Below are positions 1 to 58,083 of a DNA stretch of 58,083 nucleotides, in pieces. Each line of letters starts with the position of its first letter. Positions within the stretch are counted from its first letter, which is position 1. Under the pieces are notes generated by a model, which saw only the letters and a program-made list of their open reading frames with translations, was not told the DNA's origin and ran no database searches. This DNA is from a virus (Duplodnaviria; Caudoviricetes), in the IMG/VR virus record IMGVR_UViG_3300024344_000012, positions 1 to 58,083 of that record; one strand, written 5' to 3'. Made by a program: the position numbers and the translations under genes.

Positions 1-143
1 GGATAGCAGCAAATTGGGAATATGTACTAGTCGTTATTTACGCTTTAGAAAAAATCGTGAAAATGACCCCGACAAAATATGACGATATCTTATTTGATAT
101 GTTACTTAAACCAATTAAAGAGAAATTCTCACCATCAAAATAA
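1..143 (+). CDS. 5'-truncated small membrane protein (holin-like)
   Basis: Not in ORF track. Frame from nt 3 reads IAANWEYVLVVIYALEKIVKMTPTKYDDILFDMLLKPIKEKFSPSK*: a hydrophobic helix followed by TPTKYDD. Confidence 0.5.
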   Translation, partial: IAANWEYVLVVIYALEKIVKMTPTKYDDILFDMLLKPIKEKFSPSK

Positions 144-150
144 ATTGTAA

Positions 151-176
151 TTTCAAAAATTACTAATATAGTTATA
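151..176 (+). promoter_or_regulatory. Bipartite phage promoter, class B (TTTC-N13-ATAGTTATA)
   Basis: Same spacing as copies at 10142, 15003 and 24302; intergenic, upstream of the tail operon. Confidence 0.45.
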
Positions 177-222
177 ATAAACAGGTTTTAAATCTTAATG
201 ATAACAATCAGAGGAAACGCTT

Positions 223-978
223 ATGGCGCAATATAAATTTCCAACGGAAGTAGTAAATCTTCCGTCTAAAGGAAAGTTGTATCCAAAATCAAATCCACTT
301 TCAAAAGGTGAGGTTGAATTAAAATATATGACAGCAAAAGAAGAAGATATTCTTACTTCTATAAATCTAATACGTAAAGGTATTGTGTTAGATAAAGTTC
401 TTGAATCAATAATAGTAGATAAAAAAATAAAAGTTGATGATTTATTAGTTGGTGATAAGAATGGATTAATTATTGCTGCAAGAATACTTGGATATGGTAA
501 AAACTATGATGTAACAGCCGCATGTTCAGACTGTGGAGAAACAAGTACTTTAGATGTAGACTGTACTTTATTAAAAGACAAAGAACTTTCAGATGATATA
601 AAAGAAAATAAATTTTCTATAACTTTACCAGCAACTAAAGTAACTTTAGAATTTAAACTTATTTCAAGTGGTGAAGAAAAAAAGGTAGAAAAAGATGTAG
701 AAGCTATGAAAAAAATTCAACCAGATATTGATTATACTAATTCTTTTAAATTTAAAAGAATGATTACTTCAATAGATGGTGATACCACACAATCAGTTAT
801 TAATGATTTTGTTGATAATAAATTTTTAGCACAAGATTCATTAGAATTTAGAAGATATATTAATAAAATATCACCAGATGTAGATATGACTTATCCATTT
901 GAATGCACACATTGTTCTCACACCCAGGAGGTGGTGGTCCCGTTGGGGACAGGGTTTTTTTGGCCTAACGCATCATAA
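223..978 (+). CDS. Baseplate hub assembly / tail assembly chaperone, T4 gp26-like
   Basis: LPSKG..YP, MTAKEEDIL, two CxxC pairs (CSDC, CTHC), C-terminal FFWP; lies upstream of the tape measure gene. Confidence 0.75.
   Translation: MAQYKFPTEVVNLPSKGKLYPKSNPLSKGEVELKYMTAKEEDILTSINLIRKGIVLDKVLESIIVDKKIKVDDLLVGDKNGLIIAARILGYGKNYDVTAACSDCGETSTLDVDCTLLKDKELSDDIKENKFSITLPATKVTLEFKLISSGEEKKVEKDVEAMKKIQPDIDYTNSFKFKRMITSIDGDTTQSVINDFVDNKFLAQDSLEFRRYINKISPDVDMTYPFECTHCSHTQEVVVPLGTGFFWPNAS
951..964 (+). other. Putative +1 programmed ribosomal frameshift site AGGG-TTT-TTT-T-GG
   Basis: T7 run at 955-961 joins frame 0 (FFWP) to frame +1 (FFGLT...); SD-like AGGG lies 3 nt 5' of the shift codon. Confidence 0.55.
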
Positions 979-1171
979 TAAACTTCAAGTTCACGAAGAA
1001 ATATTCACACTATTAAATTACGGAAATGGTGGTTACACTTTTCAAGAAGTGTACGCTATGCCCGTACATCTCAGAAAATACTATCTAAAAAGATTAGCTA
1101 AAGAGTATTCAGATATCGCCAAAGAGCGACAGAAGATATATGACCAATCTATTGCTAAACGAAAATCATAA
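959..1171 (+). CDS. gp51-like / gpGT-like chaperone extension, probably made by frameshift from 223..978
   Basis: HEEIFTLLNYGNGGYTFQEVYAMPVHLRKYYL resembles T4 gp51-type domains; the only upstream start is a TTG at 899 inside the previous gene, without an RBS. Confidence 0.6.
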   Translation, partial: FGLTHHNKLQVHEEIFTLLNYGNGGYTFQEVYAMPVHLRKYYLKRLAKEYSDIAKERQKIYDQSIAKRKS

Positions 1172-1228
1172 TTTTTGATATTTATTTATAACTAATCCCA
1201 ACAACAAAATTTCAAAATGGAGTATAAA

Positions 1229-1465
1229 ATGTCTAATAGATTAGATGAGGGTATTATAGGAAAAATAGTTCAAAAAGTATTAATGATGTTAATTAGTGGG
1301 AAATCCCGCAAAGCTGTTCAAGCTTTCAAAAAAGACCCACAGATGCAACGTAAATTAATGAACCTAAAAAAATCTACAGAAGATTTTTATACATCATTAG
1401 AAAAAATGAAAAAAGCAGACCCAAAATTTGCAAAGGATTTTGATACACTACGTAATTTGAGGTAA
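1229..1465 (+). CDS. Small hypothetical protein, possible virion protein (N-terminal LDE/G)
   Basis: ATG 1229 follows a GGAG SD; ATATTTAT box at ~1178. Confidence 0.55.
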   Translation: MSNRLDEGIIGKIVQKVLMMLISGKSRKAVQAFKKDPQMQRKLMNLKKSTEDFYTSLEKMKKADPKFAKDFDTLRNLR

Positions 1466-1471
1466 TAAAAC

Positions 1472-3037
1472 ATGCCTGCCATTCCAAATAAACAGGAACA
1501 AAAAGAAGTTAATGATCTTCTCAACCAAGCCGTAGAACTTATGAAAAAAATAAATGGTGCTGTAGATAGTAATGCAGATACATTTACAAAGTTTAAGGGT
1601 AGGGTTGCTGATGCATCAGCAACTGCAACTGCATACTTAAAAAAAGTAACTGATGCTGGTGAATATACTGGTAAGGGACTTGGTAAAGGTGTAGTTGATT
1701 TTGATAAAACTGCAAAGTTCATAAATGAAAATTTTGATGACATAGTTAGTGGTGTCATGGAAATTCCAAAAGGATTACAACTTGGTGCAGCTAGGGCAGG
1801 TAATTTAGCTGGATATGTAGGTCCTGAGGGTGTATTTGATGAGGGTTTAAAAAATGCAGTTGACTCTGTTTATCGTTTACAAGAAGTAATATCAGACCCT
1901 AAAACACACGCAGCTTTTGAAGGAATAGATAATGCAGCTGGTAGTATACAAGGTTCATTAGATAGTATTCCCGGTGGAAAGTCATTACAAAAAGCATTTG
2001 GTATAGATGTTGCTGGTGGAGCTAAAAAACTAAAAAGTAATATGTTAGATGTTGCTACAGGTAAAGGTTCTATTAAAGATTTAATTAAAGGTACTGGACT
2101 TTTAAAAATTGGTATGTTAGCAGCTGCAGCTGCAGTAGTATCGTTTGGATTAGAAGCAAATAAAGTCCAAAAAGATTTAGGTGTTTCTTATTCAGAATCC
2201 GCAAAAATATTAGCTACTTCTAAATCAATAGCATTAGTAAACAAAGCTAATGGAATGACTCAAGAAGATACGTTGAGTATTATGAAAGGTATAGCTTCAG
2301 AGTTTGGTAGTTTTAGTAAAGCAACAGCTGCAACCACATTACAAGCTAGTAACTTAGTAGCAAACTTTGGATTGAGTGCAGATAGTGTTGGATCATTAGC
2401 AAGAAATATACAAACAGTTGGTGGTGGTACATTAGAAGCCTCTTTAAATTCAGCTGAATTATTTGGTAATATGGCGAGAACAGCAGATGTTCCTGTCGGT
2501 GAGGTGATGAACGATATAGCAAAGAGTACAGAAATTTTTGCTAAATTTGGTCAAGATGGTGGAGCAAATATAGCAGCAGCTGCAATATCGGCTAAAAAAT
2601 TAGGTTTAGAATTGTCTAATGTAGCTTCCATAGCAAATAGTCTTTTAAACTTTGAAGATTCTATACAGAAACAAATGGAAGCTGAGGTTTTATTAGGTAA
2701 AGAATTAAATCTTGAAAAAGCAAGGGAAATGGTATTTAATAATGACATAGCAGGAGCTATGGAAGAGATAAGTCAATTGGTTTCACCAGAAGAATTTAAC
2801 GCTATGGATGCAGTTAGAAGAGAAGCGTTAGCTGCAGCAACTGGTTTAGATGCAGCAGCTCTTTCAAGAGCTATCACCGCTGGTGGAGCAGGTGGTGGTG
2901 GAATAACAACTGCTATGAGAACAGGTGGAGCACCATCAGGTGGTGGTGGAACTGATAAAATGGATATGTTGATAACAACAGTTCAAGAGGGTAATGCAAA
3001 TATGGTTAGAGCAGTACAAGGATCAGGAGTAGGTTAA
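1472..3037 (+). CDS. Tail tape measure protein
   Basis: Ala/Gly-rich helical sequence; AKKLGLELS...LLNFEDSI..QMEAEVLLGKELNLEKARE; follows the chaperone pair. Confidence 0.75.
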   Translation: MPAIPNKQEQKEVNDLLNQAVELMKKINGAVDSNADTFTKFKGRVADASATATAYLKKVTDAGEYTGKGLGKGVVDFDKTAKFINENFDDIVSGVMEIPKGLQLGAARAGNLAGYVGPEGVFDEGLKNAVDSVYRLQEVISDPKTHAAFEGIDNAAGSIQGSLDSIPGGKSLQKAFGIDVAGGAKKLKSNMLDVATGKGSIKDLIKGTGLLKIGMLAAAAAVVSFGLEANKVQKDLGVSYSESAKILATSKSIALVNKANGMTQEDTLSIMKGIASEFGSFSKATAATTLQASNLVANFGLSADSVGSLARNIQTVGGGTLEASLNSAELFGNMARTADVPVGEVMNDIAKSTEIFAKFGQDGGANIAAAAISAKKLGLELSNVASIANSLLNFEDSIQKQMEAEVLLGKELNLEKAREMVFNNDIAGAMEEISQLVSPEEFNAMDAVRREALAAATGLDAAALSRAITAGGAGGGGITTAMRTGGAPSGGGGTDKMDMLITTVQEGNANMVRAVQGSGVG

Positions 3038-6000
3038 TGGCACTTAAAGAAATGAAATCAAATTTAGCTATTGGTGTTGGTTCAAAACAAACACCACAAT
3101 CTTTTCAAGATGGTCACTCATCTACTATTGTTACAGGAGCAAAAACATTTGAAACACCACCAAGATTTCAAGTTGAGAAGAGTAAGTTTACTTCTATAAG
3201 TCGTCAAAGTGAAATATTGACTCACGAATTCAATGATAATTTTACACCAATAACTATAGCAGAAATGCAAACACCTGATTTACAGAAGTATTATGATAGA
3301 GCATTTAATAACGCTGATAGATTAGGTGCAAGAAATAATGATAGATTTGGTTTTGATGAACCATTTATTATTAAAGGAATAGGTGATAGATGGGGACCAG
3401 GTAATTTAGGATCGTTTGATGGTGGTATAGTAAGAGCAGGTGCAGTTACATCAGCAGCAAGAACTGCAGCTGACGTTCAAAGAATTGGTAAATTTTTACT
3501 AACACCAAGAGGTGTTGGTTTTATAGCAAAACAACATATATTACAAGGTTTAAATGCAGGTGGTCCTGTTATGAGATCAGATATGCCTCCTGTAGATGGA
3601 AGTTTACAAAAAATAATTAGTGATAGATTAGGACAAAATAACAAGTTTTTACTTGAACCAAAACAACAAAGATTTTCTACAGGAAGAGATATATTTGGTA
3701 GTACACCACCAACAGTAAATGAAATGAAAGGTAGTGATATCAGATCTTGGAGAGAAAGTTCAATTATAGATTCGTTACCTCTTACTGCACATTACGTTAG
3801 ACATAAAATTCCTGCAGGTTCACCAAGTATTCAATTAGTTAAAAATGTTGGTAATTTTGTTATTGATATGGGTGGTGGTACATTATCATTTATGGATGGT
3901 ATTGATGTGGCATTTCCTCACGTTAGTTTGAATCCAAGTTTTCAAGCAGGTGATATATTAACAGGAGCAGGTAGAGCAATTAAAAATGCTGCAAATGGTA
4001 TAGTTGATGTTTTCCCTAATGTTCTTAATGCAGCAGCATCAGCAGGACAAGCAATTGGTGATACAGTTGGTAATTTGATAAGAGGTATAGAAATACCAAG
4101 AATTCAGTTGGGTAATTTAAATGCATTTACATCCTTATTTCCAGATTTAATATCACTTCCTAAAGTACAAACTCCTGATTTTAGTGGTTTGAAAAATATT
4201 TTAGGTGGGTTAGCTAATACTGCGGCATCTCTTATATCTTCTATACCAGTACCAGGAGTAAAATTACCAAATATTAGTTTACCGAAGTTACCAAATATGA
4301 AACTTCCAAAATTACCTAATATAAGTTTACCAGATATTAATATTGGAAATCCATTTGATGGTATACTTAATGCGGTAAAAGGAATAGAATTAAATTTCCC
4401 TAAGTTTAGTGGTAAAGGTGGATTAGGTTTAGGTTCTTTTTCTTTGCCAGATTTGTCAAATGCATTTCCAGCAATTAGATTAGGAGCTGAGATATCTAAA
4501 GGTTCACTTCATTTTGATATGGTTGCTTTTGATGTGGGTAGAGCAAAGTTTCAATCAGCATTAGAAAATTTAATACAACAACCAGCTGCTCTTAATGCAG
4601 TTGGAACTAAATCTTTTGGTAAAGATGAAGTAAATCGTCCTGATTGGATTAACAATGGAATGAGATATGGAGTATATGCAAACATAGCAGGTTCAATTCT
4701 TGGTGATAGAGGAACAAGAGCAAGTGGTACAGAAGATACACCATCACTTTATTATACAACAGCCAATCCAAGTGTAGCTCAAGATAACAAAGGTGGTTTG
4801 ACTAATTTATACAGTAAAGAAAATAGTTATGTAGAGTTAGTCGCTCCTCAAGATGGTGCAGATGTTAATGAAGCTAGACCAAAATTTGGTATAGGTTTTG
4901 ATTCAAAGAAAAAAATGCCTTATGCAGTTCAAGCAGGATTTTTAAGTGGTGAAAGATATGGTGTAGAGGATAAAAACTTCCCATTAAATACGGAGAAAAG
5001 AGCTCCTTTAAATTCAAATATATATCCAAAAGACATACCAAATGTAGTAGAAAAAGCTGGTGATAAAGCAGGAAAAAGATTACAAAAATATCAAATGTTA
5101 AGTTATGGTCAACTTTCTGAAGAAAGTAGATATGAAAATACAATTAGTAAAGCTGCTATAGAAAGAGGTCTTGGAGATTCAGGAGCTCCTGGTAGAACTG
5201 CAGTTGACGAAGCTGGTAATGTAATTCAAGTTGATGCAGGTGGTGGATTAAAAAATACTTTAAATGACCATGTAAATCTACATCCATATGGTGGAACTAC
5301 AGCAGATGAAATTGCAAATGATGAAAATAAAGATTTTATTCCATTTAAATTTAGAGATATGGTGAATGGTAAGTGGATTATATTCAGAGCAATTATTGAA
5401 AGTGTTTCAGACACATCTTCACCTGAATATGCAGAAGAAAGATATATTGGTAGACCAGATAAAGTTTATGTTTATCAAGGTGCTACAAGAAATGTTAATG
5501 TTACATTTAAAGTGATGCCAAAATCAGCTCAAGAATTAATTACACTTTGGGATAAATTAAATTATTTAAGAGGATTAGTATATCCTACAGTACAAAAAAA
5601 TCGTATGATATCACCATTTTTCAGTTTTACATTAGGTGATATGTTTGATAAACAACCAATGATTTTTCAGAGTTTAAATTTCGCAGTAGATAATGCATCA
5701 TTATGGGAAATTAAACCAGGTTTAAGACTACCAAAATTAATTAATGTTTCAGCAGACATGAGAGTTATTGATAAGAGAACTCCACAAACTACAGGTAAAC
5801 ATTATGATTTACCCTGGCTTGATGGTGATCAAGAATTTGGAACATTTGATAGAGATCCTGCATTAGCAGCTTCAATAAGACCTAATAGAAAAGCACATCA
5901 ACAATTATTTGATTCGTTAGGTATTAAAGGAGTTGGTAAAAAAGAGTTTGATAAATTAGTAAAAGGTGATAAAGCAATTATGGCTCAAAAAGCATTGATA

Positions 6001-6072
6001 GAACAATTAAAATCTGAAGGTGTATCTGCAGCAGACATACCAAAAGCAGTAAATATTCCATTTCCAGGGTAG
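3037..6072 (+). CDS. Baseplate/tail-tube initiator protein (C-terminal gp48/gp54-like domain) with a long low-complexity middle
   Basis: C-terminal DFIPFKFRD...FRA..ESVSD...YIGRPDKVYVYQGATR...LWDKLNYLRGLVYP; position between tape measure and LysM gene; TAATG coupling. Confidence 0.6.
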   Translation: MALKEMKSNLAIGVGSKQTPQSFQDGHSSTIVTGAKTFETPPRFQVEKSKFTSISRQSEILTHEFNDNFTPITIAEMQTPDLQKYYDRAFNNADRLGARNNDRFGFDEPFIIKGIGDRWGPGNLGSFDGGIVRAGAVTSAARTAADVQRIGKFLLTPRGVGFIAKQHILQGLNAGGPVMRSDMPPVDGSLQKIISDRLGQNNKFLLEPKQQRFSTGRDIFGSTPPTVNEMKGSDIRSWRESSIIDSLPLTAHYVRHKIPAGSPSIQLVKNVGNFVIDMGGGTLSFMDGIDVAFPHVSLNPSFQAGDILTGAGRAIKNAANGIVDVFPNVLNAAASAGQAIGDTVGNLIRGIEIPRIQLGNLNAFTSLFPDLISLPKVQTPDFSGLKNILGGLANTAASLISSIPVPGVKLPNISLPKLPNMKLPKLPNISLPDINIGNPFDGILNAVKGIELNFPKFSGKGGLGLGSFSLPDLSNAFPAIRLGAEISKGSLHFDMVAFDVGRAKFQSALENLIQQPAALNAVGTKSFGKDEVNRPDWINNGMRYGVYANIAGSILGDRGTRASGTEDTPSLYYTTANPSVAQDNKGGLTNLYSKENSYVELVAPQDGADVNEARPKFGIGFDSKKKMPYAVQAGFLSGERYGVEDKNFPLNTEKRAPLNSNIYPKDIPNVVEKAGDKAGKRLQKYQMLSYGQLSEESRYENTISKAAIERGLGDSGAPGRTAVDEAGNVIQVDAGGGLKNTLNDHVNLHPYGGTTADEIANDENKDFIPFKFRDMVNGKWIIFRAIIESVSDTSSPEYAEERYIGRPDKVYVYQGATRNVNVTFKVMPKSAQELITLWDKLNYLRGLVYPTVQKNRMISPFFSFTLGDMFDKQPMIFQSLNFAVDNASLWEIKPGLRLPKLINVSADMRVIDKRTPQTTGKHYDLPWLDGDQEFGTFDRDPALAASIRPNRKAHQQLFDSLGIKGVGKKEFDKLVKGDKAIMAQKALIEQLKSEGVSAADIPKAVNIPFPG
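4261..4332 (+). repeat. 3 x 24-nt degenerate coding tandem repeat (KLPNISLP KLPNMKLP KLPNISLP)
   Basis: aaattaccaaatattagtttaccg / aagttaccaaatatgaaacttcca / aaattacctaatataagtttacca. Confidence 0.8.
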
Positions 6073-6083
6073 GAGTTTAAATT

Positions 6084-6380
6084 ATGGGAAGATATGATGA
6101 TATATTATTAAAATTTAATAAAAAAGGACAGAGAGTTCTTGTTCCTACTATATATCCTACAATACCAATATCAGATAATGATCAATTTGTTTATCCACAA
6201 GATGGTGATAGATTAGATAATTTAGCTTATAAATACTATAATGATGCGTCTTTGTGGTGGGTTATCGCACAAGCAAATGAATTAGGTAAAGGTAGAACCA
6301 TATTAAATCCAAACTTTCAAATAAGAATTCCAGGCAATATTACAACTATAATCGCTAATTTTAACGCACTAAATGAGTAA
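6084..6380 (+). CDS. LysM-domain baseplate wedge protein (gp53/tail X-like)
   Basis: GDRLDNLAYKYYNDASLWWVIAQAN...QIRIP. Confidence 0.8.
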   Translation: MGRYDDILLKFNKKGQRVLVPTIYPTIPISDNDQFVYPQDGDRLDNLAYKYYNDASLWWVIAQANELGKGRTILNPNFQIRIPGNITTIIANFNALNE

Positions 6381-6383
6381 AAA

Positions 6384-9300
6384 ATGATTCAGTTAAAACC
6401 AATTGATTCAGAAGTTCAAAAAACCCTTATTGAAAAGATAAAACAATCTGGAAAAAAAGAACGTCCAGTTGGAGAACCTTTATCAGGTGATAAGGGTAAC
6501 TATATGCAAGCTAGAACTACTTGGGCTAGAATGATTTCATTATCAGTTCCTAAAGATGCACCAGACCAACCCGTAGTGATATCTGCAGGGGAAGAAATGG
6601 TTGATGAATCAAGATTGAGTGCCGGAAAATTAAGTTTTACAGATCAAGTAGAAACAACTAAACAAGTTGGTAATGTATTAAAAACAGTAAATCAAAAAGT
6701 AAGTGGTAAAACCTCAAAAATTAATGGAGCGATTCGTGGTGATTTTTATGATGTATATCAAAAAGATAATTACAATAGACCAATTGCTGGGTTAAAAGGA
6801 ATAAGTACGCGAATACAAGGACAATCAAAAGCTATAAGAAGTGCAGAAATAAAATGGATATGTTGGGATTTTGATACATTAGAGAGATTAACACCATATT
6901 TTCTTTCTCCAGGAGTTTCAGTAGCATTAGAGTTTGGTTGGATGTGGCCTGGTCACACACCAGAAGAATTTATCTATGACAATTGGATGAAAATGGATGC
7001 AAAAAAAATAGGTGATTTGAGTAATGTAGTTAGAAAAAAAGGAAAAGGTAATCAAGAATTAGTATATGGTATAGTTAAAAATTTTACTTGGACTGGTAGA
7101 GATGATGGTGGGTTCGATTGTGTTACAGAAATAGTATCACCATCTTCTAATGTTTTTAAAACACAAATGGGTGATTCTGAAGAAACACCATCATTTGAAA
7201 TCCCAGCTGATATAAGAAATCAAATCAGACAAGAGAGATCTGTTTTAAAAAGTAGAGAGGGTGAAGTTAAAAAAATAAGAGATGATGATCAAATACAAAG
7301 AGCCTTAAAAGAAGAATTTCCTAAAGCAGATAAAGAGGGTATACAAAATATGCCACCAAAAATATTATTTGAAAATTTTAGAGAAATTTTATTAAATATG
7401 AAATATATCTATGAAGATGGTGGAGTTTTAGGTGCAGGTGGAGACGCTGATTGGAAGAATACAATTGAAGGTGAAAATGAAGAGTTTAAGGATACTATAC
7501 TTGTAGAAAAACTTGGACTTTTTACTAGCAATAGTAATATTGATGAAAGATATCTTGGTCCTTATATAACATATGGTTGGTTTGAAGATAATATATTAAG
7601 TCGTTTTATATCAAAAATTCACGATAATAATAAAATAGGTTATCAAATACGTTCTGTAGATAAATTATTTACTGGAGTTGATGGAGCAAATGTTTATGAA
7701 AGTGTTAAAATAAATAATGATGTTGATAATTTATTAACATTAAATGCGAATGAAGTTATCATACCTGGTCAATGGCCAATGGATTTAGATTTTGCAACAA
7801 AAGAAATATCAGGAATGTCCGCACCACCACCCGCAGGTGAACATTTTCAAGGATATTCAACTACAAGAGCGGCTTATGTAAGTTTAATGAATAAAGTTAG
7901 AGAATTAGCACCATTTAATGTAGAACCAATAGATGAAGATTCATTGAGAGCACAAGGTGCGGTAGGTAAATATAAAGAGTTTATGACGGGAACTTCGGAT
8001 AGGATGGGTATGAGTATAGGTGGTGGTTTATTAACAGGTGGAGTTAAAGATACAGTAGGTTCTAATATCCAATTTCGTAAATTACAACAGAGAGATGCTA
8101 ATAAAAAATTAAAAATATCTCAAGCAAAAGATGGAGAAGCACCACCACAAGGAAAAGGTTATTTAAGAAATTTACTTATAAATTCAAAAATTATAGAAGA
8201 AGAAATGAGTAATGCTAATACACTTGAAGATGGTTTAATGAATTTAATGAAAAGAATAAGTGCAGCTTGTGGTAATATTTGGGATTTTAAATTAAGTTCA
8301 GATCCTGATAATGAATTTCAAGTTAAAGTTATTGAAGATAGTACTACTGAACAACCTGTAAGAAATTTATTAAATAATAAGAGTATTGATTTAGCTACGG
8401 GTGATATAACAGAGGGTTATGTTGATGGTAATGGTAATATTGCAAATCCAGGATTAATGGTATTTCCAACTTGGCAAGTTAATTCAATAGTGCATAGACA
8501 GGATATGGTTACTAAATTACCATCTCAGATGGCTACAGCAGCAATTTATGGAAGAAATATAAATAGTACAGAGGCTGCATCAGAAGATTTATCTTTAGAA
8601 CCAGCAGGTAAAGCTATAGGTAAATTATTTAATGCAGGAATGGAAGAACCAAAAAATCCTAAAGATGCAATATTGAAGAGTATGGAAAGAGTATTGGGAA
8701 ATTCAAAATATAAAACTTGGGGTTATAATTTGAATACTACTTTAGTACCAGAGTTAAATGTACAAGCTTCTTATTTTGATGGAAGTGTAACGGGAATTGA
8801 TTTAGATTTTGATAGGATAGTACAAATTTATACTGAAAAGCAAATTATGGAAATTTTAGAAGATGGTGTTCCATCACTAGATGAAGAGGGTGAACCTGAA
8901 ACTTTTACTAATAAACTTAAAAAAGCTTTTAAAACTATTTCTTGGGCTAATCCTGGTCTTTTACTATTGCGAGCTCAGTATGCTATATCACAAAAAGCAC
9001 ACGCTGCTGTTGCAAGTTGGTGGGAAAAAGGGTTAGATTTTAGATTCTTATATACAAACAATGGAAAAATGAAAAAACATTTTAAAACTGCATTGGTATA
9101 TTTTTTAAAACAAGCACCAACTTCTTTAGAAAGAACAAAAGACGTTATGACACCAATAGAATTATCTGTAACTATTGATGGAACGGGTGGTATATTTGCA
9201 GGTGAAGCATTTTCAAGTTCGTATATTCCTAAGAGATATAGAGAAGCTTGTGTGTTTCAGATAATGGATGTAGCTCACGAATTAGATTCAGCAGGATGGA

Positions 9301-9596
9301 AAACAACATTAAGAGGTTTAATGAGAATTGATTATGGATTCGGTGCAAAGAAACCAATAGTTAATGTTTTAAAAGATATGTTAAAAAAACAAGCTGATAT
9401 AGTCAATGATGATGATCCAAATACTGATCCAAACGATCCACCATATCTTACTTTTAGCGATTATTTAACTAAGACTAGAGGAAGGAAATCACCTTATAAA
9501 CAAGGACCACCTGAAAAAGAAGATACTCGAACTGATAAACAGAAGAAAGATGATATGTATCGTAAAAATGAACAAGAGAATAGGAAATCAGACTAA
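6384..9596 (+). CDS. Large baseplate hub protein (gp27/late-control-D-like)
   Basis: PG.SV.LEFGW, G.VKNF.W..R.DGGFDC, C-terminal LSVTIDGTGGIF...FQI..V.H.LDS.GWKT.L; follows the LysM gene. Confidence 0.55.
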   Translation: MIQLKPIDSEVQKTLIEKIKQSGKKERPVGEPLSGDKGNYMQARTTWARMISLSVPKDAPDQPVVISAGEEMVDESRLSAGKLSFTDQVETTKQVGNVLKTVNQKVSGKTSKINGAIRGDFYDVYQKDNYNRPIAGLKGISTRIQGQSKAIRSAEIKWICWDFDTLERLTPYFLSPGVSVALEFGWMWPGHTPEEFIYDNWMKMDAKKIGDLSNVVRKKGKGNQELVYGIVKNFTWTGRDDGGFDCVTEIVSPSSNVFKTQMGDSEETPSFEIPADIRNQIRQERSVLKSREGEVKKIRDDDQIQRALKEEFPKADKEGIQNMPPKILFENFREILLNMKYIYEDGGVLGAGGDADWKNTIEGENEEFKDTILVEKLGLFTSNSNIDERYLGPYITYGWFEDNILSRFISKIHDNNKIGYQIRSVDKLFTGVDGANVYESVKINNDVDNLLTLNANEVIIPGQWPMDLDFATKEISGMSAPPPAGEHFQGYSTTRAAYVSLMNKVRELAPFNVEPIDEDSLRAQGAVGKYKEFMTGTSDRMGMSIGGGLLTGGVKDTVGSNIQFRKLQQRDANKKLKISQAKDGEAPPQGKGYLRNLLINSKIIEEEMSNANTLEDGLMNLMKRISAACGNIWDFKLSSDPDNEFQVKVIEDSTTEQPVRNLLNNKSIDLATGDITEGYVDGNGNIANPGLMVFPTWQVNSIVHRQDMVTKLPSQMATAAIYGRNINSTEAASEDLSLEPAGKAIGKLFNAGMEEPKNPKDAILKSMERVLGNSKYKTWGYNLNTTLVPELNVQASYFDGSVTGIDLDFDRIVQIYTEKQIMEILEDGVPSLDEEGEPETFTNKLKKAFKTISWANPGLLLLRAQYAISQKAHAAVASWWEKGLDFRFLYTNNGKMKKHFKTALVYFLKQAPTSLERTKDVMTPIELSVTIDGTGGIFAGEAFSSSYIPKRYREACVFQIMDVAHELDSAGWKTTLRGLMRIDYGFGAKKPIVNVLKDMLKKQADIVNDDDPNTDPNDPPYLTFSDYLTKTRGRKSPYKQGPPEKEDTRTDKQKKDDMYRKNEQENRKSD

Positions 9597-10159
9597 TGGT
9601 TATTTTAGAAAATGATTTAATAATAGAACAATTAGAACCATCAAGTGGATTTACAGAGTATGAAGAGTTTGTTTATGCTTATAATAAATCTATATATGTA
9701 CCAACTGGAATAGAATACCATAAAATTATAACAAAAACTAAAAGACTTGTTTATCAAACAGGAAATAGACCACAACAACATTCACAAGAATTGATAAGAG
9801 TAAAAAACATATCTGCTTTTGAGGGTTATTTGGAAGCTAAAAGTCATAATGCAAAAAGATCAAAATATTTTAAAAATACAATGGTAAAACCAAAGAAAGA
9901 AGATTATAAAAAAGGATTTTTTATAAGACATTTTATGCAGTTAGCTTCTGATGATAAAGCACCAGTTATAGAAGTACGTAAGAGTAGTTATGAACAAGCA
10001 GATGGATTATATGCTAAAGTAAAAATTAAATGGTCTTTAAATAAAGATGAGATAAAGCAAGAAGAATTGAATATACACAATATCATGGAGGCAGAAAAAA
10101 CATTTCCACAAATTAGAATGAAGATATATAATTTTGTTGAATTTGGGAAAGAAAGTTGA
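9596..10159 (+). CDS. Hypothetical protein (end of baseplate module)
   Basis: 187 aa ORF coupled by TAATG; P..EDYKKGFFIRHF motif. Confidence 0.55.
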   Translation: MVILENDLIIEQLEPSSGFTEYEEFVYAYNKSIYVPTGIEYHKIITKTKRLVYQTGNRPQQHSQELIRVKNISAFEGYLEAKSHNAKRSKYFKNTMVKPKKEDYKKGFFIRHFMQLASDDKAPVIEVRKSSYEQADGLYAKVKIKWSLNKDEIKQEELNIHNIMEAEKTFPQIRMKIYNFVEFGKES

Positions 10160-10167
10160 TATTTATA
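10142..10167 (+). promoter_or_regulatory. Bipartite phage promoter, class B (TTTG-N13-ATATTTATA)
   Basis: tttg ggaaagaaagttg atatttata, 18 nt before the polA-like gene. Confidence 0.55.
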
Positions 10168-10185
10168 ACCAAATTAAGGTTATAA

Positions 10186-11469
10186 GTGAAATTCATAGAG
10201 AATAGTTCGGAATTTAATGCTTTTTTGTACGAATATGAAGAAGCAAATGAAATTATCGCAATCCCCATTCCTACCGATCATAAAAAACATCCAGTAGAAA
10301 CAAAGTTATCCTTTCTTTTTTTATTAGTTGATGGTAGTGCATTTCTATTACCATACAATCATACCGATGCTATGTGTCTACAATTTGGTGATTTGAGGAT
10401 ACTCAATAATAAAAATAAATCATTATATACTCTTGATAAAAAACACACATATCATCTCACAAAATTAAACAATCTTATTGATGTAAATCTACTTAATTAT
10501 TGGAATACAGGTGAGAAAACTGATTTCGATTTGTATTCTGATGATATAATTCGCCATTATCATATGAAGCATCATGAGAAAAAAGATATAAATGCGTCTA
10601 TTCCTATAATGAGATTTACCTCACACCTGTACAAGATAGCAACAGGAATGCAGGTTATCGTCTCAAAATACGACACTCCTGACATCTTGACATACAATGA
10701 TGATATGTTTGACAACTTTACATACATTGAAAAAAATGGTTTACAAACAACCGATGGAGTGGTATATTCAGAGTACAATCCATTCACATCTACAGGTCGT
10801 CCATCCAATAGATTTGGTGGAATTAACTTTGCGGCACTAAATAAGAATGATGGTAGTAGAGAAAAATTCATTAGTAGATTTGGTGGTGAGGGTAAATTAG
10901 TTGAGTTTGATTATGATGCATATCACTTGAGATTGATTGCAGAGAAAGTGGATTATAAATTTTCAGATGAATCAGTTCACCAACATTTTGCGGACAGATT
11001 TGATATAAGTTATAAGGAAGCAAAAGGTCTTTCATTTCAATATTTATATGGTTTTATTCCTGATGATATAGCAGAGAGTATAGATTACTTTGGTAAGGTA
11101 AAGGACTTCACTAATAAACTATGGCAACTCTATAAGCAAGAGAATTTTATCAAATCAGATATTTATAGTAGACAAATAAGAGGAAATGATTTTAACGCAA
11201 ATAAGTTATTTAACTATTATATTCAGTTACTTGAGACAGAATCGAATGCATTAGTTATAAAGGATGTAAGAAAAATAATGGAAAAATATAAGAGTAAGTT
11301 TGTATTATATAGTTATGATTCGTTTCTGTTTGATATGCACATTGACGATGGATTACCACTTCTTACAGAAATAAAAGAAGTTTTAGAGAGAGGTAAGTAT
11401 CCAGTTAAAGCTGCGTGGGGAAATAATTATGATGAACTTATTGATATAACGGAGAAGTTTGTTGATTAA
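10186..11469 (+). CDS. Short family-A DNA polymerase-like protein lacking the thumb subdomain
   Basis: T.TGRPSN, motif A EFDYDAYHLRLI, motif B KEAKGLSFQYLYG, motif C YSYDSFLFD; only 427 aa. Confidence 0.75.
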   Translation: MKFIENSSEFNAFLYEYEEANEIIAIPIPTDHKKHPVETKLSFLFLLVDGSAFLLPYNHTDAMCLQFGDLRILNNKNKSLYTLDKKHTYHLTKLNNLIDVNLLNYWNTGEKTDFDLYSDDIIRHYHMKHHEKKDINASIPIMRFTSHLYKIATGMQVIVSKYDTPDILTYNDDMFDNFTYIEKNGLQTTDGVVYSEYNPFTSTGRPSNRFGGINFAALNKNDGSREKFISRFGGEGKLVEFDYDAYHLRLIAEKVDYKFSDESVHQHFADRFDISYKEAKGLSFQYLYGFIPDDIAESIDYFGKVKDFTNKLWQLYKQENFIKSDIYSRQIRGNDFNANKLFNYYIQLLETESNALVIKDVRKIMEKYKSKFVLYSYDSFLFDMHIDDGLPLLTEIKEVLERGKYPVKAAWGNNYDELIDITEKFVD

Positions 11470-12406
11470 ACTTAAAAATTTATTGATGGAATCCACTTAT
11501 GCACCCTCTAAACAAGCTGGGCCGAGTTGGATAGATAATAAGTGGTATCCTGCTCATACAAAATCCGTATTAAATTGGGTACGTAGAAAAGAATATATAC
11601 CTCTTACACCTGCAGTTGTGGAGAAAGCACTTGGTAAAAAGATACCTGTAAAATCATTTCACATTACAGGACCAGATGGAATAAGACAACTCAAAAATGT
11701 TCTTGGAAGAAAAAAATCCATATCTACGTTTACAGCAACTCACGAATCTGAAGCATTAGCTAAAGGTCGTGGTGTTCAAACAGGTATGGGTGGTGTTATT
11801 TGTTTTGTAGAGGGACATTTATTAGCACAAAGAAGTATGGATTTTGATACCGTACCTGATAAACAAGGTCGTAGATGGGTAAGTTCTTTTCACGTGTTTG
11901 ATAAGGATAAGATGATATGGACAAATGCTTTGAAAGCTGCAAAAATTGATTATGATTCTATTGATTCTAAATTGTTTAAAATAGAAAGAGAATATCACGA
12001 TAGATGGATGGACTTACCCCGAACTGATCCTAATCATCTTACATGGGAAGAGTATAAAAAAGAATCTAAAAAGGCACAAGGGCCTGTAGTTGCAAAATAT
12101 GTAAAAGATTTTATTGATGTGGCAAACAAAACTCTAATCAAACATAAAAAAATATTCAGAAAGAGTTTGATTGATTCTGATGTTAATAAAAAAAGTGCTT
12201 GGTGGAATGAAATTCTTGTTTATGATACAAAGATAATAGATATATTTGTAATGCAAAGAGTATTGGATAATAGTGTATTGGCTAAAGTTGAAATAGAAAG
12301 ATTATTATCAACAGCAAGTGGTAACAAACCAATAACTATTGGTTCACCTGCTCAGTTTAGAAAATGGTTCAAAGAACGAAAGGGTAAAATTCACAAGGGA
12401 CAATAA
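11459..12406 (+). CDS. Probable internal virion protein, candidate ADP-ribosyltransferase fold
   Basis: N-terminus MLIKLKNLLMES; FHIT ... SISTFT ... WNEILV in ART-like order. Confidence 0.35.
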   Translation: MLIKLKNLLMESTYAPSKQAGPSWIDNKWYPAHTKSVLNWVRRKEYIPLTPAVVEKALGKKIPVKSFHITGPDGIRQLKNVLGRKKSISTFTATHESEALAKGRGVQTGMGGVICFVEGHLLAQRSMDFDTVPDKQGRRWVSSFHVFDKDKMIWTNALKAAKIDYDSIDSKLFKIEREYHDRWMDLPRTDPNHLTWEEYKKESKKAQGPVVAKYVKDFIDVANKTLIKHKKIFRKSLIDSDVNKKSAWWNEILVYDTKIIDIFVMQRVLDNSVLAKVEIERLLSTASGNKPITIGSPAQFRKWFKERKGKIHKGQ

Positions 12407-14571
12407 TGGATTGGAATAAATTTTTTAACGATTTCGCAGATAAGTACTATTCAGTACCCGACTTCACTAATGAAGAACACGTGTATGCCCTACAAAACTA
12501 TCTAATAGAACAAGGTATGTTAATAGAGGATGTTGACTATGCTATCAAAACTCTTTTGTTTGAAGCACCAAATAAACCTGTGGATGATAAGGTTAAACAA
12601 CAAGCTAAAAAATTAGGATTAGTATGGAAAAGAGTTGGTTATGGTAAAGAGGGTGAAAAAGGAATTACTCATAAAGTAAAAGATGGTAAACTTGAACCTG
12701 TAGGTGATGAAGAACCTAAAGATGATAAAGAGAAAAAGGATAAAGAGGATGATGACAGACCTATAAATCTTGCTAAAGGTGGTAAGGTAGATGCACAATT
12801 AGGTGGTGATAGAGATGCAGCTGCTATGGATATGATGGATAAGGATGATGTTGGTAAAACTATACAAGACGAAAAGACACATAAAAATGTATCCGCTTCA
12901 AAAAAGAAATATGAAGAAAGAAGAGATAATTTATCTGAAAAGCAACAAAACTTGATGGATGAAGCTTTCAAAGTTATGTCAGTATTATATAATGAAGACT
13001 CCAGTAGAGGAAAAAAGAGAAGAGCAGCAAAGTGGTTGGTAAAGAATTTAAAAATGTCTACCAATGCTAATGGTAAAAAAGCTTATTTTAATACGCTTGG
13101 TGGAAATAGAAAAATTATTTCTGGAACTGCTGGAACAAAAGCATCTGAAGATTTAGTTAATCAAGTTAGAAAGTATACAAGTTTAGATGAATTTGATTCA
13201 AAAGGAATAACTACAAAATTATCTTCAGCTGCAAAACCTGATTTAGGAAAAGAAAATGTAATATTACCTAAAAATAGTAAAGTAGTTGATAACTTTTTTA
13301 GAAATCATCCAGTTACAAGTAGAGTTCGTGATGGTTTGTGGGGTGTTTTTGGTGTAAAAGATGTTGATGGTAGTATAAAAATGCCAAGTAGTGATCATAG
13401 TAAAGAATATTTAGAACAAAGTTTTAATAATCCAGCATTACAAAATACCATAAATGCAGCATCAGAGTATGTTAAAAATGGTAATGTAGATAAGGGAGTT
13501 GTAAAAGCTTTACAGAGACATCAGAAAAGACTTAGTAGAATTACATCTAAATATGATATACCAAGTGATGAGGCATCTGAAGCAGTAGGTAAAAGTTATA
13601 ATGAAATGATGGTAGGATTGCACGAATCAGATAGTGAAGTTGCTTCAGCTATTATGAAACAATTAGCAGAAAATAGATTATATGAAGAAGAATTAGCTAA
13701 AGGTGAAGAAGTTTATTTACCATCAAACGGTTCTTTTCCTGGTGGGGATAAAATTAAAGTTGATGGTTTAGAGAGAGTTACTTTGGTTAGTGTTAAATGG
13801 GGAAAAGCAGGAAGAACATATGGTTGTCCAGCAAATGCTAAAGCAGTAACTTCATTACATCCTGATGAGAAAAAGAGATTTAATCAAGGACAATATGTTG
13901 GTGAAGATGGACATACATTATTAATAACTGATGATTTAATCAAAGGTGATAGTAAAGAAGAAACTATAAAAAAGACAGACGATTTTATAAACAGTACATT
14001 AGGTGAAGTTGCTTTGGGTAGTGTATTGGATGAAAATGAAAGAAAAACAGTAGCATCCACTTGTTCAGATTATATGGATGAAATAGATAGAATAAAGAAA
14101 GAAGTAAAAGATACTAATCCAGCAGACGCTACTGATTATTGGAAAAGATTTAATGTTAAATTAAAAGAAATTGAACAAGACTATAAAGATAAAATGAGAG
14201 ATGTTTTTGATGATGATAAAATAGCAGCTCTTGTTGGTGAAAATAATGTAGTTAACTTTAAAAATCATACAAGTCCAGATGTAATATTAGGTATAATAGA
14301 AATCGCTAATAACATAAGGACATCACAAGGTTATGGTTTATCACACAATAAACAATATTATGACAAGGAAGGAAATCCACAATCTAAAACAGATGTAGGA
14401 ACAACCGATCCAAATGATTATGCGTTAAGACCAAGAAATAAAAGAACTGCAGGTAGAGCTGGTGGTGGAATACAATTATCATTTACAGGTGATGGAAAAT
14501 CAGCAGATGTAGAATTAACAGATAATGGTTCAAGAGTAGATGCTAAAACTGGAAAAATAAACGAGATTTAA
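12406..14571 (+). CDS. Large probable internal virion protein with possible PD-(D/E)xK-like domain
   Basis: N-terminal PDF.N.EH+..L..L.E and LxE sites, charged linker, YLPSNGSFPGGD...VSVK. Confidence 0.35.
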   Translation: MDWNKFFNDFADKYYSVPDFTNEEHVYALQNYLIEQGMLIEDVDYAIKTLLFEAPNKPVDDKVKQQAKKLGLVWKRVGYGKEGEKGITHKVKDGKLEPVGDEEPKDDKEKKDKEDDDRPINLAKGGKVDAQLGGDRDAAAMDMMDKDDVGKTIQDEKTHKNVSASKKKYEERRDNLSEKQQNLMDEAFKVMSVLYNEDSSRGKKRRAAKWLVKNLKMSTNANGKKAYFNTLGGNRKIISGTAGTKASEDLVNQVRKYTSLDEFDSKGITTKLSSAAKPDLGKENVILPKNSKVVDNFFRNHPVTSRVRDGLWGVFGVKDVDGSIKMPSSDHSKEYLEQSFNNPALQNTINAASEYVKNGNVDKGVVKALQRHQKRLSRITSKYDIPSDEASEAVGKSYNEMMVGLHESDSEVASAIMKQLAENRLYEEELAKGEEVYLPSNGSFPGGDKIKVDGLERVTLVSVKWGKAGRTYGCPANAKAVTSLHPDEKKRFNQGQYVGEDGHTLLITDDLIKGDSKEETIKKTDDFINSTLGEVALGSVLDENERKTVASTCSDYMDEIDRIKKEVKDTNPADATDYWKRFNVKLKEIEQDYKDKMRDVFDDDKIAALVGENNVVNFKNHTSPDVILGIIEIANNIRTSQGYGLSHNKQYYDKEGNPQSKTDVGTTDPNDYALRPRNKRTAGRAGGGIQLSFTGDGKSADVELTDNGSRVDAKTGKINEI

Positions 14572-14572
14572 T

Positions 14573-14995
14573 ATGAAAACACAACTATTAGCAACATTTT
14601 GCAAAAGAAATAGATTATACGAAACAATAGATTTGATTATAGCTTGTAACGATATAGTATTCGACAAGATATATGTATTTCAGAACGAAAACGATTATCA
14701 TCAATTGATATGTACATACAATGTAGAAGCAACTGATGACTATGTTGAAAGTTCAGTAGATACTATTTCCATACATAGAAAGAAACAATCAAATTCTTTA
14801 TACACAATTAATGCACTTAATGAGTTAGTTAAGAAACTAAACAATGGTGTATTAGATAATTCATTTCCAATACCCTGGGAGAACTACAGAAATCGCATGT
14901 TATTGACAAATGAAGAGGGACTATATGAAATACCAACAAGGGTATATTCAATAATCCACACAAAAACATGGAAATCTGATTTAGATGAAAAATAA
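14573..14995 (+). CDS. Hypothetical phage protein
   Basis: 140 aa; TQLLATF...CTYN...HRKKQSNSLYTINALN. Confidence 0.6.
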   Translation: MKTQLLATFCKRNRLYETIDLIIACNDIVFDKIYVFQNENDYHQLICTYNVEATDDYVESSVDTISIHRKKQSNSLYTINALNELVKKLNNGVLDNSFPIPWENYRNRMLLTNEEGLYEIPTRVYSIIHTKTWKSDLDEK

Positions 14996-15002
14996 ATTAC
15001 AT

Positions 15003-15028
15003 TTTGGGAAATATATATAATACTTATA
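15003..15028 (+). promoter_or_regulatory. Bipartite phage promoter, class B (TTTG-N13-ATACTTATA)
   Basis: tttg ggaaatatatata atacttata, intergenic, upstream of ssb. Confidence 0.6.
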
Positions 15029-15100
15029 TATGTATGAAAACGGTTACAAATAAATTAGTAACAATTAAACAATTAATGAATAACAAATAGGAGATATCTA

Positions 15101-15856
15101 ATGGATATTAACGCATTGAAGAAGCGTCTAGGTCAACTTCAAATCACAAACAATCGCACATCAAATCTTTGGAAGCCATCCCCTGGCACAACTCAAGTAA
15201 GAATCGTACCTTATAAATTTAATAAGGACAATCCTTTCATTGAATTGTTTTTCCATTATGATTTGGGTAGAAAATCTTATCTTTCACCAATGTCATTTGG
15301 TCGTCCAGACCCAATCGAAGAGTTTTCTCAAAAACTTAAAGCTTCGGGTAACAAGGAAGACTATCGTTTAGCTCGTAAAATCGAGTCTAAGATGAGAACT
15401 TTTGCTCCAGTAATCATTCGTGGTGAAGAAAGTCAAGGTGTGAAGTTTTGGGGTTTTGGCAAAACAGTTTATCAAGAACTGCTTTCCATTATCGCTGATC
15501 CTGATTATGGTGATATTACCGATCAAATGAATGGTCGTGATATTACTGTAGAGTTCAAGACAGCAGAAGAAGTTGGAGCTTCGTTTCCAAAAACAACAAT
15601 CAGGGTTAAACCAAATCAAACCCCGATTACAGAAGATGCAACTCTTCTTGAGAATCTAATGGACAACCAAAAGGATATTACTGAAATATATCAGGAACAA
15701 ACTTATGAGGAACTTACTGAAGTTCTGAATAATTGGTTAAATCCAGATGAATCTGAAGAATCGCAAGAAGAATCTGTAACTGAATCTAAAGCTTCACCTA
15801 AAGAAGAAGTTAAAGAGGATGTATCAGCAGCATTTGACGATCTGTTTAATAACTAA
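15101..15856 (+). CDS. ssb: Single-stranded DNA-binding protein, T4 gp32-like
   Basis: LWKP, VRIVP, DPIEE, GVKFWGFGKTVY, acidic tail ending FDDLFNN; AGGAG SD. Confidence 0.85.
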   Translation: MDINALKKRLGQLQITNNRTSNLWKPSPGTTQVRIVPYKFNKDNPFIELFFHYDLGRKSYLSPMSFGRPDPIEEFSQKLKASGNKEDYRLARKIESKMRTFAPVIIRGEESQGVKFWGFGKTVYQELLSIIADPDYGDITDQMNGRDITVEFKTAEEVGASFPKTTIRVKPNQTPITEDATLLENLMDNQKDITEIYQEQTYEELTEVLNNWLNPDESEESQEESVTESKASPKEEVKEDVSAAFDDLFNN

Positions 15857-15873
15857 TAAAAAACAAGTAAGTT

Positions 15874-15903
15874 GGGGGGTGGGAGTTCCGACTTTCGCTC
15901 CCC
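15874..15903 (+). other. GC-rich intergenic RNA hairpin (13-bp stem with G.U pairs, UCCG loop)
   Basis: ggggggtgggagt-tccg-actttcgctcccc; no U-tract follows. Confidence 0.65.
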
Positions 15904-15930
15904 TAAGTTATACAAATTTAGGAGAAGTTT

Positions 15931-17028
15931 ATGTCAACAAGAGACGATTTGGCAGGGCAACTTGCCGCTAGTCTAAATAAAACTTTTAAAGATACCAAAG
16001 TTGCATACTTTCTTGATGGTAGTGATACAACACCTACAGATATAAAAGAATTTATTTCTACGGGATCTACATTATTGGATTTAGCCATTTCAAATAGACC
16101 AAATGGTGGAATAGCAGTAGGTAGGATATCAGAACTTAATGGATTAGAATCAAGTGGTAAATCTTTAGTTGGTGCACATCTTTTAGCTGAAACTCAGAAA
16201 AAAGGTGGTGTAGCAGTCTATATTGATACTGAAACTGCAGTAAGTCAAGACTTTTTAAAAGTTATTGGTGTCGATATTAATAATATGTTGTATCTACATT
16301 TAGAAACTGTCGAAGATATATTCGCAGCAGTAGAAGAGATTGTGGCAAAAGTTAGAGAATCAGATAAAGATAGGTTAGTAACTATTCTTGTAGATTCACT
16401 TGCAGCTGCATCAACAAATGTAGAGATGGAAGCTGACTTTGATAAAGATGGTTGGGCTACATCAAAAGCAATTATTATTTCAAAAGCATTAAGAAAAATA
16501 ACTCAAATGATTGGTAGACAAAGGGTAGCTCTTGTGTTTACAAATCAGTTAAGACAAAAATTAGGTGTGATGTTTGGTGATCCTTGGACTACAAGTGGTG
16601 GTAAAGCATTACCATTCCACGCATCTACAAGAGTTAGATTGAAAAACAAAGGTCAAATCAAAGATAAAAAGAATCACGTTATTGGTATGACTATACTTGC
16701 ACAAGTTGTCAAGAATAGATTAGGTCCACCTTTGAGAAGTTGTGAGTTTCCTTTATACTTTGAGAGTGGTATTGATGATGTAGGTAGTTGGTTAAAAGTA
16801 ATGAAAGACCATAAGATTGTAAAACAAGCTGGTGCATGGTACACACTTACAGACCATTTAGGACAAGAACACAAATTTCAATCAAAAGAATTCGGTGATA
16901 AACTATCAGATCCAGATTTCAAATCATTCGTTTACGAACAAATATGTGATAAAGTTATACTAAAATATGATATGAAAGATTTGGGAATTGATGATGTAGT
17001 TGAAACGGAAGAGGTAGTTGGTGAGTGA
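15931..17028 (+). CDS. recA: RecA/UvsX recombinase
   Basis: STGSTLLD, Walker A GLESSGKS, YIDTE, VDSLAA, NQLR, GGKALPFHAS, VVKNR. Confidence 0.95.
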   Translation: MSTRDDLAGQLAASLNKTFKDTKVAYFLDGSDTTPTDIKEFISTGSTLLDLAISNRPNGGIAVGRISELNGLESSGKSLVGAHLLAETQKKGGVAVYIDTETAVSQDFLKVIGVDINNMLYLHLETVEDIFAAVEEIVAKVRESDKDRLVTILVDSLAAASTNVEMEADFDKDGWATSKAIIISKALRKITQMIGRQRVALVFTNQLRQKLGVMFGDPWTTSGGKALPFHASTRVRLKNKGQIKDKKNHVIGMTILAQVVKNRLGPPLRSCEFPLYFESGIDDVGSWLKVMKDHKIVKQAGAWYTLTDHLGQEHKFQSKEFGDKLSDPDFKSFVYEQICDKVILKYDMKDLGIDDVVETEEVVGE

Positions 17029-18089
17029 TGTCGAATGCCAGATACCTTTCCATCCTGAATGAGATAAAGAAAAAAGGTGGTTCTGTTAACTTTCAGAACA
17101 CAAACAAAAAAGTGCTAATAGTTGACGGCTTGAATACTTTTATAAGAGTGTTCAGCGTAATGCCAACTCTAAACGAAAACGGCGTTCATGTTGGTGGCAT
17201 TGTTGGTTTCCTTAAAAGCATAGGATTTGCCATTAATATGTTTAATCCCACCCGTACTATCATCGTGTTTGACGGTAAGGGTGGGAGCAATCGCCGCCGT
17301 AAATTATATTCCGATTATAAAAATAAACGTAGAACGTCTTATAGAGTTAATAGAGTAGCTGGATTAGAAAATGTAGAAGACGAAAGACGAAATATGTTAA
17401 TGCAACTTAGAAGAGTTGCAGACTATCTTGAATTATTACCACTAACTACTATATCTGTAGATGGTATCGAAGCAGATGATGCTATAGCTTATATCGCAAA
17501 GAGTGTAATACCTGATGGTGAAAAAGTAATTATGTCAACCGACAAAGATTTCCTACAATTAGTATCAGACGATATCAAAGTTTGGTCTCCCACTAAGAAA
17601 AAATTATACGACAAAGAAGCAGTTTTAGAAGAGTATTGTGTAACTGCAGAGAACTTTATTATGGCTAAAATATTTGAGGGTGATAAATCTGATAATATAG
17701 ATGGTGTAAAAGGAATAGCTACTAAAACATTAGTAAAAAATATACCAACTTTGGGAGAAGAGAATAATAATTATAGTTTACAGGAGATATATAAATACGC
17801 ACATAAACACAAAGATGATGATGGTAATTTCTTTGTCAAAATATTACAGAACAAAAAATTACTTGAACGAAATTATAAGTTGATGCAGTTAGAAGATGTA
17901 AACATAAGTGCTTCAACTAAAACTAAATTAATTGACACAATCAGAGGTCCTATCAGAAGATTAGTTAAATATAAATTCGAATCCATGTTCATGGAAGACA
18001 GATTATTTCAAAATCTACCTAATGTCAGTAGTTGGTTAGCTCAAACATTTACCACTATGGATAAATACGCGGAGCAAACTGATGGGTAG
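17028..18089 (+). CDS. 5'-3' exonuclease / flap endonuclease (T4 RNase H-like)
   Basis: IVDGLN, VFDG, YK..R, EADDAI, STDKDFLQL, GDKSDNIDGVKGI. Confidence 0.93.
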   Translation: MSNARYLSILNEIKKKGGSVNFQNTNKKVLIVDGLNTFIRVFSVMPTLNENGVHVGGIVGFLKSIGFAINMFNPTRTIIVFDGKGGSNRRRKLYSDYKNKRRTSYRVNRVAGLENVEDERRNMLMQLRRVADYLELLPLTTISVDGIEADDAIAYIAKSVIPDGEKVIMSTDKDFLQLVSDDIKVWSPTKKKLYDKEAVLEEYCVTAENFIMAKIFEGDKSDNIDGVKGIATKTLVKNIPTLGEENNNYSLQEIYKYAHKHKDDDGNFFVKILQNKKLLERNYKLMQLEDVNISASTKTKLIDTIRGPIRRLVKYKFESMFMEDRLFQNLPNVSSWLAQTFTTMDKYAEQTDG

Positions 18090-18264
18090 AAAAAAAATGT
18101 ATTTTACAGCAAAAGAGAAGAAAGAAGCTCAGAGAAAATGGCAAATGGATTACTACTACAGAAATAAAGATACCATTTTGAAGAAGATGAAAGATAAGTA
18201 TAGACAGAAGAAATTAAATTTATCCAAAACACAACTTACGAAAGACATATATGGAGAACAATAG
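18082..18264 (+). CDS. Small basic hypothetical protein
   Basis: 60 aa Lys/Arg-rich ORF overlapping both neighbours. Confidence 0.55.
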   Translation: MGRKKMYFTAKEKKEAQRKWQMDYYYRNKDTILKKMKDKYRQKKLNLSKTQLTKDIYGEQ

Positions 18265-19627
18265 CTCTTTAGTTGAATTTGGAACATCATTCCAATCTAA
18301 AGTTATAGCATCATGTTTAATTGATTCTACATTCCTACAGACTATTATGGAAGTTCTTCAGCCAGAGTATTTTGAATCGGATTCAAATAAATGGTTAGTT
18401 CAAGAAATAAATAAGTATTTTCTAAAATATAAAACTACACCTACATTGGAAGCTATTAAGATAGCAGTTGATGATGTTGAGAATGATGTACTAAAAATAT
18501 CTGTTATAGAAGCACTTAAAGATGCTTGGAGACATAGAGAAGCAAATGATCTACAATTTGTTCAAGAAAAAACATTAGATTTCTGTAAAAATCAGGTTTT
18601 AAAATCTGCTATTATGGAATCTGTAACTCTATTAGAAAATCAAAACTATGATGGTATAAAAACAGTTATAGATACAGCTATGAAAGCTGGAACTGCTGTA
18701 GATATCGGTCATGATTATAATGTGGGTATTGAAGAGAGATTAACTAAGTCTACAAGAGTTACGATAAAAACGCCTTGGGATATCACAAATGAGATTATGG
18801 ATGGTGGTCTTGGTGAGGGTGAGTTAGGTGTTGTAGTTGCGCCAGCAGGTGTTGGTAAGACTTGGTTACTTCAGAGTATCGCTGCAGGTGCTTTGAAAAG
18901 AGGATTTACTGTAGTTCATTATACATTAGAATTGAATGAAACATATGTTGGTTTGAGATATGATACTGTTTTTAGTGGTATAACTACACAAAATATTAAG
19001 TTTCAAAAAGATGAAGTGAAGAAAATCATCGACTCTATTGAGGGTAAGATGATTATTAAATACTACCCAACAAGAGCAGCAACTGTCAATACACTTTCAG
19101 CACATCTAAAACAATTAGAACTAAAGAATATAAAACCTGATATGGTTATTGTTGATTACGCTGATATCTTGAGAGATAATAGTGGTATGAGAGAGGTAAG
19201 ACATCAGTTAGGTGCTGTATATGAAGATTTGAGAGGATTAGCTGGTGAGTTTAAAGTTCCAATATGGACTGCATCACAAGCAAATCGTTCAGCGTTAGAA
19301 GAAGAGGTGATAGAAGCAACAAAGATTGCAGAGGCATATAGTAAGATCATGATAGCTGATTTTGTATTGAGTATCAGTAGAAAAGCTGAAGATAAGTTAA
19401 GTCATACTGCAAGATGTCATATCATTAAGAATAGATTTGGTATTGATGGTATAACTTATCCAATGAGTATGAATACCAATCTTGGTAAGATAGAAATCTA
19501 TGAATCCACAACTGCACCAGGTAAAGAACAACAAGGTAAGATGGATAATAGTGAAGAATTTAAGAGAAAATTATTGGCAAGTAAGTATAATGATATGAAA
19601 AATAGTGAAGTCGAGGGCTTCGAATAA
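18251..19627 (+). CDS. dnaB: Replicative DnaB-like helicase (T4 gp41-like)
   Basis: Walker A APAGVGKT, YTLEL, IVDYAD, WTASQANR, KNRFG. Confidence 0.93.
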   Translation: MENNSSLVEFGTSFQSKVIASCLIDSTFLQTIMEVLQPEYFESDSNKWLVQEINKYFLKYKTTPTLEAIKIAVDDVENDVLKISVIEALKDAWRHREANDLQFVQEKTLDFCKNQVLKSAIMESVTLLENQNYDGIKTVIDTAMKAGTAVDIGHDYNVGIEERLTKSTRVTIKTPWDITNEIMDGGLGEGELGVVVAPAGVGKTWLLQSIAAGALKRGFTVVHYTLELNETYVGLRYDTVFSGITTQNIKFQKDEVKKIIDSIEGKMIIKYYPTRAATVNTLSAHLKQLELKNIKPDMVIVDYADILRDNSGMREVRHQLGAVYEDLRGLAGEFKVPIWTASQANRSALEEEVIEATKIAEAYSKIMIADFVLSISRKAEDKLSHTARCHIIKNRFGIDGITYPMSMNTNLGKIEIYESTTAPGKEQQGKMDNSEEFKRKLLASKYNDMKNSEVEGFE

Positions 19628-19748
19628 AACTAAAAAGAAAAAATTATTTAAATATCATAAAAATTTTAAATAGTTTGTTTTTAATCTGATATATATTATA
19701 GTTATCATTGTATAAAGTTTATAGGAAATAGGAGGAGCCAGAAAGTAG

Positions 19749-21734
19749 ATGGAAAAGTTTAAGTTATCGGAAAATTTCGTCAATAAGTATAAGAGAAAGA
19801 AAGCACCTTTCGGTTTTAATGGATTAGGAGAATTGGTTTATATGAGGACTTATTCTCGCATTAAAGACGATGGTAAGAACGAAAGGTGGTGGGAAACAGT
19901 TCAGCGAGTTGTAGAGGGAACTTACTCTATGCAAAAAAACCATATCGACAACTATCAGTTGGGTTGGAATGCATGGCAAGCTCAAAAATCAGCACAAGAA
20001 ATGTACGACAGAATTTTTAATATGAAGTTCCTACCACCTGGTCGTGGTTTATGGGCTATGGGAACACCAATCACCGAAGATAAAGGGTTATATGCAGCAC
20101 TAAACAATTGTGCATTCGTATCTACTTCCACACTTAAAGAAGACTATTCAAAACCATTCTGTTTCCTTATGGATGCCTCTATGTTAGGTGTTGGTGTCGG
20201 CTTTGACACTAAAGGTGCTGGTGAAATAGTAGTAAAGGGTATAAATAAGAGTAGAAATAAAGAAGTATTCGAAATACCCGATACAAGAGAGGGTTGGGTA
20301 GAATCACTTAGACTATTATTAGAAAGTTACTTTCATGGTACATCAGCTATAGATTTTGATTATAGTAAAATAAGAATAGCAGGAGAACCAATCAAAGGTT
20401 TTGGTGGTGTCTCAAGTGGTCCTGAACCATTGAAAGAAGTTCACGATGATATCAGAAAAGTATTAGAGGGTAATTCAAGTGAACCAATTACAGTAACTAC
20501 GATCGTAGACATAATGAATCTTATAGGTAAATGTGTTGTAGCGGGAAATGTTCGTAGAACTGCTGAAATAGTTTTTGGTGATCCAAACTCAGAAGAATAC
20601 TTAGATTTGAAAAATTATAAGGTAAATCCACATAGAGAAATGTATGGGTGGACATCTAACAACTCTATCTTTGCAGAACTTGGTATGGATTATACAGAAG
20701 CAGCAAAACGTATTGTAGATAATGGTGAGCCAGGTTTTGCTTGGTTAGAAAATATGAGACACTACTCAAGAATGAAGAATGGTGGTGATAATAAAGATCA
20801 TAGAGTAGCTGGTGGTAATCCTTGTCTTGAACAATCACTTGAATCATATGAGTTATGTTGTTTAGTAGAGACATTTCCAAATAATCACGATTCGTTAGAG
20901 GATTATCAGAGGACACTTAAATATGCTTATCTGTATGCCAAATCGGTAACACTTGGTAGAACACATTGGTCAGATACTAACAGAGTTATGTTAAGAAATC
21001 GTAGAATTGGATGTTCAGTAAGTGGTGTTGCTCAGTTTGTTACTAATCGTGGATTAGATGAGTTTAAAAATTGGTTGGAGAATGGATATGATACAATACA
21101 AGAGTGGGATAAAATGTATTCAGATTGGTTTGCAATACCACGTTCCATCAAAACTACTTCAGTTAAACCAAGTGGTACAGTCTCATTATTGGCTGGTGCT
21201 ACTCCAGGCTTACATTATCCCGAAAGTAGGTTCTATATTAGGAGAGTAAGACTTTCAAATCATTCAGAGTTATTAGAACCTTTGAAAAAAGCAGGATATA
21301 AGTTAGAACCTGCATTTGGTTCGGAAGATACAACAATGGTTGTAGAAGTTCCAGTTGATGTCGGAGAGGGCATTAGAACTGCAGCTGAATTATCTATTTG
21401 GGAACAATTCAGTTTAGCAGCATTTATGCAACGACATTGGGCAGATAACCAAGTAAGTTGTACAGTAACGTTCGATCCTGAAACAGAAGCTAATGAAATA
21501 GCACCTGCTTTAAATTACTTTCAATATCACTTAAAAGGTATTTCTTTATTACCAAGACATGATTATGGTGCTTACAAACAGATGCCATATGAATCTATTA
21601 ATGAAAAAGAATACAACAAACAAGTAAAGAAACTTAAAAACTTAACATTTGGTGTCATCAAAAACGAAGAAGCAGAAATAGACAAATTCTGTAATAATGA
21701 CACTTGTGAAATACCAGGCGAAGAAATAAAATAA
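19749..21734 (+). CDS. nrdJ: Class II adenosylcobalamin-dependent ribonucleotide reductase (monomeric RTPR type)
   Basis: PPGRGLW, LNNC, GNVRRTAE, NPCLEQ, RRIGCS, VKPSGTVS, C-terminal FCNNDTC. Confidence 0.92.
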   Translation: MEKFKLSENFVNKYKRKKAPFGFNGLGELVYMRTYSRIKDDGKNERWWETVQRVVEGTYSMQKNHIDNYQLGWNAWQAQKSAQEMYDRIFNMKFLPPGRGLWAMGTPITEDKGLYAALNNCAFVSTSTLKEDYSKPFCFLMDASMLGVGVGFDTKGAGEIVVKGINKSRNKEVFEIPDTREGWVESLRLLLESYFHGTSAIDFDYSKIRIAGEPIKGFGGVSSGPEPLKEVHDDIRKVLEGNSSEPITVTTIVDIMNLIGKCVVAGNVRRTAEIVFGDPNSEEYLDLKNYKVNPHREMYGWTSNNSIFAELGMDYTEAAKRIVDNGEPGFAWLENMRHYSRMKNGGDNKDHRVAGGNPCLEQSLESYELCCLVETFPNNHDSLEDYQRTLKYAYLYAKSVTLGRTHWSDTNRVMLRNRRIGCSVSGVAQFVTNRGLDEFKNWLENGYDTIQEWDKMYSDWFAIPRSIKTTSVKPSGTVSLLAGATPGLHYPESRFYIRRVRLSNHSELLEPLKKAGYKLEPAFGSEDTTMVVEVPVDVGEGIRTAAELSIWEQFSLAAFMQRHWADNQVSCTVTFDPETEANEIAPALNYFQYHLKGISLLPRHDYGAYKQMPYESINEKEYNKQVKKLKNLTFGVIKNEEAEIDKFCNNDTCEIPGEEIK

Positions 21735-21737
21735 AGC

Positions 21738-21767
21738 TTGACAAGTATACCTTTTTATTCGTATATT
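21738..21767 (+). promoter_or_regulatory. Sigma70-type promoter, class A (TTGACA-N18-TATATT)
   Basis: gcTTGACAagtatacctttttattcgTATATT; near-identical copies at 26878 and 56623. Confidence 0.75.
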
Positions 21768-21799
21768 CTAACATAGAAAATAGGGAAATTACAACCTAA

Positions 21800-24301
21800 A
21801 TGTATCAAAACATCTTTTATCAGTTTAAGAGACGAAGAATCCATATATGGGATGACAAGACTGGTTATTCAGTTCATCCATTCAGTCAATACGCCTATGT
21901 AAAAGATGGTAAGGGAACTCACACATCATTATATGGTGATAAGTTACGTAAATTACCTATCAGTAGAATAGATGAAACTGATACACCTTTTGAATCGGAT
22001 GTTGCACCAGAAATTAGGTTTTTGGTTGACAAATATACAGATTCAGATGAGGTATCTGAGGGTCATCGTGTTATGTTCTTTGATATTGAGGTTGAAGTTA
22101 CACAAGGTTTTCCTGATGTAAATAAAGCTGAAAATACAATTACATCTATCGCATTTTATGATGCACTAACAAGACAATACTATTGTTATGTTCTTGATGT
22201 AGAGAATAAGGTTAGTGCAAATCAGTTTGGTGAAACAACTGTCATTAAGTTCAAAGATGAAAGAGATTTACTAAAAGCATTCTATACAAAATATCTTGAG
22301 ATATCACCAACAATCATTAGTGGTTGGAATAGTGATAGATTTGACGTTCCATATCTATATAATAGAACTATAAGATTATTAGGACAAGAAGCTGCTAATT
22401 GTCTTTCACCAATTGGTATAGTAGAATTTCAAAAACATAGGGGAACATACAAGATTGCAGGTGTATCTTCACTTGATTATCTTGAATTATATAAGAAACT
22501 TACATTTGGTGAAAGGTCTTCATATCGTTTAGATGATGTTGGTGAGTTAGAAGTTGGATTGAAAAAAGTAGCTTATGACGGAACACTTAATGATTTATAT
22601 GATGGTGATAGAAACAAATTTGTAGAATATAATATAAATGACGTTATTATTCTTGAGAAACTTGATGCAAAGTTAGATTTTATTGGTATTGCTAGAGCTA
22701 TATGTCATTTGGGACACGTTCCTTATGAAGATGTTTATTACTCATCAAGATTTCTTGAGGGTGCTATTCTTGTTTATCTTAAAAAGGTTGGTATTGTAGC
22801 ACCAAATAAAGTTAGAGCAAACAGAGATTTGATGGGTGGTAATGATAAGTTTGCAGGTGCATATGTACAGGATCCACAAAAAGGTAAACACGAATGGGTG
22901 TATGACTTGGATATTACAAGTATGTATCCATCTATTATTATGAGTTTGAATATATCTCCTGAAACTAAATTAGGTAAGTTAGATAGCTGGGATGTAGAAC
23001 CATTTCTCAAAGGTGTTGACAGAACATATACTATTAAAGATAAGAATGGTAAAGAGAGTGCTAAACTAACTACAGGTGAGTTTCAAAACTTTTTGAAAGA
23101 CAATAATGTATCCATATCTTCTAATGGTGTATTATACACACAAGATAGAAAAGGTCTTATACCGACATTGTTAGAAAAGTGGTTTGACGATAGAGTTCAG
23201 TTTAGAAAGTTAGCTAAGAAGTTTGCTGATGAGGGTGATAAAGAGAAATATTCATACTTTGATAGACGACAATACATTCAAAAGGTTGTTCTAAACTCAT
23301 TGTATGGTGTGTTGGGATTACCTATATTTCGTTTTTATGATTTGGATAATGCAGAAGCAACCACAACAACGGGTGTAGAATTGATTAAATATACCAAGAG
23401 AATGTCTAATCATTATTATAATTCTACATTAGATGACAAAGAAGATTATTGTATTTACATTGATACAGATTCAGTTTTCTATTCTGCTATTCCTATCATT
23501 GAGAAGAAATATCCACACATAGATATTAAAGATGAAACTCTGATGACAAATAAAATCTTAGAGATTGCATCGGATGTTCAAAAGTATCTTAATGATTCAT
23601 ATGATCTATTCGCTCAAAAGTTTTGTAATGTAAATGAACATAGGTTTGAGATTAAGCAGGAATTAATTGCTAAAAGTGGATTATTTGTTACAAAGAAACG
23701 ATATGGTATGAAGATTATTAATGATAATGGTGTTAAGGTAAATAAACTTCATGTAAAAGGTTTGGATATTGTTCGTTCAAGTTTTCCTGTAGCATTTAAA
23801 GAGTGTTTAACTAAGGTATTGGAAGATATATTAGCAGATGTTCCTAACGAAAAGATTAGTGAATACATTCTTAACTTTAAGAAATCTATGAAACTGAAAA
23901 AATATGATACAATTGCTATGCCAACTTCAGTTAAAAATGTAAAGAAATTTATATCGATGGGTGAGGGTATTCTTATTGCTAAAAAGGGAGCTCCAGTTCA
24001 TGTTAAATCAGCAATCAATTACAATAACTTTTTGTTGATTAATAAATTGAATAGGAAATACCCATCAGTTGGTAATGGTGAAAAGATTAAGTGGACTTAT
24101 TTAAAAGATAATCCATTTAAGTTTGACACTATATGTTATAAAGGACATGAGGATCCACCACAAGTATTAAATTACATAAAACAATATATTGATACAGATA
24201 AGATTTACAAACAAGCACTTGCTAAGAAAGTCAAGATGTTGTATGAAGCATTAAAATGGGAAGAACCAAATGATGATTTTGGTTTTAATAAATTCTTTTA
24301 A
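21800..24301 (+). CDS. polB: Family-B replicative DNA polymerase (T4 gp43-like)
   Basis: ExoI FDIE, ExoII GWNSDRFD, ExoIII YNIND, DITSMYPS, K..LNSLYG, YIDTDS, KKRY. Confidence 0.96.
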   Translation: MYQNIFYQFKRRRIHIWDDKTGYSVHPFSQYAYVKDGKGTHTSLYGDKLRKLPISRIDETDTPFESDVAPEIRFLVDKYTDSDEVSEGHRVMFFDIEVEVTQGFPDVNKAENTITSIAFYDALTRQYYCYVLDVENKVSANQFGETTVIKFKDERDLLKAFYTKYLEISPTIISGWNSDRFDVPYLYNRTIRLLGQEAANCLSPIGIVEFQKHRGTYKIAGVSSLDYLELYKKLTFGERSSYRLDDVGELEVGLKKVAYDGTLNDLYDGDRNKFVEYNINDVIILEKLDAKLDFIGIARAICHLGHVPYEDVYYSSRFLEGAILVYLKKVGIVAPNKVRANRDLMGGNDKFAGAYVQDPQKGKHEWVYDLDITSMYPSIIMSLNISPETKLGKLDSWDVEPFLKGVDRTYTIKDKNGKESAKLTTGEFQNFLKDNNVSISSNGVLYTQDRKGLIPTLLEKWFDDRVQFRKLAKKFADEGDKEKYSYFDRRQYIQKVVLNSLYGVLGLPIFRFYDLDNAEATTTTGVELIKYTKRMSNHYYNSTLDDKEDYCIYIDTDSVFYSAIPIIEKKYPHIDIKDETLMTNKILEIASDVQKYLNDSYDLFAQKFCNVNEHRFEIKQELIAKSGLFVTKKRYGMKIINDNGVKVNKLHVKGLDIVRSSFPVAFKECLTKVLEDILADVPNEKISEYILNFKKSMKLKKYDTIAMPTSVKNVKKFISMGEGILIAKKGAPVHVKSAINYNNFLLINKLNRKYPSVGNGEKIKWTYLKDNPFKFDTICYKGHEDPPQVLNYIKQYIDTDKIYKQALAKKVKMLYEALKWEEPNDDFGFNKFF

Positions 24302-24327
24302 TTTGGAGAAATAACATGATACTTATA
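24302..24327 (+). promoter_or_regulatory. Bipartite phage promoter, class B (TTTG-N13-ATACTTATA)
   Basis: tttg gagaaataacatg atacttata, upstream of the clamp gene. Confidence 0.6.
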
Positions 24328-24354
24328 TATATATGTATATAAAGGAGTTACAAA

Positions 24355-25086
24355 ATGGATAAACAAACGTTGATGGGATTTGTCAACAGGTTTTACTTGG
24401 GTGGTCAGACACAATCTGCACCTGTAGTTTCAACAAAGGACACACTTAGTTGTTCATTCATCAATTCAGCAAAGAGTTGTGTTGGTGATATTGTTCTGGC
24501 TAAGAATGGTTTCGGTGATTATGAAATGGGTCTCTATGAGATTCAAGACTTAATCAAGTTACTTAATGTCGTAGATGGTGAGTTGGTTGTTGAAGCTAAT
24601 GAAGTTGGTGATGTAGTGTCTCAATTGGTCATCAAACAAAAAAGCAATAACACTAAAGTTAATTATGGGTTAGCCCGTCTTGATGTGGTTTCCAAGAAGC
24701 CAGATTTGACGAATGTTCCTGATTTTGATTTAGAATTAAAATTAGATAAACCATTCATCAGTTCTTTTATATCAGGTAAAGGCGCTTTAAGTGATGTTTC
24801 TACTTTCGCAGTCTTATCAGATGGTGTAGAAGCAAAGGTTGTTATTGGTTATAGTTCAACTACTCAATCAAACAAGGTAACTATTCCTGTAGAAGCCAAA
24901 AAAATGTCTTCTCTTGATGATGCTATCTTTTTTGATGCAGATACTTTCAAAGAAGTTCTAACTGCAAATAAAGATTGTGAATCAGCAACTCTTTATGTTT
25001 CAAGTCAAGGTTTGGCTAAAGTCAGTTTTAAGGTGGATGATTTCGATTCAAGTTACGTGTTGGTAGCTAAAACTACTGTAGACTAA
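24355..25086 (+). CDS. Sliding clamp (gp45/PCNA-like)
   Basis: 243 aa acidic alpha/beta protein directly after polB and near the clamp loader; C-terminal VSSQGLAKVSF...YVLV. Confidence 0.7.
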   Translation: MDKQTLMGFVNRFYLGGQTQSAPVVSTKDTLSCSFINSAKSCVGDIVLAKNGFGDYEMGLYEIQDLIKLLNVVDGELVVEANEVGDVVSQLVIKQKSNNTKVNYGLARLDVVSKKPDLTNVPDFDLELKLDKPFISSFISGKGALSDVSTFAVLSDGVEAKVVIGYSSTTQSNKVTIPVEAKKMSSLDDAIFFDADTFKEVLTANKDCESATLYVSSQGLAKVSFKVDDFDSSYVLVAKTTVD

Positions 25087-25850
25087 TGGAAAACTATGTA
25101 GATAAATCAAAAGTTTATCTGCAGGAAATAGATAAAAAAACTGCTAAGAGAATAATAGAAAAAAATCATTATTCTCATAAATTTTCTTCTTGTAGATATG
25201 CCATAGGTATATTTCACAAGTCAGATAATCCACATCCTTTTTTTAAGGATATGAGTGAAGAAAAACTTGTTGGTTGTATGACTTATGGCTATCCTGTAGG
25301 AAGATCAGTAATGGGTTCTATTTTTAAAGATGAAAATATCTTGCAGACAAAGAATATTTTGGAGTTGACAAGATTATTCATACATGATGGTTATGGAAAG
25401 AATATAGAATCTTATTCTATATCACAATCATTCAAGTGGTTGAAAAAGTATGATGAGGATGTTAAGGTACTAATCAGTTATGCAGATCCTGATAGATTAC
25501 ATTTGGGTGGTATTTACAAAGCTACCAATTGGTTATATCAAGGTGCAGGATTGAATTTGATGCCAAATCATTCGATATCGTTGACTAATCCATATGAGTG
25601 GATACATAGTAGAACTGTATCAGCTACTTGGGGAAGTCATAATGTAGATAAGTTGAAAGCAGCTATAGGACACACATTTTGGAGAAGAAAAGAACCTGAA
25701 AAACATCGTTACATTTATTTCATAGGAAATAAAAAAGAAAATAAAAAATTTATGAAGAACTTAAAATATGAATCTAAACCATATCCTACAGATCCAGAAC
25801 AATATGTTCCACCTGTAGAGGAGATTGTAGTTGATACAAAATTTAAATAA
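25086..25850 (+). CDS. mom: Mu Mom-like DNA adenine modification enzyme (GNAT fold), copy 1
   Basis: NHYSH, LELTRL, NIESY.IS, ISYADP...H.G.IYKATNW.YQG, KHRYIY. Confidence 0.8.
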   Translation: MENYVDKSKVYLQEIDKKTAKRIIEKNHYSHKFSSCRYAIGIFHKSDNPHPFFKDMSEEKLVGCMTYGYPVGRSVMGSIFKDENILQTKNILELTRLFIHDGYGKNIESYSISQSFKWLKKYDEDVKVLISYADPDRLHLGGIYKATNWLYQGAGLNLMPNHSISLTNPYEWIHSRTVSATWGSHNVDKLKAAIGHTFWRRKEPEKHRYIYFIGNKKENKKFMKNLKYESKPYPTDPEQYVPPVEEIVVDTKFK

Positions 25851-26535
25851 TAATGATAAAAAACAATTGTTTGACAATGGTTATTTGGTATTTGAAGCAA
25901 GTGATGATTTCAAAAAAGAATTATTATCATTTAAAAATGAATTAGACTATAAATCATTGTTATATAAAAAATACACACGTGCAGTTGCAGGTGAATTATG
26001 TATTAATGGAATGAAAGCATCTGGAGATTTAAGAGAACTTAAAAAATTAAGGCAATCAGTAATGAAAGCTGGTCATGATATATCTCAAATGTGGTATACT
26101 ATTGAAAAAGATGAGGAATTAAACACTTCTTCTTGTTTGAATTATCTGAATAAAGAATTACAAGAAACTGTTAATTTTTTTTATAAAGACATAAAATTTC
26201 CAGGAATAAGTGAAAATAATTATTTGATGTATGATAGAGGTTGTAGGTTTGGATTTCATAAAGATGGTGGGTATATTAATGTAGGTGGTGTAAACAAAGC
26301 TACTTCAATTTGTACTATTTTGATTTATATGGATGAAGAAGAATATGAGACTAGTGGTGGAGAAATAGTTGTAAAAACAACTGAAAATGAATTAATTACA
26401 GCACCAACATCACTTGGAACTTGTGTTATTTTGGAGTTAACTAAAAATGATTTAGAGCATAGAGTTAATGAAGTTAAGAAACAAAAATATATTAGAGAAA
26501 ATTTAAGATTTACTTTGACAAAAAGTGGAGGATAA
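25831..26535 (+). CDS. 2OG-Fe(II) dioxygenase
   Basis: HKD...ILIYM...GGE...HRV...R (HxD...H triad plus 2OG-binding Arg). Confidence 0.75.
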   Translation: MIQNLNNNDKKQLFDNGYLVFEASDDFKKELLSFKNELDYKSLLYKKYTRAVAGELCINGMKASGDLRELKKLRQSVMKAGHDISQMWYTIEKDEELNTSSCLNYLNKELQETVNFFYKDIKFPGISENNYLMYDRGCRFGFHKDGGYINVGGVNKATSICTILIYMDEEEYETSGGEIVVKTTENELITAPTSLGTCVILELTKNDLEHRVNEVKKQKYIRENLRFTLTKSGG

Positions 26536-26540
26536 TCATA

Positions 26541-26876
26541 ATGAGTAAATTAGTTGGAGCACTTTGTCTTAGTATTTTAGGACATATAATAGCATTTTTT
26601 CACATGAATGGGCAATTTAAGTGGGATTTTATGAAATCTCAATGGTGGATAATATTAGCAGGATTACCTATAAGTTATCTGTTTTATTATTCAACACGAC
26701 TTTCATATGAACACTTTGGTTATGTGTGGAATATTAGATTAATAGGATTTGGTCTTGGTAACTTGATATTTGCAGTAATGACTTGGGGTATATTAGGTGA
26801 GATACCTAATTGGAAGACAGGTATTTGCTTAGTTTTGGCATTTACAATAATTTTAATACAACTTGTGAATAAATAG
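26541..26876 (+). CDS. Small multi-pass membrane protein (SMR/DMT-like size)
   Basis: 111 aa with about four hydrophobic segments. Confidence 0.6.
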   Translation: MSKLVGALCLSILGHIIAFFHMNGQFKWDFMKSQWWIILAGLPISYLFYYSTRLSYEHFGYVWNIRLIGFGLGNLIFAVMTWGILGEIPNWKTGICLVLAFTIILIQLVNK

Positions 26877-26877
26877 C

Positions 26878-26907
26878 TTGACTTATACTGGTTTTTATTC
26901 GTATATT
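26878..26907 (+). promoter_or_regulatory. Sigma70-type promoter, class A (TTGACT-N18-TATATT)
   Basis: gcTTGACTtatactggtttttattcgTATATT. Confidence 0.75.
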
Positions 26908-26939
26908 CTGGTATATTAAATTGGAGAAATATAAGCCTT

Positions 26940-27503
26940 ATGGTAATAGGAATTGATGTAGATGGAGTGTTGAGGGATTTTTGTGATGGACTTATTAAAG
27001 TGGTTCGTAAACAGTATCCTCAATACCTTAAAAAAGATTTTGTGAGAATAGAAAATTGGAATTTTAAAAACGATTTCAATTGTTCTCACGATGATATAAA
27101 ACAGATATATCGACATAATCACGCTGAAGAGATTATGGGTAATGGTATTCCAATATATGGTGCTATAGAACAAATGTATGACTTATTTGATTGGGCTGAT
27201 GAAAAAGGTCATAGTCTTGTTTGTGTAACATCACAACAACCACATATAAGACATTACACTTTGTCTTGGTTAGGTAAGTATGGGTTAAATTTTGATACTG
27301 TATACTTTACAAGAGGTAGACATAAATGGAGAACTCCTGTAGATTATCTTGTAGATGATTCACCAGAAAACTTTGATAATTGGGTTAGAGGTCGTGGTAT
27401 GCAAGAGGGATATATACTTATGGATCACATCTATAACCAACACACTAAATCAAGTTATAGAATTAAAGAACTAAAACAAGTAAAGGAAATAATAGATGGC
27501 TGA
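26940..27503 (+). CDS. HAD-family 5'(3')-deoxyribonucleotidase (NT5C-like)
   Basis: IGIDVDGVLRD, VTS, T..WL, K...D.LVDDSPEN, YN. Confidence 0.85.
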   Translation: MVIGIDVDGVLRDFCDGLIKVVRKQYPQYLKKDFVRIENWNFKNDFNCSHDDIKQIYRHNHAEEIMGNGIPIYGAIEQMYDLFDWADEKGHSLVCVTSQQPHIRHYTLSWLGKYGLNFDTVYFTRGRHKWRTPVDYLVDDSPENFDNWVRGRGMQEGYILMDHIYNQHTKSSYRIKELKQVKEIIDG

Positions 27504-28413
27504 ACATTCTTTATGGGTAGAAAAATACAGACCGACAAGGTTAGAAAACTATGTTGGTAATGAACATTTAAAAGCAAAGGTAGAAAGGTATATCAAATCA
27601 AATGATGTTCCACATTTACTTTTGTTTGGTAGAGCTGGTACAGGTAAAACCACACTTGCTAAATTGATTGTCAAGAATATTGAGTGTGATTATCTATATA
27701 TTAACGCATCTGATGAGAATAGTGTAGATACAGTTCGTAATAAGGTGAGACAATTCGCATCTACGATTGGTTTCAAAGATATGAAAGTGATTGTCTTAGA
27801 TGAGTGTGATTATATTACACCTAACGCACAAGCGGCTTTACGTAATCTTATGGAGACTTTTAGTAAACATTGTAGATTTATATTGACTTGTAACTTTGTA
27901 GAAAGAATAATCGATCCAATACAAAGTCGTTGTCAAGTATTTGAGATTATACCACCAAGTAAGAAAGATGTAGCTCTTCATCTTACTAAGGTTATGGATA
28001 AGGAAAAGATAACTTATGGTAATGAAGACTTAAAAGTTTTGATTGATAGTAGTTATCCTGATGTTAGAAAGATTATCAATGCAACTCAAAGAAGTGTTGT
28101 TGATAATAAGGTTGTTATGGATAGACAAGCAACCATACAGAATGATTATAAACTGAAAGTATTAGATATTCTTAAAACACAAGATAAGAAAACTGCTTTC
28201 GCAAACTTACGACAACTACTTGCTGATAATGCTATCAGAGATTATTCAGATTGTTTCAGATTATTGTATGATAATGTGGATGAATTTGCAGAGGGTAATA
28301 TGGCAGCTGTTATATTGATATTAGCCAGATATGAACAGTCCGATATGCAAGTTGTCGATAAAGAAATAAACTTTATGGCTATGTTAATTGAATTATTAGG
28401 AGTAATAAAATGA
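27496..28413 (+). CDS. Clamp loader AAA+ subunit (gp44/RFC small subunit-like)
   Basis: LWVEKYRP, GRAGTGKTT, INASDE, LDECD, QSRC. Confidence 0.95.
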   Translation: MAEHSLWVEKYRPTRLENYVGNEHLKAKVERYIKSNDVPHLLLFGRAGTGKTTLAKLIVKNIECDYLYINASDENSVDTVRNKVRQFASTIGFKDMKVIVLDECDYITPNAQAALRNLMETFSKHCRFILTCNFVERIIDPIQSRCQVFEIIPPSKKDVALHLTKVMDKEKITYGNEDLKVLIDSSYPDVRKIINATQRSVVDNKVVMDRQATIQNDYKLKVLDILKTQDKKTAFANLRQLLADNAIRDYSDCFRLLYDNVDEFAEGNMAAVILILARYEQSDMQVVDKEINFMAMLIELLGVIK

Positions 28414-28673
28414 CTTCACCAGAAAGTATTGTAGAATTATTTCATTCTTTGTATTTTATGTTGTTTACAATTATTACTTTTGAAACTGTTAACCATTTAA
28501 ATCCATATCCTTGTAATGAGGGAATAGTTACACCAGCTTGGGTTGAGGTATATGAATTTGAAAGTGATTCTACTTATGTCAAAAATTTTAGAAAGATAGT
28601 CAAAGAAGAAAATTGGCAAGATAAATATGAAATAATGAGTAAAGATTGCTCATTTATAAAGGAGGAAGAATAA
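28410..28673 (+). CDS. Hypothetical protein with N-terminal hydrophobic segment
   Basis: ATGA overlap and AGGAG SD. Confidence 0.5.
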   Translation: MTSPESIVELFHSLYFMLFTIITFETVNHLNPYPCNEGIVTPAWVEVYEFESDSTYVKNFRKIVKEENWQDKYEIMSKDCSFIKEEE

Positions 28674-28674
28674 A

Positions 28675-28956
28675 ATGAGTATGCACCCAAAAGGTAGAAT
28701 ACAAAAACCAAAACAGCAAGTTAAAGTTGATTTAGGACAAGCAGAGACTTTACAATGTGAAAAATGTACAAATTATTTGTTCATCACATCGTTTGTCTTG
28801 AAGAAAATATCAGCACTTATGTCTCCAAATGGACAAGAGGGAATAGTACCTATTCAGGTCTATAGTTGTGGTAATTGTGGACACGTTCCAGCAAAACTAC
28901 TTGAAGGAACTGATATTACAGGTAAAGAACTTGGCGAAGAAGAAACAGACAGTTAA
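28675..28956 (+). CDS. Zn-ribbon protein
   Basis: CEKC...CGNCG. Confidence 0.65.
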   Translation: MSMHPKGRIQKPKQQVKVDLGQAETLQCEKCTNYLFITSFVLKKISALMSPNGQEGIVPIQVYSCGNCGHVPAKLLEGTDITGKELGEEETDS

Positions 28957-29437
28957 ACGAAAAGGTGTATTTGATTATTTAAATCAAATCACAAAATATC
29001 AAAAGAGAGGATTTTGGGAATCACTTTCTGATGAAGATAAAAAGGGTTGGTCTACATTTCTTGTAAACCGATTCTTATCAATGAGATCAGATTTCCTACC
29101 CATAGTGAATGAGGTTCAGAAATATAATTTGAAGCCTGAATTGATATACAAAACGTATATGGATATCATTCCAAAAGGAAATTACTACTTGAGGTACATC
29201 AAGGGAAAGAAGAAGAAAAATATGGATCACCCACAATGGATGATAAATGTAGTTCGTAATGACTTAGAGGTTAGTGTTAGAGAAGCAGTTGATGCTATTG
29301 AAATGTATATGCTAACTGAAGCTGGTCAGATGGAACTATCAGATATGTTACAAAAATATGGTGTAGAAACAAAACAACTTAAATCAGTTGGTTTGTATTT
29401 CGAATCAGACGGTACAGACATAAGAACAATTGCCTGA
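28931..29437 (+). CDS. Clamp loader small subunit (T4 gp62-like); likely start TTG 28931
   Basis: FDYLNQI...WSTFLVNRFLSM...IVNEVQ...IPK...LRYIK. Confidence 0.7.
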   Translation: MAKKKQTVKRKGVFDYLNQITKYQKRGFWESLSDEDKKGWSTFLVNRFLSMRSDFLPIVNEVQKYNLKPELIYKTYMDIIPKGNYYLRYIKGKKKKNMDHPQWMINVVRNDLEVSVREAVDAIEMYMLTEAGQMELSDMLQKYGVETKQLKSVGLYFESDGTDIRTIA

Positions 29438-30062
29438 TTTTAAAGACTATACAGTTGAGGTAGTTCCTCGTATGGCTATACAAGAGTTTATACATAAACA
29501 TCACTATAGTCATAACACCAATGGAATACAAGGTTTGGAGTGTTTTGCATTATTTGCTCCAGGTCATTTTGGTATTCCAAAAATGGTAGGTGCTATGATG
29601 TATGCCATACCATCTATGCCAAATACTGCAAAAGCATACAATCCCATAAATCCAGATAGATGTGTAGAATTAAGAAGATTAGTTTGTATTGATGATACAC
29701 CAAAGAATGCAGAAAGTTTTTTCATAGGTAAAACTATAAGATGGTTAAAACAAAATACAAATTATGAAGTTATAATTTCATTTGCAGATAAAGAACATGG
29801 GCATACAGGAGTTATTTATAGAGCTAGTAATTTTGAGTTTATTGGTGAAACTGGTGCAGGTAGAGTTTTGATGGTAGATGGTAAGGAATATCATAGTAGG
29901 TCTCTAAGTCAACCAATCAAACCATATAGTAGAAGAATTCGTGCAAGATGGGAAGCTAAGGATCCTGATGTATTTTTCAGAAAAAGGAAGAGTAAAAACA
30001 GATATGTTTATTACTTGAATAAAGGTATTAAAAAGAAGATAGAAAGATTAAAAAAGGCTTGA
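29430..30062 (+). CDS. mom: Mu Mom-like DNA adenine modification enzyme (GNAT fold), copy 2
   Basis: HHYSH, VELRRL, PKNAESFFI, ISFAD...GHTGVIYRASNF...G, KNRYVY. Confidence 0.8.
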   Translation: MPDFKDYTVEVVPRMAIQEFIHKHHYSHNTNGIQGLECFALFAPGHFGIPKMVGAMMYAIPSMPNTAKAYNPINPDRCVELRRLVCIDDTPKNAESFFIGKTIRWLKQNTNYEVIISFADKEHGHTGVIYRASNFEFIGETGAGRVLMVDGKEYHSRSLSQPIKPYSRRIRARWEAKDPDVFFRKRKSKNRYVYYLNKGIKKKIERLKKA

Positions 30063-30088
30063 CTTATAATGAAAAAAAGTTGTATATT
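30059..30088 (+). promoter_or_regulatory. Sigma70-type promoter, class A (TTGACT-N18-TATATT), probably leaderless
   Basis: gcTTGACTtataatgaaaaaaagttgTATATT; ATG only 5 nt downstream. Confidence 0.6.
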
Positions 30089-30093
30089 TAGAT

Positions 30094-30957
30094 ATGAAAA
30101 AGATTAGTTACAGTCAATATTCACAATGGGCTGTATGTCCACATAAGTGGAAACTAAATTATATAGATGAGTTAAGAACATTCAAGGGTAACATACATAC
30201 CTTGTTTGGTTCTGCTATGCATGATGTATTACAGACATATTTAACTGTAATGTATAATGATACTATTAAGATGGCAGATTCATTACCATTAGCAAGTATG
30301 TTATTACATAGAATGAAAAAATACTACAAAGAGATAGTAGAAGATTTACATGGTGAAGAAGTATCATCTCAAGAGGAGATGCAAGAGTTCTATGAGCATG
30401 GTTTAGCTATAATAGAGTGGTTTGTTAAGAAACGTGGTATGTATTTCAATAAGAAAGGTTATGAGTTAGTTGGTATAGAAGTTCCTATTGAATATGATTT
30501 ACCAAACAAGATTAAGTTTGTTGGTTATATTGATGTTCTAATGTATGATACTGTAAGAGAAAAGTATAAGATTATAGATATTAAGACTTCTACGATGGGT
30601 TGGAATAAGTGGGCTAAAGCTGACAAGACTAAGACAGACCAATTATTATTATACAAACAATTCTATGGTGCTCAACACGATATACCATTAGATAAGATAG
30701 ACGTAGAATATTTTATTGTAAAACGTAAATTATATGACAAAGTAGACTGGCCACAAAGAAGAGTTCAGACATTCACACCAGCAAATGGAACACCAAGTAT
30801 TAATAAAGTTACTAATAATATACAGAGTTTCATTGATGAATGTTTTGTTGATGGAAAGTATAACCAAGAACATATTTATAGGAAAGAAGCTTCAAAAAAG
30901 AACTGTCGTTTCTGTGAGTTTAATCAAACTGAATATTGTGATGCAGGAGTCAAATAA
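30094..30957 (+). CDS. PD-(D/E)xK exonuclease, Cas4/AddB-like with four Cys
   Basis: ISYSQ...CP, FGSAMH, E, GYID, IIDIKT, QL.LY, CRFC...C. Confidence 0.85.
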   Translation: MKKISYSQYSQWAVCPHKWKLNYIDELRTFKGNIHTLFGSAMHDVLQTYLTVMYNDTIKMADSLPLASMLLHRMKKYYKEIVEDLHGEEVSSQEEMQEFYEHGLAIIEWFVKKRGMYFNKKGYELVGIEVPIEYDLPNKIKFVGYIDVLMYDTVREKYKIIDIKTSTMGWNKWAKADKTKTDQLLLYKQFYGAQHDIPLDKIDVEYFIVKRKLYDKVDWPQRRVQTFTPANGTPSINKVTNNIQSFIDECFVDGKYNQEHIYRKEASKKNCRFCEFNQTEYCDAGVK

Positions 30958-30959
30958 AT

Positions 30960-31403
30960 ATGTACGAAAGATTTAACATAAGTCTAAGATTACCATTACA
31001 TCTATTTATGGAACAAGATTCTGAACAAATAGTTGTAGATAAAATAAAAGAGTGTTATTCTAAGATTACTTCTTCTTGGACATTAAAATTTTGGATGGAT
31101 TCTGACATTATCAATGCAAAAAATGTAGTAGAATTCTCAAAAAGACACGAAGATGCTTTTAAACATAGGGTTTCATTTAAACCAAAAGAAAACATAAATG
31201 TCAATGATTATGTTTTGTTTGAAGTAGAAGATCCTAATAATCCACTACCAAGCTCTGATAGTTTTATCAGAAGTAGATATACCTACAAAACTCAAGTCGG
31301 AGAATTGATACCAAAAGGATTAGATGATTATATAAAAATATCTAATTTTATTTTAAGTGTTAACCAAAGAAAGACAACAGAAATATCGAGACAATCAAGA
31401 TAG
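30960..31403 (+). CDS. Hypothetical protein
   Basis: 147 aa ORF; may be fused to the downstream SLOG ORF. Confidence 0.55.
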   Translation: MYERFNISLRLPLHLFMEQDSEQIVVDKIKECYSKITSSWTLKFWMDSDIINAKNVVEFSKRHEDAFKHRVSFKPKENINVNDYVLFEVEDPNNPLPSSDSFIRSRYTYKTQVGELIPKGLDDYIKISNFILSVNQRKTTEISRQSR

Positions 31404-31795
31404 CAATAATTGGTTCAAGAACATATACTAATAAATTAAAGATTAAAGAGTTTGTTTACAAACTAAAAAAAGAACATGGCGATTTAATCGAAGTTGTTAG
31501 TGGTGGAGCTAAGTTTGGTGCAGATTATTATGCAAAAGAATATGCACTTGACTTTGGTATAAAATATACCGAATTTCCACCATATCACGAACCACACAAT
31601 TCTTACTGTATAGAAAATCAATTTAAATATGGTAAAGAATACAATGTTAAACATTTCTTTATCAGAAATGAAGCTATTATCAAATATTCAGATGGAGTTG
31701 TTGCTTTTGTTAAAGATGGAGAGATAACATCAGGAACAGAAAACGCAGTTGGTCATGCCAAAAGACATGGCAAAAAAGTTGTGTTTATTTCTTGA
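31364..31795 (+). CDS. SLOG (YspA/DUF2493/DprA-like) nucleotide-binding protein without a canonical start codon
   Basis: Not in ORF track: IKIAIIGSRTY...VVSGGAKFGAD...FIRNEAIIKYSDGVVAF...SGTENAVGHAKRHGKKV*. Confidence 0.75.
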   Translation, partial: PKKDNRNIETIKIAIIGSRTYTNKLKIKEFVYKLKKEHGDLIEVVSGGAKFGADYYAKEYALDFGIKYTEFPPYHEPHNSYCIENQFKYGKEYNVKHFFIRNEAIIKYSDGVVAFVKDGEITSGTENAVGHAKRHGKKVVFIS

Positions 31796-31832
31796 TATAT
31801 TTATATTTATATATATATGAATGGAGTTACAT

Positions 31833-32024
31833 ATGGAAAGTAAACTAACATCGGTTAAAGTATTAACCGATCTATATAAGAAATTCAAAGGATTAAGCAT
31901 TGAAGAGGAATTTACTCTTCAAAAATTAGTCAATCGTTCAATGGATTTATATTGTACGGATTTGAAATTTCAAGAAAAAATAATGACCTACAGCAACTTA
32001 ACACAAAGTGGTAGTAGGTATTAG
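31833..32024 (+). CDS. Ribbon-helix-helix DNA-binding protein
   Basis: KLTSVKV (strand), LYKKFK (helix), TLQKLVNRSMDLY (helix); GGAG SD before ATG 31833. Confidence 0.55.
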   Translation: MESKLTSVKVLTDLYKKFKGLSIEEEFTLQKLVNRSMDLYCTDLKFQEKIMTYSNLTQSGSRY

Positions 32025-32025
32025 G

Positions 32026-33411
32026 ATGGCAAAGAAGAAAAAAATAATGTTACTGTCAGACGACTTGAGAATGTCAAGTGGTGTCGGTACAATGTCAAGA
32101 GAATTTGTTCTTGGTACAATAGATAAATATGATTGGGTTCAATTAGGGGGAGCAATTAATCATCCTGAAGAGGGAAATGTTGTAGATATATCAGAGTCGG
32201 TTCAAAAAGAGCAAAATGTAGAAGATGCATATCTAAAGATATATCCAATAAGTGGTTATGGTAATGATGAAGTATTGAGAAGTGTTATGGGAATGGAAAA
32301 ACCTGATGCAATTTTACACTACACCGATCCAAGATTTTGGAATTGGTTGTATCAAATGGAACATGAAATAAGACAAAATATTCCTATTTTTTATTACAAT
32401 ATTTGGGATGATTTACCTTATCCACATTGGAACGAACCTTTTTATGAAAGTTGTGATTTGATTATGAATATATCACGACAAACAGTTAATATTGTAGATA
32501 ATGTATGTCAGAATAAACCAAGAACTGATTGGGATAACACTTATATTCCACATGGTATAAATCATAAGACATTTTTTCCAATAGACACTTTACATAAGGA
32601 TTATGATAAAGTTCAAAAGTACAGAAGACATATATTTGGTGGTAAAAAATATGATTTTGTAATTTTTTGGAACAACAGAAATATTCGTAGAAAATTACCT
32701 GGTGATGTTATAATGGCATTTAAAACATTTTGTGAATCTGTCGGTAAAGAAAAAGCACAGAATTTTGCATTAGTGATGCATACACAAAAAGTTGATGAGA
32801 ATGGAACTGATTTGCCAGAAGTAGTAAAAAAATTATTGCCAGATTGGATGAATGTGATTTTTTCAGATGAAAAGTTAGACAATAATCAAATGTGTTGGAT
32901 GTATAATATAGCAGATGTTACAATCAACATAGCATCCAATGAGGGCTTTGGATTAGGAACTTGCGAATCATTGATGTGTGGCAAACCAATTGTAGTTAAC
33001 GTTACAGGTGGTTTACAAGATCAATGTGGTTTTAAGAAAGATGACGGTTTATATTTAACGGTAGATGATTACAATGATGAGTTTCAATCCAATCATAGAG
33101 GGAAATATAAGGAGTGCGGTGAATGGGCGTTCCCAGTATTTCCCTCTAACATTTCATTACAAGGTTCACCACCAACACCATATATCTTTGATGACAGACC
33201 AAGTTATGAAGATGCTGCAGAGGGATTAAAGCATTTTTATGACATGGGTGAAGAGAAGAGAAAAGAGTGTGGTGAAAAAGGAGTTGAGTTTGTTCAGACA
33301 GAAGAGATAGGTATGACAGCAGAAAATATGAGCAAACGATTTATCAAAGATATGGACACTGCATTCGAAAAGTGGACACCAAGAAAACGATACACCTTAT
33401 TTAAGGCATAG
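32026..33411 (+). CDS. GT-B (GT4-like) glycosyltransferase
   Basis: SGVG, IPHG, NRNIRRK, EGFGLGTCES (EX7E), TGGLQD. Confidence 0.85.
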   Translation: MAKKKKIMLLSDDLRMSSGVGTMSREFVLGTIDKYDWVQLGGAINHPEEGNVVDISESVQKEQNVEDAYLKIYPISGYGNDEVLRSVMGMEKPDAILHYTDPRFWNWLYQMEHEIRQNIPIFYYNIWDDLPYPHWNEPFYESCDLIMNISRQTVNIVDNVCQNKPRTDWDNTYIPHGINHKTFFPIDTLHKDYDKVQKYRRHIFGGKKYDFVIFWNNRNIRRKLPGDVIMAFKTFCESVGKEKAQNFALVMHTQKVDENGTDLPEVVKKLLPDWMNVIFSDEKLDNNQMCWMYNIADVTINIASNEGFGLGTCESLMCGKPIVVNVTGGLQDQCGFKKDDGLYLTVDDYNDEFQSNHRGKYKECGEWAFPVFPSNISLQGSPPTPYIFDDRPSYEDAAEGLKHFYDMGEEKRKECGEKGVEFVQTEEIGMTAENMSKRFIKDMDTAFEKWTPRKRYTLFKA

Positions 33412-33419
33412 GAGTTATA

Positions 33420-34787
33420 ATGACGAAACCTTTTATTTTGTTTCAAGGTCCAGTAGCTACAAGAAGTGGTTACGGAGCTCACGCAAGAGATTTAGCTTTA
33501 GAGTTAATAAAATCTGACAAATATGATTTAAGAATAGCATCACTTCGTTGGGGAAATACACCAATGAATGCGTTAAATGAAAAAAATCCTGATCACAAAC
33601 TTATATTAGATAGAATGATATATGATGGTAAGTTAGAAAAACAACCTGATTTACACATTCAAGTTACAGTACCAAATGAGTTTCAACAAATTGGTAAAAA
33701 GAATATCGGTATTACTGCAGGATTAGAAGCAACAGCAATTCCAAAAGATTGGATTGATGGTTTGAATAGAATGGATTTGAACATAGTACCTGCAGAGTTT
33801 GTAAAAGAAATGATTGAACAAACAAAATATGAGGAAAAACAGGGTAAAGAAGTAGTTGGTGTTCATGGTGTTAATAAACCAATTGAAGTTTTATTTGAGG
33901 GTTATGATGAAAAAATATATGGTAAGACAAACAAGTTTAGTGAAGATTTAGTTGAAGAGTTTAAAAAAATCAGAGAACCATTTTGTTTTTTATTTACAGG
34001 ACATTGGTTAGCTGGAAATCTTACTCAAGACAGAAAAGATGTTGGTATGTTAATTAAGACGTTTTTAGAAACTTTTAAGAATAAAGGTAAGAAAAAAAGA
34101 CCAGCATTGATTCTAAAGACAAGTAGTGCTACGTTTTCAGTAATAGATAGAGAAGAGATATTAAATAAAATACAAGCAATTAGAAATACTGTAGATGCAA
34201 GGATATATCCGAATATTTATCTATTACATGGTGATTTTGAGGATGAAGAAATGAATGAGTTATATAATCATCCTAAAGTAAAAGCACACGTTACTTTCAC
34301 ACATGGTGAGGGATTTGGTAGACCATTACTTGAAGCATCATTAACAGGTAAGCCAATTATATTTTCATCATGGAGTGGACATTTAGATTTTTTACCACCA
34401 AGTTTGAGTACTGCACTTGAGGGTAGTTTAGTTAAAGTTCCTAAAAACTCATTTCCAAAGAATATGTTTGTTGATGGTATGGCTTGGTTTGGTGTAAATT
34501 ACAGTAAGGCTTCAACAAAATTAAAAGATGTATTTTTAAATTATAAAAAATATACACCTATATTTAATCAATTAGCAAAAACAAATAAAGCTAAGTTTAC
34601 AAGAGCTAAAATGGGTGAGAAGTTTGTTGAGACGATTGACAGAATTGTTGGTGATGTCCCACAAGCAGTGAGTCTTAAATTACCTACGTTGAAAAAGATT
34701 GACGGTGGACAAACAGGTGCAATTAAACCACCACAAAAACAAAAAACAAAAGATGTAATCAAACTACCTAAGTTGAGGAAAATGTAA
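33420..34787 (+). CDS. GT-B (GT4-like) glycosyltransferase
   Basis: SGYG, DRK, GEGFGRPLLEA, WSGHLDF. Confidence 0.85.
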   Translation: MTKPFILFQGPVATRSGYGAHARDLALELIKSDKYDLRIASLRWGNTPMNALNEKNPDHKLILDRMIYDGKLEKQPDLHIQVTVPNEFQQIGKKNIGITAGLEATAIPKDWIDGLNRMDLNIVPAEFVKEMIEQTKYEEKQGKEVVGVHGVNKPIEVLFEGYDEKIYGKTNKFSEDLVEEFKKIREPFCFLFTGHWLAGNLTQDRKDVGMLIKTFLETFKNKGKKKRPALILKTSSATFSVIDREEILNKIQAIRNTVDARIYPNIYLLHGDFEDEEMNELYNHPKVKAHVTFTHGEGFGRPLLEASLTGKPIIFSSWSGHLDFLPPSLSTALEGSLVKVPKNSFPKNMFVDGMAWFGVNYSKASTKLKDVFLNYKKYTPIFNQLAKTNKAKFTRAKMGEKFVETIDRIVGDVPQAVSLKLPTLKKIDGGQTGAIKPPQKQKTKDVIKLPKLRKM

Positions 34788-34789
34788 TA

Positions 34790-35566
34790 GTGTTTAAATA
34801 TATTGTTAGTGGTGGATGTAGTTTTTTAGAAGGTATTGGTTGTCATACAACAAATAATAGTGTAGTTCATTCATTTAAAAAAAAATTTAATGGAGAGTTA
34901 GTTCAGTTAGCTAAATCAGGTGCAAGTAATGATAGAACGATAAGAAAGATAATTGATTGGTCAGTGGTAAATGAAAATCAGTTAAAGAATACATTATTTT
35001 TAATAGGAATAACAGCAATACATAGATATGAAAGTTGGGATGAACTTTTACAGGGATATGCACAAGGATCTAGTCAGCACGGAGGACCATATAAAGATAA
35101 TCAACCTTATGAACACCACAATATAGATTATCCACACGCCAGAGGTAGTGAACTTGATTTACATCGTGGTGCTGAAGATCAATTGTTAACAAAAGTACAA
35201 AGAATGTATTACAAATATCTACAAAATAATAAAGTAGATTTGGATAAAACGTTACGAAATATAATTTTACTTAGATCGTTTTTTGAAAAACATGGTTCTA
35301 AATATTTAATCTTTAACAGTATGGGTAATTTAAAAAAAATGTCTAAAGGACATCGATTTTTTAACGAAGTGTTTAATAATAAAAATTATTATTCGGATGA
35401 AGGTTGGTATGAGTCTTTATTTCCAAAAGGAAGAGGAATGTTTGCAGCAGAAGATGAGAGATTTGGTGGTTCTAATGACTGGGGTCATCCTAGTGAAAAA
35501 TCACATAAGTTGTGGTTTGAAAAATTATATAAACATGGAGAGGAAATAGGTTTATGGAAAGAGTAA
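34790..35566 (+). CDS. SGNH/GDSL-like hydrolase, paralogue 1
   Basis: GGCSF, LAKSGASN, IGIT...RYE, DWGHP. Confidence 0.65.
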   Translation: MFKYIVSGGCSFLEGIGCHTTNNSVVHSFKKKFNGELVQLAKSGASNDRTIRKIIDWSVVNENQLKNTLFLIGITAIHRYESWDELLQGYAQGSSQHGGPYKDNQPYEHHNIDYPHARGSELDLHRGAEDQLLTKVQRMYYKYLQNNKVDLDKTLRNIILLRSFFEKHGSKYLIFNSMGNLKKMSKGHRFFNEVFNNKNYYSDEGWYESLFPKGRGMFAAEDERFGGSNDWGHPSEKSHKLWFEKLYKHGEEIGLWKE

Positions 35567-36039
35567 TAGTTTGTCCAGTATGTAAAGATGTTGATTCTTG
35601 TTTTGAAGAGATGCAAGAAAATTTCAGTAGTTTTATGTGTTTCAATTGTGGTTATATGAGTGATACAAGATATAGGGCTGGTAGTGTTGAATTAGTAGAT
35701 AATATGAATAACAGTCCACAATTAGTTCAAGATTTACAATACCACGATGAAAGTAAAGGTATTGTTTGGTTTCCTTGTGTTATTAATATGGGTGAGAGGG
35801 GTATAATTTATCCCGATGAAGATCCACAAGATAAAGCAGCATTTAAAGCTGAACAAAAGAAAAATTATGTTTGGAAATATGCAAAAGTTGTTGAAATACC
35901 TGAAGATATGAGAGGACTATATGATAATTATGATAAGAGACTTGATGTGGAAAATGCAAAGACTTATGGTAAGCATGAATTTTTCAAAGCATGTCAAGAT
36001 ATGGGTATAATTCAAGACTTAAATAAAAAGGAAGAATAG
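35554..36039 (+). CDS. Zn-finger hypothetical protein
   Basis: CPVC...CFNCG. Confidence 0.6.
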   Translation: MERVIVCPVCKDVDSCFEEMQENFSSFMCFNCGYMSDTRYRAGSVELVDNMNNSPQLVQDLQYHDESKGIVWFPCVINMGERGIIYPDEDPQDKAAFKAEQKKNYVWKYAKVVEIPEDMRGLYDNYDKRLDVENAKTYGKHEFFKACQDMGIIQDLNKKEE

Positions 36040-36512
36040 TGGGATTTATAGCTTTACATAAATCAAGAGTATCAGCTCGTAAGACTATAGCGAGAACCAA
36101 AATTGAATCAGGTCAAATGTTACAATTTAGATATAAAAAAGTAGCTAAATCTGGAGATGCTCAACCAAACCAAGAAGTTTTAGCAATAGTTACAGGAATC
36201 TATCCATATGGTGGAAGTTTAAGTGTTAGAAAAGTTCATGGTTTAAGTATGGATATGGTTTCGGATCAACATTTACGGAGATTAGCAAACATTGTTGGCG
36301 TAGGTGCTATAAATGAGAGTCAATGGGAATTAGGAGAACGTAGAGGAGATCCACTTAAATTTTATGATGTAAAATTAACAAAGGTTGCAGGATTAGTAGA
36401 TGAGGCTTATAGAACATACAAAATGGCAAATATGAGTCAAGTTAGACTTTTAGCATATGATTATGGAAAAATACTTGCACCAAGATATTTAGGTAAATTA
36501 GATGAAGATTAG
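36039..36512 (+). CDS. Hypothetical protein, possibly T4 gp2 (DNA end protector)-like
   Basis: GQMLQFRY...VHGL...AYRTY pattern. Confidence 0.35.
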   Translation: MGFIALHKSRVSARKTIARTKIESGQMLQFRYKKVAKSGDAQPNQEVLAIVTGIYPYGGSLSVRKVHGLSMDMVSDQHLRRLANIVGVGAINESQWELGERRGDPLKFYDVKLTKVAGLVDEAYRTYKMANMSQVRLLAYDYGKILAPRYLGKLDED

Positions 36513-37161
36513 TTATGGTATCACAGTCCACAATGAGGCTGATGAACTAAACAGGTTATTAGAAATATTAATCCACAAAACAGATCCTGAAGATGAAATA
36601 GTTATTTGTGTTGATGGTGAAGATGATGGAGTAAGATTTGTCTTGGATAGTTGGTGTCAACAATATGGACACGATGATATGAAAGTTATTAAGGTTTACC
36701 AAAGAAAACTTGAAGGTGATTTTTCAGCACAAAAGAATTCAGTTATAGAAAACTCAACAGGTGATTATATCTTTCATATAGATGCTGATGAATATCCAAA
36801 TGAAATATTACTTCAACAAATAAAACAAATATTAGAAATGAATGATGTTGATTTGGTGTGGATACCACGTGTAAATACAATTGAGGATATGAAAGAAGAA
36901 CACATTCAAAAATGGGGTTGGAGAGTATCAGAAAAAGGTTGGGTTAATTATCCTGATTATCAAGCAAGAGTATTTCGTAACGATAAGAATATAAGATGGA
37001 CACGACCACTTCACGAATATATAACTGGATCTAAAACATATGCACACTTACCACCACACGAAGAGTTAAGTTTGTATCATCCTAAAACAATAAAAAAACA
37101 AGAAAAGCAGAATTTATTCTACAATGAAAACTTTAGCAGAGAGATGAACGTCAGAAACTAA
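36502..37161 (+). CDS. GT2 glycosyltransferase
   Basis: ITVHNE, DFSAQKN, HIDADE, YPDYQAR, W..PLHE. Confidence 0.85.
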   Translation: MKISYGITVHNEADELNRLLEILIHKTDPEDEIVICVDGEDDGVRFVLDSWCQQYGHDDMKVIKVYQRKLEGDFSAQKNSVIENSTGDYIFHIDADEYPNEILLQQIKQILEMNDVDLVWIPRVNTIEDMKEEHIQKWGWRVSEKGWVNYPDYQARVFRNDKNIRWTRPLHEYITGSKTYAHLPPHEELSLYHPKTIKKQEKQNLFYNENFSREMNVRN

Positions 37162-38801
37162 TGAATTTTACAAAGATATTTGAGTTTGAATCTTTGATTG
37201 GAGATGTTTATGATATTTTCAAATATGAAGATTTAGAATTCAATAGTTACAAAAAAGTCAAACACAAAGATAGTCGTTGGGGCAGTGAAAACCACAACAG
37301 AACTATCTATCAAACAGATGAATACTTTGTTAAAGTGTGGGATGAAGATTATATCAGAGCAAATACATTACCAACTGCATTCGCAAGTGGTTTCTATGAT
37401 AGCACAATCGTACCAAATTTTGTTGGATTAATTTATGATGAAAATAATATTTGTAGAGGTTACATAACCAAAGAGTGTCAGCAATTATTTACAAAAGAAG
37501 ATAGTCTTAAACAAAATTTAGTTAGACTTACAGATAAATCTCAAACATATTTTGACGAAATATTAATCAAAATAAAAATGAAAACTATTGAGAGTAAACA
37601 TTTTTCTTATGATTTTTGTGAATATCATACATATGAATTTGAGGGTAAACCAACATTGATAGATTTAGAGGGTATATATTCAGTTGAAGAGTATTATGAT
37701 TTAAAGCAACATCATTATAATACATATACAAGAGAAAATGCTGGTGATAGAGTAGATGGAGATTATTTAGAATCACCAAAATTCTTTAGCGATTTTATGG
37801 CACATAAAAATTATCAACAATTTCTACAAAATTTCTTACTTACAGTACCTATTAATTTAGAATATTTTTTAGATATGGAATTACAACATGGTAGTGGTGG
37901 TAAAGAAATAATTCATAATGACAAAAAGATTAAAACTGTAAGAGAAGCAGTTAAATACTTTTCAAATATGAAAAATATGAAAGAGGCAGCAAAGAAACTA
38001 ACTGGTAAGAATCATCAGTATTGGAACTGTATGTGGGCTGAGTTTAGAAGAAAAGTTGAAGGTCATCATCAAAGAGGTTGGGAAAACATGACTAAGGAAT
38101 ATTATGATTCTTTAGAGATGATGACGGATGAAGAGATACAAGTATCTTTGATTGATGATCCTGTTAATTTTTTTGGTGGTTTTCTTAAACATGGATATCA
38201 TAGAGCAGTCGCTATGATTGGTAGATTACTTAATGGTAAAGAATACATACCATTCTATATGCCATCACGAGAAATATTTAAAGGAAATGCTGAAAATCCA
38301 CTAAGGTATGTAAACTATATTGAATTGATGGATGTGATGGGTTTTCCAAAAGAAGAGTATGCAATTTGTAATAGTGCTATGTTAGCAGTTATGGGTATAG
38401 ATGCAAGAAAGAACAAGAATGGTGATTTAGATTTAGTATTTAGTAGTAAATTAAGAAAGATGATAGAAGAACAAAATATAGAGTTACCAAAAGAGATACA
38501 TCCATTTCCACCAAATAGTGATAAGTTCAGATTCTTTGGTTGTAAAGATGATGATGATTTGGTTTATAACTATAGTGTAGATATACATGGTTATAACTTT
38601 GCAGAACCAAGATTTTATTTCAGTAGAATGCATATGTTAAAACAATCAGCACATAGAAATTTAGAAGACAATAGGAAGATAAAAGAAGAGGGTAAAAGAG
38701 GTGTTGAAGAATTTATCAAAATGAGAGGATATAAAGGTTATCCATTTAACAAGATTACCCAAGAACAATGGGGATTTGATTTGATACAGGAGGTTGGTTA
38801 G
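37161..38801 (+). CDS. Multidomain protein: kinase-like + ParB/Srx-like + nucleotidyltransferase-like
   Basis: YFVKVW...YDF...LIDLEG; FLKHGYHRAVAM; ICNSAMLAVMG...GDLDLV. Confidence 0.45.
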   Translation: MNFTKIFEFESLIGDVYDIFKYEDLEFNSYKKVKHKDSRWGSENHNRTIYQTDEYFVKVWDEDYIRANTLPTAFASGFYDSTIVPNFVGLIYDENNICRGYITKECQQLFTKEDSLKQNLVRLTDKSQTYFDEILIKIKMKTIESKHFSYDFCEYHTYEFEGKPTLIDLEGIYSVEEYYDLKQHHYNTYTRENAGDRVDGDYLESPKFFSDFMAHKNYQQFLQNFLLTVPINLEYFLDMELQHGSGGKEIIHNDKKIKTVREAVKYFSNMKNMKEAAKKLTGKNHQYWNCMWAEFRRKVEGHHQRGWENMTKEYYDSLEMMTDEEIQVSLIDDPVNFFGGFLKHGYHRAVAMIGRLLNGKEYIPFYMPSREIFKGNAENPLRYVNYIELMDVMGFPKEEYAICNSAMLAVMGIDARKNKNGDLDLVFSSKLRKMIEEQNIELPKEIHPFPPNSDKFRFFGCKDDDDLVYNYSVDIHGYNFAEPRFYFSRMHMLKQSAHRNLEDNRKIKEEGKRGVEEFIKMRGYKGYPFNKITQEQWGFDLIQEVG

Positions 38802-39964
38802 TGTTATATATACTTACATTACATTTAGGTGATAAGTGGATTGATATACAAAAAAGACAAATAGAAAGATTTATTTCAGAACCATATAAGGTTTATGCAA
38901 GATTAGGAGACCAACCTGGATTAGATGGGTGGAAATATGAAAAAGATGTTCCGAGTGGTAAGTATACTGACACCACAGTAGTTTATGATAAACACAAAGA
39001 TAAGTTTGATGGTGCTATACCAGGTGCACAACATTGGGTACATTCAATGGGTAAACTTATAGATTATCTTGTGATGAATCAAGAATTAAAACCAACAGAC
39101 CAAATATTATTATTAGATTCAGATGCTTTTCCAATAGCACCTATATCAGATTTTTTAACTGAAAGGTTAAAAGAGTATCCATTTATATCAGCACAAGAAC
39201 CAATGCATGAATGGGATAGAGATCCATTGTATTATATACCACATCCAATGTTTATGATGTTTGAAGCTAAACATATATTAGAAGATAATTTAACTGATTA
39301 TCTTAGACAATTTATTCAAGATAAAAATAATAATTGGTGGGGTGGAGTCATACAATGGTTATCAGAACGTAAATACAAATATTATGCATTGACAAGAACT
39401 AATAAGGTTAATTTACATCCATTATATTTTGCAATTTATGATAATCTGGTTTATCATCATTGGGCAGGTTCAAGAAATATGATTACCAGACCAGATAGAC
39501 TTAGAGTTGGACAAAAGAGTGAAGAGAAACCGTCAAAAAATCAAAAGGAACAACTTGATAAAATAGCACTGGAAAATTCTAAGATGTCAGACGCGGTTTT
39601 TGAAAAAATAGAAGATGAAAAAGAAATTGATAAAATGATGGAGTATTTTAAAGGTGCATATGGTACTCCTGAACAACAAGCTACTCGATCAGGTAGTGAA
39701 TTAGGATGGTCTCAAACACCTAAAGAAAAAGAGAAAAAGACTATGAAGAATCTTGAGTCAAGTGTAACTAAACAAGGGAAGTACGTAACTCAGATTATAC
39801 ACTTTAAGGGTGGTTATAGAAAAACAATTAGAAACATAGATACAGATACTATTGAACAAGGACAATTTACTAAGTTCTTTACTAAAGAGGGTCGTATGAT
39901 ATTGATACACGATCCTAATGTATTAATGCTTGAAGTATTTCAGGAGGAAGAAAATGAAGATTAG
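38801..39964 (+). CDS. GT-A-like protein with an appended C-terminal beta domain
   Basis: LLLDSDAFP (DxD), YHHWAGSR; probable separate domain from M at 39743. Confidence 0.55.
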   Translation: MLYILTLHLGDKWIDIQKRQIERFISEPYKVYARLGDQPGLDGWKYEKDVPSGKYTDTTVVYDKHKDKFDGAIPGAQHWVHSMGKLIDYLVMNQELKPTDQILLLDSDAFPIAPISDFLTERLKEYPFISAQEPMHEWDRDPLYYIPHPMFMMFEAKHILEDNLTDYLRQFIQDKNNNWWGGVIQWLSERKYKYYALTRTNKVNLHPLYFAIYDNLVYHHWAGSRNMITRPDRLRVGQKSEEKPSKNQKEQLDKIALENSKMSDAVFEKIEDEKEIDKMMEYFKGAYGTPEQQATRSGSELGWSQTPKEKEKKTMKNLESSVTKQGKYVTQIIHFKGGYRKTIRNIDTDTIEQGQFTKFFTKEGRMILIHDPNVLMLEVFQEEENED

Positions 39965-41099
39965 AGATACAATGTTACCTGTATTAAGACCTCTTGGTGG
40001 AGAAGAAGAAGTACAAGCACTTAGAGAAGTGATTGAAAGTGGTTGGTGGGGAAAAGGTCCTAAAGTAGCAGAGTTTGAAGAAAAGTTTGCTGAGATGGTT
40101 GGTGCTAAATATGCAGTAGCTGTAACATCGGCTTCACATGGACAAGACTTAGTTATGAAAGCTAAGGGATTTAAGGGAATAGATGTCATCAATCCTACTA
40201 TGTCGTTTATAGCAACTGCACAAATTCCACTATGGAATGATTGTACAACTAATATTGTTGATGTTCAAGAGTGGGATTTGAATATTGATCCTCAAGATGT
40301 TAAAGATAGATTAAAAAGAAATTCAGATTGTTTAATAGCAGTTAACATGGCTGGTATTCCTGCACCTATAGATGAGATTAGAGAGTTCTATGATGGTTTC
40401 ATTATAGAAGATACTGCTCATAGTTGTTATACAGAGGGAGCTGGTAAGAAAGGTGATTGTGCAGTTTGGTCATTTCAAGCAGTAAAGACAATGCCTTGTG
40501 GTGATGGTGGTATGATTACAACTGATGACTATGACTTATATTGTAAAGTAAAAGATATGACTTGGTTTGGTGTATCTTCTACTTGGAGTAGAGCTCAAGG
40601 TCAAAGTGGTAAGCCAGGTTATGCATGGGATTATCAAGTAGAGATTCTTGGTTACAAATATTATATGATTGATATTATGGCAGCTATATGTTTAGAACAA
40701 ATGAAGAAACTACCTGGTCACTTAGATAAACGTCAACATATTCAAAATCAATACAATGAAAGATTGTTTAGTGAAATCAAGAGACCACCACATTCAGATA
40801 CAGTTCAGTATTATATTGCTAGAGTGCCAGAATATAGAAGTTATGCTCCTGATATGAGTGGTGGTATAACTGCAAGTAGAGACGGTTTAATTGATTATTT
40901 AGCTGATAAGAATATTCATACTTCAGTTCATTTTAAACCATTACATAAGTATGGTATTTTAAGACAGTCCAATTACAGAGATTATCCTGTAGCAGATAGT
41001 ATTTGGGAGTCTTTAATCAGTCTACCTTGTCATCCTGCTATGACAGATGAAGACATAGACTATGTTATATATTGGGTTAACAAATACTTTGAGGATTAA
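39954..41099 (+). CDS. DegT/DnrJ/EryC1/StrS PLP-dependent sugar aminotransferase
   Basis: GPKV.EFE, IIEDTAHS, WSFQAVK...GDGGM, SLPCHP.M. Confidence 0.92.
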   Translation: MKIRDTMLPVLRPLGGEEEVQALREVIESGWWGKGPKVAEFEEKFAEMVGAKYAVAVTSASHGQDLVMKAKGFKGIDVINPTMSFIATAQIPLWNDCTTNIVDVQEWDLNIDPQDVKDRLKRNSDCLIAVNMAGIPAPIDEIREFYDGFIIEDTAHSCYTEGAGKKGDCAVWSFQAVKTMPCGDGGMITTDDYDLYCKVKDMTWFGVSSTWSRAQGQSGKPGYAWDYQVEILGYKYYMIDIMAAICLEQMKKLPGHLDKRQHIQNQYNERLFSEIKRPPHSDTVQYYIARVPEYRSYAPDMSGGITASRDGLIDYLADKNIHTSVHFKPLHKYGILRQSNYRDYPVADSIWESLISLPCHPAMTDEDIDYVIYWVNKYFED

Positions 41100-41504
41100 A
41101 TGAGACTATCTAACATAGATACGTTATCAGCATATTTCGATAGACTGATAACAGAGAATATTAAGTTGTATTTCTTCAAGAAAGAGAAAGACTTACAGAA
41201 GATACATCATCAAGAAGTAGCTATTGATATGATAAAAGAGAAGATATCACAATTGTTACAAGAATCCTTTGAATCAGGTGAATATCAATACGTTGGTGAG
41301 AAGAGAACTTTTGATTCAAGTTCTATCGTAGAAGAGTTGGAAGATTTGATAACCAATGATATTCATATTGGTGAATCAGATAGAGCTAGACTAAAAGTTG
41401 TACTGATGGAAGAGAAAAGATTAAGAAAATCAAATGAGGGTAGAGCTAACAATAAGAATAAGATAGATATTTTATTTAAGGATATGGTTGAGGTAAAAAA
41501 ATGA
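41100..41504 (+). CDS. Small helical protein, DUF4254-like, paralogue 1
   Basis: TLSAYFDRL...N..R..NK.KID. Confidence 0.45.
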   Translation: MRLSNIDTLSAYFDRLITENIKLYFFKKEKDLQKIHHQEVAIDMIKEKISQLLQESFESGEYQYVGEKRTFDSSSIVEELEDLITNDIHIGESDRARLKVVLMEEKRLRKSNEGRANNKNKIDILFKDMVEVKK

Positions 41505-42520
41505 ATGTTTTAATAACAGGAGTAGCAGGATTACTTGGTTCAAGACTAGCAGATTGGATATTAAAGAATACTGATTTTAATGTCATTGGTATTGATGATT
41601 TAAGTGGTGGTTACAAAGAGAATATTCCAAGTGAAGTAAAATGTTATTATCAAAATTTATCAACTGCTAACTTAGATAGTATCTTTGAAGAACACAAGAT
41701 AGATATCATCTATCACTTTGCAGCATACGCTGCTGAGGGTTTGAGTCCATTCATTCGAAAATACAACTATCAGAATAATTTATTAGCATCTACAAATTTA
41801 ATCAATCACGCAATCAAACATGATGTTCAGAGATTTGTATTTGCAAGTTCAATGTCAGTATATGGTAACATATATAATCCACCATTTTCAGAAGAGTTGA
41901 CACCACGACCAATCGATCCTTATGGTATAGCAAAGTATGCAGTTGAACAAGATTTAAGAGTAGCATACGAACAACATAAACTACCTTACACAATAGTTAG
42001 ACCACATAACTTCTATGGTAAAAATCAAAACATATGGGATAAGTACAGAAATGTATTAGGTATTTGGATGTGGCAAATAATCAATGGTTATTCACCAACA
42101 ATATTTGGTAATGGTTCTCAAGTCAGAGCATTTAGTTATGTAGATGATTCTTTAGTTCCATTTTGGAATGCAAGTCAAAAGGATGAGTGTGTTGGTGAGA
42201 TAATAAACTTAGGTGGTATTCATGAAGTCAGTATTCAAGAAGCATGTGATACTCTACTAAAGGTTACAGAAACAGACTTACAACCCGATTACCACGAAAT
42301 GAGACACGAAGCACATTATGCATATTCCACTTGGGATAAGTCAGTAAGAATGTTAGGGTTTGAACATAAGACAAGTCTTGAAGATGGATTAGCAAAGATG
42401 TGGAAATGGGCACAGAAACAACCAAACAGAGATAGATTTGTTTGGAAAGAATATGAATTAGAAAAAGGGATTTATTCCTATTGGAAAAATGAAGAAGATA
42501 GTAATAGCACCAATCTTTAA
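41501..42520 (+). CDS. NAD-dependent nucleotide-sugar epimerase/dehydratase
   Basis: TGVAGLLG, SSMSVYG, YGIAK, RPHNFYG. Confidence 0.92.
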   Translation: MNVLITGVAGLLGSRLADWILKNTDFNVIGIDDLSGGYKENIPSEVKCYYQNLSTANLDSIFEEHKIDIIYHFAAYAAEGLSPFIRKYNYQNNLLASTNLINHAIKHDVQRFVFASSMSVYGNIYNPPFSEELTPRPIDPYGIAKYAVEQDLRVAYEQHKLPYTIVRPHNFYGKNQNIWDKYRNVLGIWMWQIINGYSPTIFGNGSQVRAFSYVDDSLVPFWNASQKDECVGEIINLGGIHEVSIQEACDTLLKVTETDLQPDYHEMRHEAHYAYSTWDKSVRMLGFEHKTSLEDGLAKMWKWAQKQPNRDRFVWKEYELEKGIYSYWKNEEDSNSTNL

Positions 42521-43439
42521 CGATACACATCTTGTAAAGTTACAGATACCAAACATAATTAAATCAATTAATCCTGATTATATCTTATATAATGAGGGTA
42601 TGTTTCCAAGTGGTCCTGAAAGTACTACTAACGTAGATAATGATTTTGTAAACAAATATACTTTAGATGGTAAACGTGGTTTTGATTATGAAGAACTACA
42701 AGATGTTATTTCAGATGCACAAAAGAAATACAAAGATACAAAGATAATGTTGAATACTATGGATTACCAATCTACAGATGCACCAACTAACTATTATCAT
42801 GGTTGTAGTAATTTTAGTGATTTTGGTATAGAGATAGAAGAGGGTGATTTGATATTCCCGTATGAGGGAGATGTATTTCATCACGAAGATGATGCTGATA
42901 CAATAGAAGAAGCTTGTAATAAGTTAGAACCAAATCAAGGGTTGAAAACTATTTGGGTTGACTTCATAGCAAATCAATACTATGCAGAGGAGAAGACATT
43001 AAAACCATTCTTCAAAGCTGAGACAGGTAGACAAAGAAGATTTGTTATCAAATATGGAACTGATGATTATTATAAAGATGTGTTATTGAATTTTATGACA
43101 CAAAAGTATCCTATGTTAGAAGACTTAGAAATGATAACCTATCATTATGCATGGTTCAGACCTGGTAAGTACGCTGAGATGAGACTTGCACAACTAAATA
43201 GAAATCCAGAATATTGGAACTTCTTCTTGAGTTCAATGTCAAAAGTTCCTGAGTTTAAGTATAAGAGAATAAGAGTTAGACCTAATCCACCATTAGATCC
43301 TAACTTAACTCATGCTTGGATAAGGTTTTGTGATTTCGATCATCCCGAAGATATTAAATCACATCCAAATTATATAGAACCATTGGATGAATACCAAATA
43401 GATAAAATATTGGTAGAGAGTGAAGAACACTTTGGCTAA
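42489..43439 (+). CDS. GT-A-like glycosyltransferase
   Basis: EG, EGDVF (DxD-like), YHYAWFR. Confidence 0.5.
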   Translation: MKKIVIAPIFNDTHLVKLQIPNIIKSINPDYILYNEGMFPSGPESTTNVDNDFVNKYTLDGKRGFDYEELQDVISDAQKKYKDTKIMLNTMDYQSTDAPTNYYHGCSNFSDFGIEIEEGDLIFPYEGDVFHHEDDADTIEEACNKLEPNQGLKTIWVDFIANQYYAEEKTLKPFFKAETGRQRRFVIKYGTDDYYKDVLLNFMTQKYPMLEDLEMITYHYAWFRPGKYAEMRLAQLNRNPEYWNFFLSSMSKVPEFKYKRIRVRPNPPLDPNLTHAWIRFCDFDHPEDIKSHPNYIEPLDEYQIDKILVESEEHFG

Positions 43440-44184
43440 AAATATTATATTCATTCCTTGTGTACCATCAAAACACTTATCAGACGTAGACAATTATAAA
43501 GAGTTATCTTTAAGTACTTGGAGACATTATGCAAATAGGATAGGTGCTGAGTTGATGGTAATGGATACACCACTAAGAAACCCTGATGAAATGAAAATTA
43601 CTTGGCAGAGATGGTATGTTCACGATATATTAGAAAGTAATAATGTAGAATACGATAACATTTTTATGGTTGATGTAGATACAATGATACATTGGAACGC
43701 ACCAAACATATTTGAAGAGTGTGCAAATGGTAAGTTCAGAGCTTGTGTTGATAATGATAACTTAGGTTGGTTGAAAGAGAGTATAGAGGGATATCAACAT
43801 ATGTTTCCTGATACAAAGGTTGATTGGGAAACTTACTTTAATTGTGGTATTATACTGATGAACAAAGGACACAAAGATTTATGTAAAACTATAACATCAT
43901 TTTATGAGACAAATGAAAAACACATATTAGATCTACAACACAAGACACTAAAGAAAGGTTCAGACCAAACACCTGTAAACTACATGGTAAATAGAGATGT
44001 GGAGTTTGAGTTGATGTCAAAGAGATGGAATCTAACTCATATGATGAGAAAAGAAATATTGAATTACTTTATGTTTGTAGATACTGCTTGGTTGTGGCAT
44101 TTCAATGGATTTGAAAAGACTATGAGAACACAAGTGATGCAAGCATATTGGGAACACTTTGGAAAGAACTATGAAATTAAATAA
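43420..44184 (+). CDS. GT8/GT34-like glycosyltransferase
   Basis: WQR, VDVDT, YFNCG, DQTPVN, WN, HFNG. Confidence 0.8.
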   Translation: MKNTLAKNIIFIPCVPSKHLSDVDNYKELSLSTWRHYANRIGAELMVMDTPLRNPDEMKITWQRWYVHDILESNNVEYDNIFMVDVDTMIHWNAPNIFEECANGKFRACVDNDNLGWLKESIEGYQHMFPDTKVDWETYFNCGIILMNKGHKDLCKTITSFYETNEKHILDLQHKTLKKGSDQTPVNYMVNRDVEFELMSKRWNLTHMMRKEILNYFMFVDTAWLWHFNGFEKTMRTQVMQAYWEHFGKNYEIK

Positions 44185-45172
44185 AAAATATATAATCGGA
44201 ACACACGTAATGTTCTATGAAATTGATATGGTTGGGGAGTTCGTAGATAGTTGTGTAAATTCATTAGAGGTTATAGACAATAAAGAGAATGTTAAGTTTC
44301 ACTTCTGTCTTAATCTATCTGAGTATTTTGAGAAGTTTGATAACCCTACAAGAAAAGATGAGATTGTGGATAAGTGGATAGCTATACAAAAACACTTAAA
44401 AGCTTATGGTGTAGAAGTAGAGACAGAATATTATGAAGATAACGACAAACCATATTTTATCGGTGATTATCGTAGAGACTTGAACTATAATAACTGTATG
44501 GATTATGACTTAATCATATGGGGTGAGTCAGATTGTTTGATGCCAAGAGAATTATTCCCATCATTAGAACAAGTCAGTCAGTATGCTGAATCACAAAACA
44601 TAAACAAGTATGTTGCAACTTATGGTGTTAGAAAGATGTGGGATGACAGTTGGAAGATACTACAACATCCTAAGTTTGATAACTCTACCTATCACGAAAT
44701 GCACCATAACACTTGGCAAGACGATCCTTCAAGTATATGGTACACTATGAACGTAGATGAAATGAATGCAATAAATGATGAGACTGAAGCAGTAGATTTA
44801 AGAATGATTAGATATCCAAGATTCGATGGTAGTGGATTAGTTATATCTACAGACTTGATTAAAAATGGTTGTAATGTTCCACATGGTGTTTGGTCGTGTG
44901 GTGAAGATACAGGTTTTCAGAATGTAACTCAGCAGATAATGGGACCTGCATTTGTTCAGTTTATAATTAGAAACTTATTAAAGGTTCACAACAGAAATCA
45001 TCCACTAAAAAGAGAATATGTAAAGGGTGAAAAAGATATGAAGACTAACAAGGAAAAGAGAAAATCCAATAGCAAATGGATGAGTAATCACGAAACTTGT
45101 CAGTATAATTTAGATAATGTATTAGGACAAAATCAAAACAAATTTAAAAAATTAGGAGAAGACAATGGCTAA
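44171..45172 (+). CDS. GT-A-like glycosyltransferase
   Basis: WGESDC, DGSGL, GEDTGF, KVHNR. Confidence 0.5.
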   Translation: MKLNKKYIIGTHVMFYEIDMVGEFVDSCVNSLEVIDNKENVKFHFCLNLSEYFEKFDNPTRKDEIVDKWIAIQKHLKAYGVEVETEYYEDNDKPYFIGDYRRDLNYNNCMDYDLIIWGESDCLMPRELFPSLEQVSQYAESQNINKYVATYGVRKMWDDSWKILQHPKFDNSTYHEMHHNTWQDDPSSIWYTMNVDEMNAINDETEAVDLRMIRYPRFDGSGLVISTDLIKNGCNVPHGVWSCGEDTGFQNVTQQIMGPAFVQFIIRNLLKVHNRNHPLKREYVKGEKDMKTNKEKRKSNSKWMSNHETCQYNLDNVLGQNQNKFKKLGEDNG

Positions 45173-45572
45173 ACAGAGAAAGTTCTTACCAACATTAGGT
45201 GAACTAATAGATAGACTTAGCATACATCAGTTAAAGGAAGTTTTCATACCAGAGAACAAAAAGAACTATGCTAAAGAGATGAGTGATATGGTTCATGATA
45301 TAGATATGTTATTGAAAGAACACAAAGGTAAATTGACAGGTGATGTTATCAGAGCTATAGTTGTTCTATCACAAATGAATGCACACATTTGGTATAATGA
45401 ATCACAAGTTCGTAAGGGTGAAAAGGGTTCAGATAATCTTATGTTAACTCATGGATTGAATGGTATTAGAAATACTGCTATAAATAAAATTATGGAAGTA
45501 GTTGGTGGTAGAAAAGATTACAAAGTAGATTGTATAGCATCAGAATTTAAAGATTGGGATGTAAGTTGGTAA
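45165..45572 (+). CDS. Small helical protein, DUF4254-like, paralogue 2
   Basis: TLGELIDRLSI..LK, N..IW.NE..R, NGIRN...NKI. Confidence 0.5.
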   Translation: MAKQRKFLPTLGELIDRLSIHQLKEVFIPENKKNYAKEMSDMVHDIDMLLKEHKGKLTGDVIRAIVVLSQMNAHIWYNESQVRKGEKGSDNLMLTHGLNGIRNTAINKIMEVVGGRKDYKVDCIASEFKDWDVSW

Positions 45573-47263
45573 AAGTTTCCATAATAGGAAAAGGTTATTG
45601 GGGATCAGTTATTGATAAAAATATCAATGATATGGTGGAGTACGTAGAACCAAACGATGCAGATTGGATTATCATATCTACACCAAATGATTTACATAAC
45701 GAACAAGTGGAGTATTGGTTAAGTCAAAGAAAGAACGTATTCTGTGAAAAACCATTGACTTTGACTAAACGAAGTGCTGAATCATTATTCTCTCTTGCTG
45801 ATTTCTTTGGTGTTAAACTGTACGTTGATGATGTGTTTAGTTGGAGAAAAGAAGATGAATTTATAATTGAAGATACCAACAAATTTATTTGGAAGAAACC
45901 AAATCAAAAAGATAAAAATTATATTGATAGATTAGCATACCACCATTTTTATATGTGGGTTGGTGATGATGATATTGATGTAAAAAGTATTACAGGTGAT
46001 TTAAATAACTTTGAGATAGAATTAGAAGATGGTAGAGTTGCAGAGTTTTCTTATGGTAATAGTAGAGCAGTAACACATACTATTAATAAACACGACATGA
46101 CGTATAGTGCTGATAGTCCACTAAGAACAATGTTTGAGTTTGTATTTTCAAATGCAGGTGATTATGAATTGAACAGAAAGATGACACTAAACGCAATCAA
46201 ACTATCTGAAATAGTTAAGAAAGAGTTTTATCCAAAAGTGTTAGTAGTAGGTGGTGGGATATTTGGAACTACAGCTAGTATAGCATTAGCAACATCAGGT
46301 TTCAATGTAACTTTGCACGAAGAGTTAAACCATCTAATAATGGCAGCATCCGATATAAATCAATACAGGTTACATAGAGGATACCACTATCCAAGAAGTA
46401 AACAGACTGCACAAGAATGTTTAGATGGATTGAAATCGTTTAAGAGAAAGTATGGAGATAGTGTAGTCAACGGAGATGGTGTAAATCATTTTTATGCTAT
46501 ATCATCTCGTGATTCATTGGTATCAAGTGAAGATTATATAAAGTTTGTAAAAGAAATGGGATTAGATTATAATATATGTGAACCATTTCTTGGAACAGAT
46601 TTAACTGTTGAAGTAAATGAAGAATTATTTGATAGTGATAAACTTAGAGTGCAAGTTATACAAAAGATAAAAGGTGCTGGTGTAAAAGTAGTTCGTGGTA
46701 AGAAGACTACAGAAGAAGATTTCAAAGATTTTGATTATATCGTGATTGCTGCATATGCAAAGATTAATGATTTAGTAGATGAACCAATACAATATCAGTA
46801 TGAAGTGGTTGAGAAGCCTGTAGTTAAATTGCCAGAACAATATAAGAATAAAAGTGTAGTTGTAATGGATGGACCTTTTATGTGTCTCGATCCATATAAA
46901 GATGGATATCACGTTTTAGGACACGTTGAACACGCAATACATTCTACTAATGTAGGACATTATCCGATGGTGTTAAATAAATATATTGCTGCTTATATCA
47001 ATACTGGTATTGTTCATGAACCACACGTTACTAAGATAAATAAGTTCATAGAAGCTGGTATGGAATTCTTTGAAGACTTCGATAAGTTAGAACACATTGG
47101 TTCTATGTTTACTATCAGAACTGTATTACCATATAGAGATGAAGATGATGCAAGACCAACTATTGTTAATCAAGTAGCTCACAATGTTTATACTATATTT
47201 TCAGGTAAGATAGGAACTTGTGTTGAAGCAGCTAATAAATTAGTAGAAAGATTACAAGCTTGA
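45566..47263 (+). CDS. Fusion: Gfo/Idh/MocA NAD oxidoreductase + FAD-dependent oxidoreductase
   Basis: IIGKGYWG, STP..LH, FCEKP; second Rossmann VVGGGIFG, RLHRGYHYPRS, SGKI. Confidence 0.8.
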   Translation: MVKVSIIGKGYWGSVIDKNINDMVEYVEPNDADWIIISTPNDLHNEQVEYWLSQRKNVFCEKPLTLTKRSAESLFSLADFFGVKLYVDDVFSWRKEDEFIIEDTNKFIWKKPNQKDKNYIDRLAYHHFYMWVGDDDIDVKSITGDLNNFEIELEDGRVAEFSYGNSRAVTHTINKHDMTYSADSPLRTMFEFVFSNAGDYELNRKMTLNAIKLSEIVKKEFYPKVLVVGGGIFGTTASIALATSGFNVTLHEELNHLIMAASDINQYRLHRGYHYPRSKQTAQECLDGLKSFKRKYGDSVVNGDGVNHFYAISSRDSLVSSEDYIKFVKEMGLDYNICEPFLGTDLTVEVNEELFDSDKLRVQVIQKIKGAGVKVVRGKKTTEEDFKDFDYIVIAAYAKINDLVDEPIQYQYEVVEKPVVKLPEQYKNKSVVVMDGPFMCLDPYKDGYHVLGHVEHAIHSTNVGHYPMVLNKYIAAYINTGIVHEPHVTKINKFIEAGMEFFEDFDKLEHIGSMFTIRTVLPYRDEDDARPTIVNQVAHNVYTIFSGKIGTCVEAANKLVERLQA

Positions 47264-48141
47264 TGGAAAAAGTTTTCTTATGTGGTTGTAGTTATGTTTG
47301 GAATATGTATGATTACATACAACATCATACTTGTTCTGAAAAACCTGATCCTTTATCAGGAGATAATCCATATCAAAATATTGGTTGTACTTGCAATAGA
47401 GTGAAAAATATTAGTTCTATTACTGTACCATCACATGCTTATCACGAACATGGTTATAAACAATATCCAACGAGTCAGTTAGATACTATAAAATATACTA
47501 ACATGGCGGATACAGGAACAAGTAATGAAAATATGGTTAGAAAAATTATAGAAGTTGTTTCAGAGATAGGATTAGATAATTTTGATGATACTGTTTTTTA
47601 TGTGGGATGGACTGATTTTGTTAGATTTGAAGTATATAATAATCTTAAAGAGAAATATATGAGAATGGGTCTTGAAAAACAAGCTTGGTCTGATACTAAA
47701 CATTGGAGATATCATATGAAATATTATCTAAATCAAAGTGATATGTTTAGGAAATATTTAGAACAAATTATTTTTTTACAATCATTTTTTAATGACAATG
47801 ATATAAAATATGTATTTTTTGATTCGTTGGATAATTTATTAAGTTCATATGCTAAAAAATATAGAGAAAAATATAAAAAAATATTTTCGATGATAGATTT
47901 AGATAAATGGGCAATAGGAGATACTCGTCGTTTATCATCACGTGCAAAGTTTGATGGAAAAACACGTTATAGTGTAGAGAGTTGGAAAGAAGATAAAAAT
48001 TATTATTCTTTTCAAAGTTATTTAAATAGTATTGAAAAGTATGTAAGAGGAAACAAACATAAATATTGGAAAGATGATGGACACCCAAACAGTTTAGGAT
48101 GTAAGGAGTGGTTTAAAGTTTTAAACAGGATAGCTCAATGA
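47263..48141 (+). CDS. SGNH/GDSL-like hydrolase, paralogue 2
   Basis: CGCSY, NMADTGTSN, VGWT..RFE, DGHPN. Confidence 0.65.
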   Translation: MEKVFLCGCSYVWNMYDYIQHHTCSEKPDPLSGDNPYQNIGCTCNRVKNISSITVPSHAYHEHGYKQYPTSQLDTIKYTNMADTGTSNENMVRKIIEVVSEIGLDNFDDTVFYVGWTDFVRFEVYNNLKEKYMRMGLEKQAWSDTKHWRYHMKYYLNQSDMFRKYLEQIIFLQSFFNDNDIKYVFFDSLDNLLSSYAKKYREKYKKIFSMIDLDKWAIGDTRRLSSRAKFDGKTRYSVESWKEDKNYYSFQSYLNSIEKYVRGNKHKYWKDDGHPNSLGCKEWFKVLNRIAQ

Positions 48142-48926
48142 AGAATGTAGTATTTATACCAAATATTGATTTAGGAAATGGTAGGTCGACACCTTATCAT
48201 TACTCAGTAAAGAGTTGGCAGACATGGTGTGATAAACACGATGTTAAGTTAGTTGAGTGGACTGAACCTATTATGGATCACAATAACTTTCCAATTATAT
48301 ATCAGAGAGAATGGGTGTTTGATATATTAGAACATAACGATGTAGATTATAATCAAGTGTTAATCATAGATGCAGATACTATAGTTCATCCTGATTGTCC
48401 TAACTTCTTTGAAAGAACTAACCACGAATATACTGCTGTAGTTAATAATGGTTGCTTTGAATGGGTTACAAGAAGTATAAATGCATGGGGACATTATATG
48501 TTTCCTGATGTAGAGAAGCCAAAGGTATGGGAGTATTTCAATACAGGTTTTATCATAGCTAACAAGGAACACAAATCATTTTTCAAAACAATACAAGAGT
48601 TCTATTTAGAAAATGTAGATAGATTGTATGAAATCAGAAACAAAGAAAAGTATGATGGATTACCCATACCTGGAGTAGGACAGACTTGTGTAAACTTCTT
48701 AGTAAAACAACACGATATAAAAGTAAACTATCTACCAGAGAGATTTAACTTAACAGATTTATTTAGAAAGAATATGTTACATATACCAGGTCACAATGAT
48801 TGGTCTAAAGATGAGTTAATATACAAAGATACAGGTTATATATTTCATTTCAATGCTATACCGAAGAATGAAAGACACGCAGAGTATTGGATGAAGAGAA
48901 CTTATGAGGAATGGTATGATGGTTAA
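48138..48926 (+). CDS. GT8/GT34-like glycosyltransferase (paralogue of 43420..44184)
   Basis: YQR, IDADT, YFNTG, GQTCVN, FN, HFNA. Confidence 0.8.
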   Translation: MKNVVFIPNIDLGNGRSTPYHYSVKSWQTWCDKHDVKLVEWTEPIMDHNNFPIIYQREWVFDILEHNDVDYNQVLIIDADTIVHPDCPNFFERTNHEYTAVVNNGCFEWVTRSINAWGHYMFPDVEKPKVWEYFNTGFIIANKEHKSFFKTIQEFYLENVDRLYEIRNKEKYDGLPIPGVGQTCVNFLVKQHDIKVNYLPERFNLTDLFRKNMLHIPGHNDWSKDELIYKDTGYIFHFNAIPKNERHAEYWMKRTYEEWYDG

Positions 48927-49743
48927 ATATAATGTTTTAGGTGATGGTAAATATAATTTTATATTACAGAATAAATTAGGTTCTACTACATTAAGAAATT
49001 ATATAGGAGATTTAAAAGAATATGAAATTGAATTTTATAATAATGATTTACCAATTATAGTTCCATTTAGAATGCCCTGGAATAGATTTCTTTCAGGACA
49101 AGTTCAAGATTTTATGGATTTAATAGTTGAAGATAATGATATATATGCTATTGGAGCTGACGATAGTAAAATACATATTTTAAGTATAAATAAAAAAGAA
49201 TCAAAATATTTTAAATTATTTCTTGAAAAGTTACATGAAGGATCTTATGTTAATGAAGTAAAAGTTAATGATATAACGGATGTTGGTTTTTCAATATGCT
49301 CACAAATGTTTAATGAATCTTCCAATCACGAATGGTGGTTTGATGGTCATACTTGGCCGAATGACTTATTAGTAAGACAATATAATGAAGCAAAAAGAAC
49401 AGGTAAGATACGTTTTGTACTTTTAAGAGATTTATCAGAAGTAATTAAAGCTCTTTTTGGTATAGAAATACCACCCTCAGATATCCGTTTTCGAAGACTT
49501 CGTGATCGTCAAAAAATTATTATAGATCATACGAATACTAAGAAATATATTAGACTTCAACTACTCAATATAAATAAAACTTATGGTAATAAAATAAAAG
49601 GTGGTTTTTTATTTGCAGACAATATTAATGAGATGAGTCTTAAACCAAGTGAAAAAATAATATTTCGTGAAATTATTAGATTAGAAGAATATTATTATGA
49701 GAAGATTATAGAAGACGGTGTAAAGTGGTGGGAAAATGTTTGA
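48918..49743 (+). CDS. Sulfotransferase (Sulfotransfer_2-like)
   Basis: 5'-PSB KLGSTT, 3'-PB R.PWNRFLS, DGH..P. Confidence 0.6.
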
Positions 49744-50815
49744 ACATCCACAAAGATTAGAATATCAAATGTACTGGGTAACACCTAAACTTAAAAAAGT
49801 TTTTGATAGAGTTTGTAAAAATTCTATTTTTATATTAGATTCTGGTAACCCAGTAGAATATGATATAGATTATTACAGAAGTTTAATTAGTGGTGGGCAT
49901 GTTAATGACAATAATTTATGGGTTTTTTGGATGAAACATGAAGCATATTTACCCTTTGAATCTGATATAAGAAATTTACATGAAATGTGTAAGGAATTAG
50001 ATTTAGATGAAAGCAAAATTGTTTTTGTTAATTCTGATTTAAATTTGCATAACAATTATACTGAGTGGTTTGGGGAGACTGATTTTGAAAAACCAATTAA
50101 CTGTATTGGATTTTCTTGGTATTTTTTACATGACAGAGAAAATTTAATTGATGGGTTAGGTAATAATCCTTATGAGTTTATGAGATATAGAGATAGAGAA
50201 AAATTACCAAGTAAAAAATTTATTTGTTTAAATGGAACTAAAAATAGACCAAGACAATATATAATAAATAAACTTGAAAAATATAAAGATGATGGATATT
50301 TGAGTGATTTAAGTAGAGGAATAAAGATAGATAATATATCTATGAATAAATTAGTTGGCACTCAAAGAAGTGATGAACCATCCGTTTTTCGATTAGAGGA
50401 TTTTCATAAAGATTCTTATTTCAGTATAGTTAATGAAGCTGGTGGTGGTTGGGAAGCTAGCAATAATGATAAGATATTATCCTTTTTTAGTGAAAAGATA
50501 ACCAAACCATTATATTATGGTCATCCATTTATTTTAATTGGTTTTAAAAATTCTTTAAAAGTTTTAAGAGATATGGGATTTAAAACTTATGATGATGTAT
50601 TTGATGAATCGTATGATGAATTGGAAACTTGGAAAGAAAGAACAAAGCATGTACATTATCAAGTTGAAAGACTGTTAAAACTTTCAAAGAAAGAGTTGAA
50701 AAAAATATTTGAAAAAGTAGAAGACAAGATACTATTTAATCAAGAGAGGTTTTTTGGTTATGATGGTTATGTTGATGATTTTATAACAGAACTTGAGGAA
50801 TTATATAATGATTAG
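49736..50815 (+). CDS. GT-B-like protein (GT10/exostosin-like)
   Basis: FICLNG, SYFSIVNE, FFSEKITKP, GFKTY..FDESYD. Confidence 0.55.
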   Translation: MFEHPQRLEYQMYWVTPKLKKVFDRVCKNSIFILDSGNPVEYDIDYYRSLISGGHVNDNNLWVFWMKHEAYLPFESDIRNLHEMCKELDLDESKIVFVNSDLNLHNNYTEWFGETDFEKPINCIGFSWYFLHDRENLIDGLGNNPYEFMRYRDREKLPSKKFICLNGTKNRPRQYIINKLEKYKDDGYLSDLSRGIKIDNISMNKLVGTQRSDEPSVFRLEDFHKDSYFSIVNEAGGGWEASNNDKILSFFSEKITKPLYYGHPFILIGFKNSLKVLRDMGFKTYDDVFDESYDELETWKERTKHVHYQVERLLKLSKKELKKIFEKVEDKILFNQERFFGYDGYVDDFITELEELYND

Positions 50816-51689
50816 ATTTATAGTTTGTGGTTGGCATATGAATCAATCAAGCTTAATTGATGGTTTACACGAATTACAAAGACTTAACCCTGATATGGTT
50901 CATGTGTTTTGGTCTTGTCATAGAGAACCGATAGATGAAATCAAAGAGAAGTTTGATTATAAAGTATTCCCAAATGGTGGAGAAGAGTATGGTGCATATG
51001 AACAAGCTATTAATCATCTTGATATAGATGATAATGATGTGTGCTTTTTTATGCATGACGATCTGATTGTCAAGTATTGGGATTTTGTTGAAATGTGTAA
51101 GAAATCTCTTGAAGCAGAAGAAGTTGAAACTACTCAAGGGATGCAAAAGGTAAAAATTATAGGAAATGGTACTAACTATCTTGTGGAAAATTATGATTAC
51201 AATAAAGTTTTAGATATTGGTATTAAGAAAGAATTTGATGGAATGAGGTTAATTGATTATGTTAAACCTGAGAATAGACATATATTCGATAAACCAATTG
51301 ATAAACTTTGTAGTGTTAGACCAAGTTTTATGGTTATGTTATATAAAACTGTTAAGGAGATAGGTGGATTTGAACCAAGACACGATGCATATGTTGCACC
51401 AAAGAAAGTTGGAGAGAAAGAAGATGGTAGAGGTATATATGAATACAGAGGTGGTAAAAAAATGAGTAGTTGGGGAAATGACTTTCCAAATTTAAACAAT
51501 TACAAATACAATAGGTTGTTTCATTATAATCAGATTTGTTTTTTAGGATTACATTATTTGAATTCAGATTGGATACACGAATGTGCTAGAGGGAAGTCTA
51601 TGTTAGATGAATGGGAAAGTTCTGAGGAATCAACAGCTGTAGCACATACAGGTGAAGCACTAACTAAAATAATGGAAAGAGACGAATGA
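50808..51689 (+). CDS. GT-A-like glycosyltransferase
   Basis: NGGEEYGAY, FFMHDD, IGGF. Confidence 0.55.
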   Translation: MIRFIVCGWHMNQSSLIDGLHELQRLNPDMVHVFWSCHREPIDEIKEKFDYKVFPNGGEEYGAYEQAINHLDIDDNDVCFFMHDDLIVKYWDFVEMCKKSLEAEEVETTQGMQKVKIIGNGTNYLVENYDYNKVLDIGIKKEFDGMRLIDYVKPENRHIFDKPIDKLCSVRPSFMVMLYKTVKEIGGFEPRHDAYVAPKKVGEKEDGRGIYEYRGGKKMSSWGNDFPNLNNYKYNRLFHYNQICFLGLHYLNSDWIHECARGKSMLDEWESSEESTAVAHTGEALTKIMERDE

Positions 51690-52528
51690 AAATAGGAATA
51701 ATAGGACAAGGTTATGTGGGAACTGCAATCAAGGTTGGATTCAAACCACATTACGATTTAGAGACATATGATAAGTACGATGAGGATAAAAGCACTTGTG
51801 ATTTGACTGAGTTGGTTGAAACTTGTAATGTTATATTTGTATGTGTTCCAACACCAATGAATGAAGATGGTAGTTGTCATACAGATATAGTTGAGAGTGT
51901 GGTTAAGGATATAGATGATAGGGTTGACTCAGCTAATATCCCAAAACCAACTGTAGTAATTAAATCTACAGTTCCACCAGGAACTACAGATAGATTACAT
52001 AAGAAATATAAGGGTGTTGACGTTATATTCAATCCAGAGTTTCTTACAGAGATGAATTTCATTGAAGACTTTAAGAATCAGAGTAGAATTATATTAGGTG
52101 GTATTCGTAGAGGTACAAGTTTCTTGAGACAAGTTTACAGTAAAGTATTTCCTCATGCTACTATCGTTAAGACAAATGCTATGTATGCAGAAATGGTTAA
52201 GTATTTCATCAATTGTTTCTTAGCAACTAAAGTTTCATTTGCTAATGAGATGAAAATGTTTTGTGATACATTGAAGATAGACTATGATAAAGTAGTAGAG
52301 TATGCAACATATGATGAGAGACTTGGTAAATCACATTGGGCTGTTCCAGGTCCTGATGGTGATTTAGGATTTGGTGGACATTGTTTACCAAAGGATTTGT
52401 CAGCAATCATAAGTCTTTCAGGTAAGTTAGGTGGACATACTGTAGTATTAGAAGCAGTTAGAAATCTCAATCTTTGGATTAGAAAACATAAGGATTGGGA
52501 AGAAATGAAAGGAAGAGCAGTAGTATGA
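51686..52528 (+). CDS. ugd: UDP-glucose/GDP-mannose 6-dehydrogenase (short form)
   Basis: IIGQGYVG, CVPTP, KSTVPPGT, NPEFL, AEMVKY, K+SFANE, GFGGHCLPKD. Confidence 0.9.
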   Translation: MKIGIIGQGYVGTAIKVGFKPHYDLETYDKYDEDKSTCDLTELVETCNVIFVCVPTPMNEDGSCHTDIVESVVKDIDDRVDSANIPKPTVVIKSTVPPGTTDRLHKKYKGVDVIFNPEFLTEMNFIEDFKNQSRIILGGIRRGTSFLRQVYSKVFPHATIVKTNAMYAEMVKYFINCFLATKVSFANEMKMFCDTLKIDYDKVVEYATYDERLGKSHWAVPGPDGDLGFGGHCLPKDLSAIISLSGKLGGHTVVLEAVRNLNLWIRKHKDWEEMKGRAVV

Positions 52529-53457
52529 AAATAGCATATTTTACAGAAATGGGATGGGAAGGTAAAGTAGATAGAACAAATCATAACAATATGAGAACAG
52601 AGTTTGCATGGATGAGTGCATTAGACGCTGACCATTATAATGTTCATGCACCAAAGTTAAAACAAGACTATGACTTGGGTATTGTTATAGTTCCTAAATC
52701 TAATCCAGAAATAAACCTAAAACCCTTAAAACAACATTGTGATAAGATAGCAATACAACAAGAAGGTCCTCATTGGTATTTTCAAGACTATCCATTGACA
52801 CATCAATTTCATTTTCATAATCATTTGATGGAAGCTGATTATATCTTCGCACACAATGAAAGTGATAAAAAATATTACAGAGGTATTACAAGTAAGCCAG
52901 TATTTGTGATGAGAAGTCTGATGATCACCGATGGTATGACACCAAAGAGTCAAGGTGGAACTGGCAAAGTAATCATGGGTGGAAACTTCGTTAGTTGGTA
53001 TGGTGGATTTGATTCGTATATGGTTGCTAGTGTATTTCAACCCGAGTGTGAGATATATGCACCATCAATGGGTAGAAAACAAAAGATGGAAAATCAGATA
53101 GATGATATAAATTATCTAAACTATCAGTTATGGAAAGAATGGATAGGAACACTAAAACAATTTGAGGTAGGTATACATTTAATGAGGACACACGCTGCTG
53201 GAACATTTGCTATGAATTGTGCTTGGCATAGTATTCCTTGTATTGGTTATAGAGGATTAGACACACAAGAGATATGTCATCCTAATTTGACTGTAGACTT
53301 GGGTGATTTACATAAAGCTCGTGAGTTAGCAGTCAGACTAAAAGAAGAGCCGGGTTTCTACGATGAATGTTCCACTTTAGCTAGAGTTAGGTGGGAAGAG
53401 GAATATTCAGAGGAACACTATCTCAGTCGTTGGAATAAGTTTTGGAGTAAACAATGA
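52525..53457 (+). CDS. GT-B-like glycosyltransferase
   Basis: HLMRTHAAGTF..NCA....PCIG; island context. Confidence 0.55.
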   Translation: MKIAYFTEMGWEGKVDRTNHNNMRTEFAWMSALDADHYNVHAPKLKQDYDLGIVIVPKSNPEINLKPLKQHCDKIAIQQEGPHWYFQDYPLTHQFHFHNHLMEADYIFAHNESDKKYYRGITSKPVFVMRSLMITDGMTPKSQGGTGKVIMGGNFVSWYGGFDSYMVASVFQPECEIYAPSMGRKQKMENQIDDINYLNYQLWKEWIGTLKQFEVGIHLMRTHAAGTFAMNCAWHSIPCIGYRGLDTQEICHPNLTVDLGDLHKARELAVRLKEEPGFYDECSTLARVRWEEEYSEEHYLSRWNKFWSKQ

Positions 53458-54350
53458 GAGCATTAGTAACAGGTGGTGCCGGCTTTGTTGGTACTAATTT
53501 AATAAAAAGATTATTAGAAGATGGACATGGTGTAGTTTCAGTTGATAACTATTCTACAGGTAAAAAAGAAAACCACCAAGAGGGTTGTCAGTATTTTGAT
53601 TATGATATATCAAGTAAACATACACTTGGGATATATGTAGATGTTGCAACATATCCAAGTTGGAGAGATAGTGAATATGATGTAATATTCCATTTGGCAG
53701 CACTACCAAGAATACAACCATCGTTTGAAACACCCATAGAATCTTTTCAAAGTAATGTTGTTGGAACTATGAATATTTTAGAGTTGGCTAGAAAGAATGG
53801 AAATATTCCTGTAGTATATGCAGGATCGTCATCAAAACATGGAGACTTATATTCTAATCCATATAGTTTTACAAAGTGGCAAGGTGAACAATTATGTGAA
53901 ATGTATTCTAACATATATGATTTACCTGTTACGATATGTAGATTTTACAATGTTTACGGACCACACCAACTTACAGAGGGTGAGTATTGTACAGTTCTTG
54001 GTATATTTGAAAATTTATATAAAAATAATAAACCATTAACAATTACAGGTGATGGAGAACAAAGAAGAGACTTTACGCATGTTGAAGATATAGTAGATGG
54101 TTTAGTTAGAGCATTTGAACTTGATCCAAGATACGTTTTTGAAGAGTTTGAATTTGGTAGAGGTAAAAACTATTCTATTAATGAAATAGCTGATGCCTTT
54201 GGTGAGTATCCAAAAGAATATATAGAAGAGTTGCCAGGTGAAATGAGAGAAACATTATGTCAAGAGCGAGCATTAACTCATGCTGAAAGTGTGTTAGGTT
54301 GGATTCCTAAAAAAGATATAATAGAATACATCAAGGAAACTAATGAATAA
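53454..54350 (+). CDS. NAD-dependent nucleotide-sugar epimerase/dehydratase
   Basis: TGGAGFVG, YSFTK, RFYNVYG, GDGEQRRDF. Confidence 0.93.
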   Translation: MRALVTGGAGFVGTNLIKRLLEDGHGVVSVDNYSTGKKENHQEGCQYFDYDISSKHTLGIYVDVATYPSWRDSEYDVIFHLAALPRIQPSFETPIESFQSNVVGTMNILELARKNGNIPVVYAGSSSKHGDLYSNPYSFTKWQGEQLCEMYSNIYDLPVTICRFYNVYGPHQLTEGEYCTVLGIFENLYKNNKPLTITGDGEQRRDFTHVEDIVDGLVRAFELDPRYVFEEFEFGRGKNYSINEIADAFGEYPKEYIEELPGEMRETLCQERALTHAESVLGWIPKKDIIEYIKETNE

Positions 54351-55185
54351 GAAGATGTTAGTAACAAATGGATGTAGTTGGGTTTATGGAGATACGTTAA
54401 AGAATCCAAGAATGGATAACTTTGCAACAACACTAGCTACAAGTGGTGGGTTTAATGGAGTACAAAATTTATCAATCAAGAAGGGTTCTAATGCTAGAAT
54501 ATCAAGAGTAACAATTCATTGGTTGTTAGAACATCAGAGTGAATGGGATGATATATTTGTTTTAATTGGTTGGACTGGAGCTGTAGATAGACCAGAATTC
54601 TACAGTCCTATGCAACAGAAATGGATACCAATAAATAATTGGAATATCAAAGAGGATCACCATTTGAAATCAACTGAAGAGGAACAAGATAGAGATATGG
54701 CTAAAGCATATTATGAACTTCATTGGTCTGAGTTAGGTTCTTTCCAAGATTATTTTAATAATGTAATACTTTTACAGAACTTCCTAAAGTCTAATAATAT
54801 TGATTATTACTTCTTTAGGTCTTTTGCTTTTGAGGATCCATATAATCAAAGTCATTATGGTTATAGTAGACTTTTAGAATCTGGATTGAATGCACTAAAG
54901 GGTAAATTAGGTATACCAACTAATCCTAAGAAAGCTAAACATTCAGATGAAGAGGTTTGGAAAGCATATGTAGGTTCTGGTTGGTTTCCTCAACATTGGA
55001 AAAAAGCTATTGATTTAGAATTGTTTCCATCATTTGTTAATTACGATAGAACGTTTCAGTATCACATTCAAGATAATGTAAGAGAAGACGGTAGAACATT
55101 CAGAGAACATTATCCAATTCATCCTAACAAAGATGAACATGATATGTGGGCTAAACAAATACAAAAAGAAATAGAGGCATTGTAA
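54343..55185 (+). CDS. SGNH/GDSL-like hydrolase, paralogue 3
   Basis: NGCSW.YG, NLS..KGSN, IGWT...R.E, IHPN..H..WA. Confidence 0.65.
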   Translation: MNKKMLVTNGCSWVYGDTLKNPRMDNFATTLATSGGFNGVQNLSIKKGSNARISRVTIHWLLEHQSEWDDIFVLIGWTGAVDRPEFYSPMQQKWIPINNWNIKEDHHLKSTEEEQDRDMAKAYYELHWSELGSFQDYFNNVILLQNFLKSNNIDYYFFRSFAFEDPYNQSHYGYSRLLESGLNALKGKLGIPTNPKKAKHSDEEVWKAYVGSGWFPQHWKKAIDLELFPSFVNYDRTFQYHIQDNVREDGRTFREHYPIHPNKDEHDMWAKQIQKEIEAL

Positions 55186-56408
55186 TGGAGAAGATTAGTT
55201 TCATAATCCCATCAAGAGATAACCTAAAATATCTCAAGTGGGCATATGAGGGATTGAGAAAGAACTGTAGTCAAGAACATCAGATTTGTATGGCTGATGA
55301 TGCATCAACTGATGGGACTTGGGAGTGGATGGTTGAAGAAAAGAAGAAGAACAAGAACCTATCCATCTACAGAAATGAAGGGCCAGATAGATTAGGTTTG
55401 ACTGTATTGTATGATTACTTAGCAGAAGAGTTAGCAACTAACGATGTGATTATGTTCTTTCATGCTGATATGTATCCATCTAAAGATATGGATAAGAAGA
55501 TACTAAGTAAGTTAGAAAAGGGAACTGTAGTTAGTGCTACAAGAATAGAACCACCACTACATCCAGACGGACCAGAGAAGATAATATCACCATTAGGATT
55601 TGAACCCGAAGAGTTTGACGAAGAGAAGTTTGACAAAGATGTAGAATTATACACAAAAGAACATTTTACTGAGGGTGTGTTTGCGCCATGGGCACTATAC
55701 AAAGATGATTACTTTGATGTGAACGGACACGATCAACTATTCATTCCACAATCAAGAGAAGATTCAGATATCTTTAATAGGTTTTATCTAAATGGATATC
55801 AGTTCAGACAAATATGGGATGGTTTCGTATATCACTTGACAAGTCGTGGTAGTAGATTCAGAGATGGTGTCGGTAAGGATAGTGATGAATGGAAATATTC
55901 GAATAGTCGGAATATGAGGAATTTTATTCGTAAGTGGGGAACTACACCAATGCATGATTCCATGATGAAACCAATAGTGTTTCCTAAGTATGATATTGGA
56001 TTGGTAGTAACTAATTGTAATGTAGAACTATTGAGAGCATTAGAACCCTGGTGTAGTCATATCTATGGTGATTGGGTAGGACATAATGAAAGGCCTTCTA
56101 ATGCAACAGGGCTTGGTGTGAATAAATATATAATAGAAGAACAAGAGAAAACTGAATATGATTTAAGAGAGAAGATACATACACTTACTCTTGAACCAGA
56201 GAATGATGTGATAGTTAGGTTTGATGGTACACAAATTACAAATGAAAATATAAACTTTATATCTCAAATGCCTATGATATTACAAGAACATGATGAAGTA
56301 GGTAGTTTTGCTCATGATATATTTCAAGTTGAGATAAAAACATTAGAACATAAGACAAATGAATTAATCAAATCAAAACCACTAAAAAGTTACGATTTCA
56401 AATTATGA
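55185..56408 (+). CDS. GT2 glycosyltransferase
   Basis: ISFIIP, DDASTDGT, HADM, REDSD, YH..SR..R. Confidence 0.88.
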   Translation: MEKISFIIPSRDNLKYLKWAYEGLRKNCSQEHQICMADDASTDGTWEWMVEEKKKNKNLSIYRNEGPDRLGLTVLYDYLAEELATNDVIMFFHADMYPSKDMDKKILSKLEKGTVVSATRIEPPLHPDGPEKIISPLGFEPEEFDEEKFDKDVELYTKEHFTEGVFAPWALYKDDYFDVNGHDQLFIPQSREDSDIFNRFYLNGYQFRQIWDGFVYHLTSRGSRFRDGVGKDSDEWKYSNSRNMRNFIRKWGTTPMHDSMMKPIVFPKYDIGLVVTNCNVELLRALEPWCSHIYGDWVGHNERPSNATGLGVNKYIIEEQEKTEYDLREKIHTLTLEPENDVIVRFDGTQITNENINFISQMPMILQEHDEVGSFAHDIFQVEIKTLEHKTNELIKSKPLKSYDFKL

Positions 56409-56626
56409 CTTACTATTTATTATTGAACGGTTCTCATGTGGAAATCGGTGAAGAGAGCTTTGGTAAATTTTGGCCTAGTGAGGGATTAAAAGCGTTGTAT
56501 AAAATTATAAATGAAAAACCAGAGATGTTATCAGAAATCACAATCAAAACAGATCAGAACGTAGACTTAACAATAACAGAATTTATAGACACAATCGAAG
56601 CCTTAAAAATGGAAAAAAAGGCTTGA
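56405..56626 (+). CDS. Hypothetical protein
   Basis: 73 aa ORF with ATGA overlap. Confidence 0.55.
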   Translation: MTYYLLLNGSHVEIGEESFGKFWPSEGLKALYKIINEKPEMLSEITIKTDQNVDLTITEFIDTIEALKMEKKA

Positions 56627-56652
56627 CAAGTATATGATTTTATTCGTATATT
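56623..56652 (+). promoter_or_regulatory. Sigma70-type promoter, class A (TTGACA-N18-TATATT)
   Basis: gcTTGACAagtatatgattttattcgTATATT. Confidence 0.75.
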
Positions 56653-56671
56653 CAACTAAATGGAGAAGGAC

Positions 56672-56836
56672 ATGCCAAAAGTAGATAACTGGGAAGATTG
56701 GGATGAGATGGAAGAGCAATACGCTGAACAGGAAGTTCGTAGTAAAATTAAACATAAGTTACAAAAAGAAAGTAAGGTTAAACAGAATGTTAAACATAAA
56801 AAAGAGTCTAACAAAAATAGTTCTAACAGTAGTTAG
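56672..56836 (+). CDS. Small 54-aa protein (acidic N-half, basic C-half), not in ORF track
   Basis: GGAG SD, then MPKVDNWEDWDEMEEQYAEQEVRSKIKHKLQKESKVKQNVKHKKESNKNSSNSS*; first gene after the promoter. Confidence 0.55.
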   Translation: MPKVDNWEDWDEMEEQYAEQEVRSKIKHKLQKESKVKQNVKHKKESNKNSSNSS

Positions 56837-57320
56837 TATATTTCTAATAGGTTGTGAACTTGAACCTCAACCTGTAGAATATGACTTTGAGTTATATGGT
56901 GAATCACTATCGTTGGATGAGAATGGATTCTATCACTTTGATTTGAGTGATGGTATAGTATACAATAACATAACAAGTAGAACAAAGTTTGTAGCAAATA
57001 CAAACAATCCAAATATACAAAAGGTTGGATTTGTGGCATCACATTATTGGTATGTAGGTGATACATTGGGTTATGTTATAAGTCGTGGGTTAACTGATGA
57101 TTTAGTATATGTTAGTTATGATACAAGTTATGTAACGTGGTTCAACGGATTTGAAGTGCCAGTAATAAATGGTGCAAGTTACACTAAAGATGCATTGGCA
57201 TACTCTTGGGCTGCAATCCCATTCAGTATGGTTGGTGATACTATTTATTTTAAAGCATCATACTTTGATGAAGCTGAGTGGTTAAAGTATGAAGAAACCA
57301 TAGGAGTAATCATGGAATGA
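56787..57320 (+). CDS. Putative lipoprotein (likely start ATG 56787)
   Basis: MLNIKK + hydrophobic stretch + lipobox LIG-C. Confidence 0.6.
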   Translation: MLNIKKSLTKIVLTVVSIFLIGCELEPQPVEYDFELYGESLSLDENGFYHFDLSDGIVYNNITSRTKFVANTNNPNIQKVGFVASHYWYVGDTLGYVISRGLTDDLVYVSYDTSYVTWFNGFEVPVINGASYTKDALAYSWAAIPFSMVGDTIYFKASYFDEAEWLKYEETIGVIME

Positions 57321-57547
57321 AGTTTGAATTATGGAGCAATAGAGCTCAAGAAGTAGTTGACACTATAGATTTTACAGAAGGTCCGACACCCACTGCTAAT
57401 ATTCAGGGTGCAAAGTCGTATTTTATGGCTAGGAAAATGTTAAAAGAAAAGGATTTTGATAATTTATTTACAGTAAAACCTAAACCATATGTTGTTAGAG
57501 AATATAAATGGTGGAAAGAGGAGTCAACAGATTTAGACGATTTTTAG
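57317..57547 (+). CDS. Hypothetical protein
   Basis: ATGA overlap. Confidence 0.55.
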   Translation: MKFELWSNRAQEVVDTIDFTEGPTPTANIQGAKSYFMARKMLKEKDFDNLFTVKPKPYVVREYKWWKEESTDLDDF

Positions 57548-57561
57548 ATTAGGAGAATGTT

Positions 57562-57753
57562 ATGATAGAAATTATATGTTATGTTATGATTGGTTCAATG
57601 TTAGGATTGATGTTTTCAGCATTGATAAGTGCTAATAAATTTAGTAGATATAACCAAAGAATTCATGAGTTAGAACATGAAATAAAAACATTAAGACAAA
57701 GAGGTAGAAAACCTCAACCAAAGAAGAAACCTGTAAGGAGACGTAATGCCTAA
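57562..57753 (+). CDS. Small membrane-anchored coiled-coil protein
   Basis: N-terminal TM segment, coiled coil, basic tail; AGGAG SD. Confidence 0.55.
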   Translation: MIEIICYVMIGSMLGLMFSALISANKFSRYNQRIHELEHEIKTLRQRGRKPQPKKKPVRRRNA

Positions 57754-58083
57754 ACAGGGTGTCCATCCATTCGGTAAGAAACCACTACCAAAAAGTAGAG
57801 TTGAATGGGCAATATCAGAAACCAAGTCATTGATGGCTGCTGCTCGGTTATTACAAGTATCGTATAACACGTTCAAGAAGTATGCAAAACTATATGATGT
57901 ATTCCATCAGAATAAGAATCAGACAGGGCTTGGTATATCTAAAGGTCCTAAAGGTTCAAGTCAAGTAACAATGGATAGGATCTTTAGTGGTCATCATCCA
58001 AACTATCCACACTACAGATTACAAGAGCGCTTAATAAAAGATGGCTTCCTGGCTGAGGAGTGTAGTAATTGTGGTTTTGATGA
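57746..58083 (+). CDS. HTH + probable HNH endonuclease (3'-truncated)
   Basis: Not in ORF track: MPKQG...SLMAAARLLQVSYNTFKKYAKLY...LQERLIKDG...EECSNCG. Confidence 0.6.
   Translation, partial: MPKQGVHPFGKKPLPKSRVEWAISETKSLMAAARLLQVSYNTFKKYAKLYDVFHQNKNQTGLGISKGPKGSSQVTMDRIFSGHHPNYPHYRLQERLIKDGFLAEECSNCGFD

What the first reader, a model, noticed from the sequence alone, without database searches (positions are those of the whole stretch)
24355..30062. Two divergent Mom-like adenine-modification enzymes coupled to the clamp and clamp-loader genes: candidate replisome-coupled DNA hypermodification system
Seen: mom1 starts in the clamp's stop codon (TAATG at 25084-25088). mom2 overlaps the end of the gp62-like loader subunit. 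Both keep HYSH, EL.RL, SY/FAD, H.G.IY.A.N and K.RY but are highly diverged from each other, especially around HSR (WIHSRTVSATWG vs EYHSRSLSQP). Known: Mu Mom is a GNAT-fold enzyme making N6-carbamoylmethyl-adenine in a sequence-specific way, protecting against restriction, and Mu has a single late gene. Inference: two specificities, a heteromer, or a two-step modification delivered at the fork by the phage clamp; the embedded 2OG-Fe(II) oxygenase could yield an undescribed base.
Basis: partly seen in the sequence, partly recalled or inferred. Interest (0 to 1): 0.8.

Follow-up and report, generated by a model that had tools for sequence, protein, structure and literature searches.

The report
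Paired Mom enzymes beside phage clamp
An uncultured marine phage carries two distant copies of the Mom DNA-adenine-modifying enzyme inside its DNA-replication gene block, and one copy has a conserved loop that is predicted, not shown, to hook it onto the phage's sliding clamp.

Summary
ORFs 25086-25850 (Mom1) and 29430-30062 (Mom2) both match Pfam Mom PF25680 (E 6e-47 and 2e-39). They are 30% identical to each other. Mom1 starts in the clamp gene's stop (TAATG), and Mom2 overlaps the gp62-like gene's end by 8 nt.

Both keep Mu Mom residues H58, Y59, R111, S124, D149 and Y159, but not R151 or W48. They belong to two deep clades, each with its own conserved slot. In 41 clamp-ascertained relatives that cover both slots, 22 carry both Moms, 1 carries Mom1 only, and 18 carry a Mom at neither slot.

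New here: Mom1 has a 13-residue loop with an invariant H-x-F-F (45 of 45 orthologues after the clamp, 0 of 61 Mom2-type). This resembles the [K/R]-F-F end of the clade's PolB. Co-folding places the loop in the clamp's interdomain-loop pocket (ipSAE 0.73, best control 0.00).

The oxygenase is a strain-specific cassette, missing in near-identical relatives and precisely skipped in natural contigs. It gives no support for a new base.

Verdict: real paired Mom enzymes. Clamp tethering of Mom1 is plausible but unproven.

The parts
21800..24301 (+). Family B DNA polymerase. Its C-terminus ends ...DDFGFNKFF, the presumed clamp-binding tail (last four residues at 24287-24298).
   Evidence: translation. 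It is 47% identical to the PolB of Microcystis phage Mel-JY01. Nearly all PolB tails listed for the clade end in [K/R]FF, FFGF or FFSF.
24355..25086 (+). Sliding clamp (gp45/PCNA fold).
   Evidence: AF2 model with pLDDT 94 and pTM 0.91. Foldseek top hits are PCNA at TM 0.72-0.76. The profile's best PDB hit is the RB69 clamp 1b77 at E 0.0044.
25086..25850 (+). Mom1: a Mom-family GNAT, inferred to be a tRNA-dependent N6-adenine DNA modifier.
   Evidence: PF25680 E 6e-47. PDB 8BV8 Mu Mom by sequence at E 9e-8 and by fold at E 3e-10. H58, Y59, R111, S124, D149, Y159 and W181 are kept.
25218..25265 (+). Loop insertion of Mom1 (residues 45-60, ...NPHPFFKDMSEEK), absent from Mu Mom. H50-x-F52-F53 is the candidate clamp-binding motif.
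   Evidence: Alignment. HxFF is found in 45 of 45 orthologues after the clamp. pLDDT is below 50 in the monomer model. Residues 50-56 contact clamp residues 116-121, 40, 43, 218-220 and 235-240 in the co-fold.
25831..26535 (+). 2OG-Fe(II) oxygenase, a strain-specific accessory cassette.
   Evidence: PF13640 30.3 bits. Absent in close relatives. No relatives found in the viral-contig scan. Contigs of runs X7 and X9 join 25831 to 26541, skipping 709 nt.
26541..26876 (+). Small hydrophobic protein of unknown function, conserved beside Mom1 in the close relatives.
   Evidence: translation. No Pfam, PHROG or NCBIfam hit. 71-98% identical in close relatives.
26940..27503 (+). NT5C-type 5'-deoxyribonucleotidase.
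   Evidence: PF06941 E 2e-15.
27496..28413 (+). Clamp-loader AAA+ subunit (gp44-like).
   Evidence: phrog_168 E 5e-84. AAA and DNA_pol3_delta2 domains.
28410..28673 (+). 87-aa ORF, variable (a presence/absence cassette).
   Evidence: No family hit. Not detected in any relative by tblastn. Joints from 28413 onwards skip it in runs X3, X7 and X9.
28675..28956 (+). 93-aa Cys-pair protein, conserved between gp44-like and gp62-like in the whole clade and in Mel-JY01.
   Evidence: No family hit.
28868..29437 (+). Clamp-loader small subunit (gp62-like). The 5' end is uncertain because the mechanical GTG start overlaps the 93-aa ORF by 89 nt.
   Evidence: phrog_225 E 5e-16. PF16790 E 0.002, below its cut-off.
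29430..30062 (+). Mom2: a second Mom-family GNAT with a short loop lacking FF and a different HTH-like insertion (E at Mu W181).
   Evidence: PF25680 E 2e-39. 8BV8 by sequence at E 2e-13. H58, Y59, R111, S124, D149 and Y159 are kept. 0 of 61 Mom2-type proteins have an aromatic pair in the loop.
30094..30957 (+). PD-(D/E)XK nuclease, the conserved downstream end of the module.
   Evidence: PF12705 E 1e-18. Conserved after Mom2 or gp62 in relatives and in Mel-JY01.

Best explanation
The phage carries two active Mom-family enzymes inserted at two gene junctions of a T4-like replication block: PolB, clamp, [Mom1], gp44-like, 93-aa protein, gp62-like, [Mom2], nuclease.

By homology with Mu Mom, each is inferred to take an aminoacyl group (glycyl in Mu) from a charged tRNA and put it on N6 of adenine in double-stranded phage DNA after replication. 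This would give a bulky adenine adduct that blocks host restriction.

The genes sit in the replication block rather than in a late operon. The enzymes are therefore presumably made while DNA is being copied.

Mom1 additionally carries an exposed loop with an invariant H-x-F-F, the same kind of motif as the C-terminal tail of the phage's own PolB. It is predicted to insert this loop into the clamp pocket under the interdomain connecting loop. Mom1 would then ride on clamps left on new DNA and modify it close behind the fork.

Mom2 lacks the motif and differs in the HTH-like DNA-reading insertion. It most likely works untethered on a different sequence context and widens protection.

The oxygenase between Mom1 and the membrane protein is an unrelated mobile cassette.

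Shown here: family membership, conserved catalytic core, conserved synteny, motif conservation, and the cassette nature of the oxygenase.

Inferred only: the chemistry, the tRNA donor, the different specificities, and clamp binding (which rests on prediction alone).
For: Family and catalytic core:
- PF25680 and phrog_1384 matches.
- Matches to PDB 8BV8 by sequence and, for Mom1, by fold.
- H58, Y59, R111, S124, D149 and Y159 are invariant in 45 of 45 Mom1 orthologues after the clamp and in 61 of 61 Mom2-type proteins.
- The mechanism of Mu Mom comes from PMC13219725.

Two old paralogues with fixed slots:
- The tree has two deep clades, with SH-aLRT 98 and 90.
- 45 unique Mom1-type proteins sit after a clamp, and 49 of 61 unique Mom2-type proteins sit after gp62.
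- In 41 clamp-ascertained loci covering both slots, 22 have both Moms, 1 has Mom1 only, and 18 have a Mom at neither slot.

Clamp tethering of Mom1:
- HxFF is present in 45 of 45 after-clamp Mom1 proteins and 0 of 61 Mom2-type proteins. In tandem arrays the first copy has it in 23 of 23 cases and the second copy in 0 of 18.
- PolB tails across the clade end in [K/R]FF, FFGF or FFSF.
- The loop is low-confidence, and so probably flexible, in the monomer model.
- The co-fold of clamp and Mom1 gave ipSAE 0.73, 0.76 and 0.73, with a best control of 0.00. In the tool's calibration the mark was reached by 58 of 80 solved complexes and 2 of 110 mismatched pairs. Runs agreed in at least 90% of contacts, and partner pLDDT was at least 81.
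- The contacted clamp residues (116-121, 40, 43, 218-220, 235-240) include columns that are invariant or nearly so: P116, G219, L220, L236, V237 and K40.
- In relatives the same slot holds N6/N4 DNA methyltransferases and other enzymes whose C-termini end KFWG, KFWDTK, HTWF or HDFF. The window background for such an aromatic pair in the last six residues is 4 of 57 proteins.

Different DNA reading: fixed differences between the clades include W181 to E inside the HTH-like insertion.

Oxygenase unrelated.
Against: - No experiment exists for any protein of this clade that I could see.
- R151, which is essential in Mu, is D in Mom1 and E in Mom2. The Mu dimer residue W48 is not kept. The donor or product could therefore differ from Mu's.
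- The co-fold may be 'memory' of the many PCNA-peptide structures. An exposed FF loop could be docked into that pocket regardless of biology, and the controls were unrelated proteins, not FF-bearing loops. Only one clamp protomer was modelled.
- The motif is not a canonical PIP box.
- The Mom1 monomer model is mediocre (pLDDT 70.9, with residues 134-160 below 50).
- Mom1 is not a fixed part of the clamp module. Of 73 clamp-ascertained loci with enough downstream sequence, only 32 have Mom1 after the clamp, while 20 go straight to gp44. The nearest isolate, Mel-JY01, has the same backbone with no Mom.
- HxFF-bearing Moms also occur 3 kb upstream of PolB or after gp62, so adjacency to the clamp gene is not required.
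- The aromatic C-termini of the other slot genes were noticed post hoc.
- Fixed differences between the clades are not concentrated in the HTH-like insertion: 3 of 23 lie at Mu positions 175-209, a region that is mostly variable in both clades.
Confidence: 0.5

Rival explanations
1. There are two independent Mom enzymes with different site specificities that are simply co-expressed with the replication genes. The junctions after the clamp and after gp62 are insertion hot spots for accessory genes. There is no physical link to the clamp, and the HxFF loop serves another role such as tRNA or DNA binding or dimerisation.
For: - The slot after the clamp is variable: Mom1 in 32 loci, nothing in 20, and other genes in 21 of 73 loci.
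- The backbone exists without Moms in Mel-JY01.
- Cassettes come and go at gene boundaries.
- Gene overlaps are generic in this window.
- A shared invariant F aligns in the Mom2 loop (Mom1 F53 with Mom2 F47), which hints at a family-wide role for this loop.
- The analogous T4 alpha-glucosyltransferase-gp45 claim was not reproduced (bioRxiv 10.64898/2025.12.06.692756, passages read).
Against: - The co-fold passes its controls at 0.73 against 0.00.
- H-x-F-F is the invariant part of an otherwise variable, flexible loop, and it mirrors PolB's tail.
- The loop is lost only in copies that coexist with an HxFF-bearing copy.
- Unrelated enzymes in the same slot carry PolB-like aromatic C-termini.
Confidence: 0.33
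2. Mom1 and Mom2 form a heterodimer, or act in sequence on the same adenine. They would then be one two-subunit enzyme rather than two enzymes.
For: - Mu Mom is an obligate homodimer (PMC13219725, section 13).
- Mom1 and Mom2 are nearly always present or absent together: 22 loci with both, 1 with Mom1 only, and 18 with a Mom at neither slot.
- In tandem-array relatives, 17 of the 36 Mom1-clade copies without HxFF (found outside the after-clamp slot) carry D149N, at a residue needed in Mu. That looks like a non-catalytic partner.
Against: - Both window copies keep the whole catalytic core.
- Mom2-type genes occur without a Mom1 at the clamp slot in some relatives: L142, L145, L150 and L234.
- 134 of 134 and 164 of 164 isolate-phage records matched by Mom1 and Mom2 have a single Mom place each, so one Mom suffices elsewhere.
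- The Mu dimer residue W48 is not conserved in either copy.
- The co-occurrence may reflect one clade rather than repeated events.
Confidence: 0.1
3. One reading: the 2OG-Fe(II) oxygenase processes the Mom product, or the DNA, to give an undescribed base.
For: The gene lies between Mom1 and the membrane protein and has an HxD...H pattern (FHKDG ... LEHRV, translation). Other oxygenases, 30% identical, occupy the same slot in L009 and L015/L016.
Against: - It is absent from relatives whose Mom1 is 86-96% identical (L003, L004, L007, L008, L010-L014).
- The IMG/VR pattern scan found no relative.
- Natural contigs skip it exactly.
- Its only similarities are to PF13640 and weakly to PiuC/PKHD hydroxylases. 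No TET/JBP or AlkB family appeared at E 0.01 or better.
Confidence: 0.03

Closest known systems
Phage Mu Mom (PDB 8BV8; Silva et al., Nat Commun 2026, PMC13219725)
   Same: Same Pfam family. Mom1's fold model is closest to 8BV8 (E 3e-10). H58, Y59, R111, S124, D149 and Y159 are conserved. An insertion aligns with Mu's HTH-like region 175-209.
   Different: - Identity to Mu is only about 23-28%.
- R151 and W48 are not kept.
- There are two paralogues per genome, against one in Mu and in every matched isolate record.
- The genes sit in the replication block, not behind a late promoter with Com control.
- Mom1 has a 13-residue HxFF loop and a roughly 20-residue C-terminal tail that Mu lacks.
- The donor tRNA, the product and the target motif are untested.
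Clamp clients of T4-type phages (the gp43 C-terminal tail on gp45, PDB 1b8h), and the contested T4 alpha-glucosyltransferase-gp45 interaction
   Same: A short aromatic motif is predicted to bind the pocket under the clamp's interdomain loop. The idea that a DNA-modifying enzyme rides the clamp behind the fork was proposed for T4 alpha-GT (bioRxiv 10.64898/2025.12.06.692756, passages read).
   Different: - The motif here is internal, in a beta-hairpin loop, not C-terminal.
- The enzyme is a tRNA-dependent GNAT, not a glycosyltransferase.
- The T4 alpha-GT interaction was not reproduced in that preprint.
- That gp43's tail binds gp45 is recalled knowledge. The 1b8h entry was seen only as a listing.
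Eukaryotic DNMT1-PCNA coupling (recalled, no call)
   Same: A DNA base-modifying enzyme is recruited to newly replicated DNA through a PCNA-pocket-binding motif.
   Different: The enzyme family (SAM methyltransferase) and the motif (canonical PIP box) are unrelated, and the purpose is maintenance methylation. This is an analogy only.
T4 alpha- and beta-glucosyltransferase pair
   Same: Two paralogous or parallel DNA-modification enzymes in one lytic phage, argued to raise counter-defence together (abstract and passages).
   Different: The chemistry and target base differ. In T4 the two compete for the same hmC. Here different adenine contexts are inferred, not shown.

Membership tests
Mom family (Pfam PF25680 / phrog_1384) | Profile match above the curated cut-off. 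| tested here: met
   Mom1 scores 160.3 bits and Mom2 136.0 bits against a cut-off of 27.1. phrog_1384 E 2e-48 and 8e-55.
Mom family (Pfam PF25680 / phrog_1384) | GNAT fold with the Mom-specific HTH-like insertion. | tested here: met
   The Mom1 AF2 model (pLDDT 70.9) has Mu Mom 8bv8 as top hits at E 3e-10 and TM 0.53-0.66, followed by generic GNATs at E above 1e-3. Mom2 was not folded. It aligns by sequence to 8bv8 chain residues 63-221 at E 2e-13.
Mom family (Pfam PF25680 / phrog_1384) | Residues that mutagenesis of Mu Mom showed to be needed: H58, Y59, R111, S124, D149, R151, Y159, W48, W181. | tested here: inconclusive
   H58, Y59, R111, S124, D149 and Y159 are kept in both. W181 is kept in Mom1 only. 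R151 is D in Mom1 and E in Mom2. W48 is K in Mom1 and M in Mom2. R151 is also absent from other phage Mom-like proteins (Polaribacter, Vibrio F100, RaK2), so it may be specific to Mu's lineage.
Mom family (Pfam PF25680 / phrog_1384) | Gly-tRNAGly-dependent formation of N6-carbamoylmethyl-dA on dsDNA. | not testable with these tools
   This needs expression and nucleoside LC-MS. [quoted passage not shown]
Sliding clamp (gp45/PCNA fold) | Two-domain clamp fold, encoded between PolB and the clamp loader. | tested here: met
   pLDDT 94. PCNA hits at TM 0.72-0.76 and E about 1e-12. RB69 clamp at E 0.0044 by profile. Synteny.
Clamp-binding (PIP-like) motif in Mom1 | Canonical PIP box Q-x-x-[LIM]-x-x-[FY]-[FY] (recalled definition). 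| tested here: not met
   The loop reads S-D-N-P-H-P-F-F, with consensus D-N-x-H-K-F-F. Only the aromatic pair fits.
Clamp-binding (PIP-like) motif in Mom1 | Likeness to this clade's own PolB clamp-binding tail, and predicted docking in the interdomain-loop pocket. | tested here: met
   PolB tails end [K/R]FF, FFGF or FFSF. Mom1's loop H-x-F-F is invariant in 45 of 45. Co-fold ipSAE is 0.73 against a control of 0.00, contacting clamp residues 116-121, 40, 43, 218-220 and 235-240. This is a prediction, not a measurement.
Nucleic-acid 2OG-Fe(II) oxygenases (TET/JBP, AlkB) | Profile match to a nucleic-acid-acting oxygenase family. | tested here: not met
   Only PF13640 (the P4H-like 2OG-FeII_Oxy_3) matched in Pfam at E 0.01 or better. 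Weak matches to PiuC/PKHD hydroxylases at E 0.003-0.4.

The most novel reading that the evidence does not exclude
In this abundant marine phage clade, the gap between the clamp gene and the clamp-loader gene is a 'clamp-client island'. Whatever DNA-modifying enzyme sits there carries a PolB-like aromatic clamp-binding motif. The examples are Mom1 with an internal HxFF loop, N6/N4 methyltransferases ending KFWG or KFWDTK, and a PLP-enzyme cluster whose first gene ends HDFF.

Mom1 would then be the first tRNA-dependent DNA hypermodifying enzyme that rides a sliding clamp and modifies nascent DNA processively behind the fork. It would be paired with an untethered second Mom of different specificity.
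Probability: 0.3. Interest if true: 0.8.

Novelty: new variant of a known kind. Interest (0 to 1): 0.62.

Why it matters
Mom chemistry was only recently explained, and only for Mu, a temperate phage with one late-expressed copy (glycine taken from charged tRNA and put on DNA adenine).

Here a large group of uncultured lytic marine phages carries two or three Mom paralogues inside the replication block. One lineage carries a motif that could tether it to the sliding clamp.

If binding is real, it would give a concrete, testable case of replication-coupled DNA hypermodification in a virus. That idea was raised for T4 alpha-glucosyltransferase and is now disputed. It would also explain how a lytic phage keeps nascent DNA protected from restriction.

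The paired paralogues also offer a natural experiment on how Mom enzymes choose their DNA context, and possibly their aminoacyl-tRNA.

My paper searches found no paper linking Mom to a clamp. The main text of PMC13219725 has no occurrence of 'clamp', 'paralog' or 'two copies'. Its supplements, which I could not open, may show more.

Tried and rejected
- Promoters and terminators. The sigma-70-type scan of 19000-32500 gave 78 sites against 77.9 expected, and no + strand terminator between 22.5 and 32.5 kb. Nothing can be concluded about operon structure or timing.
- Nucleotide similarity to isolate phages. Only 170-nt patches inside Mom2 matched, so no close cultured relative exists in that collection.
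- tRNA genes. None in the window, so there is no phage-encoded donor tRNA in this 30%-complete record.
- Clamp in Polaribacter phage P12002L, which has a Mom1-clade gene without HxFF. There was no match to the clamp profile. The tool itself says an empty answer shows nothing, and this is one record.
- Oxygenase relatives. The viral contigs pattern scan found none. That method finds close relatives only.
- Reads. All runs laid were Logan contigs, so base modification, expression level and transcript ends could not be assessed.
- Habitat. I make no claim beyond the run labels listed.
- Heteromer of Mom1 with Mom2, Mom2 with the clamp or loader, and methyltransferase with its own clamp. None was run, because the co-fold cap is one job.
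- Enrichment of clade-fixed differences in the HTH-like insertion. Not found: 3 of 23 fixed differences lie there, and the region is mostly variable in both clades.
- The Homolog A lead. 'Mom Homolog A' of PMC13219725 comes from an IMG metagenome whose number also appears in the tool-given contig name of L102, which carries both Mom types. I could not check whether Homolog A is either gene, because the supplements are closed. It counts as a lead only.

Full report
**What is there.** The window is a 58,083-base IMG/VR virus record, estimated 30% complete, with every sizeable ORF on the + strand and about 31% G+C.

The finding lies in a T4-like replication block. In order, the genes are:
- a DnaB-like helicase and a class II ribonucleotide reductase;
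- a family B polymerase, 21800-24301;
- a sliding clamp, 24355-25086;
- Mom1, 25086-25850;
- a 2OG-Fe(II) oxygenase, 25831-26535;
- a small hydrophobic protein;
- an NT5C nucleotidase;
- a gp44-like clamp-loader ATPase, 27496-28413;
- two small ORFs of 87 and 93 aa;
- a gp62-like loader subunit, 28868-29437;
- Mom2, 29430-30062;
- a PD-(D/E)XK nuclease.

The clamp has no Pfam match. Even so, its AF2 model (pLDDT 94) matches PCNA structures at TM 0.72-0.76, and its profile's best PDB hit is the RB69 clamp.

TAATG at 25084-25088 joins the clamp stop to the Mom1 start. Mom2's TTG start overlaps the gp62-like stop by 8 nt.

Both ORFs are clear Mom-family members (PF25680 E 6e-47 and 2e-39; phrog_1384). 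They are the only two in the record and are 30% identical.

The overlap itself carries little weight. By mechanical ORF starts, 34 of 56 junctions in this window overlap, 8 of them by the same single base.

**What Mom does, as now known.** I read the abstract and sections 13, 14 and 38 of Silva et al. 2026 (PMC13219725), plus passages found by term search.
- Mu Mom transfers glycine from Gly-tRNAGly to N6 of adenine in double-stranded DNA, after replication, at SAS sites.
- The glycyl group then rearranges on the base to N6-carbamoylmethyl.
- Mom is a GNAT homodimer with an HTH-like insertion (residues 175-209) that is needed for activity and is modelled in the DNA major groove.
- Residues needed include W48, H58, Y59, R111, S124, D149, R151, Y159 and W181.

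I aligned Mu Mom with 171 unique Mom proteins from related contigs.
- H58, Y59, R111, S124, D149 and Y159 are invariant in all 45 Mom1 orthologues that follow a clamp and in all 61 Mom2-type proteins.
- R151 is replaced (E or D in Mom1, H or E in Mom2), as it is in other phage Mom-like proteins.
- W48 is not kept.
- W181 is kept in the Mom1 clade but is E or K in the Mom2 clade.

Both window proteins therefore look catalytically competent. Identity of donor and product with Mu is an inference.

**Relatives and synteny.** Scans of IMG/VR with Mom1 and with Mom2 each returned 80 loci. I mapped the window's 14 proteins on them by tblastn.

The order PolB, clamp, Mom1, gp44, 93-aa, gp62, Mom2, nuclease recurs down to about 59% PolB and 40% clamp identity. 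Among the 171 unique Mom proteins, 45 Mom1-type follow a clamp and 49 of 61 Mom2-type follow gp62.

I built a quick IQ-TREE tree of 56 rows: 50 representatives after clustering the 171 at 85% identity, plus the two window proteins and four isolate proteins.
- It has two deep clades, with SH-aLRT 98 and 90.
- The Mom2 clade also holds the Vibrio phage F100 and RaK2 Mom-like proteins.
- The Mom1 clade holds Polaribacter phage P12002L.

The two genes are therefore old paralogues, not a recent duplication.

More distant relatives (PolB 44-52% identical) carry two or three tandem Mom1-clade genes. These lie about 3 kb upstream of PolB, or between gp44 and the 93-aa gene.

**Correcting the ascertainment.** Those loci were all found through Mom, so I also scanned with the clamp alignment. 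That gave 542 relatives, of which the best 80 were kept.
- Of the 73 loci with at least 900 nt downstream of the clamp, 32 have Mom1 next, 20 go straight to gp44, and 21 have other genes there.
- Of the 41 loci that cover both slots, 22 have Mom1 and Mom2, 1 has Mom1 only, and 18 have a Mom at neither exact slot. A few of those 18 carry a Mom1-type gene further after gp62.

The nearest isolate, Microcystis phage Mel-JY01 (PolB 47% identical), has the same backbone with no Mom at all.

The Moms are therefore optional inserts at fixed junctions of a conserved backbone, and in this sample they tend to come and go together. That co-occurrence may reflect a single clade.

In isolate phages, the Mom1 query matched 134 records and the Mom2 query 164. 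Every record had a single matching place. Multi-Mom genomes are thus a feature of these uncultured phages.

**The new element: a clamp-binding candidate in Mom1.** Relative to Mu, Mom1 has a 13-residue insertion between two strands of the GNAT core (residues about 45-60...NPHPFFKDMSEEK).

Within an otherwise variable loop, H-x-[F/W]-F is invariant:
- it is present in 45 of 45 Mom1 orthologues after a clamp;
- it is absent from 61 of 61 Mom2-type proteins;
- in tandem arrays the first copy has it in 23 of 23 cases and the second copy in 0 of 18.

Nearly all PolB C-termini listed for the clade end in [K/R]FF, FFGF or FFSF. This is the position of the clamp-binding tail in T4-type polymerases (recalled; PDB 1b8h appeared only as a listing).

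In the Mom1 monomer model the loop has pLDDT below 50, as expected for a flexible linear motif.

- Scores were ipSAE 0.73, 0.76 and 0.73, with a best control of 0.00.
- In the tool's calibration, 58 of 80 solved complexes and 2 of 110 mismatched pairs reached the mark. These counts hold only roughly, because my own alignments were used.
- The runs agree in at least 90% of contacts, and the partner's pLDDT is at least 81.
- Mom1 residues 50-56 (HPFFKDM) touch clamp residues 116-121, which lie in the linker between the two clamp domains by the DSSP. They also touch 40, 43, 218-220 and 235-240.
- Several of these clamp residues are invariant or nearly so in the clamp alignment.
- From memory, this corresponds to the PIP-box pocket of PCNA.

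The model supports binding but does not show it. The many solved PCNA-peptide complexes could make any exposed FF loop dock there, and the controls were unrelated proteins rather than FF-bearing loops.

**A wider pattern, noticed post hoc.** Where relatives have other genes in the clamp-to-gp44 slot, these include:
- N6/N4 DNA methyltransferases (L174 PF01555 E 3e-47; L225 E 7e-43);
- a roughly 406-aa methyltransferase-like protein (PF01555 E 1e-5, just under the cut-off), sometimes in tandem;
- a PLP-dependent enzyme followed by a CxxCxxCC protein;
- an HNH endonuclease.

Four of the five protein types examined end in an aromatic pair like PolB's:
- L174 ends ...NKFWDTK;
- L225 ends ...EKFWG;
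- L203 ends ...KHTWF;
- L187 (the PLP enzyme) ends ...KHDFF.

In the window, 4 of 57 proteins, PolB included, have [FW][FW] in their last six residues.

This suggests that the slot collects clamp clients, several of them DNA modifiers. I saw it only after looking for it, so it should be tested independently.

**The oxygenase.** It matches PF13640 just above the cut-off and shows an HxD...H pattern. Its only other similarities are weak ones to PiuC/PKHD hydroxylases.
- Relatives whose Mom1 is 86-96% identical go from Mom1 straight to the membrane-protein gene (for example L003, L007, L008, L010-L014).
- A few carry a different oxygenase, 30% identical, at that spot (L009, L015, L016).
- The IMG/VR pattern scan found no relative.
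- Contigs of two public runs join 25831 to 26541, skipping exactly the 709 nt of this ORF. Other joints skip the 87-aa ORF.

It is a mobile cassette, and nothing ties it to Mom chemistry.

**Comparison with what is known.** The two genes are members of the Mom family. What differs from Mu is:
- the copy number;
- the placement in the replication block instead of a late, Com-controlled operon;
- the replaced R151;
- the HxFF loop and C-terminal tail of Mom1.

Coupling of a phage DNA-modifying enzyme to the clamp was proposed for T4 alpha-glucosyltransferase. It was not reproduced in a 2025 preprint (passages read). DNMT1-PCNA is the eukaryotic analogy (recalled).

My searches found no paper that links Mom to a clamp or describes Mom pairs. 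The main text of PMC13219725 has no occurrence of 'clamp', 'paralog' or 'two copies'. That homologue comes from a metagenome whose number also appears in the contig name of L102, a locus with both Mom types.

**Verdict.**
- Real feature, confirmed as described.
- Best reading (0.5): two active Mom enzymes expressed with the replication genes, Mom1 tethered to the clamp through its HxFF loop, and Mom2 free and reading a different context.
- Main rival (0.33): the same two enzymes without any physical link to the clamp.
- A heteromer (0.1) remains untested, and an oxygenase-dependent new base is unlikely (0.03).
- Novelty: a new variant of a known kind.

Noticed in passing
L174:7720-8694, L225:7701-9128, L179:2154-3377, L187:7713-9204, L203:7719-9104: In relatives the clamp-to-gp44 slot holds N6/N4 DNA methyltransferases, a roughly 406-aa methyltransferase-like protein (sometimes tandem), and a PLP enzyme with a CxxCxxCC protein. 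Four of the five protein types end in a PolB-like aromatic pair (KFWDTK, KFWG, HTWF, HDFF).
   Followed up: partly
Tandem Mom arrays, e.g. L020:6532-8732, L040:7250-8714, L071:6840-8723: In relatives with tandem Mom1-clade genes, the first copy always has the HxFF loop and D149 (23 of 23). D149N occurs in 17 Mom1-clade copies, all of which lack HxFF: 10 of the 18 second copies plus 7 copies in other contexts. These may be non-catalytic or altered partners.
   Followed up: partly
window 28410-28673 and 25831-26535: Both the 87-aa ORF and the oxygenase behave as presence/absence cassettes bounded at gene ends. Public contigs join across them, and the 87-aa ORF was not detected in any relative by tblastn.
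   Followed up: partly
L004-L008:6541-7270 (between PolB and clamp); L036:4339-5439, L022:14291-15313 and L098:3323-3566 (inside PolB): Close relatives have about 730 nt of extra sequence between PolB and the clamp that the window lacks. Several relatives have PolB matches split by 0.2-1.1 kb, possibly an intein, intron or homing-endonuclease insertion. L003/L083 show a stop near the PolB C-terminus.
   Followed up: no
window 25788-25847 (Mom1 residues 235-254): Mom1 orthologues after the clamp all carry a roughly 20-residue C-terminal tail beyond the end of Mu Mom, with a recurring E-I-x-K-I-E-V pattern. Its role is unknown, and it was not part of the confident predicted clamp interface.
   Followed up: no
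L163:17033-20181 (Microcystis phage Mel-JY01): The nearest isolate has no Mom. At the post-gp62 position it carries a hypothetical 184-aa gene, an S-adenosylmethionine synthase and two more hypothetical genes before the nuclease. This is another sign that the junction collects accessory genes.
   Followed up: no
window 34790-35566 and 35554-36039: Two further window proteins contain an internal H-x-F-F (GHRFF in a DUF6071 protein, and KHEFF). Whether these are chance or further clamp clients was not examined.
   Followed up: no
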